From Trypanosoma brucei (taxonomy: Eukaryota), in the NCBI GenBank assembly GCA_000002445.1, contig AE017150.2, forward strand, positions 832,001-896,000: a stretch of 64,000 bases of DNA. The letters are read 5' to 3'. Below, in pieces: positions 1 through 64,000 of this stretch. Both the position numbers and the translations under genes were made by a program. Below the pieces are notes generated by a model. It ran no database searches. It was not told the DNA's origin and saw only the letters and a list, made by a program, of their open reading frames with translations. Within the stretch, counting starts at the first letter, position 1. Every line of letters starts with the position of its first letter.

Positions 1-350
1 TGATATCACACGAAATTAAAATGACAAAAATGTAACTTGCTTTTCCTACTTTTTTTTTTCAAATGTATGTTTGTTTGTGTGTGTGTGTGTGTGTATGTGT
101 ATGTTTATTATATGGTTTTTATTAATTTTATTTTTTGAAATACGGTAGCGAAAACAAAATAAAATAAAACAACACCAAAAAAGAAAATAATAAGAGGAAA
201 GAGTAAAATATATATATATATGTTAGAAAAAGGGGTATGAAATGAGAAAACAAAAAGTTAGGCAAGCGGAACGCATGGAAGGGGGAAAAAGAGAAAAAAA
301 AGTCACTCGAACCCCTCCTCTTCCTCCTCCTCCTTAAAGGGGAAGCTCAT

Positions 351-617
351 ATATTATATTATATTATATTTATTTGTATTTGTATTTGTATTTGTATCTT
401 TATGTTTACACACTGACACCTCCCGCATAAGTTTCCTTCCTTCCATTTACTCGGCTCCCATTTTTCTCATATGCCTCCATGCATGCACACACTTACTGAG
501 GGCGAAGCGGGAGTGGTGGAAAAGGAGGGAGTGCCAAATGTTTGGAAGACGTGAAAAGAAAAAAGGAAATAAAAAAACAAACATAAACATAAACAAATAC
601 AAATACAAATACAAATG
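351..617. repeat. inverted pair of ATATT/TTTGTA-type satellite tracts (351-410 and 578-617) separated by a ~165-bp spacer
   Basis: Left arm: atattatattatatttatttgtatttgtatttgtatttgtatctttatgtttaca. Right arm: aaacataaacataaacaaatacaaatacaaatacaaatg. The right arm is the reverse complement of the left-arm motifs, so the pair could form a hairpin or cruciform. Confidence 0.8.
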
Positions 618-1214
618 AACACACGTCATTGAAAAAAAAAGAAAAGGGAGAACAAAAGGCGAAATTGTTCCTTTTCCGTGCGCAATAGACTGGCCGCGTA
701 TTCTTCGAGCGGTTTCAGTAGCACAAATGATTCCTTCTTTTTCCTTTGTTTCTAATTTTTTTTTTCTGTTCGTTATATTCCTCTTCCTACTTTCATTTCT
801 TTTTTCTCTTCCTCTCTTCCACCTCCCCTCCGTCCATACCACATTATACCCTTCCTCTTTTCAGATAAACCAATTCTGCAGCTTAACTACTATAGTCTTA
901 CTAGATTAATATATATATATGATTAAATAATTGCATGTTTCTCGGCCTTTTTTGTCTTTTGTCTGTCCGTTTTTCCCTTTTTTTTTTTTTCCTCCCTCTT
1001 CTTTCCTTCTTTTTCCTTCTATACTTTCTCGTGTAGCCCTGTTATGGTTGCTGTTTGGATCCTTTAGACCCTCCGACACGTCTCTCAGCTTTTTTTTTCC
1101 TCCTGCCGCTCCGCCCCACCCCCTTTTCCGCCACGACTGCCTTCTTTAAAACTTCTCCATCTTTTTCCCCCTCGTCTCTCATCATTGCTTTTTGTTCTGC
1201 CCTTTCATTACCGA

Positions 1215-1245
<31 letters not shown>

Positions 1246-1491
1246 GGTGTTGTTGTTTCTGATGCTGCTGCTGCGTTCATTTTCCGCCCCCTCAATCCCA
1301 TTCTCTCATAAAATACACGTAAATGTAAGTGTCCCCCAACGAAACTCCACTAGCCATTTTTTTTTCTTTTCTTTTCTTTTTGTTTTTCGTGTATTTTGTC
1401 CTCTGTTCTCATTGTTTCTCGAGATGATGTCAACACGAGGTGCAAATAATAATAATAATAATAATAATAACAACAACAATAATAATAATAA
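1215..1491. repeat. inverted trinucleotide microsatellite pair: (ATT)11 at 1215-1246 and (AAT)n/(AAC)n at 1445-1491
   Basis: Read directly. The first tract is followed by (GTT)/(GCT) repeats. The second tract is the reverse complement of the first. A further (ACA/ATA)n lies at 2041-2066. Confidence 0.85.
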
Positions 1492-2115
1492 CACCCATCA
1501 AGATCATTTGAACAGATTCCAATCGTTAGCTTCTTCTCTCCCCTGCCCTTTTGATTCACTGGCACTCACCTTCCGGTTACCATCATTGGTTTGAAAACAG
1601 TTATTGCGGCAACGGTAAATATGTCATAACGCCTTCTCTCTCTTAACTGCATCTCCGTGGTAAGAAATTATAGCGTGATCAATTGGACGGAGAGGGGTTT
1701 TAAAAAAAAAAAAAGAAAGAAACATGAGAAGAACAAAACCAAATAGCAACCGAATAGGAAGATGGGTGAGTCAGAGAAGAAATCAAGGACAAAAGGTAGA
1801 GGTAATGGGACAGGAAAGAGAAAAAGGAGATATGGGCTTCAGAAAGAGGGTTCCATCAACACAACGATACCTTGCTCACCGTTACCATGTCACACCACTA
1901 CTCTTGTTGATTTTTTTTTTAAAGAAAAGGGAAAGGGAAAAAAAAACGAAGCATTGTTAACGTTATTTCTTTTTCCTGGTTCATTTGGACTACTACACCT
2001 TATTATAGCGCTGTGAAGGGGATTTAAAAAAAAAAAAGAAACAACAACAATAATAATAATAATAACCCCCGGCACAGTCGCGTGCCGAACACTACAATTT
2101 TTCAGAATTTGGGCT

Positions 2116-3441
2116 TCAGTCCCTTACGCGGTCGTCACGCACGCGGGGCCGCTCCCCCTCACGCGGGTACCTTCGGCGTGATGGACTGCGACTTCGGTCA
2201 CGGCCCCGTTCCCGCTCCCGTGTGAATCGCTTGGGACTGCGACTGCGAGTTCGACTGCGACTGCGGCTGCGGCTGCGGCGTCGGTGCCGGCGTTCGTACG
2301 AGGGTGAGCGGGACCGGGAACGGGGCCGCCTCCTGTCGTATTCACCACCCACACGACGGTCATTGTAAGGAGGCCTTCTGCCAACATCCCCTCGTCTGTC
2401 ACCACCCATAGGACCCATGTAATAACCACCAGGAGGTGCATGTCCCATACGTCCCATTGCGCCCATATTACCCCCACGGTTGCGGTCGTACGAGCCGGGC
2501 TGCATGCGACAATCCCTCGCCATGTGACCCGGACGACCGCAGGTGCGGCAGGTTGGCTCACCACGGCACTGAGTGGCAACGTGACCCTCTTTATTACATT
2601 TGAAGCACCGTTGTCGCTGACGCCTCTCAATCTGCACACGGTGCCCATCCATCTCCGTACCGTCCATCTGAATGGCAGCCGCACAGGCACTTTCGTCTGC
2701 GAAACCAACAAAGGCGAACATCTTCCTTTCATGAATAAAAATATCCACCGGCTCGCCAACTGCCGCGAAAAAATTGCGAATAGAGTTCTCTGTTACATCT
2801 GGTGGAAGGTTCTTGACGACGACCTTCATCTCCAGTTGACTCTCCCGACTCACTGTCCGCTTGAGCTCGACATTAATGATGGTGCCGTTGAGTTCTGTGC
2901 CGGTCATTTTTAGAGCAGCTTCAACAGCTTCGCGGCTGTCAAACCCAACAAAGGCGTAGCGACGACGGGGTTCCAGAAAGAAATCCAAAATAGTACCTGC
3001 GCTTTGAAACATATTCCGTAGTTGCTGTTCCGTTGCGTCATCAGGAAGGTGACGTACAGCAACCTTGTAGTCGTCACGAAAGCGTTTCTGCTTATTGCTT
3101 TCCTCTGTATTTCCCGTATCCGACAGGCCATCACGATTTGCCCCATTGGAGACCTCTCCCGCGGCATCCTCAGCAGAACCCGCCCCCGCGCCGTCTGCCT
3201 GCGGAACATCCTCCGTCGTCTTTTCCACGGCCTCCACTTTCAGTGTTACTCCAACATCGAATTCACAACCATCCATTCTTAGAGCTTCCGCGTAATCGTC
3301 TTGGTTCTTGTAGGAAACTGTCGCCTCCGTCCCAGCGACGCTGCATTCCGTCACTTCACCAAAGCGGGTAAAAAATTCACGAACCGCGTCGTCGGCGGTT
3401 CCGTCGGCAAGTCCAGCCACCCGAAGGGTATATTGTTGCAT
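2116..3441 (-). CDS. RRM1: SR-related RNA-binding protein with RRM domains, two CCHC zinc knuckles and a C-terminal RS/RD-rich tail
   Basis: 441-aa ORF with an ATG start (cat at 3439-3441 on the plus strand). RRM-like segments (FAFVGFADESACAAAIQMDGTEMDGHRVQIERR, YAFVGFDSREAVEAALKMTG) precede CFKCNKEGHVATQC and CRTCGRPGHMARDC knuckles and an RSRSRSPS...RSRSRSRSRTRSRSP tail. This architecture matches my recollection of TbRRM1; the symbol is recall, not a search result. Confidence 0.7.
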   Translation of the reverse strand: MQQYTLRVAGLADGTADDAVREFFTRFGEVTECSVAGTEATVSYKNQDDYAEALRMDGCEFDVGVTLKVEAVEKTTEDVPQADGAGAGSAEDAAGEVSNGANRDGLSDTGNTEESNKQKRFRDDYKVAVRHLPDDATEQQLRNMFQSAGTILDFFLEPRRRYAFVGFDSREAVEAALKMTGTELNGTIINVELKRTVSRESQLEMKVVVKNLPPDVTENSIRNFFAAVGEPVDIFIHERKMFAFVGFADESACAAAIQMDGTEMDGHRVQIERRQRQRCFKCNKEGHVATQCRGEPTCRTCGRPGHMARDCRMQPGSYDRNRGGNMGAMGRMGHAPPGGYYMGPMGGDRRGDVGRRPPYNDRRVGGEYDRRRPRSRSRSPSYERRHRRRSRSRSRSRTRSRSPKRFTRERERGRDRSRSPSRRRYPREGERPRVRDDRVRD

Positions 3442-3980
3442 GCTGTTTTTTACCGTTGACTGCTTTTCTCCTGCCTACCACTTAATTACCCTTTCCCCCC
3501 TTCTTCTGAATGGTTTTCGTTACAGGTACCCACCACCTAACCACCTTCTTCGATTAAAATGGATATACCTCTCCAGCAAAGAGTAGCAATTATCTACTCT
3601 TTTTCTTTTTTTTAAAAAAAAAGTTTGTTTTTCCCTTTTTTAAATTTTTTTTCCTTTCCTGACGCAGTGTATATCTGTAAGATTACGCGTACCCCAGATA
3701 CCTTTCCTGCGTTTTATGTTTCCGCTTTGGTATCCGCCGTGTGAAGGAAAACGCGAAACGGCCTCGTTCTTTGAGTTCCTTTTTTGGGGTGGGAGGGGAA
3801 AGCTTCTTTCCCTTTCGTCTTCTTCCTTTCTGTTTTTGTCGCCGTCTCGAGACTCCTCCTCCGTTGCCTAATCAACAATATTGATAATAATGTTGTTCCT
3901 TCAGTAATAATGTCCGACAGACTAACGCACCTCTAAGCTTAGCTCTGCGCCAAATCAGAACTACTACGATACGGTTTTGT

Positions 3981-4000
3981 ATATATATATATATATATAT
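3981..4000. repeat. (AT)10 dinucleotide microsatellite
   Basis: atatatatatatatatatat read directly in the RRM1-ALG12 intergenic region. Similar short (TA)n tracts lie at 18055-18072, 39063-39076 and 60589-60602. Confidence 0.85.
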
Positions 4001-6136
4001 GTAAATGTATATACATACATACAATTACGATATTGTTGTTGTTGTTGGAAAGGGTTAGTGTGTTGATACGCATGCATGAGGAAAGGAGCATAAAGACACA
4101 TCATAATACCCGGTGGTTATTGTTGCAGCAGTGATGACGGAGCTTCCAGTCAATCAGTCAGTCGTGAGTTCGGTTTCATTTTTAACGCATCCATGGGAGT
4201 CCTTCAAATTTCCCCACACTTCGGAACCTCACATCAGCACATATCGCGTAGAAACGAGCACACTTACACGAAACCACCATACAAACATGAGCCATTTCCC
4301 TCCCCTCATGCCTTTCATTCGCATTCAGTAAATTAGTTTAGTTCATTGAGTATTGTGTTGCCGTATTTGCTCATTGTTCTTATCTGATACATATACGTAT
4401 ACAGCTGCGTGCGAGTGAACGTTATGGTTTGGGTCGCAGCACACCTCACCAAATATCGCACACAAACGTTCACCCAACCACTCAGTCATACATAAATTCA
4501 CGTGCACAGGATATGTACAAGTAAAAACAACAACTACAAAAGAAAAAGCAACCATCGTGTACACGACCATTGTAAACAGTACCACGAAATACGCACGAAC
4601 TGACACGACATCACAGCGCAACATATGCAAACTAAAGCCTCTCCCTCATTGCTCCTTCCAACTCAAACAAACCCGCGTCACCACGACAACACGACACCAC
4701 CTCCCCTACCACCACCACAACAAAAAACATATACAACAAAAAATACATACGCGCATGATTTTTTTTTTTCATCATTCGTCCCCCCACCCGCACTAACCAG
4801 GAAATTACAGCGGGTGAAGGAGGTTTGAGAGTACACAGTCAAGTGGTAATTAGCTCACATAACCACAACATACGAATGGAAAGAGAAAGGGAAAAAGAAA
4901 GGTTAAGGTAAGGAAAGGTAAGGTCGAAAAAAAAAAACGGAAAAAAAAAAGAAATATAGCAACACATAAGCGAAATGAGATAGAGAAACCCACGCCTTCC
5001 CCCTCTCTTTCTCTTTATTCAACTGACTCCTCACCCTTTCAATTATCCATCAACAATGGTTCCCCATCACACTCCTCACCACTTCCTCTCCTCCCACCTT
5101 ACATGCATACCCTTTCGTGTCCACGCTCCCATTTGATTAGGTGTCCTGCACCTGAGACATGAAAATAAAATAAAAATAAAAAACAAACCCATTTATTGTG
5201 TGTGTGTGTGTTTCGTTTCTCCGTCACTTTAAATTTAACATATTTATTTATTTGATCGCTCTTCCCACACACACCTCCCGTCGCGCACCTGCTTGCCTCA
5301 TTGCTTGCCTGCTACTGCCTCAGATTGTATATACACAAACACACTAATTTATGTAAAGCAAAGGAAGCAACACCAACAAAAATATAATTGGAGGGATGAA
5401 GCAAATGAATAAACAAATAAATAAGTGAATGAATTAATGAATGAAGTAAGTAAGGAACTTCAAAGTGTTTGGAAACCCACGAGGGGGGAAAAGAAAAAGT
5501 AGTCATAACGGCAAAGAGGGGGAAACCAGTCAGTCTCCGCCACTGAATATCATGACACTCACAGGTCATTCCTACTTTCCCGAAGATTGGCAGTAGGAAG
5601 CATTAGGCGCCGGTATTAGAATCAGAATAAAAACTTATAAGGTATGGAAAGTAGTCTTCATGAGCCGCCCTATTCGCAACGGCGAGGCATCAAATAATAA
5701 ATGGAGGGATGGAAAACGCTAGTATTTAAAGAATGAAAACAGGAAATAAGGGAGATACATTCCCTCATTTCCTGATGGTACCTTCACAGCACTGCAATTG
5801 TTTGCCATCACAGATTCGAGCACACAAACACGCGAGGACACGTACCACAGAGATCAAGTGCCGACACATAAAGTGGCATCCTTTCCACAAAAATTTAAAA
5901 AAATAGAAGACAAAAGACAGTAAAGTCGAGAAAGGAAAAAAAAAAAGAAAGGGGACAACACGAAATGAAACACAGAAGACAAAAATTTTCCAACGTGTGT
6001 TAAATTAGAGAGCGGGCAACAATATAAACAATTTTACAAAATATATTTATTAATAGGCATATATTTATTCGCCAAAGACAAGTGGCGCACGTGCTAAGTG
6101 CACGCGCAGCTCTGAAAGCAGGTAAGGACACGTGCC

Positions 6137-8413
6137 TCAACATCGTGGACCAAGGGCAATAAGGAAAGGTTTTCCCTCCGGGTCCGCCTGGTCCGCAACC
6201 TCATGTCGTTTCCGCAACCAAAACAACTGCATAAGCCGCAATTTGAGCATATGCAGTCTATTGGACTCATGCACGACTGCGATTTCATTGTACTCCCCGT
6301 GCTTGCGGTGAAGCTCCCGCTGCGAGTACCGCGAAATCACGTAATCTATGCCTTCAGAGTTGTACAAGTCATTAGTTTCGTCAAATCGTATTTCTTCCTT
6401 AATGTATTGCATCTCCAGCCCGCGTCTCTGAAGCAATATCGAAAGACTGAAGGCATCTGATACCTCTGTGCGGCTGCTATCGCCACCACTAACAACAGCG
6501 GGGGATGGCACATTGCCCGTCCCAAACAATTCTTCATCATGAAGCCCAGTGTCGCCAACAACTATTGATCGTCCGACACTCATTAGCGCGCGGAAAGGAA
6601 ATGTCAAAAGTTTAACAAAGCGATCCGACACCTGCTGTGAAGCGCCAGCGGTTGCAAATGTGCTATTTGTGGGGTTCCGCCTCTGTATTTTATGCACCTT
6701 CTGGAAGCGGCTGATTCCAGTCATTGCTGCATAGGCGTCAATGAAGACAGAAATAGAGTTGCTCCTGTTCGTTCTTGTGGTTAGGCGCCGACTTAGGCAC
6801 GAGGACGAGTTCCTAACATCTTTTTCTACAGCGTGGTGAAGACGTCGTAGAGCCTCGGACCCCGGGTAATTATCAGCGCTCAAGTACACAGAAAGCAAAA
6901 CGGTCGCGAGCTGCACAGTGTACAAGAGGACTATCAAAGATGCGATGACAGAGCGCCGGGTTAAGCAAGCAAGAAACCACCTCGGCCTGACATTAAAACC
7001 ACCCTTCCCATCTCCTCTGCTGCGCAGGTTTGCACCCTCATTCCTCCACTTTACTAGCGTAGCACGCCCCTGTACAATTCCCTTTCCTTTTGTCACCTCC
7101 AATGTGCAAGATGACAGTGGCCGCGCGAAACACTCGTCCCATAGGCGTGTACCAGCCGCCGCTAGGGGCACCAGCAACCAGGGAAACACAATCATCAAAA
7201 ACCGAACTTCCTTGTGGGGAAGCAAACTGTACAATACGATGAAGAGACTTGACGGTACCAATAAGTCAGCGTACCGCTCGCTGGTGTCCAGAAACACCCA
7301 AAGCGCACAGTGGGCTGCAGCAGGTGATGGTTCTTCACTAGTTGTTCCTTCTCTTCTGCCCGCGCCCGACAACCTATGCAATGCAAAATATATGTTCCCC
7401 CACCCCATGCACACTAAAGTAAGCCACAATGGATACAGAAAGAGCAAGCTGCGCGGCAGTGCCACCAGCACGTACCAATATACGGGCAGCCTTCCCCACC
7501 TCCACGATTGATTCTCTGCGGTGTTAAACAGGAGAACCACGGCTTCCGGCCACACCAACCTCCCCCACAAGTAGCTATCCATCCCAATACTGAAGATAAC
7601 GACAGCAGCCACCGAACAGATGCCCGCCGCGACGCCACGCAGCAACGTGATGTCACCTCTCAACAACAAGAATAAAGAGTAAGGTGCCAGCAAGACCAGA
7701 ACATCACATCGAAACAACGCTGAGGTAGCGCTGAGCAGTGCAATTGCCCAATAGTATTTGCCACGGCAAGTAGCACCACATGCTAGAGTACACATTATAA
7801 GTCCGTACGTGTTGGGCAACGGCCGCGTTGCATAAAATACCAAATGAAATTGCGACAGGCACAACAAGTAAAACACACTCGAAACATGCCGCATACTGAC
7901 AGGGCACCTGGCTGCGGCAACACGTGAAGATGTGCTCTTGAATTTTTCCCATTTCGCAGCGCTGTCAATACCACAACCAACATAACCGAGAGCACAGCAG
8001 GTGACGACGCCCAAGGTCACCCGACACATGTTAGAAGCAAGCATTGGAAACAACGCAAACAACTCCTCAGAAGAACCCACAAGACCAACATCCTCCACCA
8101 GTCGAACAAACCATGCAACATCTCCCGCAACAACATACTTCAATGGTTCCAATAGGAACCTTACGACATAATTCACATCACAGAGAAACGGCAACATCGC
8201 CAACGACGCAACAAACCAAGGTCCAGTAAACGTTCGAGGAACCACCCCAGGCGAGCTTAAATGGTCAAAACATGCTCTTTTACCACAAAGCAAAAAATCA
8301 TGCATCGCCTGCATACCGAAGCTCTCCTCCACTTTCGTATAAGGGCAAACTATTTCAACAGAAATGACACAAGCCAACAAAAATAAAAAACTAAAAAACG
8401 ATAAAACAGTCAT
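6137..8413 (-). CDS. ALG12: Dol-P-Man-dependent alpha-1,6-mannosyltransferase ALG12-like (glycosyltransferase family 22), multi-pass membrane protein with a long C-terminal extension
   Basis: 758-aa ORF with the N-terminal GT22 signature CPYTKVEESFGMQAMHD...DHLSSPGVVPRTFTGP, as in ALG12-type enzymes, and many hydrophobic helices. Sitting next to the RRM1-like gene matches the TbRRM1/TbALG12 order I recall. The true start Met may lie downstream of the first ATG. Confidence 0.65.
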   Translation of the reverse strand: MTVLSFFSFLFLLACVISVEIVCPYTKVEESFGMQAMHDFLLCGKRACFDHLSSPGVVPRTFTGPWFVASLAMLPFLCDVNYVVRFLLEPLKYVVAGDVAWFVRLVEDVGLVGSSEELFALFPMLASNMCRVTLGVVTCCALGYVGCGIDSAAKWEKFKSTSSRVAAARCPVSMRHVSSVFYLLCLSQFHLVFYATRPLPNTYGLIMCTLACGATCRGKYYWAIALLSATSALFRCDVLVLLAPYSLFLLLRGDITLLRGVAAGICSVAAVVIFSIGMDSYLWGRLVWPEAVVLLFNTAENQSWRWGRLPVYWYVLVALPRSLLFLYPLWLTLVCMGWGNIYFALHRLSGAGRREGTTSEEPSPAAAHCALWVFLDTSERYADLLVPSSLFIVLYSLLPHKEVRFLMIVFPWLLVPLAAAGTRLWDECFARPLSSCTLEVTKGKGIVQGRATLVKWRNEGANLRSRGDGKGGFNVRPRWFLACLTRRSVIASLIVLLYTVQLATVLLSVYLSADNYPGSEALRRLHHAVEKDVRNSSSCLSRRLTTRTNRSNSISVFIDAYAAMTGISRFQKVHKIQRRNPTNSTFATAGASQQVSDRFVKLLTFPFRALMSVGRSIVVGDTGLHDEELFGTGNVPSPAVVSGGDSSRTEVSDAFSLSILLQRRGLEMQYIKEEIRFDETNDLYNSEGIDYVISRYSQRELHRKHGEYNEIAVVHESNRLHMLKLRLMQLFWLRKRHEVADQADPEGKPFLIALGPRC

Positions 8414-8841
8414 TTACAGATAAGACTACGTGAAAAGGAAAAGAAAAAAAATAGAAATTTAAAAACTGCACTCACTCACAGAGAATATACATTACACGTC
8501 ACAAGCATTCAAATACAGCACAAAAATAAGGTTGACAACGAGCTTCCGGTGCACACACCAACCCGTAAACGAATAACAAAGCACATCAAAAACACAAAAC
8601 TACCAAGACAATCGATAAGGTAACTGTATGCCACGCCAACCAGTTGCAGCGCAATGCTCATACTGGCAAACGTGGCACACGCTGCGCCAAGGCTCACAGT
8701 ATCAACAGTGATGTAATCGACAGAGCGTTACCAAATACATCACCACGACAGGACATAGCACACTACGGAACCTGCAACATTACGATATAGCTGCAAAACA
8801 AAACAACAGGAAAAACAATTACTGTATATCCACAACACCGG

Positions 8842-9870
8842 TCACAGCTGCGCCCCATCACGCGTCCAGTACACCTCCCCACTCATTGCAGCCTCGTCCA
8901 TCTGCTTCCGCTTCTCACCTTCAGGGAGTCGGTAATTCATAAAAACAATACGCATCTCCTCTGGCGTCATGTCCTTCACCCAACCTCGTGCATTCAAGTA
9001 ACGTCGAGCAAGTTCCCGCTCCCTCAAATCACGATGATAAGGGCTCAGTGGGTGGCTCGCTCTCCACAGGGTATCCAGTAAACAGGGGTCACGCAAACCC
9101 TCCTCAATCTGTTCATCCGTCAGTGGTGACATATTGGGCCGGTGCAACCGCTCAATCAGTGGTGCCTCTTCAAGTTCACGCTGCCTCAACGTAGTATATT
9201 GTTCCATGTGTATACGCCTGTACCTTTCGCATTCCTCCGTGTACTGCTGCTCAGTCATATCTTTCACGGGGGAACTGTAAGGTGTATCTACGCCAATGAA
9301 ACAAACACCCATCCGCCTGGCTTGCCCAACAACGCGTCGTACACGGGTCTCCAGTAACGGGTACTCTGGACGTCCCCAACACAACGGTTTCATTTTCGCT
9401 ATTTCGTATGCCATCTCCAATGTCATCAGAGCACAGTAGTGCCCTCGCAGCGGCACAGGTCCCGTCTCCCGCCGCTTCTTCCGAAGTGCACGCAGAATGA
9501 ACCACGCAGTAGGTGGCGGTTCAATTGTAAAAAGATACGATTTGTCAAAGTACACTTGGATGCGAACAATCAGCTCGACATCTTCCTTGAAGTGTGGCTT
9601 CGTCCGGTCATTGAACACCTTCGCAAAATCCATCGCCTTCAGCCCAAGTTTCGAAAACTCTTGTCCCACGGGAGGACCCGTCGCCGCCTTCCCAGCCTTA
9701 ATAAAGAAACGCCAGTTGTGCAATACACGCTTCCCAGGAAATTCAGGTCGCCCAAATATATCCCTCGCCTTCTCAACCACCAAAGCTTCAGGCAGTCGGT
9801 TTGAACCAGGTTCTACACACACCGTCTTGGGCCGTGCCCTTAGTTGAAGGACGCCACACGCGCGGAGCAT
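8842..9870 (-). CDS. ribosomal protein L11-domain protein (likely mitochondrial large-subunit L11), copy 1
   Basis: 342-aa ORF. KAGKAATGPPVGQEFSKLGLKAMDFAKVFNDRTK resembles the L11 N-terminal domain consensus. An identical protein is encoded at 31965..32993. Confidence 0.65.
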   Translation of the reverse strand: MLRACGVLQLRARPKTVCVEPGSNRLPEALVVEKARDIFGRPEFPGKRVLHNWRFFIKAGKAATGPPVGQEFSKLGLKAMDFAKVFNDRTKPHFKEDVELIVRIQVYFDKSYLFTIEPPPTAWFILRALRKKRRETGPVPLRGHYCALMTLEMAYEIAKMKPLCWGRPEYPLLETRVRRVVGQARRMGVCFIGVDTPYSSPVKDMTEQQYTEECERYRRIHMEQYTTLRQRELEEAPLIERLHRPNMSPLTDEQIEEGLRDPCLLDTLWRASHPLSPYHRDLRERELARRYLNARGWVKDMTPEEMRIVFMNYRLPEGEKRKQMDEAAMSGEVYWTRDGAQL

Positions 9871-10412
9871 CAGTCAACTGTCACTAAATGGCTTACACAC
9901 AATTACTAGTTGTAAGTCCTTATATACAGTTGCGTACCAGAAGAGAAGAGGGAAGAGATAGTAACAGCAAGCATCCAAAGAAATGGGCGAGACGGTATAC
10001 AGGAAACATGTGTATGCATGTAGGCAGTAAGTAGAGCCCGTGCAGCAAGCAAAGGAAATGGTGAAACAGCACAATTACCGTATAGTGAAGAGAAGCTTCA
10101 GAAACACAAATACAACAAAATGTAAAGGGAAGGGAAGGAATAATACTGAGACCACACACACACGCACACAGAAAGAGAGAGAGAGAGAGACGTACAGACA
10201 AACAAGGAGAAAAAACTCCTCACGATGATTCACATTCCAACACGCGGCATACGACAGTTCCTACCGCAACCGCGTCGCGCCATATTAACGCACACACTCA
10301 CTCCATAAATGAATCAAATGTTCAGCACCCGCATCGATCACATCCTAAGCAATGCATTACTCAGTGCATGGCCAAGGGGAGAGTGCACATCCCAACAAGC
10401 TATAATAGCATC

Positions 10413-11393
10413 CTACTCAATTATACCACACAGAAACGACAAGAATAACAGGATACAACAAACAGGAAACGGCACCTTGTACAGAAGGAACACACTCAAT
10501 AGTGAGTACATCTCCCTCCCAGAATCAGGTGCAATAACATTCGTCATTCTGCTTGCCTCGCCGACAGCTGCTTCATACCCATTACTGCACCGACCGCTAG
10601 GAACAGTACCTGAAGCACAGTTAACAGGAGAATAAACCAATGGAGAAGCCGAAGCAGCAGTCTGATCCCCAGCACCCTTTGGGGAGTGACGGCTCCTCAA
10701 CGCTGTCGAAGGTGGAGACACCTCTCCTCCAGCATTCCTTACAGCTGAACCTAACTGTGGCTGTGCTGCCGGAGCTTTCTCCACAGCCGCAGTCTCACAA
10801 CCTTCCACAAGTCCTTCCACCTTTCCATGACTTCGCTTCATCACAAGGCTATCCGGAACACCCAACTCCCCATAAATACAGCGAAGTGCACACCGAACAG
10901 CATTCCGCTCCCTCGCCTGCACACGTCCACGTTGCTTCCAAAATGCAGCAGCGACGTCCGGACCGCTAGGGCCCTTGCTACTACAGTCACCTCCAAAGAA
11001 ACCACTCACAGACTCATACGGTGCCATAACTTCCCTCGGCACCACACATATATCCACGAACACCTCATCCCTTGTGCCAGCGTCTGGCAACTCCACAGCT
11101 CCTTCCTCCACGCCACCACGCCTCGCTGCGAGACGACGGAGCCTACGGATGTCAAGCATAAACTTCACCCTCACACATTCACCAGCAAATATCAGTCCAA
11201 CAGATGGTTGAACACCATAGCGATTGCGTACAGCACTGAGAACTTTGAACGCCACAACATTCTCACAAGGGTCCTCAGTACGTACAAGTAGACTACTTAA
11301 CTCGATAATATTCTCAATACTGGCATCCGTCAGAGGAGAAGGAAAGTACAGGCACTCCTGTGAAAAACAAACAATGCCCCCACCACCCTTCAT
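10413..11393 (-). CDS. conserved hypothetical protein (326 aa), copy 1
   Basis: Long ORF with coding-like composition and a polypyrimidine tract on the minus strand upstream. The copy at 33536..34516 differs by one residue (S to R). I recognise no domain. Confidence 0.5.
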   Translation of the reverse strand: MKGGGGIVCFSQECLYFPSPLTDASIENIIELSSLLVRTEDPCENVVAFKVLSAVRNRYGVQPSVGLIFAGECVRVKFMLDIRRLRRLAARRGGVEEGAVELPDAGTRDEVFVDICVVPREVMAPYESVSGFFGGDCSSKGPSGPDVAAAFWKQRGRVQARERNAVRCALRCIYGELGVPDSLVMKRSHGKVEGLVEGCETAAVEKAPAAQPQLGSAVRNAGGEVSPPSTALRSRHSPKGAGDQTAASASPLVYSPVNCASGTVPSGRCSNGYEAAVGEASRMTNVIAPDSGREMYSLLSVFLLYKVPFPVCCILLFLSFLCGIIE

Positions 11394-11893
11394 CGTGGAT
11401 GAAAGATACGAAACACTAATTACTCACCCGTAAGAAAGGACAGATACGAAATAGAGAAGAAAAACATAAACACATTCCCGGGAAGTAATGACAGTCACAG
11501 ATACAACAAGTATGAAAAAGAAGATATTACACCAATAATAAAATAGCAAAACACCAACCTCTAATACGGTCGAATAAATATAAACATATAACATGTCCGC
11601 TACGCAACAATTAAGCGAAACAAAAAACAATGAAAGGATAGAAAAAATACAGCGCAAACTTCGTTGGGTTGTCAAACAATTCAAAAACACAGATTATGTG
11701 GTTGCCCACAGCGCCAACAAATCATATAACCATGCCAAATAACGAGCTGAAAGCACTCCCCACTACGGTGTCATCCTCATGGTCATACCAATAAAGTAAA
11801 ATACAGAGCAAAAAAATGATCATACATACCATTCGAACGTATCATAGTACAATGAAAGAGTGACAAACATTTATGCAGCCACGCAACTCAACA

Positions 11894-12082
11894 TTACAAC
11901 ATATATATACAAACAGTATTAGGCATGGAGAAATACTCCTTCACATTAACAATCACGCGTCCATCATCACCATCAGCAGCAGTCACATGCAGCGAACACA
12001 CGGCAGTTAGCAATAATAAAATACCGCACAGGAGAGCAGCACGCGTAAAACCAAAATTCACCATACGGGTGTCCATGCTCAT
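11894..12082 (-). pseudogene. truncated 5' fragment of the lectin-like surface protein gene (first ~53 codons plus upstream region), copy 1
   Basis: Its 62-aa ORF shares MSMDTRMVNFGFTRAALLCGILLLLTAVCSLHVTAADGDDGRVIVNVKEYFSM exactly with the N-terminus of the 12902..13999 gene, then diverges and stops. It lies in a 395-bp element (11927-12322) repeated at 13845-14240. Confidence 0.6.
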
Positions 12083-12901
12083 TGTCAGTGTTGCTTCCTT
12101 ATGACTTTATCAAATACACACATATGCGGGAAAGAGGGAAGAGCGTGTGAGTAAAGGGGAAATGCAACAGTGACAATAGAAAAAGGAGTTACACAAGATA
12201 TCAAATAATCACACATACACTCGAGGATAATAAACAAGAAATATGAAAAGGATAACACAAATAATAATGGAAGAGAGCAGCCATATCACATATCCCAACA
12301 AATTGGTTAGTGAGACACAGGTACTCAAAACATTTATTATCATAATGGGCCAAGTATAACTCAGGGATTGAACACTATGGAACTCTCATTTAATACAACC
12401 TCATATAGATTGTTAAAATAATTAAGTGCTGCAAGTTACACGTATAGCAATACATCACACGTAACAGGGAGGACCTACAAGCCTCCCACATATACATGGA
12501 AGTAAAACATGAAATAACGCGAACTAAACATGACACCCACACACGAAATAAATAATCAACACCAACAACAACGAAACAATGGGACATCAAACAGTAAAGA
12601 TGGTTCAATGGGTCACACACTAAAAGAGCAATGATGTGGTCGGAGGGAAGTGATGCCACACATCGGAAGTCCCTCGCAGAGCCAACATGGTACAAGGAGA
12701 TCGTTAATATTAGGAACATAAAAGTAATAATTACATAAGAGAGTATTGAGCACTACTGAAAGTAATAATAGGAAGTGAAACAATACACGAAGCTAGAAAT
12801 TTTGACGGTCCGTAACGTAGGATGAAAGCGGCACAGTATTCATTACTCCACTTGATCCTAAACATCACTCAACCACCACCCATGTGATACACGATGTGAC
12901 G

Positions 12902-13999
12902 CTAATACGATTGACCGGTCATCATTTGGTTATAATATTGCAGGGCTAAGGGAGGAGCAGCAAAACCCTCTGGGGGAACAAAAGGTGTTGGCTCCAGGAC
13001 AAACAACGGCTCTCCAACAACTTCACGCAGCGTCATGGGAATGATCTCCTTTTTAACATTATAATCACAGAACCAACGTAAAAGGAAAAGCAGCAACACA
13101 ATGAGGGAAACAACAGAAATTAGAGCTATAAGAATAATGAGCAAATCAATCCTCTCTTCCAATGACACAGTTGTCACAGTAACTTCTTCATCCTTTGTCA
13201 CAGTTGGTTCCGGTACTTCGCCAGAGGCAGGTGCAGTTGTAGTTGTAGTGGTAGTTGTTGTGGTTGTCGTCGTGCTGATAGAATCATGGACCTCGCAAAC
13301 AACAACGTAGTCTTGAGACTTTGTTTCAAAGTTCTGACTTGTCCAACGAATAGTCCCAGAAGCCTCCCTGCCATCATACCAGGTAGTCACATCATCATCT
13401 TCATGGTACCATGAAAGGGTATACAACTGACCATGCTTGGGATATTCACTACCCCAAAAGGATGGGTAACCATTCATTGGAGCCGCAAAAGCGTATTTGA
13501 CATATGAACCACGCCAGAACGCCACCCCGTGACCATCAGGCAAAGCCTTTGCAAACAATCCCTTATTCCAACGATACACACAATGACGTGAAGATGCCGC
13601 GTCTCCAGGCTTACAACGCTTATCAGCCACAATGGCCCCGCCACTACTGTACACAGCATCTCCACCAAGGTAGCTGAAAGCATCCGAACCCGTTAACACA
13701 TCTTTCATTGCATCCTGCAAACTTTGGTGTGCCGCCTCCGTTTGATCGGCAGGAAGCACAGCGCCATTGTCGCGGCAATATGCTTCAGCATTGTTGTAAC
13801 TAACAAAGTACTTCCCATGACGACTAAATGCAAAATTGTCCATAGAGAAATACTCCTTCACATTAACAATCACGCGTCCATCATCACCATCAGCAGCAGT
13901 CACATGCAGCGAACACACGGCAGTTAGCAATAATAAAATACCGCACAGGAGAGCAGCACGCGTAAAACCAAAATTCACCATACGGGTGTCCATGCTCAT
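12902..13999 (-). CDS. type I membrane surface glycoprotein: signal peptide, C-type-lectin-like ectodomain, poly-Thr mucin-like stalk, single TM, short cytoplasmic tail (paralog A)
   Basis: 365 aa. The N-terminus has a hydrophobic signal peptide. The ectodomain has CTLD-like spacing (KYFVSYNNAEAYCRDNGAVLPADQTEAAHQSLQ ... WYDGREASGTIRWTSQNFE ... YVVVCEV). A run of 13 Thr precedes APASGEVPEPTVT, then the TM LIILIALISVVSLIVLLLFLL and tail RWFCDYNVKKE... The lectin assignment is tentative; the architecture is clear. Confidence 0.6.
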   Translation of the reverse strand: MSMDTRMVNFGFTRAALLCGILLLLTAVCSLHVTAADGDDGRVIVNVKEYFSMDNFAFSRHGKYFVSYNNAEAYCRDNGAVLPADQTEAAHQSLQDAMKDVLTGSDAFSYLGGDAVYSSGGAIVADKRCKPGDAASSRHCVYRWNKGLFAKALPDGHGVAFWRGSYVKYAFAAPMNGYPSFWGSEYPKHGQLYTLSWYHEDDDVTTWYDGREASGTIRWTSQNFETKSQDYVVVCEVHDSISTTTTTTTTTTTTTAPASGEVPEPTVTKDEEVTVTTVSLEERIDLLIILIALISVVSLIVLLLFLLRWFCDYNVKKEIIPMTLREVVGEPLFVLEPTPFVPPEGFAAPPLALQYYNQMMTGQSY

Positions 14000-15103
14000 T
14001 GTCAGTGTTGTTTCCTTATGACTTTATCAAATACACACATATGCGGGAAAGAGGGAAGAGCGTGTGAGTAAAGGGGAAATGCAACAGTGACAATAGAAAA
14101 AGGAGTTACACAAGATATCAAATAATCACACATACACTCGAGGATAATAAACAAGAAATATGAAAAGGATAACACAAATAATAATGGAAGAGAGCAGCCA
14201 TATCACATATCCCAACAAATTGGTTAGTGAGGCACAGGTACACGTCGTATTTGATACAATAGTGGAGAAACTAAAGCAGAAAGAATATACATTATTCAAC
14301 TCTTGTTTGGTACAACCCTACTGTGCGAGGTCACCCGGAGCATTCGAGAGTGATGAAAACCAAATCCTCGCCTATTCATTATCCACGTTAGTTGAGGGGC
14401 GGAAGTGCTGCGTACATCAACGCGCGGTAAGAAGCGAGTGAAAACCGACTTACATTTGTCGCGACCTTCTTCAGGTGACGTCCGTAGGTGTGCCTGATCA
14501 GGATACGGCCATCTAGTATGAGAAGTAACCGGCGACGCCGATCTATCCGAACAAATACTACAACAAACAGCATAGACACGGAAGCGGAGTGGGAAAGCAT
14601 CACCAGCTCAGTTGTACTCAGTGTGCCAATAGGGTGGTTTTTTTTCTGCTATAAAAAAAGAACTTGAAGCATAAAGAAACGATGGTCCGCCTCCAGCTGC
14701 GTACCGGCGCACAGCGGAACCCCCATTGAATTTAAAACATCGTGCAGGTGGAGGTGCGGCAAGTTTACTCCCTCCCTTCCCTTCATTGTCTTCTTGGGTA
14801 CCTCGCGCATGTCCCAACAAACCACACAATCTCCAACCCGAGGACAACCGATAACGGGCATACGCTTTGTCTCCCCGCAAAGTCTCCAAGCGCGCACGTA
14901 TTCACATCACTATCGCAGCCTGTCATATTGCATACAAGTCGCTGTGGCCTTGCGAAAAAAAGCTCCCAGCTAGCGTAAACTAAACTCTCTCCAAGCACCA
15001 GGAGACAGAGTTGCAAATGCACACCACCACTCAGTCCCAACCTCGCTTCTTCGATCTGTTCATCTGTCAACACCAGCTCTCCCAAGTCCGTTCATCCATT
15101 GTG

Positions 15104-17926
15104 TTACCTCCCGGGGCGTACATCCCATTGCACAGCCTCCAGTCCATCCACAAGCAGCACCGCGCGTCCACAAAACCCCCTCACCAACGGCACCTCGCCA
15201 ACAAACACGGTGCACGCATCATCGACAACGTCCAACCTCGTGACGTCGGATGACACGAACGTTGAATAACCGTCCGCTATAAGCGCTACCTCCACGCGGG
15301 GGCATTTTGAGGAATCTGTGAGGTCCCGCAAGCGGGAATACTCCCGTCGCAACATCTTTAACCGCCTTGAACGAGCTGCGCTACGGCGGCACACCAGCAC
15401 CAGCTCTTCCTCCGCGTCGCTTACTGCGTCCTGTCGCTCTGACACCCTGTCTCTCAGTTCGTTAACTTTCTGTTGCAAGGCATCCTCCTGTCTCTTCAGA
15501 TTCGCGAGTTCTTTACCCCGGCGGCGCACCATATTTTTCTGAAGAGCAGCGATTTCCTGTTGAAGAGTCTCTATCCCTTCCTTCTCCTCCTCTTGGGCCT
15601 CCGCCAACTCTTCCTTGGCTCGCCGAATCTGTTCTTTCAATTGGGACTGGCTGCTCTCTCGCTGCTCCTGATGCATGGCACGCTCCTCTCTGTAGAGGTG
15701 GGTGGAGATGGTGTCCACAGCGCAGCGCAAGTGATCGTTGCGCGGAACTCTTACGGCAACACGCTGTGTGTGGTTGAGTGTTGTCCACACTCCACAAAGC
15801 GGTTCGATCAGAGTTGCACCACGTTGTTGAAATTCGTTCATGATGAGCGGCCAGCCGCAAGGTTCCTCGGTCTGATCGATGGGGCAGGCACACCGCAACT
15901 GAAGTAGTGCAGATGGCAAACGTACCACAGGCCCATCGGCCGGCACTTGATGCAACCCCGGCTGATGGCAATGGTGGTGTTGTTGATACCGCACCAAAGA
16001 ACCGTAGTTTTGCTCAGGTTGAACAAGGGAGCACTGATTCGTGGGTGTCACGCGTATGCAACCTACATTTCTGAATGGCTCAACGGCGCCCAACCCCCGT
16101 GGACGTTCAAATATGTGCACGAGTAGTGGTTGAGATGACCACCGCATTCGAGCAGAGCGGACATCTAAAAGAATTTCCACCTCATTCAAGTCGTCAAGTC
16201 TTCGTTGAACGAGAATCAACTCCTTGTCTAAAAGGGGAACCATGGGCACAGGGTCCAAGGTTGACGTCGCCGTTGCCGAAATGTCAACATCGCACATGCA
16301 CGCTCGAACAACTACACGTACAACATGTTGGTTCCTGTCAGCAAAAATGGGGTGAGAAGTTGGTTCGACCACCTCCACAAACAGCGAAGATTGCAACTGT
16401 ACAACGACACGGCCACTCAGCAACTCCTTCTTTCTTGATTGACTCTGAGGAGAATCATCACCATTCTGGTTGTTGTTGTTGCTATTTATAATGCGATGGA
16501 TTTGAGGGAGTGAAAAGTCCCGTTGCTCATGGATCAGGCTAAGTTCTTCGAAATTTGTTGCTAGCAATAGCGTCAAACTCACCCTACCATCAGGAGCACG
16601 CACCCAGCCACACCCCAAAAGACGACCATCTTTCCAAAGAAGTGGGTTGCGAATTGATCCTGCGGGAAATTCGTAAGCCTCGGCATTGACGTTGGGTGCC
16701 AAAAGAAGGAACTCTGGTAGTCTCTGTGCGAGGAGCATTTGCAACACCATTTTTCGTGGTGTGAAAGCATTACACATCTGAATTCCACGAAGTGCCCCAG
16801 ACAAGTGACCGTACTTTCCGTACACACTTACAGTCGTTTGCTTCAGTGATTCGCTTTCCTCCGCAAGAGCGAGGAGAGATTGATCCATACGTTGGGCCCC
16901 CGTTTGTGAAAGGCTAAGTGAAGGATATGAGTTCCGGCCACTGTTAAAATGGCCTTGCCTCCGTTCCATATCATCACTGTCCCCATCCGTGCCGCACTCA
17001 CTACTCCCCTTGTAGCTATCACTGCTCCCTTCACCCGACAGCCCTGCGGACAACTTTGCCATGCTGTTAGTGTGTTCACTCAACTCGCTCATGGCGCAAG
17101 TCGTGCTAGTGGGCACCTGCGATCCTTTTACGGTGCTTTCCGTACTGGCTCGAACCCGCCTCATCCCCTTCTTCGGCGGCGACCCATGAGGCCTTTCTGC
17201 TGCCGCAACAACACCCAACACGCTCTGATGTCCGTTACTTACGTCTCGTGCAGCAAGGGTCAAACTACGGCTGTACTCCAGTAAAGGTACTGATTCCGCT
17301 TGCATCAACCATTGAGCGCAGTTCAGAATTAGGGTCGCGCCCTCCGTTGCCCACATGCATGAGCGCTCGACGTACCGCTTTCTCTCTTCAGCCTCCTTTA
17401 TCTGGCTCTTAAACTCCTCACTCATCCGCATTATGGCTCGCTGCCGCCTATCCAAGTAGTCGTCATCAATCAACGACGATCCTCTCCGCTTTCGTATGTT
17501 GGCGCGTCGTAACTTCTTGGCTCGCTCAGCGTCCTCGTGGTTCCATCGCTCCCTCATGTCGAGCTGTGCATCATTCCAGTCCTTTTTCAGCGATGCGATG
17601 GATTCCTCTAGTGCATTGTGCTCTTGCTTAAAATCCTGAATATACACCTTCAATTGTTCGAGCGTCATCTCTGGGCAGCACTGCGTCTTCGGATCAGCAC
17701 GAACGTAAGGATAACCAACGGTAGCTTCCTCCCGTAAGATATCCGCGTAACGTGCGGGGTCGCGGCGGAGTTCATTCACCTCGACAACAATTTCCCTCTC
17801 GAACTTGCTGTATTCATCTTCCTTCGACATGACTGCCCTGCGAAGTTCACCTGTGCTCGTGAAGTTATGCAGCTGACGGTAAGGGCCCAGAGGCTGCGCA
17901 CTCATAGTGTCAACTGTGATGGACAT
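15104..17926 (-). CDS. hypothetical protein, 940 aa, with a C-terminal coiled coil
   Basis: Long uninterrupted ORF. Its heptad-rich C-terminus (KEQIRRAKEELAEAQEEEKEGIETLQQEIAALQ...) indicates a coiled coil. No domain assigned. Confidence 0.55.
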   Translation of the reverse strand: MSITVDTMSAQPLGPYRQLHNFTSTGELRRAVMSKEDEYSKFEREIVVEVNELRRDPARYADILREEATVGYPYVRADPKTQCCPEMTLEQLKVYIQDFKQEHNALEESIASLKKDWNDAQLDMRERWNHEDAERAKKLRRANIRKRRGSSLIDDDYLDRRQRAIMRMSEEFKSQIKEAEERKRYVERSCMWATEGATLILNCAQWLMQAESVPLLEYSRSLTLAARDVSNGHQSVLGVVAAAERPHGSPPKKGMRRVRASTESTVKGSQVPTSTTCAMSELSEHTNSMAKLSAGLSGEGSSDSYKGSSECGTDGDSDDMERRQGHFNSGRNSYPSLSLSQTGAQRMDQSLLALAEESESLKQTTVSVYGKYGHLSGALRGIQMCNAFTPRKMVLQMLLAQRLPEFLLLAPNVNAEAYEFPAGSIRNPLLWKDGRLLGCGWVRAPDGRVSLTLLLATNFEELSLIHEQRDFSLPQIHRIINSNNNNQNGDDSPQSQSRKKELLSGRVVVQLQSSLFVEVVEPTSHPIFADRNQHVVRVVVRACMCDVDISATATSTLDPVPMVPLLDKELILVQRRLDDLNEVEILLDVRSARMRWSSQPLLVHIFERPRGLGAVEPFRNVGCIRVTPTNQCSLVQPEQNYGSLVRYQQHHHCHQPGLHQVPADGPVVRLPSALLQLRCACPIDQTEEPCGWPLIMNEFQQRGATLIEPLCGVWTTLNHTQRVAVRVPRNDHLRCAVDTISTHLYREERAMHQEQRESSQSQLKEQIRRAKEELAEAQEEEKEGIETLQQEIAALQKNMVRRRGKELANLKRQEDALQQKVNELRDRVSERQDAVSDAEEELVLVCRRSAARSRRLKMLRREYSRLRDLTDSSKCPRVEVALIADGYSTFVSSDVTRLDVVDDACTVFVGEVPLVRGFCGRAVLLVDGLEAVQWDVRPGR

Positions 17927-19133
17927 TAAGATCCTCTCTGAGTGCGTGTGGTTAAATTGCTTCTACCCGAAGTCAAGCTTTACAGGCCGCGTCGTATAAA
18001 CAAGAGACAAACTACAGCGTTTGGTCCCCGTCTCTATACACACGGCACTCTAAGAATATATATATATATATAATCTTAACCTCTTTTGGTTTGCCTCTTC
18101 TCTACTACAAAACAGAAAATATAGAAAGTGGTATTGCTCCCTTCTTCTTTTTTTTTTCGGAGAAGGGGTTTGAATATTAAATTCCTGTGTCTTCGACCTG
18201 CGGTAAGACAGGCGTTATGGGTGGCTAATGTAGCTGCCGCCTTCCCGATCACGTACCACCATAAAGAGATATAAGCACGTATGATACGTAAGTGCACAGG
18301 GAAGGGCGAAAGGGGGAAAAACAGAACGAAGTATATTAAGAGGAAGGGAGAGTTGAAGAGAAAGAGAAAAGAGGTATCTGCGCAAAGGATAGAACATGTT
18401 GTTGAAAGCCGAAAACAGTTCATGGAAATGCGTGAGACAATCAGCACACTAATTGGAGGGAAAGTAAAAAGGTGTTGCACAGGTATTGCTAATGACGTAT
18501 CGCTACGAACTCCTTTACGACCACTTTTTGCCCAACTGCTGCCCATCATACCGCTCGGCCATTGACTGCCAGTTTTGCTTCGCACCGTCTTGATTAACGA
18601 GCATTGCGAGAGCAGCGGAAAAACAACAAAATACGAGTCCGTAGCGACGCATCCCTGACTGGTAGGTTGTCCAAGAGGCCATTTGAATGGAGAATACGCA
18701 ACAGTGGGTGAGGAACCGGAGCCGATGTCAAAAGAGAAAGCAGCAGTAGAAGTCCGCAGCCAAACCGTTTCAATAATTTAGCGCAGCGACAGCCGAACTG
18801 TATGCTTGTACGTGGACGCGAGTCAAGGTACTTTTGTGTTTAAAACTACTGCAAAGAGCTTTTGTCGTTCCGTAACGGGGAGCAGAAACAAATCGTTTAG
18901 GAGGAAATGACACAACGGGAGAAGAACAAAAAAAAACAAAGGAGGGGGGAAAGCGAAGCGAGTGCAGGAACTGGAAGAGCGATTCGTAGCAGCGGATACA
19001 CACGCACAAGTACCAACTCCCAGCTGAAATGGTAACGGAGGGGGAGGGGTTTGAAAATAACAAAGAGAAAGGTTTTGCCAACAGTAATGGGGACGGTACT
19101 CAGTGAGTCACTATAAGGCGCGAGGCCACTCCC

Positions 19134-20210
19134 CTATTCATTATTCAGCAACCGATTCGCCTCCATGACCCGAACAGTCATTGATTCCTGCTCGGGTGCG
19201 CCCAACTTGGGCACACCACGAACGTACAAGTAATCTCCCTCTTCAATCGGGCACAGAGCACGTAGTGCGAAGAAGGCGCCCGCTCCCTGCTCCTGAGCAA
19301 GGCACCTTCGTCGCAGCTCCCTCATTTCATTCGTCCCCCCTTCCGATAAAACCAAATCTTTGCACTGCTTCAAAAGCGTCTCCTCGTCACTGAAAGGAAA
19401 GTATTCTACCGCAGTATTGTGCAGACCGTCCTCCAGCTGTGGCACCGCGTCGATGAGCGGCATGAGCGTCGGTACAAACATTTCATCCACTTTAGCTTTG
19501 AAAAAGTTTGTACCTGGAAGAAACAGTCGAATAGCAGCGGACTCAATGGGCACCGCACGCAGGTGCAGTGCAGCGAAACTTCGGAACAAATTCTCAAGGA
19601 ACTCTTCGGGATCTTCGCACGCGTCTGTAGCCATCTCTGAGAAGTAATGATCCACCAGCCCGCTTTCTTCACCCCTTTCTCTCGAAACGCCGTTGGCAAC
19701 GCCGTCGCGCCCGCGTGTGTCTTCTAGCAGCCAATGAATGTATGGAGTGAAACGACTCTCCTCTAGTGAGGCTATACGGCACATCCAACCGGCCGTGGTG
19801 AGTTCCGACATACTGGCACTGCGCAAGAAGCTACACCGCTCGTCGTAATTCATCCAATTCACCTCGAGAGGAAAGTTATGCGATACGGTCCCACCCTTGC
19901 CGCTAACACCGTACATCTCCTTGGCAACAACGAGAAAGTTGAAGCAGGCGGTGTGTGGAAGGGTGATGATCGCCTGCCCGGGCCGCAAATGTCTTGCAGC
20001 ACGAAGGCATCGGGCGTAGTGCATGGTGGACACAACCTTCACGTTCCCGCTACCACGCACGTTGTTGGCCTTGCACCATGCACGAAACGACTCCACAGTC
20101 TCCCGTTTGTACAGCCACGAACCCACCTCCTTTACCAAACGCGGTGTTTTTGTCGTGTCACGGTGTACCGGAAATGCAACGCGGCATAGGGACGACGGAC
20201 GTAACATCAC
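19134..20210 (-). CDS. hypothetical protein, 358 aa, possible SET-domain (Rubisco-LSMT-like) methyltransferase
   Basis: The N-terminal segment ESFRAWCKANNVRGSGNVKVV...RHLRPGQAIITLPHTACF resembles the start of LSMT-type SET domains. This is a weak assignment. Confidence 0.4.
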   Translation of the reverse strand: MMLRPSSLCRVAFPVHRDTTKTPRLVKEVGSWLYKRETVESFRAWCKANNVRGSGNVKVVSTMHYARCLRAARHLRPGQAIITLPHTACFNFLVVAKEMYGVSGKGGTVSHNFPLEVNWMNYDERCSFLRSASMSELTTAGWMCRIASLEESRFTPYIHWLLEDTRGRDGVANGVSRERGEESGLVDHYFSEMATDACEDPEEFLENLFRSFAALHLRAVPIESAAIRLFLPGTNFFKAKVDEMFVPTLMPLIDAVPQLEDGLHNTAVEYFPFSDEETLLKQCKDLVLSEGGTNEMRELRRRCLAQEQGAGAFFALRALCPIEEGDYLYVRGVPKLGAPEQESMTVRVMEANRLLNNE

Positions 20211-20335
20211 CTACACGTCCACAACGCTTCGAAAATGGACGCCCTTCCGCAATCCCGTTTTCCCCTTCCCCACACTGTAGCGGTTACCACAAACATCACG
20301 GGTGGAAAGACAATAAAACATGGGCGGCCGTGTTG

Positions 20336-20398
20336 GGTTGGGAGGTAAAACAAAAGAAAAACAATAGAAAAAGCAGAAATAGAAAAGGTCACGCCAGT
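20336..20398 (-). promoter_or_regulatory. polypyrimidine tract on the transcribed strand upstream of the 19134..20210 gene (candidate trans-splicing/polyadenylation signal)
   Basis: The plus strand here is purine-rich (caaaagaaaaacaatagaaaaagcagaaatagaaaagg), so the minus strand is CT-rich, ~130 nt upstream of the ATG. Confidence 0.35.
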
Positions 20399-21039
20399 CA
20401 GATAGTGCAAGACGCGTGATGTTAGGCAACAGGCGGGTCACAGATGTTGTAAACACAAGGGAACGTGTAAGGAGGATTGAAAGATAGGGGGTGGAATTAA
20501 GTTTAAAAGAAAAAAACCTTCTGTATCCAAACCGTACCTATACCCAGTTGTTCTCCCTTCCCCCTCTCTTTCTAAAGAATCATTCTTTTTTTTTTAAGAG
20601 TGTAACGAAGAAGAGAGGAAGAAAGCGAATGTAAGAAAATCACAGCAGTCTATTTCGATCTAGCTTTTCTCCCCATTTGTTCGTGTTTCCCCTCTCCCTT
20701 TCCATTTCCATTTCCCTTTCCCCTCCCCCACATTTGACTCTTCCGAAAGTTTCAAATCCAAAGACACTGCTATACATACAATGTGAAATACATGAATCAC
20801 GCCACACCATCGCTGTAGCACAGAATCTCCCTCACGTCTCAACTACATAATCAGCATAACCCATTGGCAACATCATGCACAACGCTTTCCTGCACAATCC
20901 TCACACACAGAGAGATGGAGGCAATATGCACAACAACAAGAACAGCAAAAAGATTGGAAAACGGAGCGGTCAAACAGTACTTGAAAAAACTAAAGTCAGC
21001 GAAAAGGGATAGAGGGGGTAATAAGTAAGTAACAACAGA

Positions 21040-24000
21040 CTACACAAGTGGGGGGAGCGAGACAATGGCCGATTTGGGGGGAGCGAGTGATGCCAACATC
21101 TGCTGTAGTGATTCGACATGATCACGTATGGATTTCAATGCCTTGCGGTTTTCCTCCAACTCCCACAGCAACTCCGGTCGCTTCACACCAGCCAGTCCCG
21201 TTGGTAGAGCAACCCGACCTGGAGGGCCTTGTTTGCCGCGCTCCTCTAACATGGCGTGCCGCTTACCCTCGTCCGCCACAGTTACTGACACATTGCGGAG
21301 ATCTGCAAGTTCAGCTCGGAGTTCATGAATTTCACGGATAAGTGTAAGATTCTCCATCATCATTGCTGAAACCTCGCAGCGGTGCTGCTCCTGGTCCGCC
21401 TCACATTTGCGGCTCAGCGCCTCCACAGAAGTACTAAGGTATTCCACCTGTGATTTGAACTCGTCCTTTATCTCCTGGCCCACCTGTGCTGCCCGCTGGC
21501 CGTCTCGCGCTACCACGTGCCGTTGATACAACCGCTCAACCACGTCACGCAGCATTGCGGCATCTTGCATGGCTGGGGCAATCTCACCTATATCCCTCTT
21601 CACACGGGATTTGTATGTCTCAAAATCCTTCATGTGGCTGAGTGTTTGCTTGATTTGCTGCTGCTGCTGCGCCAGTTCGGCCTTGAGTTCCTCAATGTTC
21701 TGGCGAAGAGCAATGTTGTTCCCGTGCAGATTGTCTAGCTCAACATTTCGTTCACTAATGCGCTGGTGCTCCCGAGCAATCTCCCGTTGTCTTGGCTCCA
21801 TCTGCGACTTAAGCTGTCGGATACGATAGTCCAGAACGAACTTGTGCTTCTCCAGCTCCTGGTTCAATTTCTTTAGATCATATATTTTTCGCTCCTTCTC
21901 ACCGATAATAGCATCACGCTCATCAATATCTTGATGCAGTTGAGCCATCGTTTCATTCAACTCGCTCAACTGTTCTGTTAGCGTTGCCTTTGCGTTATCG
22001 AGCACCTGCAATTCACTGTTGTGTACGTCTGTTTCCTTTTGCATGCGAAGAGTATTTTTCCGCATAATAGCACCTTCACCCTTCATACGCAAGTACCGTT
22101 CACGGATGGCATTCAACTCCGCCTGATTTTGTTTCTCTACGTTCATAACTTCGGCATCCGTGTCAAGTTCAAGACGTTGACGCACCTCCGCGTTGTTTGC
22201 CTTTGTCCTTTGCACCTGTTGCTCGAGTTTCTGAAGCCCCTTCTCTCGCTTTGACACAACATCCTTGAAGCGGTCATGATCTTCCTCTTGATGCCGCTGG
22301 ATCTCTGCCAGTAGATCCTCTACTTCTCGTTCATACACAAACGTACTTTGATCGAGCTTGTGTTGCAGCTCAGCGCAGAGGTCCTCCAAACGCTGCACCT
22401 CTGCCTGCCCTTCGCGCTCTAATCCTTCGAGCTGTGGGGCTGACTCGCCCTCTTTTTCTAACTTAACCGCCACGAACGCCCGCTCCTGCTCCGCTTTTGC
22501 ATTAAGCAGTGCCTCATACTCTGCATCTAGTGTGTCCAGTTCATTCTTGAACTCATCCGCGCGCTCACGCAGACGGGTGTTCTGCTCGTGATTACGTCGC
22601 TTCTCGTCACTCTCAATATCTGTACGTAGTTTCTCCGTTGTGTGACGCAGACTCTCAATGGTAATGTCATGATCCTCCACTTCACTTGCGAGAACAAGCA
22701 CATCATCACTGAAGTATCCCAAGTCTCGCTGGAGCGGTCGACCATCCTCGCGGGCATCAAATATGAAGAGCGTTCCATCAGAGCTAATGGTGTAGAGGGT
22801 GCTCTCATCATGCGAAAGTACCATACGCCCCACCGGACCCATGTGCGCAACAATAGGAACTTCCTGCACACCTACCTGAAGTGGAAAAGACATAAACTTA
22901 ACGGAACCATCGTCCATACCACCAAACAGCATACGTTGTTTTGGTGCGATCAGTAGTGACGTAACTTTGCTTTCCACAAATTCGTACTCCGTGACGGCCG
23001 CGTTCGCAGCAATGTCAGAGGTAGTGTACCGGTCCATCTCGTGAAGTGTGGACTTCCACTGCACATCCATGGCAATCGACGTCGGCTCACTAACGGCCCA
23101 CAAGGTTCTATCATCGGCTGTGATATAGCGAAACTGGTGTTTTTTGTCAGCATACTCCGTTTCCTTACGCATCTCGCTTATATTCCAGTTGATGACGATC
23201 CCATCAAGTGAAGATGAAATGATCGAGTTGTCGGTTGGATATGGTGAAGTGGCGCACCACTGAAAACAGTTGATTTTCTGCGGATGACCGCGTAACTGCC
23301 CATGCACATCGCAAGTAAGTGAATTGTACAAATGAATAATATTACCGTGAGCAACGGCGAAGTAACTTCCACCAACTGAGTATTTTACGTCTGTAGTGTT
23401 GCGCAAGTTGATGACCCGCCGCTCACGCAAACCGTTCCAAAGGATGCTCAAGACACGTACCTTATCAGGAAAGCACACGACCAGGTACAGACCATTGGGA
23501 TGAATGGCTAACGCGCCGGGTTGGGAGGTGAAGTACTCACACGTTTCCAAGCGGTGGGTGCTGGTATTCCATATGCGGACGCTCTGGTCAACACCACTTG
23601 TAGCGAGATAGGGCTTCTTCACACTGCAGTCCAGGCCAATAATCCCACCAATGTGAAATGGTTGACAAACGTGCAAGACCGTGGGTGGCTCCTCCGCAGA
23701 AACCTTCGACCAATCGCTTGCAAAGTTGAAGGCGAGGATTTGTCCGCCGTGAGTCACCATTGCCACGGTTTCTTCTGTCTGATCAATACAAAGGTGCACT
23801 ACGCTGTTGTCCTTCCGGGGCTCGGGTCGTCCAGCTTCCAAGCGCAGTTGTGCTGGTCGAATTCCCTTTCCACTCACAGTTGGTGAACTTTCGGTGGTTG
23901 AGGAAATTTTACCCTGCGTTACGTCATTTATAACAAAAAGCGGTTTTGCGGGTGCGTCCTGACCTCCTTCACCTTCGGTTTGCCCATCGCTTATAATGGA

Positions 24001-25062
24001 AGCTCGCAGCTTGTTAGTCGCTACCGGCCGGGAGGCAACACCAAGATCATCACTCTTCACCTCACCTGGCTTCTCCGACGGCACAGGTACATTGTACACA
24101 ATGGCGTAGCTCTCATTTGCAGATCCGATAGTTTCATAAATGGCAACCGTACCCTGATCGCTTCCAGCAATAAAACCATTCCTTGTCGGTACAATGGCCA
24201 ACACTGCCGGATTCACAGCACCCTCGGTGGTGGAGGGTGGAACAGGAAGAATACGCCTAAAGACACCGGCTTCAATCAACAACAACTCACCATTCTGCGT
24301 CGAAGCAACTACACGATCTCTCCCAACCCAAGAATGAGTTAAAAAGTTCGACGTCCGTTCCCGCGCGAAAGATATATGAGGCTGAATCCTCAGTACGCCC
24401 TCCTGATAGCGGTAAAAATACATGAACCCGAATCCCGACACGCCGATCAGTAGCGGATCACTGGGACAAACGGTCACACATGTCACGTGAGACATCGACG
24501 TGGTGGAGCTCTGCGCGGCAGTGGTACGGGCCCCGGATGACAAAGATCCAGGAGCGGCATCACTTTCATTATGTGCTTCACATATCTCCTGCAACCCAAA
24601 ATCAGCCACTACGGATGTGGAAGCCAGAGGCTTCGACCGCTCCCAGTTCCAGAAGAACAGTCGCCACTGGGGGGCACCACCCTGCGTGACGAGGTGGCGA
24701 CCATCGGCACTGAAGTCTAGGGCGGTGAAGCGATCACCTTCAAGGTCAGGAACAGTCAACACCTTCCGCCGTTTCCGGGTAACAGTGTCAAAAACCTGAA
24801 CTTGTGGTGCTGCACCGCTTTCTGCCATGGCAATGAATTTCTTATTTGCACTTACCGCAAGCGCCGTGATGCCTCCGCTCCGCTGACTTGTTTCAAAGAA
24901 GCGCTGAGTGTTCGTATTGAGGTTGTGCATCGCGGCCGTCTTTCCGATTGGGTAGAGAAGTGTTCCCTCTTCAACCCAACAAACGCAACCAGAGACGTCA
25001 GCCTTCACGCCGAAAGCATGGCGCTTCACAAGCGTTCGATCGTGACCTTTCCTCTCCTCCAT
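21040..25062 (-). CDS. WD40-repeat beta-propeller plus long C-terminal coiled-coil protein, 1340 aa (CFAP57/WDR65-like flagellar protein architecture)
   Basis: The N-terminal ~800 aa carry multiple WD-like repeats (GDRFTALDFSADGRHLVTQGG, LATSGVDQSVRIWN, etc.). The C-terminal ~500 aa are an E/K/Q/L-rich heptad coiled coil. The WD-then-coiled-coil architecture resembles CFAP57; the family call is inference. Confidence 0.6.
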   Translation of the reverse strand: MEERKGHDRTLVKRHAFGVKADVSGCVCWVEEGTLLYPIGKTAAMHNLNTNTQRFFETSQRSGGITALAVSANKKFIAMAESGAAPQVQVFDTVTRKRRKVLTVPDLEGDRFTALDFSADGRHLVTQGGAPQWRLFFWNWERSKPLASTSVVADFGLQEICEAHNESDAAPGSLSSGARTTAAQSSTTSMSHVTCVTVCPSDPLLIGVSGFGFMYFYRYQEGVLRIQPHISFARERTSNFLTHSWVGRDRVVASTQNGELLLIEAGVFRRILPVPPSTTEGAVNPAVLAIVPTRNGFIAGSDQGTVAIYETIGSANESYAIVYNVPVPSEKPGEVKSDDLGVASRPVATNKLRASIISDGQTEGEGGQDAPAKPLFVINDVTQGKISSTTESSPTVSGKGIRPAQLRLEAGRPEPRKDNSVVHLCIDQTEETVAMVTHGGQILAFNFASDWSKVSAEEPPTVLHVCQPFHIGGIIGLDCSVKKPYLATSGVDQSVRIWNTSTHRLETCEYFTSQPGALAIHPNGLYLVVCFPDKVRVLSILWNGLRERRVINLRNTTDVKYSVGGSYFAVAHGNIIHLYNSLTCDVHGQLRGHPQKINCFQWCATSPYPTDNSIISSSLDGIVINWNISEMRKETEYADKKHQFRYITADDRTLWAVSEPTSIAMDVQWKSTLHEMDRYTTSDIAANAAVTEYEFVESKVTSLLIAPKQRMLFGGMDDGSVKFMSFPLQVGVQEVPIVAHMGPVGRMVLSHDESTLYTISSDGTLFIFDAREDGRPLQRDLGYFSDDVLVLASEVEDHDITIESLRHTTEKLRTDIESDEKRRNHEQNTRLRERADEFKNELDTLDAEYEALLNAKAEQERAFVAVKLEKEGESAPQLEGLEREGQAEVQRLEDLCAELQHKLDQSTFVYEREVEDLLAEIQRHQEEDHDRFKDVVSKREKGLQKLEQQVQRTKANNAEVRQRLELDTDAEVMNVEKQNQAELNAIRERYLRMKGEGAIMRKNTLRMQKETDVHNSELQVLDNAKATLTEQLSELNETMAQLHQDIDERDAIIGEKERKIYDLKKLNQELEKHKFVLDYRIRQLKSQMEPRQREIAREHQRISERNVELDNLHGNNIALRQNIEELKAELAQQQQQIKQTLSHMKDFETYKSRVKRDIGEIAPAMQDAAMLRDVVERLYQRHVVARDGQRAAQVGQEIKDEFKSQVEYLSTSVEALSRKCEADQEQHRCEVSAMMMENLTLIREIHELRAELADLRNVSVTVADEGKRHAMLEERGKQGPPGRVALPTGLAGVKRPELLWELEENRKALKSIRDHVESLQQMLASLAPPKSAIVSLPPLV

Positions 25063-26278
25063 TTTGTAAACCTAATATATGTTTACGCTATATGCTTGTG
25101 GGTAAGGATGAGACAAGTTGAGTTTCTCTCCTTCAGCTGAAAAAGACCAACACGGCCCACTCCTGAGTCCCAGGCTCCTTTTTCTGCTCTCTAATTTTTG
25201 TACTGATTTTAACTTGCAGGGGACGCATCAAAGAGGGAAGCAGAGATAGATTAAAAACACACGGTAGAGAAGGTCCAATGGGGCAAAAACATTGTGCAAT
25301 GGCAACAAAAACACCGGCAACATCACGCGAAGCGATGTCCGTTTGTGACTAGTAGGAGAGAACCCTTCGTCTTATCTCTTATCCGTCAAACACCCTGCAT
25401 ACACTAACAGAAATGACGATATATCATTCTGCTCTTCGTTGTTCCAGCACCAGATTTGAATTATAAATTACCACATCTCAAACATGTTAGCGTCTTCATC
25501 CATCTTTCTCAGTGGTTGCTGGTTCAAATAATCTGTGAGCCGGCGGGAACAGGCGGCCCATTAGCCATTACCAGTTTCTTTAACCGCTCATTCCCCTTCC
25601 CCCCTCAGAAAAGGAAAAAAAGAATCAGCACACTACCAACTGCATGATTACGATCTAAGTGACAAACCAGTGGTACACCAGCAACCAGAAACCTCTCCGG
25701 AAATGGCGGTACCACGTCCCGTATTGTGGAGGAAGAGAACGCTTAACTCAAAAAGGATGAAAGCAACCTCATTGAGTGGTAGCATTACTGTGTTAAAGGT
25801 AGAAACAAACGAAACCGAAAGAATCATTGTTCATGGAAAGGTTTACGACAATGACTAGGCATGTACGAGGCACACGCGCATATTGCATACAGTTGGCTTG
25901 CATACGGGTGTGATGGCTACAGTGCCTTTAAAAGAAAAAGAGAGTTAATGCACACGGTGCGATACCAGAACGTCACTTCCCCCTCTTATGGTTGGAATGT
26001 ACCATTTCACTTTCCACCTTCGTCTAACGCCATGAGCAACGAGCTCCACCATCATAACTACTTCGTTTTCCCTCCCCTCCCCATAGGCACAACCTGCAAG
26101 ACACCGTGACACATACACACCCGAGTCCCCAAAAAGCAACCTTCTTAGCGGCATTGCTACTGTCCAAGCACACACACTACGAACATTTTCCCGACCCCTC
26201 TATTTTCTGCTGATGTCACGCCCGCTTTCTCCAACGCAACACTGCAAAAATGCACACACGAATAGAGCTACGTGGCAC

Positions 26279-27289
26279 TCAAGAAGCGCTACTGTGCTTG
26301 TACTTCTCACCAATGAAGTAAAACACCCCACGCGCCAACTCATCAGGCAGCTGCCGGAAGGCCAAATGGCACGGTATTTCCTTGATGTCCTTGTTGCGCC
26401 GCTTCGCATCCGCGAGGTACTCCTTCACAGGCAGTCCTGACTCATGTAAATCTTGAATAATCGCCTTGAGTGTACGCAGCGCATTGTCGTTCGATGGGTA
26501 GTCCTTCCCCGTATCCATATACTCAGCACGAATAAAGTCATCTACAAGGATGGCATTAGCATTGCAATTTCGGACGCTCAGCGGCCGGTTTTCAACGATA
26601 AGTGTGTCCTCCAGCGGGCGTTTCAACCATAAAATGTTCTTCTCGTAATAGTTGTCACCCGTAAACCAATCTCTGTTGCGGACGATACATTGCGACACCC
26701 GTATACCCGACGGGTCGATCACGTTCAGCACCTGTTGCATGTACCGTTCGCTGCATGCTGACCACAGCACAACCTCCGCATCTATGAACGAAAGATAATC
26801 CAACAACTCCGCCAAGTAGGGTCGTGGTACCAAACCAGCCTTCATGCGGAACGCCTTGTCCCCGTACGATACAATTGTCTCATCAACATCCAGTACGACG
26901 GTGAGCCGACTTCGATAGTTTTTTTTCTTCGGGCCTATAAGCCCTAATAATCTCTTCTGCTTCTCCTGCAACGACCACAACTTCGAGCCAGCCAACATAA
27001 TTGCCACAAGGGTGGCCAACACGTAATAGCGAGCCCCACGATCATACATCATGCGTACCCAGTACTCTTTCATCCGCTTTGCACCATAGAAGCGATCGTC
27101 CGTGTAATCCTTCCACGCATTCTCCTTATTGGCATACATGTGAATAGGAGAGGCACTACGTGTAAAAATGTGTGCATCCGTATTTGTCCCTCCTTTTGTG
27201 CTGGTGCCCTGCGGGAAGGCCGACTGCCACTGACGACCCAATACGCCGGGCGCGCTGCGGGAAAGCCGGTGCAGACAGCGGCCATACAT
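26279..27289 (-). CDS. NIF/FCP1-homology (CTD-like) phosphatase-domain protein with an N-terminal presequence and single TM; TIM50-like
   Basis: 336 aa. Has the DxDxT motif in LTVVLDVDETIVSYGD, an NIF-domain body (VLWSACSERYMQQVLNVIDPSGIRV), a hydrophobic helix YYVLATLVAIMLAGSKLWSL upstream of the domain and an Arg-rich N-terminus. This presequence-TM-FCP1-domain order is the TIM50 architecture. Confidence 0.55.
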   Translation of the reverse strand: MYGRCLHRLSRSAPGVLGRQWQSAFPQGTSTKGGTNTDAHIFTRSASPIHMYANKENAWKDYTDDRFYGAKRMKEYWVRMMYDRGARYYVLATLVAIMLAGSKLWSLQEKQKRLLGLIGPKKKNYRSRLTVVLDVDETIVSYGDKAFRMKAGLVPRPYLAELLDYLSFIDAEVVLWSACSERYMQQVLNVIDPSGIRVSQCIVRNRDWFTGDNYYEKNILWLKRPLEDTLIVENRPLSVRNCNANAILVDDFIRAEYMDTGKDYPSNDNALRTLKAIIQDLHESGLPVKEYLADAKRRNKDIKEIPCHLAFRQLPDELARGVFYFIGEKYKHSSAS

Positions 27290-27869
27290 GGCTGTAGCCG
27301 GAGGTCGTTAGCAACTTTGTGTAGTGACAGAGTAGCCTCTCTTCACCGCCTTCCCTCCCTTCCTTTTTAGAGGGTGGTAAATCATCAGGCGGTAAATAAT
27401 AATAATAAGAACGAATAAAAAAGTCAAGATACAGAATAACGTTTGTACGTGCTCACACGTGTGTGACAGGGAGGAAAAATGTATTCTCTATAATAATTTA
27501 ACTACTCCAGAAGACGGACGACCCTTCAAAATCAGCCTCCGCGCACGCACGCTACCAACAACAAACTTTCGTGCAAATGATGCGGCGTGTACTTTAACAC
27601 ACAGACACACACCAACTTTTGGCGGCATTTGCAGGAAAGAAGGAAAACTAATGAACTTCACACATATATGCACAACAAAAGTGGAAATCAGCAGCTCAAA
27701 CAACAGCCCCAATGCCCTCACTCAAGAGGACAAAGCACTTTTTCATTACCGCGGGGAAGTAAGCCCACCAGTTTGAAGGGTGCGGATCTGAATGAGTAAT
27801 AAAGAATATATATATGTATATATAAGTAATGGATTGATATCGCTTGGCCTACCACTTTCTACAACCGCC

Positions 27870-28310
27870 TCAATCGACATGAACCCGACCAGTCTGACTC
27901 CTCCACCGCACCGCCAGGGCAAACGTGATAAAGTTGATCGCATACATTGAGCAGCAAACCACACATAAATCTTTCAAAATAAACACCAAAACAAATAGCA
28001 ACACAACCGATAAGACACAGCTACACGCACTTAACCACAATAAGAGAAGAGAACACCTGCATGCCATCAACTCTATCATATAGAAAGCGATACCCAACAA
28101 TGCGTTTGACACTTCCGGTAATCCAACCAGCCGGGAAATGGAGCGGTACTCGGAGGTGAAAACACGGGTGCATGAAAACATCCCGACATCGCAGTAGGCA
28201 CGGTACGTATCACCATATCTTTGCGCCCTATTTGCTTGCAACTCCACGTAGTAAGCATAGCATGACAACAATAAGTTGGTCATGATGAGGAAAGGCGGAA
28301 GAAGTAGCAT
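27870..28310 (-). CDS. vitamin K epoxide reductase (VKOR) family membrane protein
   Basis: 146-aa ORF. YRAYCDVGMFSCTRVFTS matches the VKORC1 segment YRALCDVGTAISCSRVFSS. It also has the VKOR CXXC active-site motif CVVCCSMYAINF (compare CIVCITTYAINV) and four hydrophobic helices. Confidence 0.6.
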   Translation of the reverse strand: MLLLPPFLIMTNLLLSCYAYYVELQANRAQRYGDTYRAYCDVGMFSCTRVFTSEYRSISRLVGLPEVSNALLGIAFYMIELMACRCSLLLLWLSACSCVLSVVLLFVLVFILKDLCVVCCSMYAINFITFALAVRWRSQTGRVHVD

Positions 28311-29374
28311 TGTGAAGTTTGTGCAGAATCAGTTACAGCAGCTCTATGCTCCGGCGAACCTTTCGTTTACTTTGTTCCGCTCACAACCTTTCGATTAATG
28401 TACAACTGCAAACGTTTCCTCACCACACCTTCTCCTTCGGTTTCAGTTTTCGTTCAGTTTAATGCCTTCAGTTTCTTATCGTGATACCACTTCACTTTTA
28501 TGTGATTACAACACACACACAAGCATGCGAATGACACCGATAGAGCTTCGATCGCTTTAGAGATTACCTAAACCAACGAACAGTCAGATAAAATTGAGGG
28601 TGAAGGCGCTAAAAAAAAAAAAGAACGTAGCAAAGGAGATTTATGGCAACAACCACGTCACACAAGTAGGGTAACCAGAGAGAAAAAAAAGAACAAAGCA
28701 CAGAGCAGGAAAGACGCAAAACGAATGGCAAAAAAAAAACATATTGTGACCAATGGTACTGAGGCAGACAACAATTATTAACGTTTAAAGGGAAGGAAAA
28801 CGCTAACATATCCGTGCGACATTGACGCCACCCCCATGTTGTACAGCTCTCATGCGCGCATACCCTTCACTTGAATTCTTCACGGCAGGTTGTCACCACC
28901 TACACACACACATAGTCGCTTAGGAGCGTACGCATGACACCAGCTCTAAAAAAGAAAAACGCTTCCCACACATGTGAAAGTGCACAGAGGTACCGATCTC
29001 ACGACGGCAAGAGGGCAGGACGCAAACAATCATCAGGATATTGGAAGGAGTACACAACAGCAACTGCAACGTCCCCTTAGCAGTGTAGTGGGAGAATGGA
29101 TGGGAAGAAGCGGTATGCAAATAAACAGTAAAGACGTAAATAGAAAACAGGCGACATCCACACCGGTGACCGTGGCAGAGTTTCACGTTTTCTGTGGACG
29201 GCTTGACCGCCCCTTCGATTACCTCACTTCATTTTCCTTTATGTCACTACCGTCGGCATTTCCCTCCCCAGTGGTTACGGTATGGAAGCGCTCCATGAAT
29301 TCTTCTACCCTACTTTTTGTCCATGCATTTCCCTGCGGGACAATGCCCTCATCACTACCACTGGGCGCACACGG

Positions 29375-30133
29375 TTATTCGCATTCCTCCTGCTTACAGT
29401 TAACTGCACGTAGGATGCGCTCACCGAGGAGTTCCTTGTCCAGCAGGCCATCTTCGCCTATGCAGCCCTCAAAACCGTAAATACGGTCGACTGCAACGTC
29501 GTTATGAAATAGCACGCAGCAAGGCAACGTTTTAATATGCAACCGCTCAACAAGAAAGGGTGATTTCTCTGCGTCGATCTTCACAAACTTCACGCTTAAC
29601 ATCATCCGCGAAAGTTCAAGCAGGCGGCTGTCCATTACACGGCATGTTTCAAAGTCCTTGTGATAGAAGTGCACGCAGACGTCATCACTCCCGCCCTTCT
29701 CTCGCACAACAATGCTAAAGAACTCATCTTGCGATATCTCACGGTATTGTCCATGTTGCTTCTGCCGCCACTCTGCCACCTTTGCGTGATGTTGCTGCAT
29801 TTGGGCCATGCGTCGCTTGCGGAGCTCCTCCAACTCCCCATCATCGTCGCTGTCATTTCTGTCTTCTATGTGCGTCTGACCGCGTTCCTTTCGTTCTTTT
29901 TCCTTTTCTGCCGCTGGATCGTACGCGGGGAGTCCGACCTTGCCATTGTTGTTATTACCTTTATTCATCATGGCCTCCACCTGACGACGGTGTGTTGGTA
30001 CCACGTCATTGAGGTCACGGTTGCGGATGTACTCTTTCGTGTTCATTTCCTCAATGGCGCTTGTCAGGTTCTGGTTCGCCTTGAGGTTTGAGGCCTCATT
30101 GACCACACCGCTGCTTTTTCCTGAGCCGAGCAT
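29375..30133 (-). CDS. phosducin-like / thioredoxin-fold protein (TXNDC9 / PhLP3-like)
   Basis: 252 aa. The thioredoxin-like core VCVHFYHKDFETCRVMDSRLLELS...VKFVKIDAEKSPFLVERLHIKTLPCCVLF is typical of the phosducin-like family. An acidic, charged coiled segment lies upstream. Confidence 0.6.
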   Translation of the reverse strand: MLGSGKSSGVVNEASNLKANQNLTSAIEEMNTKEYIRNRDLNDVVPTHRRQVEAMMNKGNNNNGKVGLPAYDPAAEKEKERKERGQTHIEDRNDSDDDGELEELRKRRMAQMQQHHAKVAEWRQKQHGQYREISQDEFFSIVVREKGGSDDVCVHFYHKDFETCRVMDSRLLELSRMMLSVKFVKIDAEKSPFLVERLHIKTLPCCVLFHNDVAVDRIYGFEGCIGEDGLLDKELLGERILRAVNCKQEECE

Positions 30134-30653
30134 AGCCTTCGCCGAAACCGAGATTTCAGTTGTAACTGCGGTCTAATGCTTCACAACGAGACTCCTTCTT
30201 GTTCCTTCTCGTCCTTGATCACGAAGGATTGCTTTCTTTCTTTCAAGACCCTCCTCACTTTTCACAATATTTCCTTATCTGCTGTAGCGGCGGTTATGTC
30301 ACTCCCCTACAGTGAGTACGTGAGGCGTTGCAAATTCACCCCAAACCAGTTTGCACAAGCGGGCACAAAATAATGACAGCAGGAATAATGCAAAGGATAG
30401 GAAAAAAAAAATAATGCACACAGCAATAGCGCCCATCAGTCCGTCAGGGATATGAACTTAGCAGTAGAGGCCTAAGTCATAAATAAAAAAGAAAGTTCCC
30501 TCCCGATAACACCAACAGCGAAGGGAAACTAACACCGAAGTCTCGTAAACAAGGGAGAAAAATGAGTAGTGAATGAGAGCCACATAAAGCCCTGCTGTGG
30601 GGCGTAAGTTGTATTTTAAATCTTTTCTTAAAAAAATCTGCGCAACAAATTGG

Positions 30654-31562
30654 TCACGCAACACCCAAATCACGCTGGTATTTCTTCAACTGCTGCCGGA
30701 ATCCCGCATTTGGGGAGGCAACAGGCCGTTTACGCTGGATAAGTGCGATTACACTGTCCGCTGGCATACGCAACTTTCTAATAAGATATGCGGCAGCAAT
30801 TGTTGGAGCACGGGATATACCGGCCCCGCAATGTACAAGCACAGAGGAGCATTGCCCCACAATCGCTGACTCAATAAAGTTATACGTCTTCTCGAAAAAA
30901 ATTGAAATGTTGTAATTAGGTGCATCCTGCGCAGGGACCGTCATGTATTTGAAATCATTGGGGAATCGTGGAAGTACATCAATACAACAAAGTATATGCG
31001 TCACTCCTCGCTGCTGCAGAAGAATTTTGTTTGACGCTGGGTGATAGGAACCAATAAATAAACCTGGCACAACCTCATGCATGCTCTGCACTTGGTACAT
31101 GTTGCCCTGCAGGAAGAGCGGTTGTTCAGCACCAGGGGAGAGCGGAATTTTTGTACCACACTCCCATAGCGCATTCACTTCAGCAGCCCTATCCGCATAG
31201 GCCTCTAGCATAACATTCCGAAGATCTGAACGCGTGCTTTCTACTAAATCCAACTGCACAGGTACGTTAGTGACAGCCATACGATATCGCTCTAATGCCT
31301 GGTCGACAGTGGATGATAAAAGAGCATTAGAGGAATCCAATGCGCCCTTTTTCGCAGCCATTGAACGTTCTTCACCCACACTAATATTGCAACTAACAGA
31401 TGGCACGGCTTCTGAAGAACTGTGTTGCGAAATAAAGCGTATAACCGCAAAAACCTTTTCAACATCAACCATCGAAACCCCGAATCCCTTTCCAAGCTCA
31501 GGAGACGTTCCGGACACCCCCGGTCGCTGGCGGTTCATTGCAGATGCACCCCGTCTCACCAT
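30654..31562 (-). CDS. dual-specificity protein phosphatase
   Basis: 302 aa with the catalytic HCX5R P-loop VLVHCGAGISRAPTIAAAYLI and a typical DSP fold context. Confidence 0.7.
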   Translation of the reverse strand: MVRRGASAMNRQRPGVSGTSPELGKGFGVSMVDVEKVFAVIRFISQHSSSEAVPSVSCNISVGEERSMAAKKGALDSSNALLSSTVDQALERYRMAVTNVPVQLDLVESTRSDLRNVMLEAYADRAAEVNALWECGTKIPLSPGAEQPLFLQGNMYQVQSMHEVVPGLFIGSYHPASNKILLQQRGVTHILCCIDVLPRFPNDFKYMTVPAQDAPNYNISIFFEKTYNFIESAIVGQCSSVLVHCGAGISRAPTIAAAYLIRKLRMPADSVIALIQRKRPVASPNAGFRQQLKKYQRDLGVA

Positions 31563-31964
31563 ACTTAAACTGATAAAAAAACAGCCTTAACTACAAAAGG
31601 GATATGCCTAAAAAAAACCTAAATAAAAGATTCAAATACAGCACAAAAATAAGGTTGACAACGAGCTTCCGGTGCACACACCAACCCGTAAACGAATAAC
31701 AAAGCACATCAAAAACACAAAACTACCAAGACAATCGATAAGGTAACTGTATGCCACGCCAACCAGTTGCAGCGCAATGCTCATACTGGCAAACGTGGCA
31801 CACGCTGCGCCAAGGCTCACAGTATCAACAGTGATGTAATCGACAGAGCGTTACCAAATACATCACCACGACAGGACATAGCACACTACGGAACCTGCAA
31901 CATTACGATATAGCTGCAAAACAAAACAACAGGAAAAACAATTACTGTATATCCACAACACCGG

Positions 31965-32993
31965 TCACAGCTGCGCCCCATCACGCGTCCAGTACACCTC
32001 CCCACTCATTGCAGCCTCGTCCATCTGCTTCCGCTTCTCACCTTCAGGGAGTCGGTAATTCATAAAAACAATACGCATCTCCTCTGGCGTCATGTCCTTC
32101 ACCCAACCTCGTGCATTCAAGTAACGTCGAGCAAGTTCCCGCTCCCTCAAATCACGATGATAAGGGCTCAGTGGGTGGCTCGCTCTCCACAGGGTATCCA
32201 GTAAACAGGGGTCACGCAAACCCTCCTCAATCTGTTCATCCGTCAGTGGTGACATATTGGGCCGGTGCAACCGCTCAATCAGTGGTGCCTCTTCAAGTTC
32301 ACGCTGCCTCAACGTAGTATATTGTTCCATGTGTATACGCCTGTACCTTTCGCATTCCTCCGTGTACTGCTGCTCAGTCATATCTTTCACGGGGGAACTG
32401 TAAGGTGTATCTACGCCAATGAAACAAACACCCATCCGCCTGGCTTGCCCAACAACGCGTCGTACACGGGTCTCCAGTAACGGGTACTCTGGACGTCCCC
32501 AACACAACGGTTTCATTTTCGCTATTTCGTATGCCATCTCCAATGTCATCAGAGCACAGTAGTGCCCTCGCAGCGGCACAGGTCCCGTCTCCCGCCGCTT
32601 CTTCCGAAGTGCACGCAGAATGAACCACGCAGTAGGTGGCGGTTCAATTGTAAAAAGATACGATTTGTCAAAGTACACTTGGATGCGAACAATCAGCTCG
32701 ACATCTTCCTTGAAGTGTGGCTTCGTCCGGTCATTGAACACCTTCGCAAAATCCATCGCCTTCAGCCCAAGTTTCGAAAACTCTTGTCCCACGGGAGGAC
32801 CCGTCGCCGCCTTCCCAGCCTTAATAAAGAAACGCCAGTTGTGCAATACACGCTTCCCAGGAAATTCAGGTCGCCCAAATATATCCCTCGCCTTCTCAAC
32901 CACCAAAGCTTCAGGCAGTCGGTTTGAACCAGGTTCTACACACACCGTCTTGGGCCGTGCCCTTAGTTGAAGGACGCCACACGCGCGGAGCAT
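31965..32993 (-). CDS. ribosomal protein L11-domain protein (mitochondrial L11-like), copy 2
   Basis: 342-aa translation identical to 8842..9870. Confidence 0.65.
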   Translation of the reverse strand: MLRACGVLQLRARPKTVCVEPGSNRLPEALVVEKARDIFGRPEFPGKRVLHNWRFFIKAGKAATGPPVGQEFSKLGLKAMDFAKVFNDRTKPHFKEDVELIVRIQVYFDKSYLFTIEPPPTAWFILRALRKKRRETGPVPLRGHYCALMTLEMAYEIAKMKPLCWGRPEYPLLETRVRRVVGQARRMGVCFIGVDTPYSSPVKDMTEQQYTEECERYRRIHMEQYTTLRQRELEEAPLIERLHRPNMSPLTDEQIEEGLRDPCLLDTLWRASHPLSPYHRDLRERELARRYLNARGWVKDMTPEEMRIVFMNYRLPEGEKRKQMDEAAMSGEVYWTRDGAQL

Positions 32994-33535
32994 CAGTCAA
33001 CTGTCACTAAATGGCTTACACACAATTACTAGTTGTAAGTCCTTATATACAGTTGCGTACCAGAAGAGAAGAGGGAAGAGATAGTAACAGCAAGCATCCA
33101 AAGAAATGGGCGAGACGGTATACAGGAAACATGTGTATGCATGTAGGCAGTAAGTAGAGCCCGTGCAGCAAGCAAAGGAAATGGTGAAACAGCACAATTA
33201 CCGTATAGTGAAGAGAAGCTTCAGAAACACAAATACAACAAAATGTAAAGGGAAGGGAAGGAATAATACTGAGACCACACACACACGCACACAGAAAGAG
33301 AGAGAGAGAGAGACGTACAGACAAACAAGGAGAAAAAACTCCTCACGATGATTCACATTCCAACACGCGGCATACGACAGTTCCTACCGCAACCGCGTCG
33401 CGCCATATTAACGCACACACTCACTCCATAAATGAATCAAATGTTCAGCACCCGCATCGATCACATCCTAAGCAATGCATTACTCAGTGCATGGCCAAGG
33501 GGAGAGTGCACATCCCAACAAGCTATAATAGCATC

Positions 33536-34516
33536 CTACTCAATTATACCACACAGAAACGACAAGAATAACAGGATACAACAAACAGGAAACGGCACCT
33601 TGTACAGAAGGAACACACTCAATAGTGAGTACATCTCCCTCCCAGAATCAGGTGCAATAACATTCGTCATTCTGCTTGCCTCGCCGACAGCTGCTTCATA
33701 CCCATTACTGCACCGACCGCTAGGAACAGTACCTGAAGCACAGTTAACAGGAGAATAAACCAATGGAGAAGCCGAAGCAGCAGTCTGATCCCCAGCACCC
33801 TTTGGGGAGTGACGGCTCCTCAACGCTGTCGAAGGTGGAGACACCTCTCCTCCAGCATTCCTTACAGCTGAACCTAACTGTGGCTGTGCTGCCGGAGCTT
33901 TCTCCACAGCCGCAGTCTCACAACCTTCCACAAGTCCTTCCACCTTTCCATGACTTCGCTTCATCACAAGGCTATCCGGAACACCCAACTCCCCATAAAT
34001 ACAGCGAAGTGCACACCGAACAGCATTCCGCTCCCTCGCCTGCACACGTCCACGTTGCTTCCAAAATGCAGCAGCGACGTCCGGACCGCTAGGGCCCTTT
34101 CTACTACAGTCACCTCCAAAGAAACCACTCACAGACTCATACGGTGCCATAACTTCCCTCGGCACCACACATATATCCACGAACACCTCATCCCTTGTGC
34201 CAGCGTCTGGCAACTCCACAGCTCCTTCCTCCACGCCACCACGCCTCGCTGCGAGACGACGGAGCCTACGGATGTCAAGCATAAACTTCACCCTCACACA
34301 TTCACCAGCAAATATCAGTCCAACAGATGGTTGAACACCATAGCGATTGCGTACAGCACTGAGAACTTTGAACGCCACAACATTCTCACAAGGGTCCTCA
34401 GTACGTACAAGTAGACTACTTAACTCGATAATATTCTCAATACTGGCATCCGTCAGAGGAGAAGGAAAGTACAGGCACTCCTGTGAAAAACAAACAATGC
34501 CCCCACCACCCTTCAT
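33536..34516 (-). CDS. conserved hypothetical protein (326 aa), copy 2
   Basis: One amino-acid difference from 10413..11393 (SRKGPSG versus SSKGPSG). Confidence 0.5.
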   Translation of the reverse strand: MKGGGGIVCFSQECLYFPSPLTDASIENIIELSSLLVRTEDPCENVVAFKVLSAVRNRYGVQPSVGLIFAGECVRVKFMLDIRRLRRLAARRGGVEEGAVELPDAGTRDEVFVDICVVPREVMAPYESVSGFFGGDCSRKGPSGPDVAAAFWKQRGRVQARERNAVRCALRCIYGELGVPDSLVMKRSHGKVEGLVEGCETAAVEKAPAAQPQLGSAVRNAGGEVSPPSTALRSRHSPKGAGDQTAASASPLVYSPVNCASGTVPSGRCSNGYEAAVGEASRMTNVIAPDSGREMYSLLSVFLLYKVPFPVCCILLFLSFLCGIIE

Positions 34517-35016
34517 CGTGGATGAAAGATACGAAACACTAATTACTCACCCGTAAGAAAGGACAGATACGAAATAGAGAAGAAAAACATAAACACATTC
34601 CCGGGAAGTAATGACAGTCACAGATACAACAAGTATGAAAAAGAAGATATTACACCAATAATAAAATAGCAAAACACCAACCTCTAATACGGTCGAATAA
34701 ATATAAACATATAACATGTCCGCTACGCAACAATTAAGCGAAACAAAAAACAATGAAAGGATAGAAAAAATACAGCGCAAACTTCGTTGGGTTGTCAAAC
34801 AATTCAAAAACACAGATTATGTGGTTGCCCACAGCGCCAACAAATCATATAACCATGCCAAATAACGAGCTGAAAGCACTCCCCACTACGGTGTCATCCT
34901 CATGGTCATACCAATAAAGTAAAATACAGAGCAAAAAAATGATCATACATACCATTCGAACGTATCATAGTACAATGAAAGAGTGACAAACATTTATGCA
35001 GCCACGCAACTCAACA

Positions 35017-35205
35017 TTACAACATATATATACAAACAGTATTAGGCATGGAGAAATACTCCTTCACATTAACAATCACGCGTCCATCATCACCATCAGC
35101 AGCAGTCACATGCAGCGAACACACGGCAGTTAGCAAATATAAAAGACCGCACAGGAGAGCAGCACGCGTAAAACCAAAATTCACCATACGGGTGTCCATG
35201 CTCAT
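35017..35205 (-). pseudogene. truncated 5' fragment of the lectin-like surface protein gene, copy 2
   Basis: Shares the signal-peptide N-terminus with the 36049..37104 gene, then diverges to the same PNTVCIYML stop as copy 1. It has 2 substitutions relative to the copy-1 fragment. Confidence 0.6.
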
Positions 35206-36048
35206 TGTCAGTGTTGCTTCCTTATGAGTTTATCAAATACACACATATGCGGGAAAGAGGGAAGAGCGTGTGAGTAAAGGGGAAATGCAACAGTGACAAT
35301 AGAAAAAGGAGTTACACAAGATATCAAATAATCACACATACACTCGAGGATAATAAACAAGAAATATGAAAAGGATAACACAAATAATAATGGAAGAGAG
35401 CAGCCATATCACATATCCCAACAAATTGGTTAGTGAGACACAGGTACTCAAAACATTTATTATCATAATGGGCCAAGTATAACTCAGGGATTGAACACTA
35501 TGGAACTCTCGTTTAATGTAACCTCATATAGATTGTTAAAATTATCAAGTGCTGCAAGTTACACGTATAGCAATACATCACACGTAACAGGGAGGACCTA
35601 CAAGCCTCCCACATATACATGGAAGTAAAACATGAAATAACGCGAACTAAACATGACACCCACACACGAAATAAATAATCAACACTAACAACAACGAAAC
35701 AATGGGACATCAAACAGTAAAGATGGTTCAATGGGTCACACACTAAAAGAACAATGATGTGGTCGGAGGGAAGTGATGCCACACATCGGAAGTCCCTCGC
35801 AGAGCCAACATGGTACAAGGAGACCGTTAATATTAGGAACATAAAAGTAATAATTATATAAGAGAGTATTGAGCACTACTGAAAGTAATAGTAGGAAGTG
35901 AAACAATACACGAAGCTAGAAATTGTGACGGTCCGTAACGTAGGATGAAAGCGGTACAGTATTCATTACTCCACTTGATCCTAAACATCACTCAACCACC
36001 ACCCATGTGATACACGATGTGACGCTAATATTATTCACTGGTTCTCAT

Positions 36049-37104
36049 TTAGCCATAATATTGCAGGGCTAAGGGAGGAGCATCAAAACCCTCTGGGGGA
36101 GCAAAAGGTGTTGGCTCCAGGACAAACAACGGTTCTCCAACAACTTCACGCAGCGTCATGGGAATGATCTCCTTTTTAACATTATAATCACAGAACCAAC
36201 GTAAAAGGAAAAGCAGCAACACAATGAGGGAAACAACAGAAATTAGAGCTATGAGAATAATGTGCCAATTACTTCTCTCTTCCAATGACGCAGTTGTCAC
36301 AGTAACTTCTTCATCCTTTGTCACAGTTGGTTCCGGTACTTCGCCTGAGGCAGGTGCAGCTGTAGTTGTTGTCGTCGTGCTGATAGAATCGTGGACCTCG
36401 CAAACAACAACGTAGTCTTGAGACTTTGTTTCAAAGTTCTGACTTGTCCATCGGATAGTCCCAGAAGCCTCCCTGCCATCGTACCAGGTAGTCACATCTT
36501 CGTGTTCATGGTACCATGAAAGGGTATACAACTGACCACTCTTGGGATATTCACTACCCCAAAAGGATGGGTAACCATTCATTGGGGCCGCAAAAGCGTA
36601 TTTGACATATGAACCACGCCAGAACGCCACCCCGTGACCATCAGGCAAAGCCTTTGCAAACAATCCCTTATTCCAACGATACACACAATGACGTGAAGAT
36701 GCCGCGTCTCCAGGCTTACAACGCTTATCAGCTTCAAATACCCTTGTACTGCTGTACACAGCATCTCCACCAAGGTAGCTGACGGCCTCAAACTCAAAAA
36801 TTACACTCTTCATAGCATCCTGCAAACTTTGGTGTGCCGCCTCCGTTTGATCGGCAGGAAGCACAGCACCGTTGTCGACACAATATGCTTCAGCATTATC
36901 GTAACCAACAATGTACCGTTCGTGACGACTAAATGCAAAATTGTCCATAGAGAAATACTCCTTCACATTAACAATCACGCGTCCATCATCATCATCAGCA
37001 GCAGTCACATGCAGCGGACACACGGCAGTTAGCAATAATAAAATACCGCACAGGAGAGCAGCACGCGTAAAACCAAAATTCACCATACGGGTGTCCATGC
37101 TCAT
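36049..37104 (-). CDS. type I membrane surface glycoprotein with a lectin-like ectodomain, short poly-Thr stalk and TM (paralog B)
   Basis: 351 aa with the same architecture as 12902..13999. It differs in clustered ectodomain substitutions (SRHERYIVGYDNAEAYCVDNG, KSVIFEFEAV, SSTRVFEAD, HEHED). The Thr run is 5 rather than 13, and the C-terminus is shorter (QYYG stop). Confidence 0.6.
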   Translation of the reverse strand: MSMDTRMVNFGFTRAALLCGILLLLTAVCPLHVTAADDDDGRVIVNVKEYFSMDNFAFSRHERYIVGYDNAEAYCVDNGAVLPADQTEAAHQSLQDAMKSVIFEFEAVSYLGGDAVYSSTRVFEADKRCKPGDAASSRHCVYRWNKGLFAKALPDGHGVAFWRGSYVKYAFAAPMNGYPSFWGSEYPKSGQLYTLSWYHEHEDVTTWYDGREASGTIRWTSQNFETKSQDYVVVCEVHDSISTTTTTTAAPASGEVPEPTVTKDEEVTVTTASLEERSNWHIILIALISVVSLIVLLLFLLRWFCDYNVKKEIIPMTLREVVGEPLFVLEPTPFAPPEGFDAPPLALQYYG

Positions 37105-39087
37105 TGTCAGTGTTGTTTCCTTATGAGTCTATCAAATACACACATATGCGGGAAAGAGGGAAGAGCGTGTCAGTAAAGGGGAAATGCAACAGTGACAATA
37201 GAAAAAGGAGTTACACAAGATATCAAATAATCACACATACACTCGAGGATAATAAACAAGAAACATGAAAAAGGATAACACAAATAATAATGGAAGAGAG
37301 CAGCCATATCACATATCCCAACAAATTGGTTAGTGAGGCACAGGTACACGTCGTATTTGATACAATAGTGGAGAAACTAAAGCAGAAAGAATATACATTA
37401 TTCAACTCTTGTTTGGTACAACCCTACTGTGCGAGGTCACCCGGAGCATTCGAGAGTGATGAAAACCAAATCCTCGCCTATTCATTATCCACGTTAGTTG
37501 AGGAGCGGAACCAACACCGACCGTCACTTCGCAAAGACGAAAAAAAATATGCAGATACAGCATAACATATCAGCTACATGCATGGTTTATGTACTGGAGC
37601 ACAGCTGGACAGTCAGCGACATTTGTCACGTAATTGCGAAACATTGTCCGTTGTTTCGTGCTTGCTGAGAGACTCCTGTAAAGTACATACTCGTCAAAAT
37701 AACCTTAAGGAAGAAAGAGAAGAAAACTAGTGGCAAGCCTTTACGACAGTAGTGAAGTTTTTGCACAAATCCTTCATCACGTGCAAAACTGTTGTAGTCA
37801 TCATCTGTACACTAAATCATTGTGCGCGCCCCATTATTCATTGCTTACTATGTCGCTTTATTGCACTACGCTACGCTGTATAACCTCATCGTCTTGGAAG
37901 TAACGTGGGTCAGATGTGGACCGTTATGAAAAAGTCGTACAACCACCACACGTTGGAAGTGCCCGTGGCGAAGGCAGCGCCGTTGGAGAAGATCAACTTA
38001 TCTTTTGTCCACGTTACGTGCAAACGCAGTTACATCCTTCGGAAACCTTCTGAAGAGCATTAAACCTTCGAAAGACGTTACGCATTTTATCTCGGTCGTG
38101 CCCATACTTACGGCTATGACTCCTCAAAGGATAAATTGAGTAATTATATATGAGTAATCACTCTTCATTTGTCAAAAAAAAAAAGATGAAAGGAAAGGAA
38201 AGGGGGCAAGTTTTAAGATATTGATGTTGTGTAACGGACATGAGTTGCCCTCCATTCCATTTGAAAAAAAAAACAAGATATTTCCTTTATGTTACACACT
38301 CTCTCACATTGTTGTGATTCAGCATTATGAAGCTTACTGCTGCCACTGCCGCTGCCACGCGTTGATAACAGCAACAGCGAGTAGACGGTTTCAGAGGCCA
38401 CCCTCGCCATTTACCGTCCTTCTCGTTTACTTCTCTCCTTTACTAGTTTTGAGACTTCTTTTTTTTTTCTTTTTGCAGCTATCCCCGTGCCTTGTGTCCT
38501 TCGCGTTTGCACAACATAAAGGGGAACTTTGGAGGAGGGGGGGAGGCGATGCCTTTTTATAATGTCATGTGCTCTGTACGAAGCAGAGGAGGGGAGTTAA
38601 ACAGCGTTGTGCTGCTGGCACGAGACGGGGGTTAGACATTTCCTCCAATGCGCATGTCAAAATACACGGGAGGGCTCAAGCAATGTGCAGCACTCACTTT
38701 ACCAGGCAAACCACCTAAAAACAGTCTCTCCACCCCGAGTCAGCATCAAGAGCAGAGGATGGTTGGAGTTAGGATGAAAAAAAAAACTGAGAACGTGAAC
38801 AAGTTAGCGAATGTAAAGTTGAGGGAATCAAGGTACTTTCGTTTTTACACACACACACATACCTACCTACTTGAGCACAGAGCTAAAAAAGAAAATGGGT
38901 AAACTATTTCCCACGCTACTCCACACCATTCTGTCTGACGGAGAGTCCTATGAAGGCAAGAAGCGCCACTCGCTAACCCAACCCATTTCTCCTTCTTTAC
39001 GTGTATCGAAGTTTGTGGAATAAGAAGGAAACTCCTAAAACATACACAAACACACACACACGTATATATATATATACTTCACCACTC

Positions 39088-39825
39088 TCATTTCATCAAC
39101 GTCATGAAGTCTGGAAGTTGAGTCGCCACATTTCCTGGAATGATTTGAGCTGAGTGGGGTGAACTCTCAATCGCGCTCATTAGGGCATCGAACACCAAAG
39201 CGCCTCCAGTCTCACTAAAGTGAAGACCATCAGAAAGGTAATCGCACCACGGCCCTTTGGCTACATTTGGCGACTCAGCGTCTTTTCCAAGAAAACGTTC
39301 GTACAGGTCAACGACATGAACGTCATTGTGCGCTTTTTTCTCCACGCATCCGACCTGCAAAACCGCATCGCGATAACTGAGGACCCTTTCAAGTGATCGG
39401 CCACAGGTGCTGGGGTCTGCCCCAAACTCCCGCTGCAGGCGTTTATGCCACTTTTCAACATTTATAGGTGGTGGCGTCATGAGAAAAATACCGCCGACAG
39501 GAGAAGCGTGTTTACGTACCAAGTCGATGATCGCCCTCAAGTTACTCTTGAATTCATGCAACGGTACGGCCTGACCACCGGTGGCACAGTCATTGGAACC
39601 CAACAACAATGTTATAAACAGCGGACGTGGGGCGTACGCGGGAAGTAAATGGTGCCGTGACTCATCATTCTTCAGTATGCTCAGAATCCAACGAGTGTTG
39701 TAACCACACAACCCACGGTTTATGACGTCTGCGCGGCGGACGTATACGTTGCTCAGTCGTGACGCCCACCCGCACTCAAAGCCCCACTCCGTGAGAGAAT
39801 CACCCAACAAAAGAATGTGAGACAT
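39088..39825 (-). CDS. GDSL/SGNH-family lipase or esterase (IAH1-like)
   Basis: 245 aa. Carries SGNH-hydrolase blocks: an N-terminal GDSLTE block (LLLGDSLTEWGF), GSNDCA, and a DGLHFS catalytic Asp/His block. Confidence 0.75.
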   Translation of the reverse strand: MSHILLLGDSLTEWGFECGWASRLSNVYVRRADVINRGLCGYNTRWILSILKNDESRHHLLPAYAPRPLFITLLLGSNDCATGGQAVPLHEFKSNLRAIIDLVRKHASPVGGIFLMTPPPINVEKWHKRLQREFGADPSTCGRSLERVLSYRDAVLQVGCVEKKAHNDVHVVDLYERFLGKDAESPNVAKGPWCDYLSDGLHFSETGGALVFDALMSAIESSPHSAQIIPGNVATQLPDFMTLMK

Positions 39826-40125
39826 AGAAAATACGTCGGAGGGGAAAAGAGGTACAAAACTGTTGAATATAGGTGATGTCTGTTGCTAATGTTTCTTCTT
39901 TGATACTATTATTAATACTGGTGGATCGCGTAACGCAATCGCGCAGCAAAAATGAAAGGAGGGAAGAAGGGACATACACGACAAATACTCGGCACTATCT
40001 AACATACAATACAACCGCCACAACAATGTTGTTATTAACCCCAAATGCTCTCCCCCACTTGCCGCACACAAACACCCCATAATAACCGTAAGCGCCAACT
40101 CTGGTGAAGAATAAACCGAAAGCGT

Positions 40126-40175
<50 letters not shown>

Positions 40176-40180
40176 AGACA
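40126..40180. repeat. (CA)n / (GT)n dinucleotide microsatellite, about 22 perfect repeats plus a degenerate tail
   Basis: Read directly: cacacaca... from 40126 to 40170, then tacacagacac. It lies between the zinc-finger gene stop (40188) and the GDSL gene start (39825). Confidence 0.9.
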
Positions 40181-40187
40181 CCTCCAT

Positions 40188-43100
40188 TCATTCATGCAGC
40201 GGCAACAAACCTCCTGCTGCGGTTGTGCATTTAGAACCACCACTGTTAGCGGCGGAATTGGCTGTGGTGTGCCTTTTACACTTACAGATATCATTCATAT
40301 TCGTCCCAACCACCTCTGTCACCACTCGGGACTCACGGGGCACCGCTTTCCGATGTAGACAAGCAGGGCAAACAACATCGTTCACAATCCACTGACGCGG
40401 CAATTTCATGTATCGAAGGTACGCCCAACGCGTCTCACGATAAATGTGAGCCTTTTGCATAGGTCGCACGAGCTCGCACAACTGTGAGAGTACCTCAAAA
40501 CCTAGTTCGTCATAGTCGGTCGTGAGATTCATAAGATCGACCAAATCCAGCGCAATAGCTACCCAGGGCCTCTTGTGTGCCCACGAAACCACCGGCACGC
40601 CGTCAACAACGTTATTGGGCTTTCCTTCCAACGCCAACAAGCAAGCCAACTGAATAATCTCCGCCACGCTCCTTACGGCACTGTGCACTGTGCCATCCTC
40701 CAACACTGGCACCCGTGGGCGTATGCCGCACCTCAAACCTCGAGAAAGGTCACATCCACGCCAGGGCAACGCTGCCTCCTCTGCGCGCTGTAGTGCAGCG
40801 ACTGCGGAACGAAGTAACTTCAAAGCGGTCGAAGGGGAGAGCTCACCATGCGCCGCGCGACGGACCGCGTTGAGAACTATCTTAAGCCTCAAACGGTGAA
40901 CTATCTCTTGCTCCGCCGGCCACACACTGGAAGGCAAAGACCGTCGTTGGTTGCAGTGGTTACATGCAGGACAGACACCGGCTAGATTTTCCAAATGCAA
41001 AAACGTCCCACATGAAGCGCAAGGGGATGGCCCTAAGGGCAGCGGAAAAAGTAGTGCAGTGGGTAAGCAAACCTCAGCACCACCCGGTGAGACACCGTCG
41101 CCGTCTCCCGCAGGGTGGTTCCCGCTGCCGCTAATGTCTTCAACTTCCTTGACTGTGTGATGTAGGTCACTCGCAACCGCAGCCCCGCCAACCTTCTGTT
41201 CAGCAGCGCTGGGATGCATGTCAGTGCACGAACGTATTTCTCGGTACCGAAGAGGATTTGTATAATAAGTAGCGACAGCAACGGCATCGTGAGCAGCACC
41301 ACAGTGCAGGCACGCTAACAGTCCCTCACCACTACCTTTTCGCAAATTGACGCCTAAACAGTTGTTTTTCAGGCAAACCCAAAGCGTGCAAGCGGTATGT
41401 GGGCGAGGAGCATGGCACGTTGGACAAGCCACAGCCTCCTTACCATCGTAGAGGCTACCGCAATGTGGACACGAAGTGTATGCCGGCTCCACCCCACCCT
41501 CAGTAAAATCAATGTCACGTCGGCCTGGATCCCTCTCTGTAGGCTCGAGCACATCCTCGCAGCTACGACAGACAACACTCCACGCAGGGCATGTTGCTCC
41601 ACAGCGAGTGCATTGTCGGGTGGCCCACGGTGTGTCAAGGCGAGTAAATGACGCAGATTTGGTGGCGCCACAGCCGTGACAATGAGTAAGTAGCCATGGG
41701 CAAGCCGTATGGCACTCCACACAACGCCACAATGTCTTTGGAGGACCCGAAGCGGCAGCTGTACACAATGTCCCGCAAAGGGAACACCAAGGACGGAGCA
41801 TCCCAAGAGGATTGTGCCGTCCGCAAACCCTGCAGTCGAATGCAGTTCGCGCCATGGCCTCTTCCATCGTTGGCTGAGGGGATGCACACCGTGCGCAGTA
41901 GAATAAATGTTGCGGTTCGTTTGTGTGGCTGCATCGACCACAGCGCCAGCGTCGTAGTGGAAAGATGGTGCAACCATCAAGAGGAAGCGCGTCACATCCA
42001 ACACCCGCTCCCCGTTCCAATGTTTCCGCTCCACATACAAGACAAATAGGGAAGTTACTGGGAGAAAATCCCCCACAGCCGCGGCATTGAATGACTGCTA
42101 GCTCCAGCGTACCACAGTATTGACACGTGCTGGCACCCCTCCTGTTCCATCGAGTGCATGACCGGCACCTCCACGGCTGTCGCTGCCGCCCAACGTACCG
42201 TCGAAATTCTAAAGCACTCTGCACAGCTTTCAGCACCTTGTCCGTGTGCTCACCCATTTCTGTGGTCGTGACACGGTGGTTCAACGACTCCAATGACGCG
42301 AGTGGCATTTCGTGCAGTGGGCTTAGGTGAGTAACGGGGCATCGAGGCGCGCCCACCACGTCGAGGAGTACAACGCTTATTCCTTCAACGAAACCCAAAC
42401 TAAGGAAGTGCTGAAGGGCCATACGACGCGCACCCAACCCAGGGTGCGCGCGATCCAACAGAGACAAGAGGCAGAAGTGGTCGGATGTAGCTTCCCCGGA
42501 ACGGCATTCACCAAGAAGACGCACGTACAATTCTACAACCTTCGAAAGGAGTCCATCCCTTCGGTAAGTTTCCACTGATGTGTGGCGGTGCAGCAATGCG
42601 TGAAGCAGCTGCAGGCATTCATAAGGCGTAGCATATCCCAAATGACTGTCGTTCGCACCAGCACACCCATGGGCAACTGCAGAAAAGGCGACTGCCGGAG
42701 GTATAGGAAATTTCCATGCTCGCGTCAGGTCGTACAAGCGGAACATACCCACCAAAGCCTCCTCAAATCCTGATTCACTGCAGTACCGCCTAGATGCCCC
42801 CTCCACAGCTTCCAACATCAAATCACGGATGTAGTGAGGGAGGCCGGCAGCAAAGTGCCGCCTCGCACCCAGTAAAAAATGTGTGAAAACCTCCACAGCC
42901 TCAGAATACCTCCCCAACAACACGAGTGCTTTGCCGCCCTCCCACGAACCACCCAATGATGGACAGTCGTGTAGATGCCTCTCAATGATTTCATAGGCGC
43001 CACAGCGTAGAAATAACTTGAAGGAAATGCGAATAGCCTCCCTTAGGCGCCGATCAACCACTGCCCGCGCCCCGCGGTGGAGACCGATGGCATCACGGTC

Positions 43101-44462
43101 ACAGCCGACGGCGGGCGCGCTCCGCTCCAGGGCGTTAAGGTGGGCAACACAACGCGACAGGAGAGAGGATGTTTTCTCTTTCGCATACGCGTTAACGTCT
43201 GGGGCGGTCTCACCAACGTGTCCAACTGTCATGAGAGTGTAGGCGTCAAGCAACAACACTTCTCTGTACACCAAGGGCCCAAATCGCCCTGCTGCGGCAG
43301 AGACAAGCGGAGATTCCAGGCCAGCGACGTCATCCCCCCGCACGGAAGCGTGAGAAGCAGATACCAGGGCACTGTGAAGAAGTAAAATTGGTAGTACGCG
43401 GCCGTGGCGACGGAATGAACAAATGGTACGGCGAAGCGACTGCAACGCGCCGACCTTCGTGCGAGTTCCTACGTCCGTACGGGCAAGCACAAAGTGCGCG
43501 TAACGCACCATCTCAAAAAGAAGCAAGCGCCAAAAAGGGGAAAAGCGCTCTGCCTCCGAAGGAATACAGGAAATTGGTAAAATATTTTGTAACGATAAAA
43601 GCAGTCTCTCTTCTCTCTCGTTCTCACCAAACAGGCACCCATCCAATGCATCCAGCTCTGAGCCGTCATTCGGGAATTGGAAAAGATAACCAGTTGGGGC
43701 CCGGCACACTTCCACCGTTGCGGACTCTAGCAACTCGGTATTTTCAACGTCAGGGCTCACCGCGCACCGCCACAACAACCACAGCACCCCTCCGTGTGCA
43801 CCACGTTTCACCAACAGCTGCATGCTCTTCCGCAAAGGACCTCCAGTGGTGTCCTCAGCTGCAGCAGCACAGGCAAGTGGCAAAAGAAGGTGCACACTCA
43901 AAATATTATCTTGCCGCAACCAGTATGTAAAAATTGTTGTTGCACAATCCCACGTTTCTTGCACTGTCCAGAAGAACTCGTACTTCTTTTCACTCCGTTC
44001 CGCATGCCAACCGCGGCCTAACCGGCATCCACCAACCATGTCCCTCACGAACAGAGCATACTCCCTTTGCACGCCACAGAGAAGCCGCCAGGATCCCCCC
44101 TCCTCTGAAGTAGCGGTGGCTTTATGACGAGTATTTTCCTCACCACCCGGAACCAAAGGAAATGGGGGAGGAGTGTCTAAAAGACCCGCCACAGCGCTTG
44201 CGCCCAGCCCTGTCGCGACTATAATGTCACACAATATTCCCTCGCGTATAAGCGAACGCAGCGGCAGGGAGTTGTACAAAAAGAAAGAAACCGACAGTGC
44301 TGCGTCCGACCGACCCTTCGTCACGTGAAACAACTCGCTGAACAAGTGCGACTTCAGGGAGGGTTTGCTACCCTCAGGGTTAAAGGCGATGCCATACTCT
44401 ACCGGCACAACACAACGCGCGTGCGCAACAGCACTCTGCCGGATAAAAGGTGGCTTCAGCAT
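40188..44462 (-). CDS. large (1424 aa) protein with a central tandem array of about 9 RanBP2-type / C2C2 zinc-ribbon fingers
   Basis: Repeated W-x-C-x2-C-x3-N-x6-C-x2-C motifs include WRCRSCTRWNRRGASTCQYCG, WRCGRCSHTNEPQHLFYCARCA, FDCRVCGRHNPLGMLRPWCSLCG, WRCVECHTACPWLLTHCHGCG and RQCTRCGATCPAWSVVCRSCE. More C2C2 units follow. They are encoded at roughly 41070-42215. The flanking ~750-aa N-terminal and ~300-aa C-terminal regions have no recognised domain. Confidence 0.6.
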   Translation of the reverse strand: MLKPPFIRQSAVAHARCVVPVEYGIAFNPEGSKPSLKSHLFSELFHVTKGRSDAALSVSFFLYNSLPLRSLIREGILCDIIVATGLGASAVAGLLDTPPPFPLVPGGEENTRHKATATSEEGGSWRLLCGVQREYALFVRDMVGGCRLGRGWHAERSEKKYEFFWTVQETWDCATTIFTYWLRQDNILSVHLLLPLACAAAAEDTTGGPLRKSMQLLVKRGAHGGVLWLLWRCAVSPDVENTELLESATVEVCRAPTGYLFQFPNDGSELDALDGCLFGENEREERLLLSLQNILPISCIPSEAERFSPFWRLLLFEMVRYAHFVLARTDVGTRTKVGALQSLRRTICSFRRHGRVLPILLLHSALVSASHASVRGDDVAGLESPLVSAAAGRFGPLVYREVLLLDAYTLMTVGHVGETAPDVNAYAKEKTSSLLSRCVAHLNALERSAPAVGCDRDAIGLHRGARAVVDRRLREAIRISFKLFLRCGAYEIIERHLHDCPSLGGSWEGGKALVLLGRYSEAVEVFTHFLLGARRHFAAGLPHYIRDLMLEAVEGASRRYCSESGFEEALVGMFRLYDLTRAWKFPIPPAVAFSAVAHGCAGANDSHLGYATPYECLQLLHALLHRHTSVETYRRDGLLSKVVELYVRLLGECRSGEATSDHFCLLSLLDRAHPGLGARRMALQHFLSLGFVEGISVVLLDVVGAPRCPVTHLSPLHEMPLASLESLNHRVTTTEMGEHTDKVLKAVQSALEFRRYVGRQRQPWRCRSCTRWNRRGASTCQYCGTLELAVIQCRGCGGFSPSNFPICLVCGAETLERGAGVGCDALPLDGCTIFPLRRWRCGRCSHTNEPQHLFYCARCASPQPTMEEAMARTAFDCRVCGRHNPLGMLRPWCSLCGTLCTAAASGPPKTLWRCVECHTACPWLLTHCHGCGATKSASFTRLDTPWATRQCTRCGATCPAWSVVCRSCEDVLEPTERDPGRRDIDFTEGGVEPAYTSCPHCGSLYDGKEAVACPTCHAPRPHTACTLWVCLKNNCLGVNLRKGSGEGLLACLHCGAAHDAVAVATYYTNPLRYREIRSCTDMHPSAAEQKVGGAAVASDLHHTVKEVEDISGSGNHPAGDGDGVSPGGAEVCLPTALLFPLPLGPSPCASCGTFLHLENLAGVCPACNHCNQRRSLPSSVWPAEQEIVHRLRLKIVLNAVRRAAHGELSPSTALKLLRSAVAALQRAEEAALPWRGCDLSRGLRCGIRPRVPVLEDGTVHSAVRSVAEIIQLACLLALEGKPNNVVDGVPVVSWAHKRPWVAIALDLVDLMNLTTDYDELGFEVLSQLCELVRPMQKAHIYRETRWAYLRYMKLPRQWIVNDVVCPACLHRKAVPRESRVVTEVVGTNMNDICKCKRHTTANSAANSGGSKCTTAAGGLLPLHE

Positions 44463-45243
44463 CCATCAGTCACTCTTCCTCTTCCTCCTCCTCCCACGGC
44501 ACAGAAATTAACAGCTGCAACAAGGTAACAAAAAAGCAAAAAAAAGGAAATGAACGATACCACCACAGAAAAAAGGCGGAGGCGGGAATTATAGTGAGCT
44601 CTCCGCCAGCGAACAACAGCCGTGGAATATGTGCTTAGGTGCAAACAAGTGAGCCACAAAACGGGCAGCAAAACTGTCACAAACAGCGAGAACGCCTGGT
44701 AAACATCACACCTCGGTGCCCCGTCCAAACGCGCTCCGGTGCAGCGCATCTACAATATCATGTACGTAAGCGGCCCTGTTGTTCGTAACGCGCAGTCGTT
44801 CTACAGGCTCAAAGTACGGCACCAGTATCTCCTGTCTAAGAAGTTGTAGTGTGCGCTGCAGAACTTCCACCCGTGTCTCTGAAGGAAGCTGACGAGAAAC
44901 ACCATCCGTTGTCATCGCGCCTACAGCGGCGGTGCGGGCTGCGGAAGATGCTGTCTCGCTTGTATTCATAAAGTCCATCAACTTCACGACGACGAAAGGC
45001 ACGGCGGCCCTAGACTAGTGTTGAGCATTATGGAAAAGAAAAGGGTTACGGCAAAATCCGTGCATAGGGACAGAAGGGGGAAATGGGCGCAAAGAAACAA
45101 GATAAACCGAGCAAACATGTTGCAACCACTTTGTGATGGGATGTTACGTGTACCATCTTCGAATAGGCCAGGAACGGCATTCGTTTCCACTAGTGGGGGC
45201 CGAGTCCCCTTAAAGCAACTTTACTCCGTTATCGTGCGCGCTG

Positions 45244-47046
45244 TCACACTCCTTGATCATTTGGAGACGCTACTGCAGAACCTGTTGGACTTGGGGGACG
45301 GAAAAGCAAACCCTGCAAAATATCACCCAGCAATTTTATGCCGTCCACTGTCCTAGCGGCTTCCTCGGCACGGGTAGCGATGACATCCTGTCCAGCCTCC
45401 CTTGCTACTGAGGCCACATCTAAGAGAAGTAAGAGCACAGCCGCATCCATAATCGACCGGTCGGCTAGCCGACAGCAATGCAACGGCAATCGTACGTCAC
45501 TACCCGTCCCACTTCCAGGAGAGCACACCACCTCAGGTGACAGAACAGGCCGTCGCAGTACGTAGCTGCGCCCACCACACACTAAGAGCGGATGTGGGAG
45601 AGTACAACCGTAAAGAGTGGACAACGCAACCACGAGATGCGCCGCGCAACCAAGAGAGAGACCCCATTCCTGCAGCAACTCGGTTGACACCCCCTCTGAC
45701 TGGTTGAGTGTTGGCAAGCGGAACCCGCATATACTATACCCAGTGCCGGCCGCCGTGGTGTGGAGAGAGTTACCAGCGCAGCGGATGGGGAACAGCTCCC
45801 GCAACTCCACCACCCTGTAGTACCTCGCCCGCCCAAGCTGTGTGCGAAGGGAGGCATGTTTTCGCTCCTGCTCCTGCACCGTGCTGATGGACAGTTCCTG
45901 TTCCATCCTTTCCTGATCCAACTTTTGCTCTACCGTTTCCAGTTGCGTGTATAGTGACAGTGCGGCCCTCCGTTCATCCGCATATTCTCTACGCAGCTTC
46001 TCCAAGGACAGAAGTTCATATCGCTGCCTCTCGCGGGCACTCTCCAAGCGCGCCTTCAGCACGGCATGCTGCGCCCCCACCACCGCACCCTCTCCTCCCA
46101 AATAGCCGTACTTATCAGCCTTGTCCATGAGTGCCTTCTGCAATTTAGCCCTTGCTGAGCCGAATTCGTTCAAATAGACCCACGCCAAAGTGCCTGTCGA
46201 ACAGGCCTTCAGGTCTCCGACCGACATATTCTTCAAACTGTCAATACGTCGCAGCAGCGCGCCGTTGCGGGTCTCGTTATGAGATGAGGTCACCGAGCCA
46301 CCAGCTCCCCATGCAGTTGGCGCCGCCATTTTGAACAGTGATATTTGTGCTTCCGCAGAGTCCTCCCGCTCCGCACACATGCCTTGGTGTAGCGGAAAGA
46401 AAACACCATCGCTACACCGCAGTAACAAGACAAAAGAATGCAACCCATTGTCCACATGACAGGGCAGTTGCGGTAACTCATCCGCGGCTGTCATGCTCGG
46501 TGCTACAAACTGTACATGGGACGTCTCCACCAACATCTCGTACAGAAGCAAATCCGTATCAGGTGCCGGTCGTGGATCTTTCAGATGTGTTGTGCAGGAG
46601 TACAGAGAAAAGATAAACTTCGTCAGACTTGCGAATTGCATCCGCACCGATTCCGGAATATGCTGCCACACCGGATGCTGAGTATCACACTGAACCTCAC
46701 TCATGTAAATGCAGCGACCCCCATCGGTGGAAGCCCTCTCAGCGACACCCGCATCAACAGCGGCCTCTGAACCTCTTTGGTTTGTGGTCTTCGGAGCAGA
46801 ACTAATAACAAAATAAGATGATATACATCGCCGATCATTCTCCTGGGCTTCTTTGCTTTCGCCATGTGCCCCCGGTTCATCTCCGGCGTTTTTTAGCGGT
46901 AGGTTGCGGGCGTAGATATGCAATATGTGCCGAAAACAGCGAAGCTCAGGTGGAACCACCGAACACGTCATGATGTTCAGTGGTACAGAGCAGGCAACAC
47001 AAACTACGAAAACAAACAAGAGATAACTGTCCAGTTTGTCCCCCAC
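45244..47046 (-). CDS. hypothetical protein, 600 aa, with an N-terminal C2-like region and central coiled coil; possible UVRAG/Vps38-like PI3K-complex subunit
   Basis: The N-terminal LRCFRHILHIYARNL ... YFVISS ... IYMSEVQCDTQHPVWQHI ... FIFSLYSC parallels the UVRAG C2 region (RRLRHLRNIAARNI ... YFTLHL ... [22 protein letters not shown] ... FVVKIWGG). A coiled coil follows (LESARERQRYELLSLEKLRREYADERRAALSLYTQLETVEQKLDQERMEQE). The assignment is speculative. Confidence 0.4.
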   Translation of the reverse strand: MGDKLDSYLLFVFVVCVACSVPLNIMTCSVVPPELRCFRHILHIYARNLPLKNAGDEPGAHGESKEAQENDRRCISSYFVISSAPKTTNQRGSEAAVDAGVAERASTDGGRCIYMSEVQCDTQHPVWQHIPESVRMQFASLTKFIFSLYSCTTHLKDPRPAPDTDLLLYEMLVETSHVQFVAPSMTAADELPQLPCHVDNGLHSFVLLLRCSDGVFFPLHQGMCAEREDSAEAQISLFKMAAPTAWGAGGSVTSSHNETRNGALLRRIDSLKNMSVGDLKACSTGTLAWVYLNEFGSARAKLQKALMDKADKYGYLGGEGAVVGAQHAVLKARLESARERQRYELLSLEKLRREYADERRAALSLYTQLETVEQKLDQERMEQELSISTVQEQERKHASLRTQLGRARYYRVVELRELFPIRCAGNSLHTTAAGTGYSICGFRLPTLNQSEGVSTELLQEWGLSLGCAAHLVVALSTLYGCTLPHPLLVCGGRSYVLRRPVLSPEVVCSPGSGTGSDVRLPLHCCRLADRSIMDAAVLLLLLDVASVAREAGQDVIATRAEEAARTVDGIKLLGDILQGLLFRPPSPTGSAVASPNDQGV

Positions 47047-47547
47047 TTACACGCCTCCCTGAGTGGGACAATGTGCCCCCTCCCTCCTTACTTCTGCCTT
47101 AGTTTTGCTTCTCCCCTTAATTACGTTTTCGGCCCTCGTACTATCCCTACGAGGGGAAGACGAATAGCTAAAATATATAAAAGTGAAAAGAAAATTATAC
47201 AAATGAGTCACGGAAAGCCATGCAAACAAAGAGGATGGCGTGACCGAGCACTGAGCAACAGGGTGCAACAACAAGAAGCGAACATAAGCAGAAGATGAAT
47301 ACGGTGAGTGATCTGGTGAGGCGAGAGAAGGAGACACAAAAGCGGAAGAGGTGGTACGTTCATAAACATCACATGAACAGTACCCCTTTGCCATTCAGTC
47401 CCCACTCAGCGTCACCGTCACTGCCGTCGATATATTTCCGCACTTATCTCTCTTATTGGTTCCCGCTACTAGCTCCCAGCTTTTATCCCCACCTTCGTTA
47501 CTTCTCAACAAGGTCCTTCACACTCAAACCCTCGCCGAACTTGTCCC

Positions 47548-48387
47548 TTAACGATTGCCGGTGGCTGCTGCACGCGAGAATCCTTCACAAAGGCGGGAGC
47601 ACATGACATGTGCTGTCATCGGGTAGGCGCTGAGACAAACCTGCTGCGTGACATAATCCACCCCATCGAGACTTCCATCCTCAGAGCAACAAATGCAGAA
47701 AAAGCCCGCGACTCCCTTCAAGCCACCCTGCAGCTTGTCATCCACGGGGTTTTCCAGAGCTGCGCGAGCCAACTGCGTGGGGGTGCGAACAGGCGCACTA
47801 TGGGCGTTGGTAAGTCCAATTACTTCTGCGCCATACGGAAGAACTGGGGCAAGCGAGCCAGGGAGTACTTGAAGCAAAACTTCGCCATCTTGCGACCGGA
47901 CTACACCATCGCGTAATAGCGCCGCCACGAGACCCTTGAACCTGCGAAGCGTACGTGGTGGACGCAGTGAAGGGGAAACCTCAACAGTGCGGCCTCCACG
48001 GGAAAATAGGTTGATGAACACGCGTAACTGGCGTTGCTCTTGGGCAAGGCCAGAGTCAAACAGAGCGAGAAGACATTGATGAACGATATCTGGTCGCACG
48101 TCGCGCAGTGAAGCATTCGCAATGGTAGTTGACCCCGCGCGATCGTACGCGTCCACAACGCCCTCGCGCCCAAGCAGTAGTCCAGCTTTTTCGAGTATAA
48201 CAACGACGGAGGGGCAACTAACAGCGGAAGCTCCCGATCCTCTTGTGGATAGTCCACGGCACAAAGGACGGTACAAACTGCTAACTGGAGAAGCGTTGTC
48301 CTCAACTCGCTTTCGTTTCGCCCCTACATGCATCCTAGAACTGAACTGTTGGCCACGTCGATTCAAAAGCGTGTGCGAGGGGGGCAT
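47548..48387 (-). CDS. EMG1: ribosome biogenesis SSU rRNA pseudouridine-N1 methyltransferase NEP1/EMG1 (SPOUT family)
   Basis: 279 aa. VVVILEKAGLLLGREG ... RPDIVHQCLLALFDSGLAQEQRQLRVFINLFSRGGRTVEVSPSLRPPRTLRRFKGLVAALL closely parallels the conserved EMG1 core (RPDITHQCLLMLLDSPLN ... RIPRTFDRFCGLMVQLL). Confidence 0.8.
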   Translation of the reverse strand: MPPSHTLLNRRGQQFSSRMHVGAKRKRVEDNASPVSSLYRPLCRGLSTRGSGASAVSCPSVVVILEKAGLLLGREGVVDAYDRAGSTTIANASLRDVRPDIVHQCLLALFDSGLAQEQRQLRVFINLFSRGGRTVEVSPSLRPPRTLRRFKGLVAALLRDGVVRSQDGEVLLQVLPGSLAPVLPYGAEVIGLTNAHSAPVRTPTQLARAALENPVDDKLQGGLKGVAGFFCICCSEDGSLDGVDYVTQQVCLSAYPMTAHVMCSRLCEGFSRAAATGNR

Positions 48388-48787
48388 ACGGCTTCAGGAC
48401 TCTTACTCGTACTCGTACTGGCTCCAGGTGCACAAAAACAAAGAACACGGCACGGGGGAAACAGGTGTACTTAACAGTTAGTTAAGTAAAACAAAGACAG
48501 TACAAGGGGGAAAAGCACACAATGTTCGCGTTGTAACACTTCATCGCACAATGCAATAAAGCACATGATACAAGAGAAAGCCAGGTCAAACACGTGGCAA
48601 GAGCGAAGCAAACAAAAAAAAAACACCACCGCATTGGCTCTTCGAATCTACGAAACGCAACATTTGACAGTACTTAGAGCCGCCAATCATATCACGTCAC
48701 TCTCATGACTTGTGCATTTGCGCCCGCTCGATCCCCCACCTCTTGCGCCCGCCATTTTCCCCCACTCGCTCACTCAGTAAAGGAATA

Positions 48788-51433
48788 TCAAAACGGTCCG
48801 GAGGGCCCCTCTGACGAGACAAATCTCCCCTGTCCGTTGCTCTTGATATCGGGGCGGAGCATCACAGCAGCAGCTGCAACAAGTTGCTCCACACGGGTCA
48901 ATGTCTCTGTTTCCTCTCGCGTCAACGAACGGCCAACTGACTCCTGCGACTCCAAAAACAACCGAAGAGTCTCCTCACACTTCTGCAGTGGAAGAAGAAG
49001 TCTGCCGGGGGTACTCTGCGAAGAACAGTGGGAAGAATCACTTGACGCATCCACAGTGAGCTGCGATCCCTGTGAACCCCCTTTGATTGCCTTTGTTTCT
49101 GAAGTTGGAACCCGACCCAAGTGGGGAAAAAGCATTTGCCAGACGGTAACTTGTGGCGCCAATAAGGCCTCGCATGAGTGCATGGTCACGTCGCCACCAG
49201 TAGTAAGCCCCTTCCCTTCCAGAATCTGACGGAGTGCCGTAGCGACAGAGCCCCCAGGACACAACTCCGCCACCGGTACCGAGGTTTCGCGCTGCGCAAA
49301 AAGGTACAAACACACCGCCGCGTGGTAGCGCAAGATCCCCTCCACACACTGAGACCTGTCGGCTGGCTCTCCGCTGAGCCTACTACCATGTAAGTCGCTT
49401 CCGGATTCCAAGGGTTTGAAGCTTATCTGCACCAGGCGGTGCAACAGTGTGCTATAGGCTGAATCACCACACTGTAAAAGTCCTGCAACAGCAACAATCT
49501 CCGCAGCTACAAATCGTGCACACACGCGAACATCATCCGACGAGTCAGCTGAGTTGTAAAGCGCCTCAATAGCACGCGTGGCAACAGAGAACAAGGGCAC
49601 CACGTTGATGCTACGTGAACCGCTCGTGTGGTTGCACTGCCGCAAAATTTCAACAAGCTTTCCTGGGACCGATGTTAGAACCATGCACAGACGTTGTTTC
49701 TGATCCCCTTCATTGTGTGAAAAAGCGGATTGAAGCTCGTCATGGAGAGCCGAAACAGCCGTTCCCGGTGGAGTCGCTGACACCGCTGCACCCGCTGCGC
49801 GCTCATTACCGCTGAGCACCAGCATCTCCTCCCACCACCACTGATACACACGCGACTGGTGGTACAGTATGCTTACCATGCGATGAAACGTCGGACCTTC
49901 CGGAGGCACGGATCCAACCGTAGAGTCGTTCCTTGTGCCAGTGAGCACCTCAGGCGGGACTCGCAACAGGCGGCATATCTCCGCTGTAAGGACGGCTAGT
50001 AGATTGAGAAATCTGCGCAGAGTCTCCACTTTATCATGCTGCAGAGTATGTGATCTGCGCAGAGCACATAGCTGTCCCTCGCCTAGGAGCAGCAGCTCTT
50101 CCCCCAAGGTTCGACGCAAAGCGCCAGGAAGAGCGTGTAGCGCCGCCTCCCACACCAACAGCACCCGAGCGGCGCTAGTATCGTTTGGTACAAGAAGCGC
50201 GGCAAGCAAAATACTGAAAACCCGAAAGCGCTGTAGCACACCGCACATGAAGCCACTCCCATTCTTTTCGAGGTTTCCGTCCTGCTGATCCAACTGCACG
50301 CTCCTTCGAACGGTACTACGCAGCAGCAACATGAGCTGTGCCCCAAGGTCAAGCTCCTGTGACGACTCCATCGCTTCCACCTCATGCCCCCGACCTGCGT
50401 AGTACACCTCCCGTGGGAGCTCCTTTGCGAGCTGTGAGACGCGTTTGTGCAGTGCACATGCCCCACTATCTTGCTCAACAAGGACAACTGTCATGTCTGG
50501 TAGCCACAAGAGCGAAACCTCCAACAACCGCTCTAGAGAAGCTGGCTTCTCCAACAACGGCACCATCGAACGCGCCATCGCCAACATGGCCGTCATTGCT
50601 GCCACCGCCGTTATAGAATCAACGTCCACCTCATCTCCCAACGATGTCGCTACCTCCGAAGGAGCAGTTCTCAGACACTTCACAAGCAACGGCGACCAGC
50701 CCCCATCCTCCCCAACCTGCTGTTCACCCAGTGTTCCCCCTAAAGCTCCGAGTGTGCCAAGCAGCCGCACCCCAACTTGTTTCTGCAGTTGTTGCGCAGC
50801 CTCCCCATTCTCGGTAGTAACAAGTGTGAAGACGGTCGTGATATGAAGATCCAATATCGAGTTAACAAATGCTTCATCCCGCACCGCAAACGACGGATGC
50901 TTCCTCACGGTCGAAACAAGGTATGAGGCCACGAAGGTTGTGAGTTTAATTTGTTTCGGATCAGACCAGTCGTGCGAAAAAATGTGGTGCTGTAGTTGCG
51001 AGAGCATGAAGTGTAGAATTTTGCAGTAAAGGCCCGCGGTAACATCTTTCAGGGCGGCAACTGAAAGCAGGAGTTTCCATGCAGTGTTCAGTAGCGACAT
51101 GCTGTGGGAACCGCCAACAGAGTTACACAACTGCAGCAGTTCCGGAACAGCTTGCTTATGATGCAAAAGGACTGCGTTTTCATCGAGAGTCCGTATAGAG
51201 TCCGCCTTCCCGGATGACAAAGCCGTCCGGAGGGCGTTAAGTGTGCCTTCCTCACTACCATGTTCCTGTGTCATGAAAACAATCCTTATTGTTGATGAAG
51301 GTATGTATATATTTCTACGTAGACGCGTACGCAAGAATGTCCTTCTGCCCAAAACTCCCCTAGTAAATGCACAAAACGCACACATGTGTACAAACCCAGT
51401 AATTACAGCAAGGGGAAAAGGTAAGCGATTCAA
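48788..51433 (-). CDS. hypothetical protein, 881 aa, predicted largely alpha-helical (possible HEAT/ARM-like solenoid)
   Basis: Long ORF, Leu/Ala-rich with periodic helices. No motif recognised. Confidence 0.5.
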   Translation of the reverse strand: MNRLPFPLAVITGFVHMCAFCAFTRGVLGRRTFLRTRLRRNIYIPSSTIRIVFMTQEHGSEEGTLNALRTALSSGKADSIRTLDENAVLLHHKQAVPELLQLCNSVGGSHSMSLLNTAWKLLLSVAALKDVTAGLYCKILHFMLSQLQHHIFSHDWSDPKQIKLTTFVASYLVSTVRKHPSFAVRDEAFVNSILDLHITTVFTLVTTENGEAAQQLQKQVGVRLLGTLGALGGTLGEQQVGEDGGWSPLLVKCLRTAPSEVATSLGDEVDVDSITAVAAMTAMLAMARSMVPLLEKPASLERLLEVSLLWLPDMTVVLVEQDSGACALHKRVSQLAKELPREVYYAGRGHEVEAMESSQELDLGAQLMLLLRSTVRRSVQLDQQDGNLEKNGSGFMCGVLQRFRVFSILLAALLVPNDTSAARVLLVWEAALHALPGALRRTLGEELLLLGEGQLCALRRSHTLQHDKVETLRRFLNLLAVLTAEICRLLRVPPEVLTGTRNDSTVGSVPPEGPTFHRMVSILYHQSRVYQWWWEEMLVLSGNERAAGAAVSATPPGTAVSALHDELQSAFSHNEGDQKQRLCMVLTSVPGKLVEILRQCNHTSGSRSINVVPLFSVATRAIEALYNSADSSDDVRVCARFVAAEIVAVAGLLQCGDSAYSTLLHRLVQISFKPLESGSDLHGSRLSGEPADRSQCVEGILRYHAAVCLYLFAQRETSVPVAELCPGGSVATALRQILEGKGLTTGGDVTMHSCEALLAPQVTVWQMLFPHLGRVPTSETKAIKGGSQGSQLTVDASSDSSHCSSQSTPGRLLLPLQKCEETLRLFLESQESVGRSLTREETETLTRVEQLVAAAAVMLRPDIKSNGQGRFVSSEGPSGPF

Positions 51434-52007
51434 CGAGCGGAAGATAGTTCATACAGAATCATCGTGCTTGTACCTCATCGGCCAAGCACCGGGAGTTGCA
51501 TAAATCGCAACAAACAGTCACACAGCGCTGTAGGGAAGGCGTGGGGGGGAGGGTAAGGAGCTTTCTAAAAAATTAAAACAGAAACGAGATGAGGCTCCAC
51601 TTCCGGTCGGCCATCACAATTCATCGGCTACTATGATTTTGCAGCTGTCTATAGTTTCGTGCCCCGAATGGAGGGACATGGTCATGCGTCCAAAACATTA
51701 AGAAAGGTATAACTAGATAACGATCAACACCACGCCCTTATGTACAAAGAACATATCTATGGTGACGGCTTTCAAAAAAGCACTCCGTGTATTAACACGA
51801 ACCACTCTTTTCCGCCGACTCCAGAGGTGGGCACCACCCGTTTTCGTTTTGTTGCTTCTATCCCCTTGTAACGAACTGGCGTTCACATGCAAGTCCTTTT
51901 TGCATCTATCTACTCTATTCGTTTAGCAGCGTGCTGACGGCTGTACGAACATATAAACAGACCGAAATGACGATAACAACAGCACTGAGTATACACAAAT
52001 ATATTCC

Positions 52008-53240
52008 TCACTTGTGTTGAAGCCTGAGAGCCATTGGTGGAGTCGGTGGCACGCGCAGAGTCACGCCTTTTGCGCCTGTCTCCTGGTGAACTGGCTTCCC
52101 TCGGGTACCACCCGGTGCAAGTAGAGACCCGGAGTTGGCTTCTTCTGTTACGCAGCGGTTTTGTGAACCACGAGCCACGCCAGCTCCGTCCACACACTCC
52201 GTTTTTGTTAGTAATACCTCTCCTTTGACCAATATTGCCTCCTCCAACTGCCGTACCCACTGTAAAAGATACTGAACTTGCGCAACCAACTGGGACTGAC
52301 GCTCCTCCAACCGCGTGGTAGCTTCGTCGTGCTGAAGTTTCAGTGCATGGAAAGCTACCTCTAGCTCCTCACATCGAGCTTCCGCCCGCGTTGCACGCTC
52401 CTGAGCATCCCGAAGGGCTGACTGCATGAAATCCAAACGTGAGTCGATGACTGATGGTTCCCTCCCCACAGAATCGAGCGTAGTCGTACCCTCCGCCTTC
52501 CGGGCGAGGGACACAACCACGGAAGATGCCCTTGAGTTTGAGGGCGCTGACCGGTTCGAGGGCCTTCGCACACTCTCTGAAGGCGCGGCATAACTCTTGC
52601 CCGACACTCTTTGAGTGTGAGCATCAGATCCCGTACTTCCAACACGTTTCAAACCTTCCTGCTGCGGGCGCCTCGGATTATCGGCGCTCGAGCTGCGGGT
52701 AACACGACGTGGCTCTGTGACCGGGTCACTTACGACAGGCTTTTTGCGCGGGGTTGGAGTCCTCCGATTCCACCCCGGCTTTGCCGGCGACTCGTCACGG
52801 CGGGGCGGACGTGGTGAGGGAGGTCGAAGGCCTTTACCCCGATGTCTCTGGTCTTCCCGCTGCTCCAGAGAAGTGCCAATTGGCGTTCGGCATTTTGCTT
52901 TTGTGCACTCGCTTTGTGGTAGTGCACCCGCGACGGCAGCCGTCTCCCTCGTCGGAGCATCACAGTGCTTATGGACGCTGCGCAGGAGCTCTTCGATGTG
53001 AGCCATCCGTGCGGCGCTGTCAAGTATTGCTGTTTCGGCGCAAGCAACACTCTCAAGCACGCGGCCAGGGTGCGCTGTTTGATAGTGATCGGTCAGTATA
53101 CTGCCAGTCGAAGGCAGTGCAGGGGGTTTTCCCCAGAGGGAGCGAGCTGCGGTGACGGATGTAGGCGTTGGCTCAAGCAGTGGGACCCGCACGACGGGGG
53201 GTGGGGGAGCCACACCTCTTGTTGCCATGCCGCTCCTCAC
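52008..53240 (-). CDS. hypothetical basic, Pro/Ser/Arg-rich, low-complexity protein (410 aa) with a C-terminal coiled coil
   Basis: ORF with long disordered segments rich in R, P, S and T, and a C-terminal heptad region (ATRAEARCEELEVAFHALKLQHDEATTRLEERQSQLVAQVQYLLQWVRQLEE). Confidence 0.45.
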   Translation of the reverse strand: MRSGMATRGVAPPPPVVRVPLLEPTPTSVTAARSLWGKPPALPSTGSILTDHYQTAHPGRVLESVACAETAILDSAARMAHIEELLRSVHKHCDAPTRETAAVAGALPQSECTKAKCRTPIGTSLEQREDQRHRGKGLRPPSPRPPRRDESPAKPGWNRRTPTPRKKPVVSDPVTEPRRVTRSSSADNPRRPQQEGLKRVGSTGSDAHTQRVSGKSYAAPSESVRRPSNRSAPSNSRASSVVVSLARKAEGTTTLDSVGREPSVIDSRLDFMQSALRDAQERATRAEARCEELEVAFHALKLQHDEATTRLEERQSQLVAQVQYLLQWVRQLEEAILVKGEVLLTKTECVDGAGVARGSQNRCVTEEANSGSLLAPGGTRGKPVHQETGAKGVTLRVPPTPPMALRLQHK

Positions 53241-54018
53241 CGTATCTGTGTCCGTTTCGATCCCCTTGCGATGCTAGGAAACCTTGAAAACTTTACCCTC
53301 AAATTATCGGTGCATCGATACGAGCAAATGGGATAGAGAGAATCGCATCGCTAGTAAGTCAAGTGGCAGTGGCACCTCCGGTAAGCGAAAGAAACAACGA
53401 GTCGCTCACCCCGAGAATTTGGACGCAAAGACAGAATGAAACAAAATGGAGAGCAACCCGATCTCCCGTGTCTTCATCAAACGGAGCAGGGTCAATATAT
53501 ACGGAGATGGAAGAAGTGATAAATGAACGGTTGTTGTTGTGCCTTTTGCAGCAGTCCATGGTGGGGTTCGCCCCGACTGGTTCGAACAGAGCGGAGAATA
53601 AGTAAGAGCACCCCTCCTACTATTCCGTCTATGTCCTTAAAACTTCCAACCCAAGTGCTCCACACCCACATACCCTCATGCACCATCTCATTTCAACTAA
53701 TTACGTCTCATCCCCCTGCCACGAATATACAGGAATATAAAGCAATCTCAACCATTACCCTCACTTCCCATCGCTGTCCACCCGTTCTGAACGGACGCGG
53801 ATCAAAATCGGACTCACAGAAGCTTTGCAGAGGCACCGCAATTCAGTCCCAGCGAATATGTTGGCGCAGAAACCACGCAGGGAACCCGAAGAAATGAACC
53901 GCACCCACCTAACCCTCTTCTCGGAGACTGGTGACAGGTCGAAACCGGGTCCCTGCCGCGGTTACAAGCATGCAAAAAAAAAAGGAAAAGGAAGAAACAA
54001 CTTCTATGTGCACCTCTT

Positions 54019-55572
54019 TTATACTACATGTGCGCTCTGGTCATCCAACTGCGTAATAGCAGCAACTGGGTCGTCGCTGCTCATGGTCGCTTGAGACCTT
54101 GGAGAGGTGAGATGCGATAAAAGGTTTGCCAGGGCTTTGCACCAGATATCGGCCTTCGATTTGGATTCCGTGCTTAGCCTCAGAAGCCTTCTCGAAGTTT
54201 TCACGAGCAACGTATGCGGAGTGCGTGGGGCGCGAGTGGGACTTCTGCATTCAACTTCCTCTGATTCACATGTTTCTTTGTAGCACACGCGGGTGATATG
54301 ATCTAACCTAATTTTCCTAGCGAATGTCGTCTCAAAGGTCTCCCAATGCGCCCATAAAAGGAATAAATTCACAATATCCACCCATACCCACCGCGGAGAG
54401 CAGGTGCCCGCCCTGCTGCTCCACTTGTAGAACCAGTCACCGCCACATAGCAAAGACACAGGCGCATAGGTGGTCAGCCTCAACTCATCAACCGGAAGCC
54501 TAGTCAGGGCGTTAGGACGCAGAGAAACCGTGCCTACGCCCCCCTGAGCACCCGGCAATGGTGACACCTGCAGTGGAGCTGGTAAGGGCTTTGGTTCCTC
54601 CGCTTCAAGAAACAGCTCCCCTGATTGTAGTCTGTCACCCTCCAGCTTACCCGTGTCTCTAGAAATTGTATTCTGTAGGTGCTGCACCCGCTCACCGCGA
54701 CGTGGTGTGTCAAGTGAAAAAATGGGGCAAACGGCAAGGCTATCTGCATGGCCAGTGCGGGAAACCGGCGTACAGTTGGGGCTGTCGTAGCGCAAAGGCT
54801 GAACACACGCTTCCTCAAGGGGTTGACGATGGACTAACCTCACAACGCACCGCCCGGGTGAGCCGAACCTGCGCATGCTCAAATCATTGGTGTTTTCCCC
54901 CGATGGGTTGAAGCACGCTTCAGGCTTGCTGTAAGAAAGCTGCGGTACTGTTCGGCCGATGGGAAATTCGTCATAAAGTGCAGTAACAGTGTTAATCGCA
55001 CCCCTTTCGCCATTGACGGAAGAATAAAGACTGTTTGTCCGATGACATGCAGCCTCCCAGCGGCTCCCTTCACAATTACCGTTTCCACGGGGGTTACCGT
55101 GAGGTGATATGGGGAAGCTACAGTACCCCGTATCCGTGCTTAGCATTGTAAATCTTCTCCGGTTGCTGTCACTGTCCGGGTACGTGCTAACATTAATGAC
55201 TAAGCACGGCACACAGCGGTCATCCTCCGCACCTCCCCGGGTGGGCTCCGCTGAGTGAGCAGACGAATTGCAGGTGCGGGTAACCTCCGGCACCGCATCA
55301 ACTGCTTCTTGAGCACGGGGGCGATTTCCCGACACCAAATCCTTTGGGGACGTGGCAGACGATGCCCTTCTCGTTTCTGTTCCTTCGATTGCCTGCACTT
55401 GTTCATCCGTTGCTGCGCCTGCAGGAGGAGAACAGGATATGGTGACTGCGGCGTTGGGCGCGTTGCGCCGCCGACGCCTCTCCAATATCTTCTCTAGGTG
55501 TGCCTCGTGTACGGCGTCCATATCTCCACCGAGAAAGACATGGTTCGTTGTTGTTAAAATGATGGACACCAC
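54019..55572 (-). CDS. hypothetical protein, 517 aa
   Basis: Long ORF in the same orientation with typical spacing. No recognised domain. Confidence 0.45.
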   Translation of the reverse strand: MVSIILTTTNHVFLGGDMDAVHEAHLEKILERRRRRNAPNAAVTISCSPPAGAATDEQVQAIEGTETRRASSATSPKDLVSGNRPRAQEAVDAVPEVTRTCNSSAHSAEPTRGGAEDDRCVPCLVINVSTYPDSDSNRRRFTMLSTDTGYCSFPISPHGNPRGNGNCEGSRWEAACHRTNSLYSSVNGERGAINTVTALYDEFPIGRTVPQLSYSKPEACFNPSGENTNDLSMRRFGSPGRCVVRLVHRQPLEEACVQPLRYDSPNCTPVSRTGHADSLAVCPIFSLDTPRRGERVQHLQNTISRDTGKLEGDRLQSGELFLEAEEPKPLPAPLQVSPLPGAQGGVGTVSLRPNALTRLPVDELRLTTYAPVSLLCGGDWFYKWSSRAGTCSPRWVWVDIVNLFLLWAHWETFETTFARKIRLDHITRVCYKETCESEEVECRSPTRAPRTPHTLLVKTSRRLLRLSTESKSKADIWCKALANLLSHLTSPRSQATMSSDDPVAAITQLDDQSAHVV

Positions 55573-55784
55573 GAAAAAGAAAACACGAATAGGGTAATTC
55601 CCATTGGAGAATAAAACGATAATGCCACAATCGGGGGCGGGGTATTACCACATGCACAAGAAGTGGTGCAGAAGAAGGGGAAGAAAATGAGAGCCGCACT
55701 AAACCAGGGGATACCAAATTTTCACACGAGTGCGCACTGAAAAAAGAAAAAGAAAGAATCAAGCGATTGAAGTAGTTGAATGCA

Positions 55785-57971
55785 TCATTTCTCTTGTGCA
55801 AAGGACTGTTTGCCCGCTAGCCCATGGAAAAGATCAAAATCTTCCCTTGATTCCTCCATCTTCTCTTGCTCCGCCTTAGTGTTTCCGAAAGGCTTCCTAT
55901 CGCCAAACAGAAGAACCTTATCCCCCCGTTGTATCCCTGTGTCGGTTCCCGGGATGGTCCAGTAGGACTCCATATCCTCTGCAGCGCAGGGGGCGCGTAG
56001 AGCCCTCGGAACCTGGAAAGCGTCGACAAGGTTTACACACTGCGGCGCCATGACAGTAACAATGTTATCAAGATGGGAGCTGAGGATGCAGGATTTGCTG
56101 GGACTCATCATTTGTTGGGTGAGAAAGTAATCTAACCGGTCCTGCTGCCTGGAAAGGGCAAATATCCACCCCATGTCACGTAGTATTTTTCTCGCTCGAG
56201 GATCGGTACAGGCCTGGGTTTCGTCCATCATCACTTCCAGTGCGAACATTTCCATGTACGCTTCGCCGCAGTGCACCACCTGTTCGTGACGAAACATTAC
56301 CCAGTCGTACCATTGGTGCTCGGAGCCGCCTTTACGCCTTTCTATTTCACGGGATTGCCGTAGGCGCTTCTTCTCGCGGTAATGCTTGTGACTAAAAAAA
56401 ATCCGATGCCTTCCCAGATCCGCAATTCGTGGTGAATAAAAGGGGTTTTTAACGAACCTATCCAGCGCCGCAAACGACTGGAAACAACTGGAGAGCCACC
56501 AACCCCAATGGGTAGTGCCCACATTTTTGACGACCGATTTGAACGCCACCTCTCGAATAAGTGAAGAATGGTCCAACCCATCACGCCGCATCTGAACTGT
56601 TAAAAGGACGTCGCACGTTCCGGTGCTCCTGAGGGAGGAATGCACATCCATAAAATCATCCGCAAAACTCTTTAGAGTCGACAAATTATCCGTTAAGAAG
56701 TACAGGGTTCCGGCAAGTTTCATCTCATCTTCGTAGTCCGCCGGTTGTGCCTCTGGCTTCGTGAAGGCGGGAAGCACGCGCCGCCAGAGGGTCATGTAAA
56801 CGTACGATGTGCAGAGAAGCTTTACAAGAGGCGATTGGACATGTTGCACTCCAAAGACTGGGTAATTGCGTCGTCCATCAGGCCCCACCATCCACTTTTG
56901 TGCGACGTAGCGGACAATATTCGTCAAACTCCTCTTCAAGGTTCCAACGTAAAGTGCTCCGGATGCCAACCGCATTTGGCGGGTTAGTGCCTGTACGGAT
57001 GTGAGAGTGGCAGCACCACCCGCAAATACAAGTTTTCCATCAACAATCTCGGACGGAAGAAGTAGGGAAGTAACAGGGATGGTAACATTCTCGAAGTGAA
57101 GGACGCCCACGCCGGCAGCAGTCATGGCTTCATTCTCTCCATTAATCGGCCTCGCACTAACGCCCTTTTTCAGCACTCCACCCTCCCTTAGTTGCACTGC
57201 GAAAGCATGAATCCCCATGTTGTCATCCTTGTTAAGCGTAAGGGTGGCAGTAACAATAGCCCAGTCCGCACACACGGCACCCACAACAGCAAACTTTCCC
57301 GAACCGCGCAGTACAAAAACATTTTCGCCGCGGTTGTAGCGCGCTTCTGTGTTGAGAGGGACGCCTTCAGCAATGAGCTCTCTGTGGGCAATTGCCCCAA
57401 CAATGTGGCAACTGTCAACGTGGTCCAGCAGAAGTGCCTTCATTTCTTTCGACCCGTACAACGCTATCATTGCCGCGAAGGTGAAGTGGTCTGCAGCCAA
57501 CAGCGCAAGTGGGGTACAACACATTGCGATGACCTCATAGAAGGTACAAAACAACTGCGGGGTAGAGTTCACCTGCGCAAAAGAAAGAAGTCGCTTCTTG
57601 GCAATTGCACGAAGGAGCTGGACGGTTCGCTGAACAGAACTACCCTGGGACTGAGGCAGGTCATCACGCACGACAAAATTTGATGGGTTCCGGGGGAGCA
57701 CCTCCATTAAAGCCCGCCGCACCTCCTCCTTGTAGTCTATATCGATGCCCTCACAAATAAAGCGGAATGTTGGCTCCTCAAATGCATGTTCCATGCTGTA
57801 CATCTGCTGTGAAGGATTCAACTCGAAGTGCAGCTGAGGGGAACGATGGAACGTCCGCCGCTGAGCAGTTAGCGGCGCCTTCCAGCAACAGCTTTTAAGG
57901 CCCGTGTTCGCGTAAAGAAACCGATACACAATATTTGGGGGCAATTTTGAAAATAGACCCTTGCACATCAT
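55785..57971 (-). CDS. acyl-CoA dehydrogenase/oxidase superfamily protein (acyl-CoA oxidase-like, 728 aa)
   Basis: The central region (GSKEMKALLLDHVDSCHIVGAIAHRELIAEGVPLNTEARYNRGENVFVLRGSGKFAVVGAVCADWAIVTATLTLNKDDNMGIHAFAVQLRE) fits an ACAD/ACOX middle beta-barrel domain. The ~700-aa length fits acyl-CoA oxidases. No obvious C-terminal PTS1. Confidence 0.5.
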   Translation of the reverse strand: MMCKGLFSKLPPNIVYRFLYANTGLKSCCWKAPLTAQRRTFHRSPQLHFELNPSQQMYSMEHAFEEPTFRFICEGIDIDYKEEVRRALMEVLPRNPSNFVVRDDLPQSQGSSVQRTVQLLRAIAKKRLLSFAQVNSTPQLFCTFYEVIAMCCTPLALLAADHFTFAAMIALYGSKEMKALLLDHVDSCHIVGAIAHRELIAEGVPLNTEARYNRGENVFVLRGSGKFAVVGAVCADWAIVTATLTLNKDDNMGIHAFAVQLREGGVLKKGVSARPINGENEAMTAAGVGVLHFENVTIPVTSLLLPSEIVDGKLVFAGGAATLTSVQALTRQMRLASGALYVGTLKRSLTNIVRYVAQKWMVGPDGRRNYPVFGVQHVQSPLVKLLCTSYVYMTLWRRVLPAFTKPEAQPADYEDEMKLAGTLYFLTDNLSTLKSFADDFMDVHSSLRSTGTCDVLLTVQMRRDGLDHSSLIREVAFKSVVKNVGTTHWGWWLSSCFQSFAALDRFVKNPFYSPRIADLGRHRIFFSHKHYREKKRLRQSREIERRKGGSEHQWYDWVMFRHEQVVHCGEAYMEMFALEVMMDETQACTDPRARKILRDMGWIFALSRQQDRLDYFLTQQMMSPSKSCILSSHLDNIVTVMAPQCVNLVDAFQVPRALRAPCAAEDMESYWTIPGTDTGIQRGDKVLLFGDRKPFGNTKAEQEKMEESREDFDLFHGLAGKQSFAQEK

Positions 57972-58405
57972 CTTCCTGGCCAGACAGGTCTACCGATAGC
58001 TGCACAAAAGTTTTGAGGGAGAACGTACTCATGGGTACGTACACAAAGTGGTGAAGAACAAGTAATTAAAAAAGTGTAACACCCCAAACCATACCACTGA
58101 CCCGGTTTGGGCGCTGACCCCTGCCCTTATTCTTATCTCCCACCAAATCTAGGCGGGTCAACCAATTCCCGCTGCCTCGCTTTAAAACTCTTACCCTTTC
58201 CTTATTCGTAAGGAGGGAATGGATAATGCAAAACGAGGATATACATACACCGCCCATTATTGCTTTCCTTCCCCTCGAACACGTGCTCCTATGTGATACA
58301 TATGATATTGTGACTCCTATTTCCCTTGCCTTGCCACAATTTTGGCTAAGCTTACCTTGACTCGGCATTCCCCAAGCAGACTACGTAGACACCTCGCTGC
58401 CACAC

Positions 58406-60553
58406 TTACTCTATGTCCATCTCGTACCACTCGGAGTTGCCCGCCCAGTCTTCCGATGTCATGCGAGGATTGGGAACCGACAGGTCTGCTCGAGAAGCAT
58501 TATGTGGGTTGCGATTTACCGTTGGAAGCTGCTTCGCTGGTTGTATCTGTTTTGTCGTGGTTCGACCGCCAATAAGCAGGACACAACTAGCATCGACAGC
58601 TACCAACCCTGAGTTTTCCTTCACAGTTTTTACGCGCACAAAAAGGGTAGTGTTAAATACCTGTTCCACACGACCAGTCTGGCCGTCGAGATGATACGGA
58701 GAGCTGTCGTCATTCTGTATAATCACCTCAGATCCACGGGTAATCATGTTAGCCAGCTGGTCCGTGGTTTGGCGCCGCCCAGTGAGGACTGGCTTGATCT
58801 GTGTGGTTGACAAGTAGCGCGTCTCCATCCGATCTGTCAAGACGCATACGTCGTTGCGGTTTAGGCGCACAACACAAGCGACGGATGAGGAATCCGGCAG
58901 CATCACTAGATCAAATAGTTTCCATGACCCCGAAGTATGGCCGAAGGAGCCAACGAGATTGCTCCGATGACAGTCATCTGCACGAACCACCAACTCGCGT
59001 GTAGCAGTAGCCCTATCGGAGAACACATGTACAACATCACCCAGCGCCTTCACCACCGTGCCACTTTCACCAGCATGCACACCCCCATCGATAACGACAT
59101 GGGTCCCCTCGGTGAAGTGCTTCACACACAGTGGAAGCTCGACCCGAAGCTTTATTGTCTCGCCCCTCATGGGAACCCGACATGACAAGGCAACCGTATT
59201 TGTGTCCAGAAAAATATTTTCTATTGTCCCCACAGTTTCGCGCAGCTGTCCAGATACCACCCGCACCATGTCACCAATGCGCAGCCCCGCTGAGCCACGA
59301 CCGTTGGAGGCGAAATGGGAAGCAGCCTCACGCACCCTGTTAAGGTCGCTGCTAAAGAAGGCAGCTAACTCCTCTACTGTGGGCTTCTCCATCTTAACCC
59401 CACTTATAACCTGGCTGAGGGACACGCTGAGGTGAAGGTATCCTTCGCCATCAAAAATGAGGTCACCCCACGCGTACATTTCACCCCGGTTATGAGCTCC
59501 TACGGCAAGATTTGGGACAAATAAGCGTTGGGGCATTCGCACCTCAGGTTTGTTGCAAGTTTTTCCAACGAAGTCCTCCCGAGGAACCACTTTAACCGTC
59601 ACGCGTCGAGAGGCTGAGTCAACGGCAATTACCTGCGCGATATCCAGGCGGTATTGACGCCGCCGCAGCCGAACAAAGGAGCCTACACGAATCTTATCCT
59701 CTGAGGGCCGATGTTCCATCATCTGCATCAGCTCTGAAGGATTTACTAGAGAAATATTGCTTCGAAACAGGCCAACTAACCCGTTGATTGCATTCTCTAC
59801 AAACGCTTTGCGGTGTGATTCAATATATATATATTCTTTCACGTGATCGAAGCAAAACACCGAAATAATACCCAGGTCAACTTTTCGCTTCTCATAATTG
59901 CGACCTATACGAAAAGCGTAGCATTTGTTTACTAATCGGGCGACAAGCACACGAGCCATGCGAGGGCGACACTTAACAGCGAAAACTTTGGGATCCGTAT
60001 CCTGCGGCAGCAAATGCGAAGCATAACGTAGTGACGACAGCTTCCCTTTAGGAATACCAGAAGACAAAAGCGCTTCTGTTCGGTTCGCTTTTTTCCTACC
60101 AGAGCGGTACCGTTCTTCAATAGCACGCGCTACCTCTTCGGCTGTCATGTCCTCTTCTCCCTCAAGAAAGATGTGTCGTTTCCCTCCTTCGCGCATCGCC
60201 ATCGGACCACCATAGACGTCACTTTCGCTGTCCTCATCACTTCCAACAACAAAACCATCGTCAGATTCCGTTTCCCCGCTCTCTGCAGCATCAATAACAA
60301 ACTTGGATCGCACCCTTGGGTTCACGCCATCGCTCTTTCTCCCTCCCGAATGCTTAATACGTGATTTGGCCCCATGACGCGAACGCTTCCTCCTTTTATG
60401 TTTCCTGCTCTCTTCTCTTTCCTGCTGTTCTTTCTTGTAAACTTCGTCATAACTACCTTCTACTTCTGAGGGGTCGGAGGGAACCACAAGGTCCATTGGT
60501 TCATGGTCTGCAAGGAGATCAGCGAGTTCCTTTACACCTAGTTCGTCGGACAT
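58406..60553 (-). CDS. SPT5: transcription elongation factor SPT5 (NGN domain plus multiple KOW motifs, acidic N-terminus)
   Basis: 715 aa with an acidic N-terminus (DSESDVYGG..., EGEEDMTAEE). The NGN-like segment is KVFAVKCRPRMARVLVARLVNKCYAFRIGRNYEKRKVDLGIISVFCFDHVKEYIYIESHRKAFVENAINGL. Several KOW-like G-x-V-x-V/I-x-x-G motifs follow (GSFVRLRRRQYRLDIAQVIAVD, GDMVRVVSGQLRETVGTIENI, GTHVVIDGGVHAGESGTVVKAL). Confidence 0.7.
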   Translation of the reverse strand: MSDELGVKELADLLADHEPMDLVVPSDPSEVEGSYDEVYKKEQQEREESRKHKRRKRSRHGAKSRIKHSGGRKSDGVNPRVRSKFVIDAAESGETESDDGFVVGSDEDSESDVYGGPMAMREGGKRHIFLEGEEDMTAEEVARAIEERYRSGRKKANRTEALLSSGIPKGKLSSLRYASHLLPQDTDPKVFAVKCRPRMARVLVARLVNKCYAFRIGRNYEKRKVDLGIISVFCFDHVKEYIYIESHRKAFVENAINGLVGLFRSNISLVNPSELMQMMEHRPSEDKIRVGSFVRLRRRQYRLDIAQVIAVDSASRRVTVKVVPREDFVGKTCNKPEVRMPQRLFVPNLAVGAHNRGEMYAWGDLIFDGEGYLHLSVSLSQVISGVKMEKPTVEELAAFFSSDLNRVREAASHFASNGRGSAGLRIGDMVRVVSGQLRETVGTIENIFLDTNTVALSCRVPMRGETIKLRVELPLCVKHFTEGTHVVIDGGVHAGESGTVVKALGDVVHVFSDRATATRELVVRADDCHRSNLVGSFGHTSGSWKLFDLVMLPDSSSVACVVRLNRNDVCVLTDRMETRYLSTTQIKPVLTGRRQTTDQLANMITRGSEVIIQNDDSSPYHLDGQTGRVEQVFNTTLFVRVKTVKENSGLVAVDASCVLLIGGRTTTKQIQPAKQLPTVNRNPHNASRADLSVPNPRMTSEDWAGNSEWYEMDIE

Positions 60554-60874
60554 ACTTCGTGACTACAACAAGGAAGGGTCAAAGTCAAATATATATATAT
60601 ATTAAAAGGCTATGCAGGAAAAAAAAAAAGTAGTTTTTTTTCTTTTGTTCACAACCTAGAACGCGGCGAGCGAGTCAACCTCTTTATTCATCATGACCGT
60701 ATCATATGCCCCAATATTCCACATTGTACAAATTGGTACTGCTGCCGCAGCCCCACACACCTCGTGCTTCATCGAACGAGAGCCTCTCAGTGGGAAATGG
60801 CACCGGGATAACAAATGCGAATGATCATGGTGGTACTCAGAACAATCAACGAGACCCCATGTGCTCAGAGTGCT

Positions 60875-61408
60875 CTATAAACTAACCTCCGCAAGCAAGC
60901 CAACTCCCTGTCCGTGATGGAACTTTCCAGCCCAACGTTTCCCCTTTGCATCGATATATGTCCCTTTACCATGCATTTTGTTGTTTTCCCACTGCCCCTC
61001 GTAGCGGGAGCCATCAGGCCAAGTATACGTTCCCGTCCCCCAAAACGAGTTTGCGTACATACTACCCTCATATGTGGCGCCGCTGGGAAACCGTAGCAGA
61101 CCCTCCCCAGTCATGTCACCCTCAACCCAGCAACCGTCGTACACCAAACCGCCAGCATCTTTAAAAACGCCCTTCCCATGGTGAAAAGGTATGGGAGGGG
61201 GAAGTTCCTGCTGTTGTGCATTGCGCGTCGTTGGTGGGTGGGCAGATGGGAATTGTGATTTAGCCGTTCCATCAGCATTCGACTCACGGCGACAGAACTT
61301 TCCTTCGTACATACTTCCATCAGCAAAGCGGAAGGCACCAAACTCCTCTTCATCTCGGTGCTCTTCCTTCTTTCTCTTCATTCTGTCAGCGTCCCTCTGC
61401 ATGATCAA
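60875..61408 (-). CDS. MORN-repeat protein (177 aa)
   Basis: Tandem YxGxWxxGxxxGxG MORN units: YEGKFCRRESNADGTAK, YDGCWVEGDMTGEGLLRFPSGATYEGSM, YTWPDGSRYEGQWENNKMHGKGTYIDAKGKRWAGKFHHGQG. Confidence 0.75.
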   Translation of the reverse strand: MIMQRDADRMKRKKEEHRDEEEFGAFRFADGSMYEGKFCRRESNADGTAKSQFPSAHPPTTRNAQQQELPPPIPFHHGKGVFKDAGGLVYDGCWVEGDMTGEGLLRFPSGATYEGSMYANSFWGTGTYTWPDGSRYEGQWENNKMHGKGTYIDAKGKRWAGKFHHGQGVGLLAEVSL

Positions 61409-62052
61409 CTCACTTTAGATGTGCTTTTTTTTCTCCCTTTGGCACTCTGTGGTCCCCCTGATCTATCGTCGCTTCCGTAGCACAACTTGTGCGGGTGGGT
61501 TGGTACAAAACCGGTAGTACTTGTGCACAACGAGAATTTCACTAAGTTGGAAAGAACTTATTGCTGCATTCGATTCGCACGGAACCCCACAGCAAAGACA
61601 TTATATATTTTTTTGAGAAAAAATAAAGGAAGTGCTTAGCTGCTGTGAGGATGTTAGGAACGTCGTTTCATGAAACGAAGCAGCAAAAATATAAAATTAT
61701 ATTTGCTGCTTTGCGCAAAACAACCGCGCCGTCTTGAAAAAGTGCGAGCGCACTGTGGAAAAAAAGAAAAGAAAAACGGTGAAGTGGGAAGATTTAAAAA
61801 AAAAAAAGTAAAACAGCTTCAAAAATAAGGAAGTTCATACAACAACTAAATGAGGTTTGAGGACTGCCAACACTACCTGATGCCCACTTGTAAAATCCCA
61901 TAGCAAACACTGAGCGCCCTCCTCCACCCCCTAACCAGTTCCGTTCTCTGCGTTACGTGTTAGGAAGAAGCGCTTATCAACCCATGTTGAGGTACAGCAA
62001 GCTACATACGTGGGTAACGCAATGCAAGCCAAGACACAAAACCGCGCCTCAC

Positions 62053-63012
62053 TCATAATTTTACATTACTCGAATGATCGTCGGCAAAGCCATCTTCTAC
62101 CCTCTTCAAAAAGGAACTTTTAAACTGAACGATGATGACGGTCATATTATCCGCGCCAGGAGCAGCCGACACAGGAGCCAGGCAAGAGTCCATCAACCGT
62201 TCACATGCCAGCGAAAGATCGCCGTGGTCTCCCACCTCCTCTCGAATAAATTTAACAACCCTTTCGTTAGAAAACTTCTCCCACACGCCATCGCAAGCGA
62301 TAACAACGAACTCATCCTGAGGCGTGAGCTTCACGTGAAGAACATCTGGAACCGCGCTTATCGCTTGATCCTCAGGTTTTAAATGGTGGTCCTTAAATGC
62401 AAAATCACCTAAAGCGCGGCTCAACGACAGTATACCATTTACACGCCCGTTTCGAACGTAACATCCTGCTTTTTTTATCCGCTCCTTTTCCCTGAGAAGA
62501 GTAGGTTTATGATCCTCGCTTAGAGGTAAGGGAACCCCTCCCCGACACATAACCGCACGGCTATCGCCAACATTACCGCAGTATAAATTATTCTGCACTA
62601 GCACTATGCAATTCCCCGTGCAGCCACTCTGCTCATGAGGCATACTCCTCCGAATAGCTGCATCGCCCGAAATGAAGGCTTCAAAAATCGCGTTTTCTAC
62701 ATTTCCCGAAACAAACGACTCACTTGAAGTTATCCATCTCGCCATATGTGTTGCAGCGAACTGAGCCGTTTTGCATCCCGAGTGTCCATCAAAGACTGCT
62801 GCCATAGCAGCGTCATGAGGAGATATATGAAGGGGAAGATTTGGTAGGGAAAGGTGAATGGCGTGGGCATCTTCCATTGTGCTCCTCCATCCCTGCATAC
62901 TACTTGTGCCCACACGAATTTTATCATCCTCCATCAAAATCGAATACTTATCTCTTACTGGTGTACATAGCACCGCCTGTGCATGAGAAGCATAGGCTCC
63001 AAATAAGTCCAT
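62053..63012 (-). CDS. protein phosphatase 2C (PPM family)
   Basis: 319 aa with PP2C motifs: RSTMEDAH, AVFDGHSGCKTAQFAATHM, NVGDSRAVMC, VIACDGVWEKFSNERVVKFI and DNMTVIIVQF. Confidence 0.8.
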   Translation of the reverse strand: MDLFGAYASHAQAVLCTPVRDKYSILMEDDKIRVGTSSMQGWRSTMEDAHAIHLSLPNLPLHISPHDAAMAAVFDGHSGCKTAQFAATHMARWITSSESFVSGNVENAIFEAFISGDAAIRRSMPHEQSGCTGNCIVLVQNNLYCGNVGDSRAVMCRGGVPLPLSEDHKPTLLREKERIKKAGCYVRNGRVNGILSLSRALGDFAFKDHHLKPEDQAISAVPDVLHVKLTPQDEFVVIACDGVWEKFSNERVVKFIREEVGDHGDLSLACERLMDSCLAPVSAAPGADNMTVIIVQFKSSFLKRVEDGFADDHSSNVKL

Positions 63013-63260
63013 TTTCTATTATCGTTCCTTTCTTGCTATACCAGTGCGCCTAGCTATAAGCTAGTGTCCCGAGAATAGAAAGGAAAAAACAAAGGAGAAA
63101 GCCGTATTGAAACGGACATCGGAAGCATACGCAATCCACGTCTCACAACTTATCATTCAAAAATGGAACGCAAACACAAAACGGTTTAATTCATGGGATA
63201 GAGGAAGCCCTCTTGTTAGTAACACCAATATCGTGGTTATTGAACTTCATCTCTTTTCTA

Positions 63261-64000
63261 TTACTTCTTACCTCCTTTAGCTGCATTAAATTTGAAGAAG
63301 ATTATATCACCGTCCCTTACCTCATAGTTCCTTCCCTCCTGATGTTGCTTACCTGCTTCGCGACAGGCAGCTTCACTCTCCAATTTTTCGTAGTCCTCCC
63401 AGTGAATCACCTCGGCACAGATGAACCCTTTCTCCATGTCAGAATGAATCTTTCCAGCGGCCTGAGGGGCTTTTGTGCCACGTTGTATTGTCCAACATTT
63501 CACTTCATCCGGGCCCGCTGTAAAATAGTGAATCAAGTTAATCGCATGGTAAGCACTGGTTATAATCTTCGGAACTTGAGACTTAGTTTTATTTTGCTTG
63601 AGAAATTCTTCGGCTTCTTCTGAAGACATATTAAGGAGGTTGGCCTCCATCTCCGCGGAAACTGGGATAAGAAGCTCCCCGGTATGCTTGTCGATCCATT
63701 CTTTTAGCTTCGCAAGCCACTTACTCCGTTGACGGATGAAATCTTTCTCGGACATATTAGCCAGAAATATTGCCGGTTTTGCCGTCAATAGTTGAAGTGT
63801 ATTGAGAAAGTCGATCTCCTTATTATTCCACTGATAGCACCGAACCTGTTCACCCTTCTCTAAGTGATCCCTTACCTTATGCAATATTTCTAGATCATTC
63901 TTTTTGGTTTTATCAAGTCCGCGATTGACTATCACAGTTAATTTATCAATCAAACCGTTGACAACCTGTAAATCCTTCAGTACGAGTTCTGAAAAGATGA
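63261..64000 (-). CDS. Obg-like ATPase OLA1/YchF, C-terminal part (gene continues beyond the right window edge)
   Basis: The C-terminal TGS-domain region (KCWTIQRGTKAPQAAGKIHSDMEKGFICAEVIHWEDYE...QEGRNYEVRDGDIIFFKFN) matches YchF/OLA1. The start shown by the ORF track at 63953 is a TTG. Hand translation shows the frame stays open upstream to position 64000 (...IFSELVLKDLQVVNGLIDKLTV...), so the N-terminal G domain lies outside the window. Confidence 0.7.
   Translation of the reverse strand, partial: IFSELVLKDLQVVNGLIDKLTVIVNRGLDKTKKNDLEILHKVRDHLEKGEQVRCYQWNNKEIDFLNTLQLLTAKPAIFLANMSEKDFIRQRSKWLAKLKEWIDKHTGELLIPVSAEMEANLLNMSSEEAEEFLKQNKTKSQVPKIITSAYHAINLIHYFTAGPDEVKCWTIQRGTKAPQAAGKIHSDMEKGFICAEVIHWEDYEKLESEAACREAGKQHQEGRNYEVRDGDIIFFKFNAAKGGKK

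What the first reader, a model, noticed from the sequence alone, without database searches (positions are those of the whole stretch)
41070..42215. Tandem array of about nine RanBP2-type/C2C2 zinc-ribbon fingers inside a 1424-aa protein
The middle of the 40188-44462 ORF encodes consecutive W-x-C-x2-C-x3-N-x6-C-x2-C units (WRCRSCTRWNRRGASTCQYCG, WRCGRCSHTNEPQHLFYCARCA, WRCVECHTACPWLLTHCHGCG and others), some degenerate. RanBP2 fingers bind ssRNA (ZRANB2-like) or ubiquitin (NZF-like), so a multi-finger array suggests sequence-specific RNA binding or polyubiquitin sensing. The large flanking regions have no recognisable domains. This could be a lineage-specific RNA regulator, relevant in an organism that controls gene expression post-transcriptionally.
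Basis: partly seen in the sequence, partly recalled or inferred. Interest (0 to 1): 0.55.

Follow-up and report, generated by a model that had tools for sequence, protein, structure and literature searches.

The report
Nine-zinc-ribbon protein of trypanosomes
The finger array is real: this is Trypanosoma brucei gene Tb927.2.4950, an uncharacterised protein found in all kinetoplastids, with nine conserved zinc-ribbon fingers between two helical domains, but the fingers lack the known RNA- or ubiquitin-binding signatures, and one proteomic screen places the protein in the mitochondrion.

Summary
The minus-strand ORF 40188-44462 encodes 1424 aa and is identical to T. brucei TREU927 XP_951671.1 / Q586T3, gene Tb927.2.4950. 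It carries nine Cys4 units (aa 764-1170), against 0.3-0.9 expected by chance. All their cysteines are invariant in seven Trypanosoma species. Those of fingers 1-6 are invariant in 18 kinetoplastids, including free-living Bodo saltans.

"RanBP2-type" is only partly right. Finger 1 alone fits the PROSITE pattern. Pfam zf-RanBP gives no hit at E<=10. Profiles of fingers 1, 3 and 5 find solved NZF/Nup153/RanBP2 fingers only at sub-significant E-values. No finger has the NZF T-F/Phi motif, the ZRANB2 N-[FW]-x-R-R motif or the Nup153 L-V motif.

The flanks are not featureless. The N-terminus is a confidently modelled TPR-like alpha-solenoid, and the C-terminus is a conserved helical domain. Neither could be assigned to a family.

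An ATOM40-knockdown importome (Peikert 2017) lists the protein among 331 new mitochondrial candidates, with marginal statistics.

My best reading is a kinetoplastid-specific, probably mitochondrial scaffold whose diverged RanBP2-like zinc ribbons dock RNA or partner proteins. That is functionally analogous to T. brucei MRB6070 and the plant OZ factors. The function is inferred, not shown. Interest is moderate.

The parts
40188..44462 (-). Complete CDS of Tb927.2.4950 (1424 aa plus stop; 155.9 kDa, pI 8.25)
   Evidence: The ORF is listed. It is an exact match to XP_951671.1 / Q586T3. The ORF length of 4275 nt matches Tb927.2.4950 in a Fadda 2014 supplement. Q586T3 at 155.91 kDa is given as Tb927.2.4950 in a Peikert 2017 supplement. 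The computed mass agrees.
44400..44462 (-). N-terminal 21 residues: basic, free of acidic residues, modelled as disordered. A possible but unproven mitochondrial presequence.
   Evidence: MLKxPYxR is conserved in Trypanosoma. pLDDT is below 50 for residues 1-34. TargetP and MitoFates are negative in Peikert 2017. The feature discriminates poorly among ORFs of this window.
42183..44360 (-). N-terminal all-alpha solenoid (about aa 35-760)
42858..42950 (-). TPR-like helix pair (about aa 505-535, SWEGGKALVLLGRYSEAVEVFTHFL)
   Evidence: Profile positions 450-496 match many TPR-repeat proteins repeatedly. One of them, P0035, scores TPR_12 at 4.5e-214. TPR_7, TPR_8 and TPR_14 give marginal hits in a few of the 18 orthologues.
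42114..42173 (-). Finger 1 (aa 764-783): WRCRSCTRWNRRGASTCQYC. The only exact PROSITE PS01358 match.
   Evidence: Pattern match. W764 and the four Cys are invariant in 18 orthologues and N773 is conserved in at least 90%. The best PDB hits are the TAB3 NZF, MDM4, Nup153 and YAF2 fingers at E=0.05-1.2.
42033..42086 (-). Finger 2 (aa 793-810): C-x2-C-x10-C-x2-C with no Trp. It forms a 'double zinc ribbon' with F1.
   Evidence: Pfam DZR covers aa 766-811 at 17.6 bits, below the 27.3 cut-off. DZR is on record for orthologues P0002-P0006. The Cys are invariant. In Bodo saltans this finger has W-x-C.
41886..41948 (-). Finger 3 (aa 839-859): W-x-C-x2-C-x3-N-x7-C-x2-C. Its loop is one residue longer than the RanBP2 pattern.
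   Evidence: Sequences. W839 and the Cys are invariant and N848 is conserved in at least 90%. The best in-register PDB hits are the HOIP NZF fingers at E=0.03-0.055.
41775..41834 (-). Finger 4 (aa 877-896): [FY]-x-C-x2-C-x3-N-x8-C-x2-C-G-T-L
   Evidence: Sequences. The Cys and G897 are invariant.
41670..41729 (-). Finger 5 (aa 912-931): W-x-C-x2-C-x10-C-x2-C. The Asn is lost in T. brucei but present in most other lineages, where the finger fits PS01358.
   Evidence: W912, P922 and the Cys are invariant. The best PDB hit is the archaeal eL40 zinc ribbon at E=8e-4, followed by TAB2 NZF and RanBP2 fingers at E about 0.15.
41559..41612 (-). Finger 6 (aa 951-968): C-x2-C-x10-C-x2-C. The Asn is present in most orthologues and the Trp is present in Bodo saltans.
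   Evidence: The Cys are invariant. By hhalign it is closest to F1 and F5.
41415..41471 (-). Finger 7 (aa 998-1016): a generic C-x2-C-x11-C-x2-C ribbon. It is the only finger lost in some lineages.
   Evidence: It is invariant in Trypanosoma. It is absent from the Leishmaniinae orthologues and from P0030, P0022 and P0036.
41301..41381 (-). Finger 8 (aa 1028-1054): W-V-C-L-x3-C-x3-N-long loop-C-x2-C (the C-x4-C variant)
   Evidence: C1051 is invariant. W1028, C1030, C1035 and C1054 are conserved in at least 90%.
40953..41021 (-).
   Evidence: C1148 and C1164 are conserved in at least 90%. The linker aa 1058-1143 is 27.5% identical within Trypanosoma.
40383..40913 (-). Conserved C-terminal helical domain (about aa 1184-1360), with the motifs LPWRGCDL and TTDYDELGF
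40278..40370 (-). C-terminal C-x2-C...C-x-C motif (aa 1365-1395). A possible tenth metal site.
   Evidence: C1365, C1368, C1393 and C1395 are invariant in Trypanosoma. No Pfam hit.

Best explanation
Shown: this is Tb927.2.4950, a 156-kDa protein family found across kinetoplastids. It has three parts: (i) a roughly 750-aa TPR-like alpha-solenoid, (ii) nine Cys4 zinc ribbons, and (iii) a conserved helical C-terminal domain that ends in another Cys motif. F1-F6 form the best-conserved block of the whole protein. Each finger has its own lineage-wide sequence signature.

Inferred origin: the fingers descend from a RanBP2-like archetype (W-x-C-x2-C-x3-N-x6-C-x2-C). F1, F3, F5 and F6 are closest to it. 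The fingers have since diverged into non-equivalent modules.

Inferred mechanism: the protein is imported into the mitochondrion. There the solenoid acts as a platform, and the string of individually specialised zinc ribbons provides several small docking surfaces for single-stranded RNA and/or partner proteins of organellar gene expression. This parallels the multi-RanBP2-finger protein MRB6070 in T. brucei mitochondria and the OZ factors in plant organelles. It does not use the known NZF, ZRANB2 or Nup153 contact residues.
For: Architecture and selection:
- Nine C4 units against fewer than 1 expected by chance.
- All finger Cys are invariant in seven Trypanosoma species.
- The Cys of F1-F6 and three Trp are invariant in 18 kinetoplastids, including Bodo saltans.
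- The F1-F6 block is the most conserved region: 59.7% identity within Trypanosoma and 37.9% across kinetoplastids.

RanBP2-like ancestry:
- F1 fits PS01358. F5 fits it in most other lineages. Bodo saltans F5 and F6 fit it, and Bodo F2 regains the W-x-C start.
- hhalign groups F1, F3, F5 and F6 together.
- Finger profiles hit solved NZF, Nup153, RanBP2 and MDM fingers in register.

Solenoid:
- The AF2 model has pTM 0.72.
- The N-terminal profile matches TPR proteins.

Mitochondrion:
- Peikert 2017 Supplementary Data 6 lists Tb927.2.4950/Q586T3 among 331 new mitochondrial candidates.
- Its abundance fell to 0.34-fold in gradient-purified mitochondria after ATOM40 RNAi, in 4/4 replicates, p=0.049.
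- The N-terminus is basic and free of acidic residues, like the neighbouring mitochondrial L11.
- The transcript is listed as elevated in stumpy forms. Established knowledge is that stumpy forms pre-adapt their mitochondrion.

Precedents:
- Plant OZ1 and OZ2 are organellar RanBP2-finger factors in RNA editing and splicing.
Against: - The importome evidence is marginal: p=0.049 and 1.7% sequence coverage. The same list contains obvious non-mitochondrial proteins such as nucleoside transporters. TargetP and MitoFates predict no presequence.
- The protein was not found in the held supplement text of TrypTag or hyperLOPIT, so localisation is unconfirmed.
- It has no match to any chain of the solved structures in the PDB, which include T. 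brucei mitochondrial complexes. It is therefore not a stable modelled subunit of any of them.
- No finger carries a validated RNA-contact signature.
- The finger region is only mildly basic: net charge +9 and pI 8.4.
- No RNA-binding or interaction data exist.
- The AF2 confidence for the fingers is low, pLDDT about 50-68.
Confidence: 0.4

Rival explanations
1. Protein-protein scaffold or assembly factor with no direct RNA contact. The zinc ribbons are small rigid beads that each bind a different protein partner, in the mitochondrion or elsewhere. The solenoid and the C-terminal domain provide further interfaces.
For: Each finger has a distinct, strongly conserved non-Cys signature, for example F4 NPLGLLRPWC and F5 PWLLTHC. 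That suits specific protein partners. RanBP2-type fingers are often protein-binding: the NZF, Nup153 and MDM2 hits all come from protein-binding fingers. Plant OZ1 acts through protein contacts in editosomes. The array is only mildly basic.
Against: No partner is known. The protein is not in any solved complex. This rival overlaps the best explanation and differs only in the ligand.
Confidence: 0.3
2. One reading: a cytosolic or nuclear sequence-specific ssRNA-binding regulator that uses ZRANB2-like fingers to control mRNA fate.
For: The fold class and the W/N positions are RanBP2-like. F1 keeps an invariant Trp next to the Asn, followed by basic residues (W-N-[KRS]-[KR]). TriTrypDB 8.1 carries electronic GO terms for 'RNA binding'.
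Against: The ZRANB2 signature N-[FW]-x-R-R is absent from all nine fingers in 18 orthologues. ZRANB2 is only a weak PDB hit, E=1.5. The gene is absent from the held supplements of the genome-wide tethering screen. The one localisation-type datum points to the mitochondrion. The GO terms are unreviewed and no translation-factor domain was reproduced by Pfam.
Confidence: 0.15
3. One reading: an NZF-type polyubiquitin sensor in which tandem fingers read ubiquitin chains.
For: The best in-register PDB hits for F1 and F3 are ubiquitin-binding NZF fingers: TAB3 at E=0.052 and HOIP at E=0.03. Tandem NZFs are known chain readers (established knowledge: TRABID, TAB2).
Against: The defining T-F (right after the second Cys) plus Phi (between Cys3 and Cys4) motif is absent from every finger in every orthologue. 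In the alignment to TAB3, the T-F positions are occupied by [TRQS][RHNQ]. A mitochondrial interior location would exclude ubiquitin.
Confidence: 0.05
4. A Ran- or nuclear-pore-associated zinc-finger protein, analogous to Nup153 or to Nup358/RanBP2, which also has an N-terminal alpha-solenoid followed by a zinc-finger cluster.
Confidence: 0.03

Closest known systems
RanBP2-type zinc finger (PROSITE PS01358/PS50199; Pfam PF00641 Zn_ribbon_RanBP), including the NZF, ZRANB2 and Nup153 subclasses
   Same: It is a short Cys4 zinc ribbon with C-x2-C-x10-C-x2-C spacing. A Trp sits two residues before Cys1 in F1, F3, F5 and F8. An Asn sits four residues after Cys2 in F1, F3, F4 and F8, and in F5 and F6 of other species. 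The fingers are arranged in tandem. Solved members are the best in-register PDB hits for F1 and F3.
   Different: Only F1 fits the pattern. The Pfam model does not score at all in T. brucei. Loops are 1-5 residues longer in F3, F4, F7, F8 and F9. None of the three known ligand-contact signatures is present (T-F/Phi, N-[FW]-x-R-R, L-V). Each finger has diverged into its own conserved type.
Pfam DZR, double zinc ribbon (PF12773; same zinc-beta-ribbon clan by my recollection)
   Same: The F1-F2 pair (aa 766-811) aligns end to end with the 45-residue model. The T. cruzi-clade orthologues score above threshold (best E=7.5e-9).
   Different: T. brucei scores 17.6 bits against a 27.3-bit cut-off. DZR is a descriptive family with no known function. 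It covers only two of the nine fingers.
T. brucei MRB6070 (Tb927.2.6070)
   Same: It is from the same organism. It has 5-6 predicted RanBP2-type fingers, is mitochondrial, and its association with the MRB1/RESC editing accessory complex is RNA-dependent (PMC3384329).
   Different: MRB6070 is 31 kDa and consists of little more than fingers. It did not appear as a sequence relative in the homology searches. Tb927.2.4950 adds a 750-aa solenoid and a C-terminal domain, and it has no interaction data.
Plant Organelle Zinc finger (OZ1, OZ2) proteins
   Same: They are nuclear-encoded, organelle-targeted proteins whose RanBP2-type fingers act in organellar RNA editing or splicing together with helical-repeat (PPR) proteins (PMC4359148, PMC8034646, PMC7154859).
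   Different: OZ proteins have 2-4 canonical fingers and no solenoid in the same chain. No homology was detected, so any resemblance would be convergent.
Nup358/RanBP2 and Nup153
   Same: An alpha-solenoid N-terminal domain is followed by a cluster of four to eight zinc fingers.
   Different: There are no FG repeats, no Ran-binding domains and no L-V motif. The protein is not in the trypanosome NPC interactome supplements. There is no specific structural match.

Membership tests
RanBP2-type zinc finger (PROSITE PS01358) | Pattern W-x-C-x(2,4)-C-x(3)-N-x(6)-C-x(2)-C | tested here: met
   The pattern is met by F1 only (aa 764-783) in T. brucei, and by the equivalent finger in all orthologues except Bodo saltans. 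F5 also fits in T. vivax and most non-Trypanosoma lineages. In Bodo saltans, F5 and F6 fit. The other eight T. brucei fingers do not fit.
RanBP2-type zinc finger (Pfam PF00641 Zn_ribbon_RanBP) | HMM score at or above the gathering threshold | tested here: not met
   There is no PF00641 hit at E<=10 for the whole protein or for any of ten excised fingers. One of 18 orthologues hits at E=0.0017. Caveat: HMMER's filters drop most matches above about E=0.1.
RanBP2-type zinc finger | Sequence similarity to experimentally solved members | tested here: inconclusive
   The F1 profile finds TAB3 NZF at E=0.052 and MDM4, Nup153 and YAF2 at E=0.24-1.2. The F3 profile finds HOIP NZF at E=0.03-0.055. The F5 profile finds TAB2, RanBP2 and MDM2 at E=0.13-0.5, but archaeal eL40 scores better at E=8e-4. 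The alignments are in register but not significant.
RanBP2-type zinc finger | One Zn2+ bound by four Cys in a two-hairpin zinc-ribbon fold | not testable with these tools
   The AF2 model shows short strands around each Cys pair, but pLDDT is only about 50-68 and no metal is modelled. Metal analysis or a solved structure is needed.
NZF (ubiquitin-binding subclass) | T-F immediately after Cys2, plus a hydrophobic residue between Cys3 and Cys4 (T-F/Phi) | tested here: not met
   The residues after Cys2 are TR, GG, SH, GR, HT, GA, GS, LG and GT in F1-F9. No orthologue has T-F at any finger.
ZRANB2-type ssRNA-binding subclass | N-[FW]-x-R-R after the conserved Asn, the GGU-contacting residues | tested here: not met
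   After the Asn, F1 has N-R-R-G (N-S-R-[YF] in other lineages), F3 has N-E-P-Q and F4 has N-P-L-G. None of the 18 orthologues matches. ZRANB2 is only a weak PDB hit at E=1.5. The motif definition comes from my knowledge of Loughlin 2009 and Nguyen 2011.
Nup153/RanBP2 Ran-binding fingers | L-V after Cys2; FG-repeat or NPC context | tested here: not met
   There is no L-V at any finger. There are 2 FG dipeptides and no GLFG. The gene is not found in the held supplements of the trypanosome NPC interactome.
Pfam DZR double zinc ribbon (PF12773) | HMM score at or above 27.3 bits over two adjacent ribbons | tested here: inconclusive
   T. brucei aa 766-811 scores 17.6 bits, below the cut-off. Orthologues P0002-P0006 have PF12773 on record. 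Three of 18 orthologues hit, best E=7.5e-9.
TPR-like helical repeat | 34-residue helix-turn-helix repeats detected by TPR models | tested here: inconclusive
T. brucei mitochondrial importome | Significant depletion from purified mitochondria on ATOM40 knockdown; independent localisation | tested here: inconclusive
   The literature datum meets the authors' threshold only just: log2 -1.56, p=0.049, 1.7% coverage. No presequence is predicted. No microscopy or spatial-proteomics record was found.

The most novel reading that the evidence does not exclude
Kinetoplastids carry a lineage-specific mitochondrial gene-expression factor in which a TPR/PPR-like solenoid is fused to nine RanBP2-derived zinc ribbons. 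The ribbons have each specialised for a different RNA element or partner. This would be a one-chain counterpart, evolved independently, of the plant PPR plus OZ zinc-finger partnership. It would use contact residues unlike any characterised RanBP2-finger subclass.
Probability: 0.2. Interest if true: 0.6.

Novelty: new variant of a known kind. Interest (0 to 1): 0.4.

Why it matters
Trypanosomatid mitochondria run an unusually elaborate RNA-processing system, with U-insertion/deletion editing and a protein-rich mitoribosome. Many of its parts are lineage-specific proteins of unknown function.

Tb927.2.4950 is a 156-kDa protein conserved from free-living Bodo saltans to human parasites. Its most conserved feature is a string of nine non-equivalent zinc ribbons. 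It has a single proteomic pointer to the mitochondrion. That makes it a concrete candidate for a missing adaptor in this system.

The fingers are RanBP2-like in scaffold but lack the three known ligand-contact signatures. Working out what they bind would therefore extend the known repertoire of this small fold.

If the mitochondrial assignment is wrong, the protein is still a well-defined, uncharacterised family found across kinetoplastids. In that case nothing found here would mark it as exceptional.

Tried and rejected
Fold searches:
- The afdb50 library was unavailable.
- I rejected a NOT1-like or nucleoporin-like assignment on that basis.

Homology searches:
- phmmer of the whole protein against PDB sequences gave only a bL32 zinc-knuckle hit at E=0.86.
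- An exhaustive HMM search with the N-terminal profile found 16 clusters at E<1e-30. Those I could name are kinetoplastid.
- The same search also found TPR proteins that match a single repeat. The few remaining weak hits (P0044, P0061, P0070) could not be named. I found no named relative outside the group.

Literature:
- The UniProt accession and gene ID gave no characterisation. In one search only Tb427.02.4950 was a derived ID. The other two IDs were guesses.
- The gene was not found in the held supplement text of TrypTag, the tethering screen, the NPC interactome or hyperLOPIT. Some of these files were cut when stored, so absence is weak evidence.
- The T. brucei mRNA-bound proteome paper (Lueong 2016) is not held.

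Other ideas tested:
- I tested whether the array arose by triplication of a two-finger module. hhalign scores do not support alternating pairs. They only group F1, F3, F5 and F6.
- I tested whether the acid-free N-terminus is diagnostic of a presequence. About 10 of 24 ORFs in this window share the feature, so it is weak evidence.
- The 'translation initiation factor' GO terms in TriTrypDB 8.1 were not reproduced by any Pfam hit. I treat them as unreviewed electronic annotation, possibly from a generic zinc-ribbon match (my guess).
- The ORFs that overlap the gene in other frames, on either strand (for example 41369-42076 and 41696-42049), are by-products of the long ORF and have no support.
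Full report
**1. What is at the coordinates**

The window holds a 4275-nt ORF on the minus strand, 40188..44462, encoding 1424 aa. The protein is identical, residue for residue, to Trypanosoma brucei brucei TREU927 XP_951671.1 / UniProt Q586T3 on chromosome 2. UniProt auto-names it 'RanBP2-type domain-containing protein', and NCBI calls it 'hypothetical protein, conserved'.

I anchored the gene identifier in three steps:
- Primer sequences in a tethering-screen supplement fix three neighbours. Tb927.2.4930 (esterase) is 39088-39825. Tb927.2.5000 is 52008-53228. Tb927.2.4710 is 2116-3441.
- A transcriptome supplement lists Tb927.2.4950 with an ORF of exactly 4275 nt.
- A proteomics supplement pairs Tb927.2.4950 with Q586T3 at 155.91 kDa. 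The computed mass is 155.9 kDa.

The gene is therefore Tb927.2.4950.

**2. The observation**

All three quoted peptides are there. The span contains eight C-x2(4)-C...C-x2-C units: F1 766-783, F2 793-810, F3 841-859, F4 877-896, F5 914-931, F6 951-968, F7 998-1016 and F8 1030-1054.

A ninth unit, F9 (aa 1148-1170, window 40953-41021), follows an acidic, poorly conserved linker and lies outside the span. A further C-x2-C...C-x-C motif closes the protein at aa 1365-1395.

Nine units compare with 0.3 (whole-protein shuffle) or 0.9 (Cys-rich region shuffle) expected by chance. The maximum in 2000 shuffles was 4.

Selection is clear:
- Every finger cysteine is invariant in seven Trypanosoma species at 44-49% overall identity.
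- In 18 kinetoplastid orthologues, all cysteines of F1-F6 and W764, W839 and W912 are invariant.
- In the same set, N773, N848, W1028 and most cysteines of F8 and F9 are at least 90% conserved.
- The F1-F6 block is the best-conserved part of the protein: 59.7% identity within Trypanosoma and 37.9% across kinetoplastids.

**3. Are they RanBP2-type fingers?**

Only in part.
- The PROSITE pattern W-x-C-x(2,4)-C-x3-N-x6-C-x2-C is met by F1 alone in T. brucei.
- Pfam PF00641 gives no hit at E<=10 for the protein or for any excised finger. The only hits are sub-threshold generic zinc-ribbon families, such as DZR at 17.6 bits against a 27.3-bit cut-off over F1-F2.
- Among 18 orthologues, three hit DZR (best E=7.5e-9) and one hits PF00641 at E=0.0017.

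Comparative data still point to a RanBP2-like origin:
- F5 fits the pattern in T. vivax and most non-Trypanosoma lineages.
- In Bodo saltans, F5 and F6 fit it, and F2 regains the W-x-C start.
- F3 differs from the pattern only by one extra loop residue.
- Profile-profile scores group F1, F3, F5 and F6.

Finger profiles searched against PDB sequences retrieve solved RanBP2-type fingers in register, but at non-significant E-values:
- F1 finds TAB3 NZF (0.052) and MDM4, Nup153 and YAF2.
- F3 finds HOIP NZF (0.03-0.055).
- F5 finds TAB2, RanBP2 and MDM2 (0.13-0.5), after the archaeal eL40 zinc ribbon at 8e-4.

I conclude that the fingers are zinc ribbons derived from a RanBP2-like archetype and now strongly diverged. 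Each finger has its own lineage-wide signature, for example F4 N-P-L-G-L-L-R-P-W-C and F5 P-W-L-L-T-H-C. They are therefore non-equivalent modules, not a redundant repeat.

**4. Subclass tests**

The motif definitions here come from established literature as I recall it.
- The NZF ubiquitin-binding T-F/Phi motif is absent. The residues after Cys2 are TR, GG, SH, GR, HT, GA, GS, LG and GT.
- The ZRANB2 RNA-contact motif N-[FW]-x-R-R is absent.
- The Nup153/RanBP2 L-V Ran-contact motif is absent.

This holds for all 18 orthologues. They are not formally excluded, because a new binding mode is possible.

**5. The flanks**

Pfam finds nothing, but the flanks are not featureless.
- An AlphaFold2 model of aa 1-760 is an all-alpha solenoid with pLDDT 74.7 and pTM 0.72.
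- An exhaustive profile search with this domain finds 16 clusters of 1300-2400 aa at E<1e-30. It also finds many TPR proteins that repeatedly match one segment, about aa 505-535.
- The C-terminal domain (about aa 1184-1360) is helical with pLDDT 70-90, 35% identical to Leishmania, and has invariant motifs. It has no specific structural match.
- The finger region itself models poorly, with pLDDT about 50-68.

**6. Distribution**

Orthologues with the same three-part layout occur in Trypanosoma, Leishmania (2293 aa), Phytomonas, Lotmaria and the free-living bodonid Bodo saltans, which has nine C4 units. F7 is the only finger lost in some lineages, including the Leishmaniinae. I found no named relative outside kinetoplastids.

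**7. Experimental pointers**

- The gene appears in the main text of only one held paper, in a list of transcripts elevated in stumpy forms.
- Peikert et al. 2017 list Tb927.2.4950 among 331 'new mitochondrial candidate proteins'. Its abundance fell to 0.34-fold in gradient-purified mitochondria after knockdown of the import pore ATOM40, in 4/4 replicates.
- The caveats are p=0.049, 1.7% sequence coverage and no TargetP or MitoFates presequence. The same list also contains evident non-mitochondrial proteins.
- The N-terminus is basic and free of acidic residues in most orthologues. That feature is common among ORFs of this window, so it adds little.
- The gene was not found in the held supplement text of TrypTag, the tethering screen, the NPC interactome or hyperLOPIT.
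- It matches no chain of any solved structure.

**8. Interpretation**

Shown: the identity of the gene, its architecture, its conservation, and the negative family and subclass tests.

Inferred:
- The protein is probably mitochondrial.
- The solenoid serves as a platform.
- The nine specialised ribbons serve as small docking modules for RNA and/or protein partners in organellar gene expression.

The closest functional precedents are T. brucei MRB6070 and the plant OZ1/OZ2 factors. MRB6070 is a mitochondrial protein with 5-6 RanBP2 fingers whose association with the MRB1 complex depends on RNA. OZ1 and OZ2 are organellar RanBP2-finger factors that act with PPR proteins. Neither is a detectable homologue.

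A pure protein-protein scaffold is nearly as likely. A cytosolic ZRANB2-like regulator, an NZF ubiquitin sensor and a Ran/NPC protein are progressively less likely.

**9. Novelty and score**

At least one RanBP2-type finger is already flagged by automated annotation. I did not find the following described in the literature I could search:
- the nine-finger layout and its conservation back to Bodo saltans;
- the non-equivalence of the fingers;
- the absence of all known ligand signatures;
- the TPR-like solenoid;
- the link to the mitochondrial importome.

I classify the protein as a new variant of a known kind and score interest at 0.4. It is a solid, testable candidate, but nothing about it is yet surprising.

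Noticed in passing
window 8503-14404 and 31627-37510: A 5.9-kb segmental duplication, 98% identical. It carries a three-gene unit: mitochondrial ribosomal protein L11, an MSP-domain protein and an IGP-family ER glycoprotein. My mapping of the two copies to Tb927.2.4740-4760 and Tb927.2.4890-4920 is inferred from supplement ID pairs and gene order.
   Followed up: partly
window 40127-40170: A (CA)22 microsatellite lies directly 3' of the Tb927.2.4950 stop codon. It generates the spurious 'CVCVCV...' ORF 39886-40191 on the minus strand.
   Followed up: no
window 45244-47046 (-): The upstream neighbour has an ATG14/Vps38 match (PF10186, E=6.8e-10). It is a possible PI3-kinase complex subunit.
   Followed up: no
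window 39088-39825 (-): Tb927.2.4930, a GDSL-type esterase, appears in the supplementary tables of the Erben 2014 genome-wide mRNA-tethering screen. That is unexpected for an enzyme.
   Followed up: no
window 48788-51433 (-): An 881-aa ORF with no Pfam hit has an arginine-rich N-terminus with no acidic residue before position 41. By its position I take it to be Tb927.2.4990, which is in the Peikert 2017 mitochondrial lists.
   Followed up: partly
aa 912-934 of the protein (window 41661-41729) and orthologues: The F5 consensus C-x2-C-x3-N-P-W-x4-C-x2-C-G matches the zinc ribbon of archaeal ribosomal protein eL40 (E=8e-4) better than any RanBP2-type finger. The reason is unexplained.
   Followed up: no
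Tb927.2.4950 annotation (Peikert 2017 Supplementary Data 6): TriTrypDB 8.1 attached the GO terms 'translational initiation', 'translation initiation factor activity' and 'RNA binding' to this gene. No Pfam hit here reproduces a translation-factor domain.
   Followed up: partly
window 41369-42076 (-), 41635-41973 (-), 41696-42049 (+): ORFs of 112-235 aa overlap the finger-coding region in other frames or on the other strand. They are mechanical by-products with no support.
   Followed up: no
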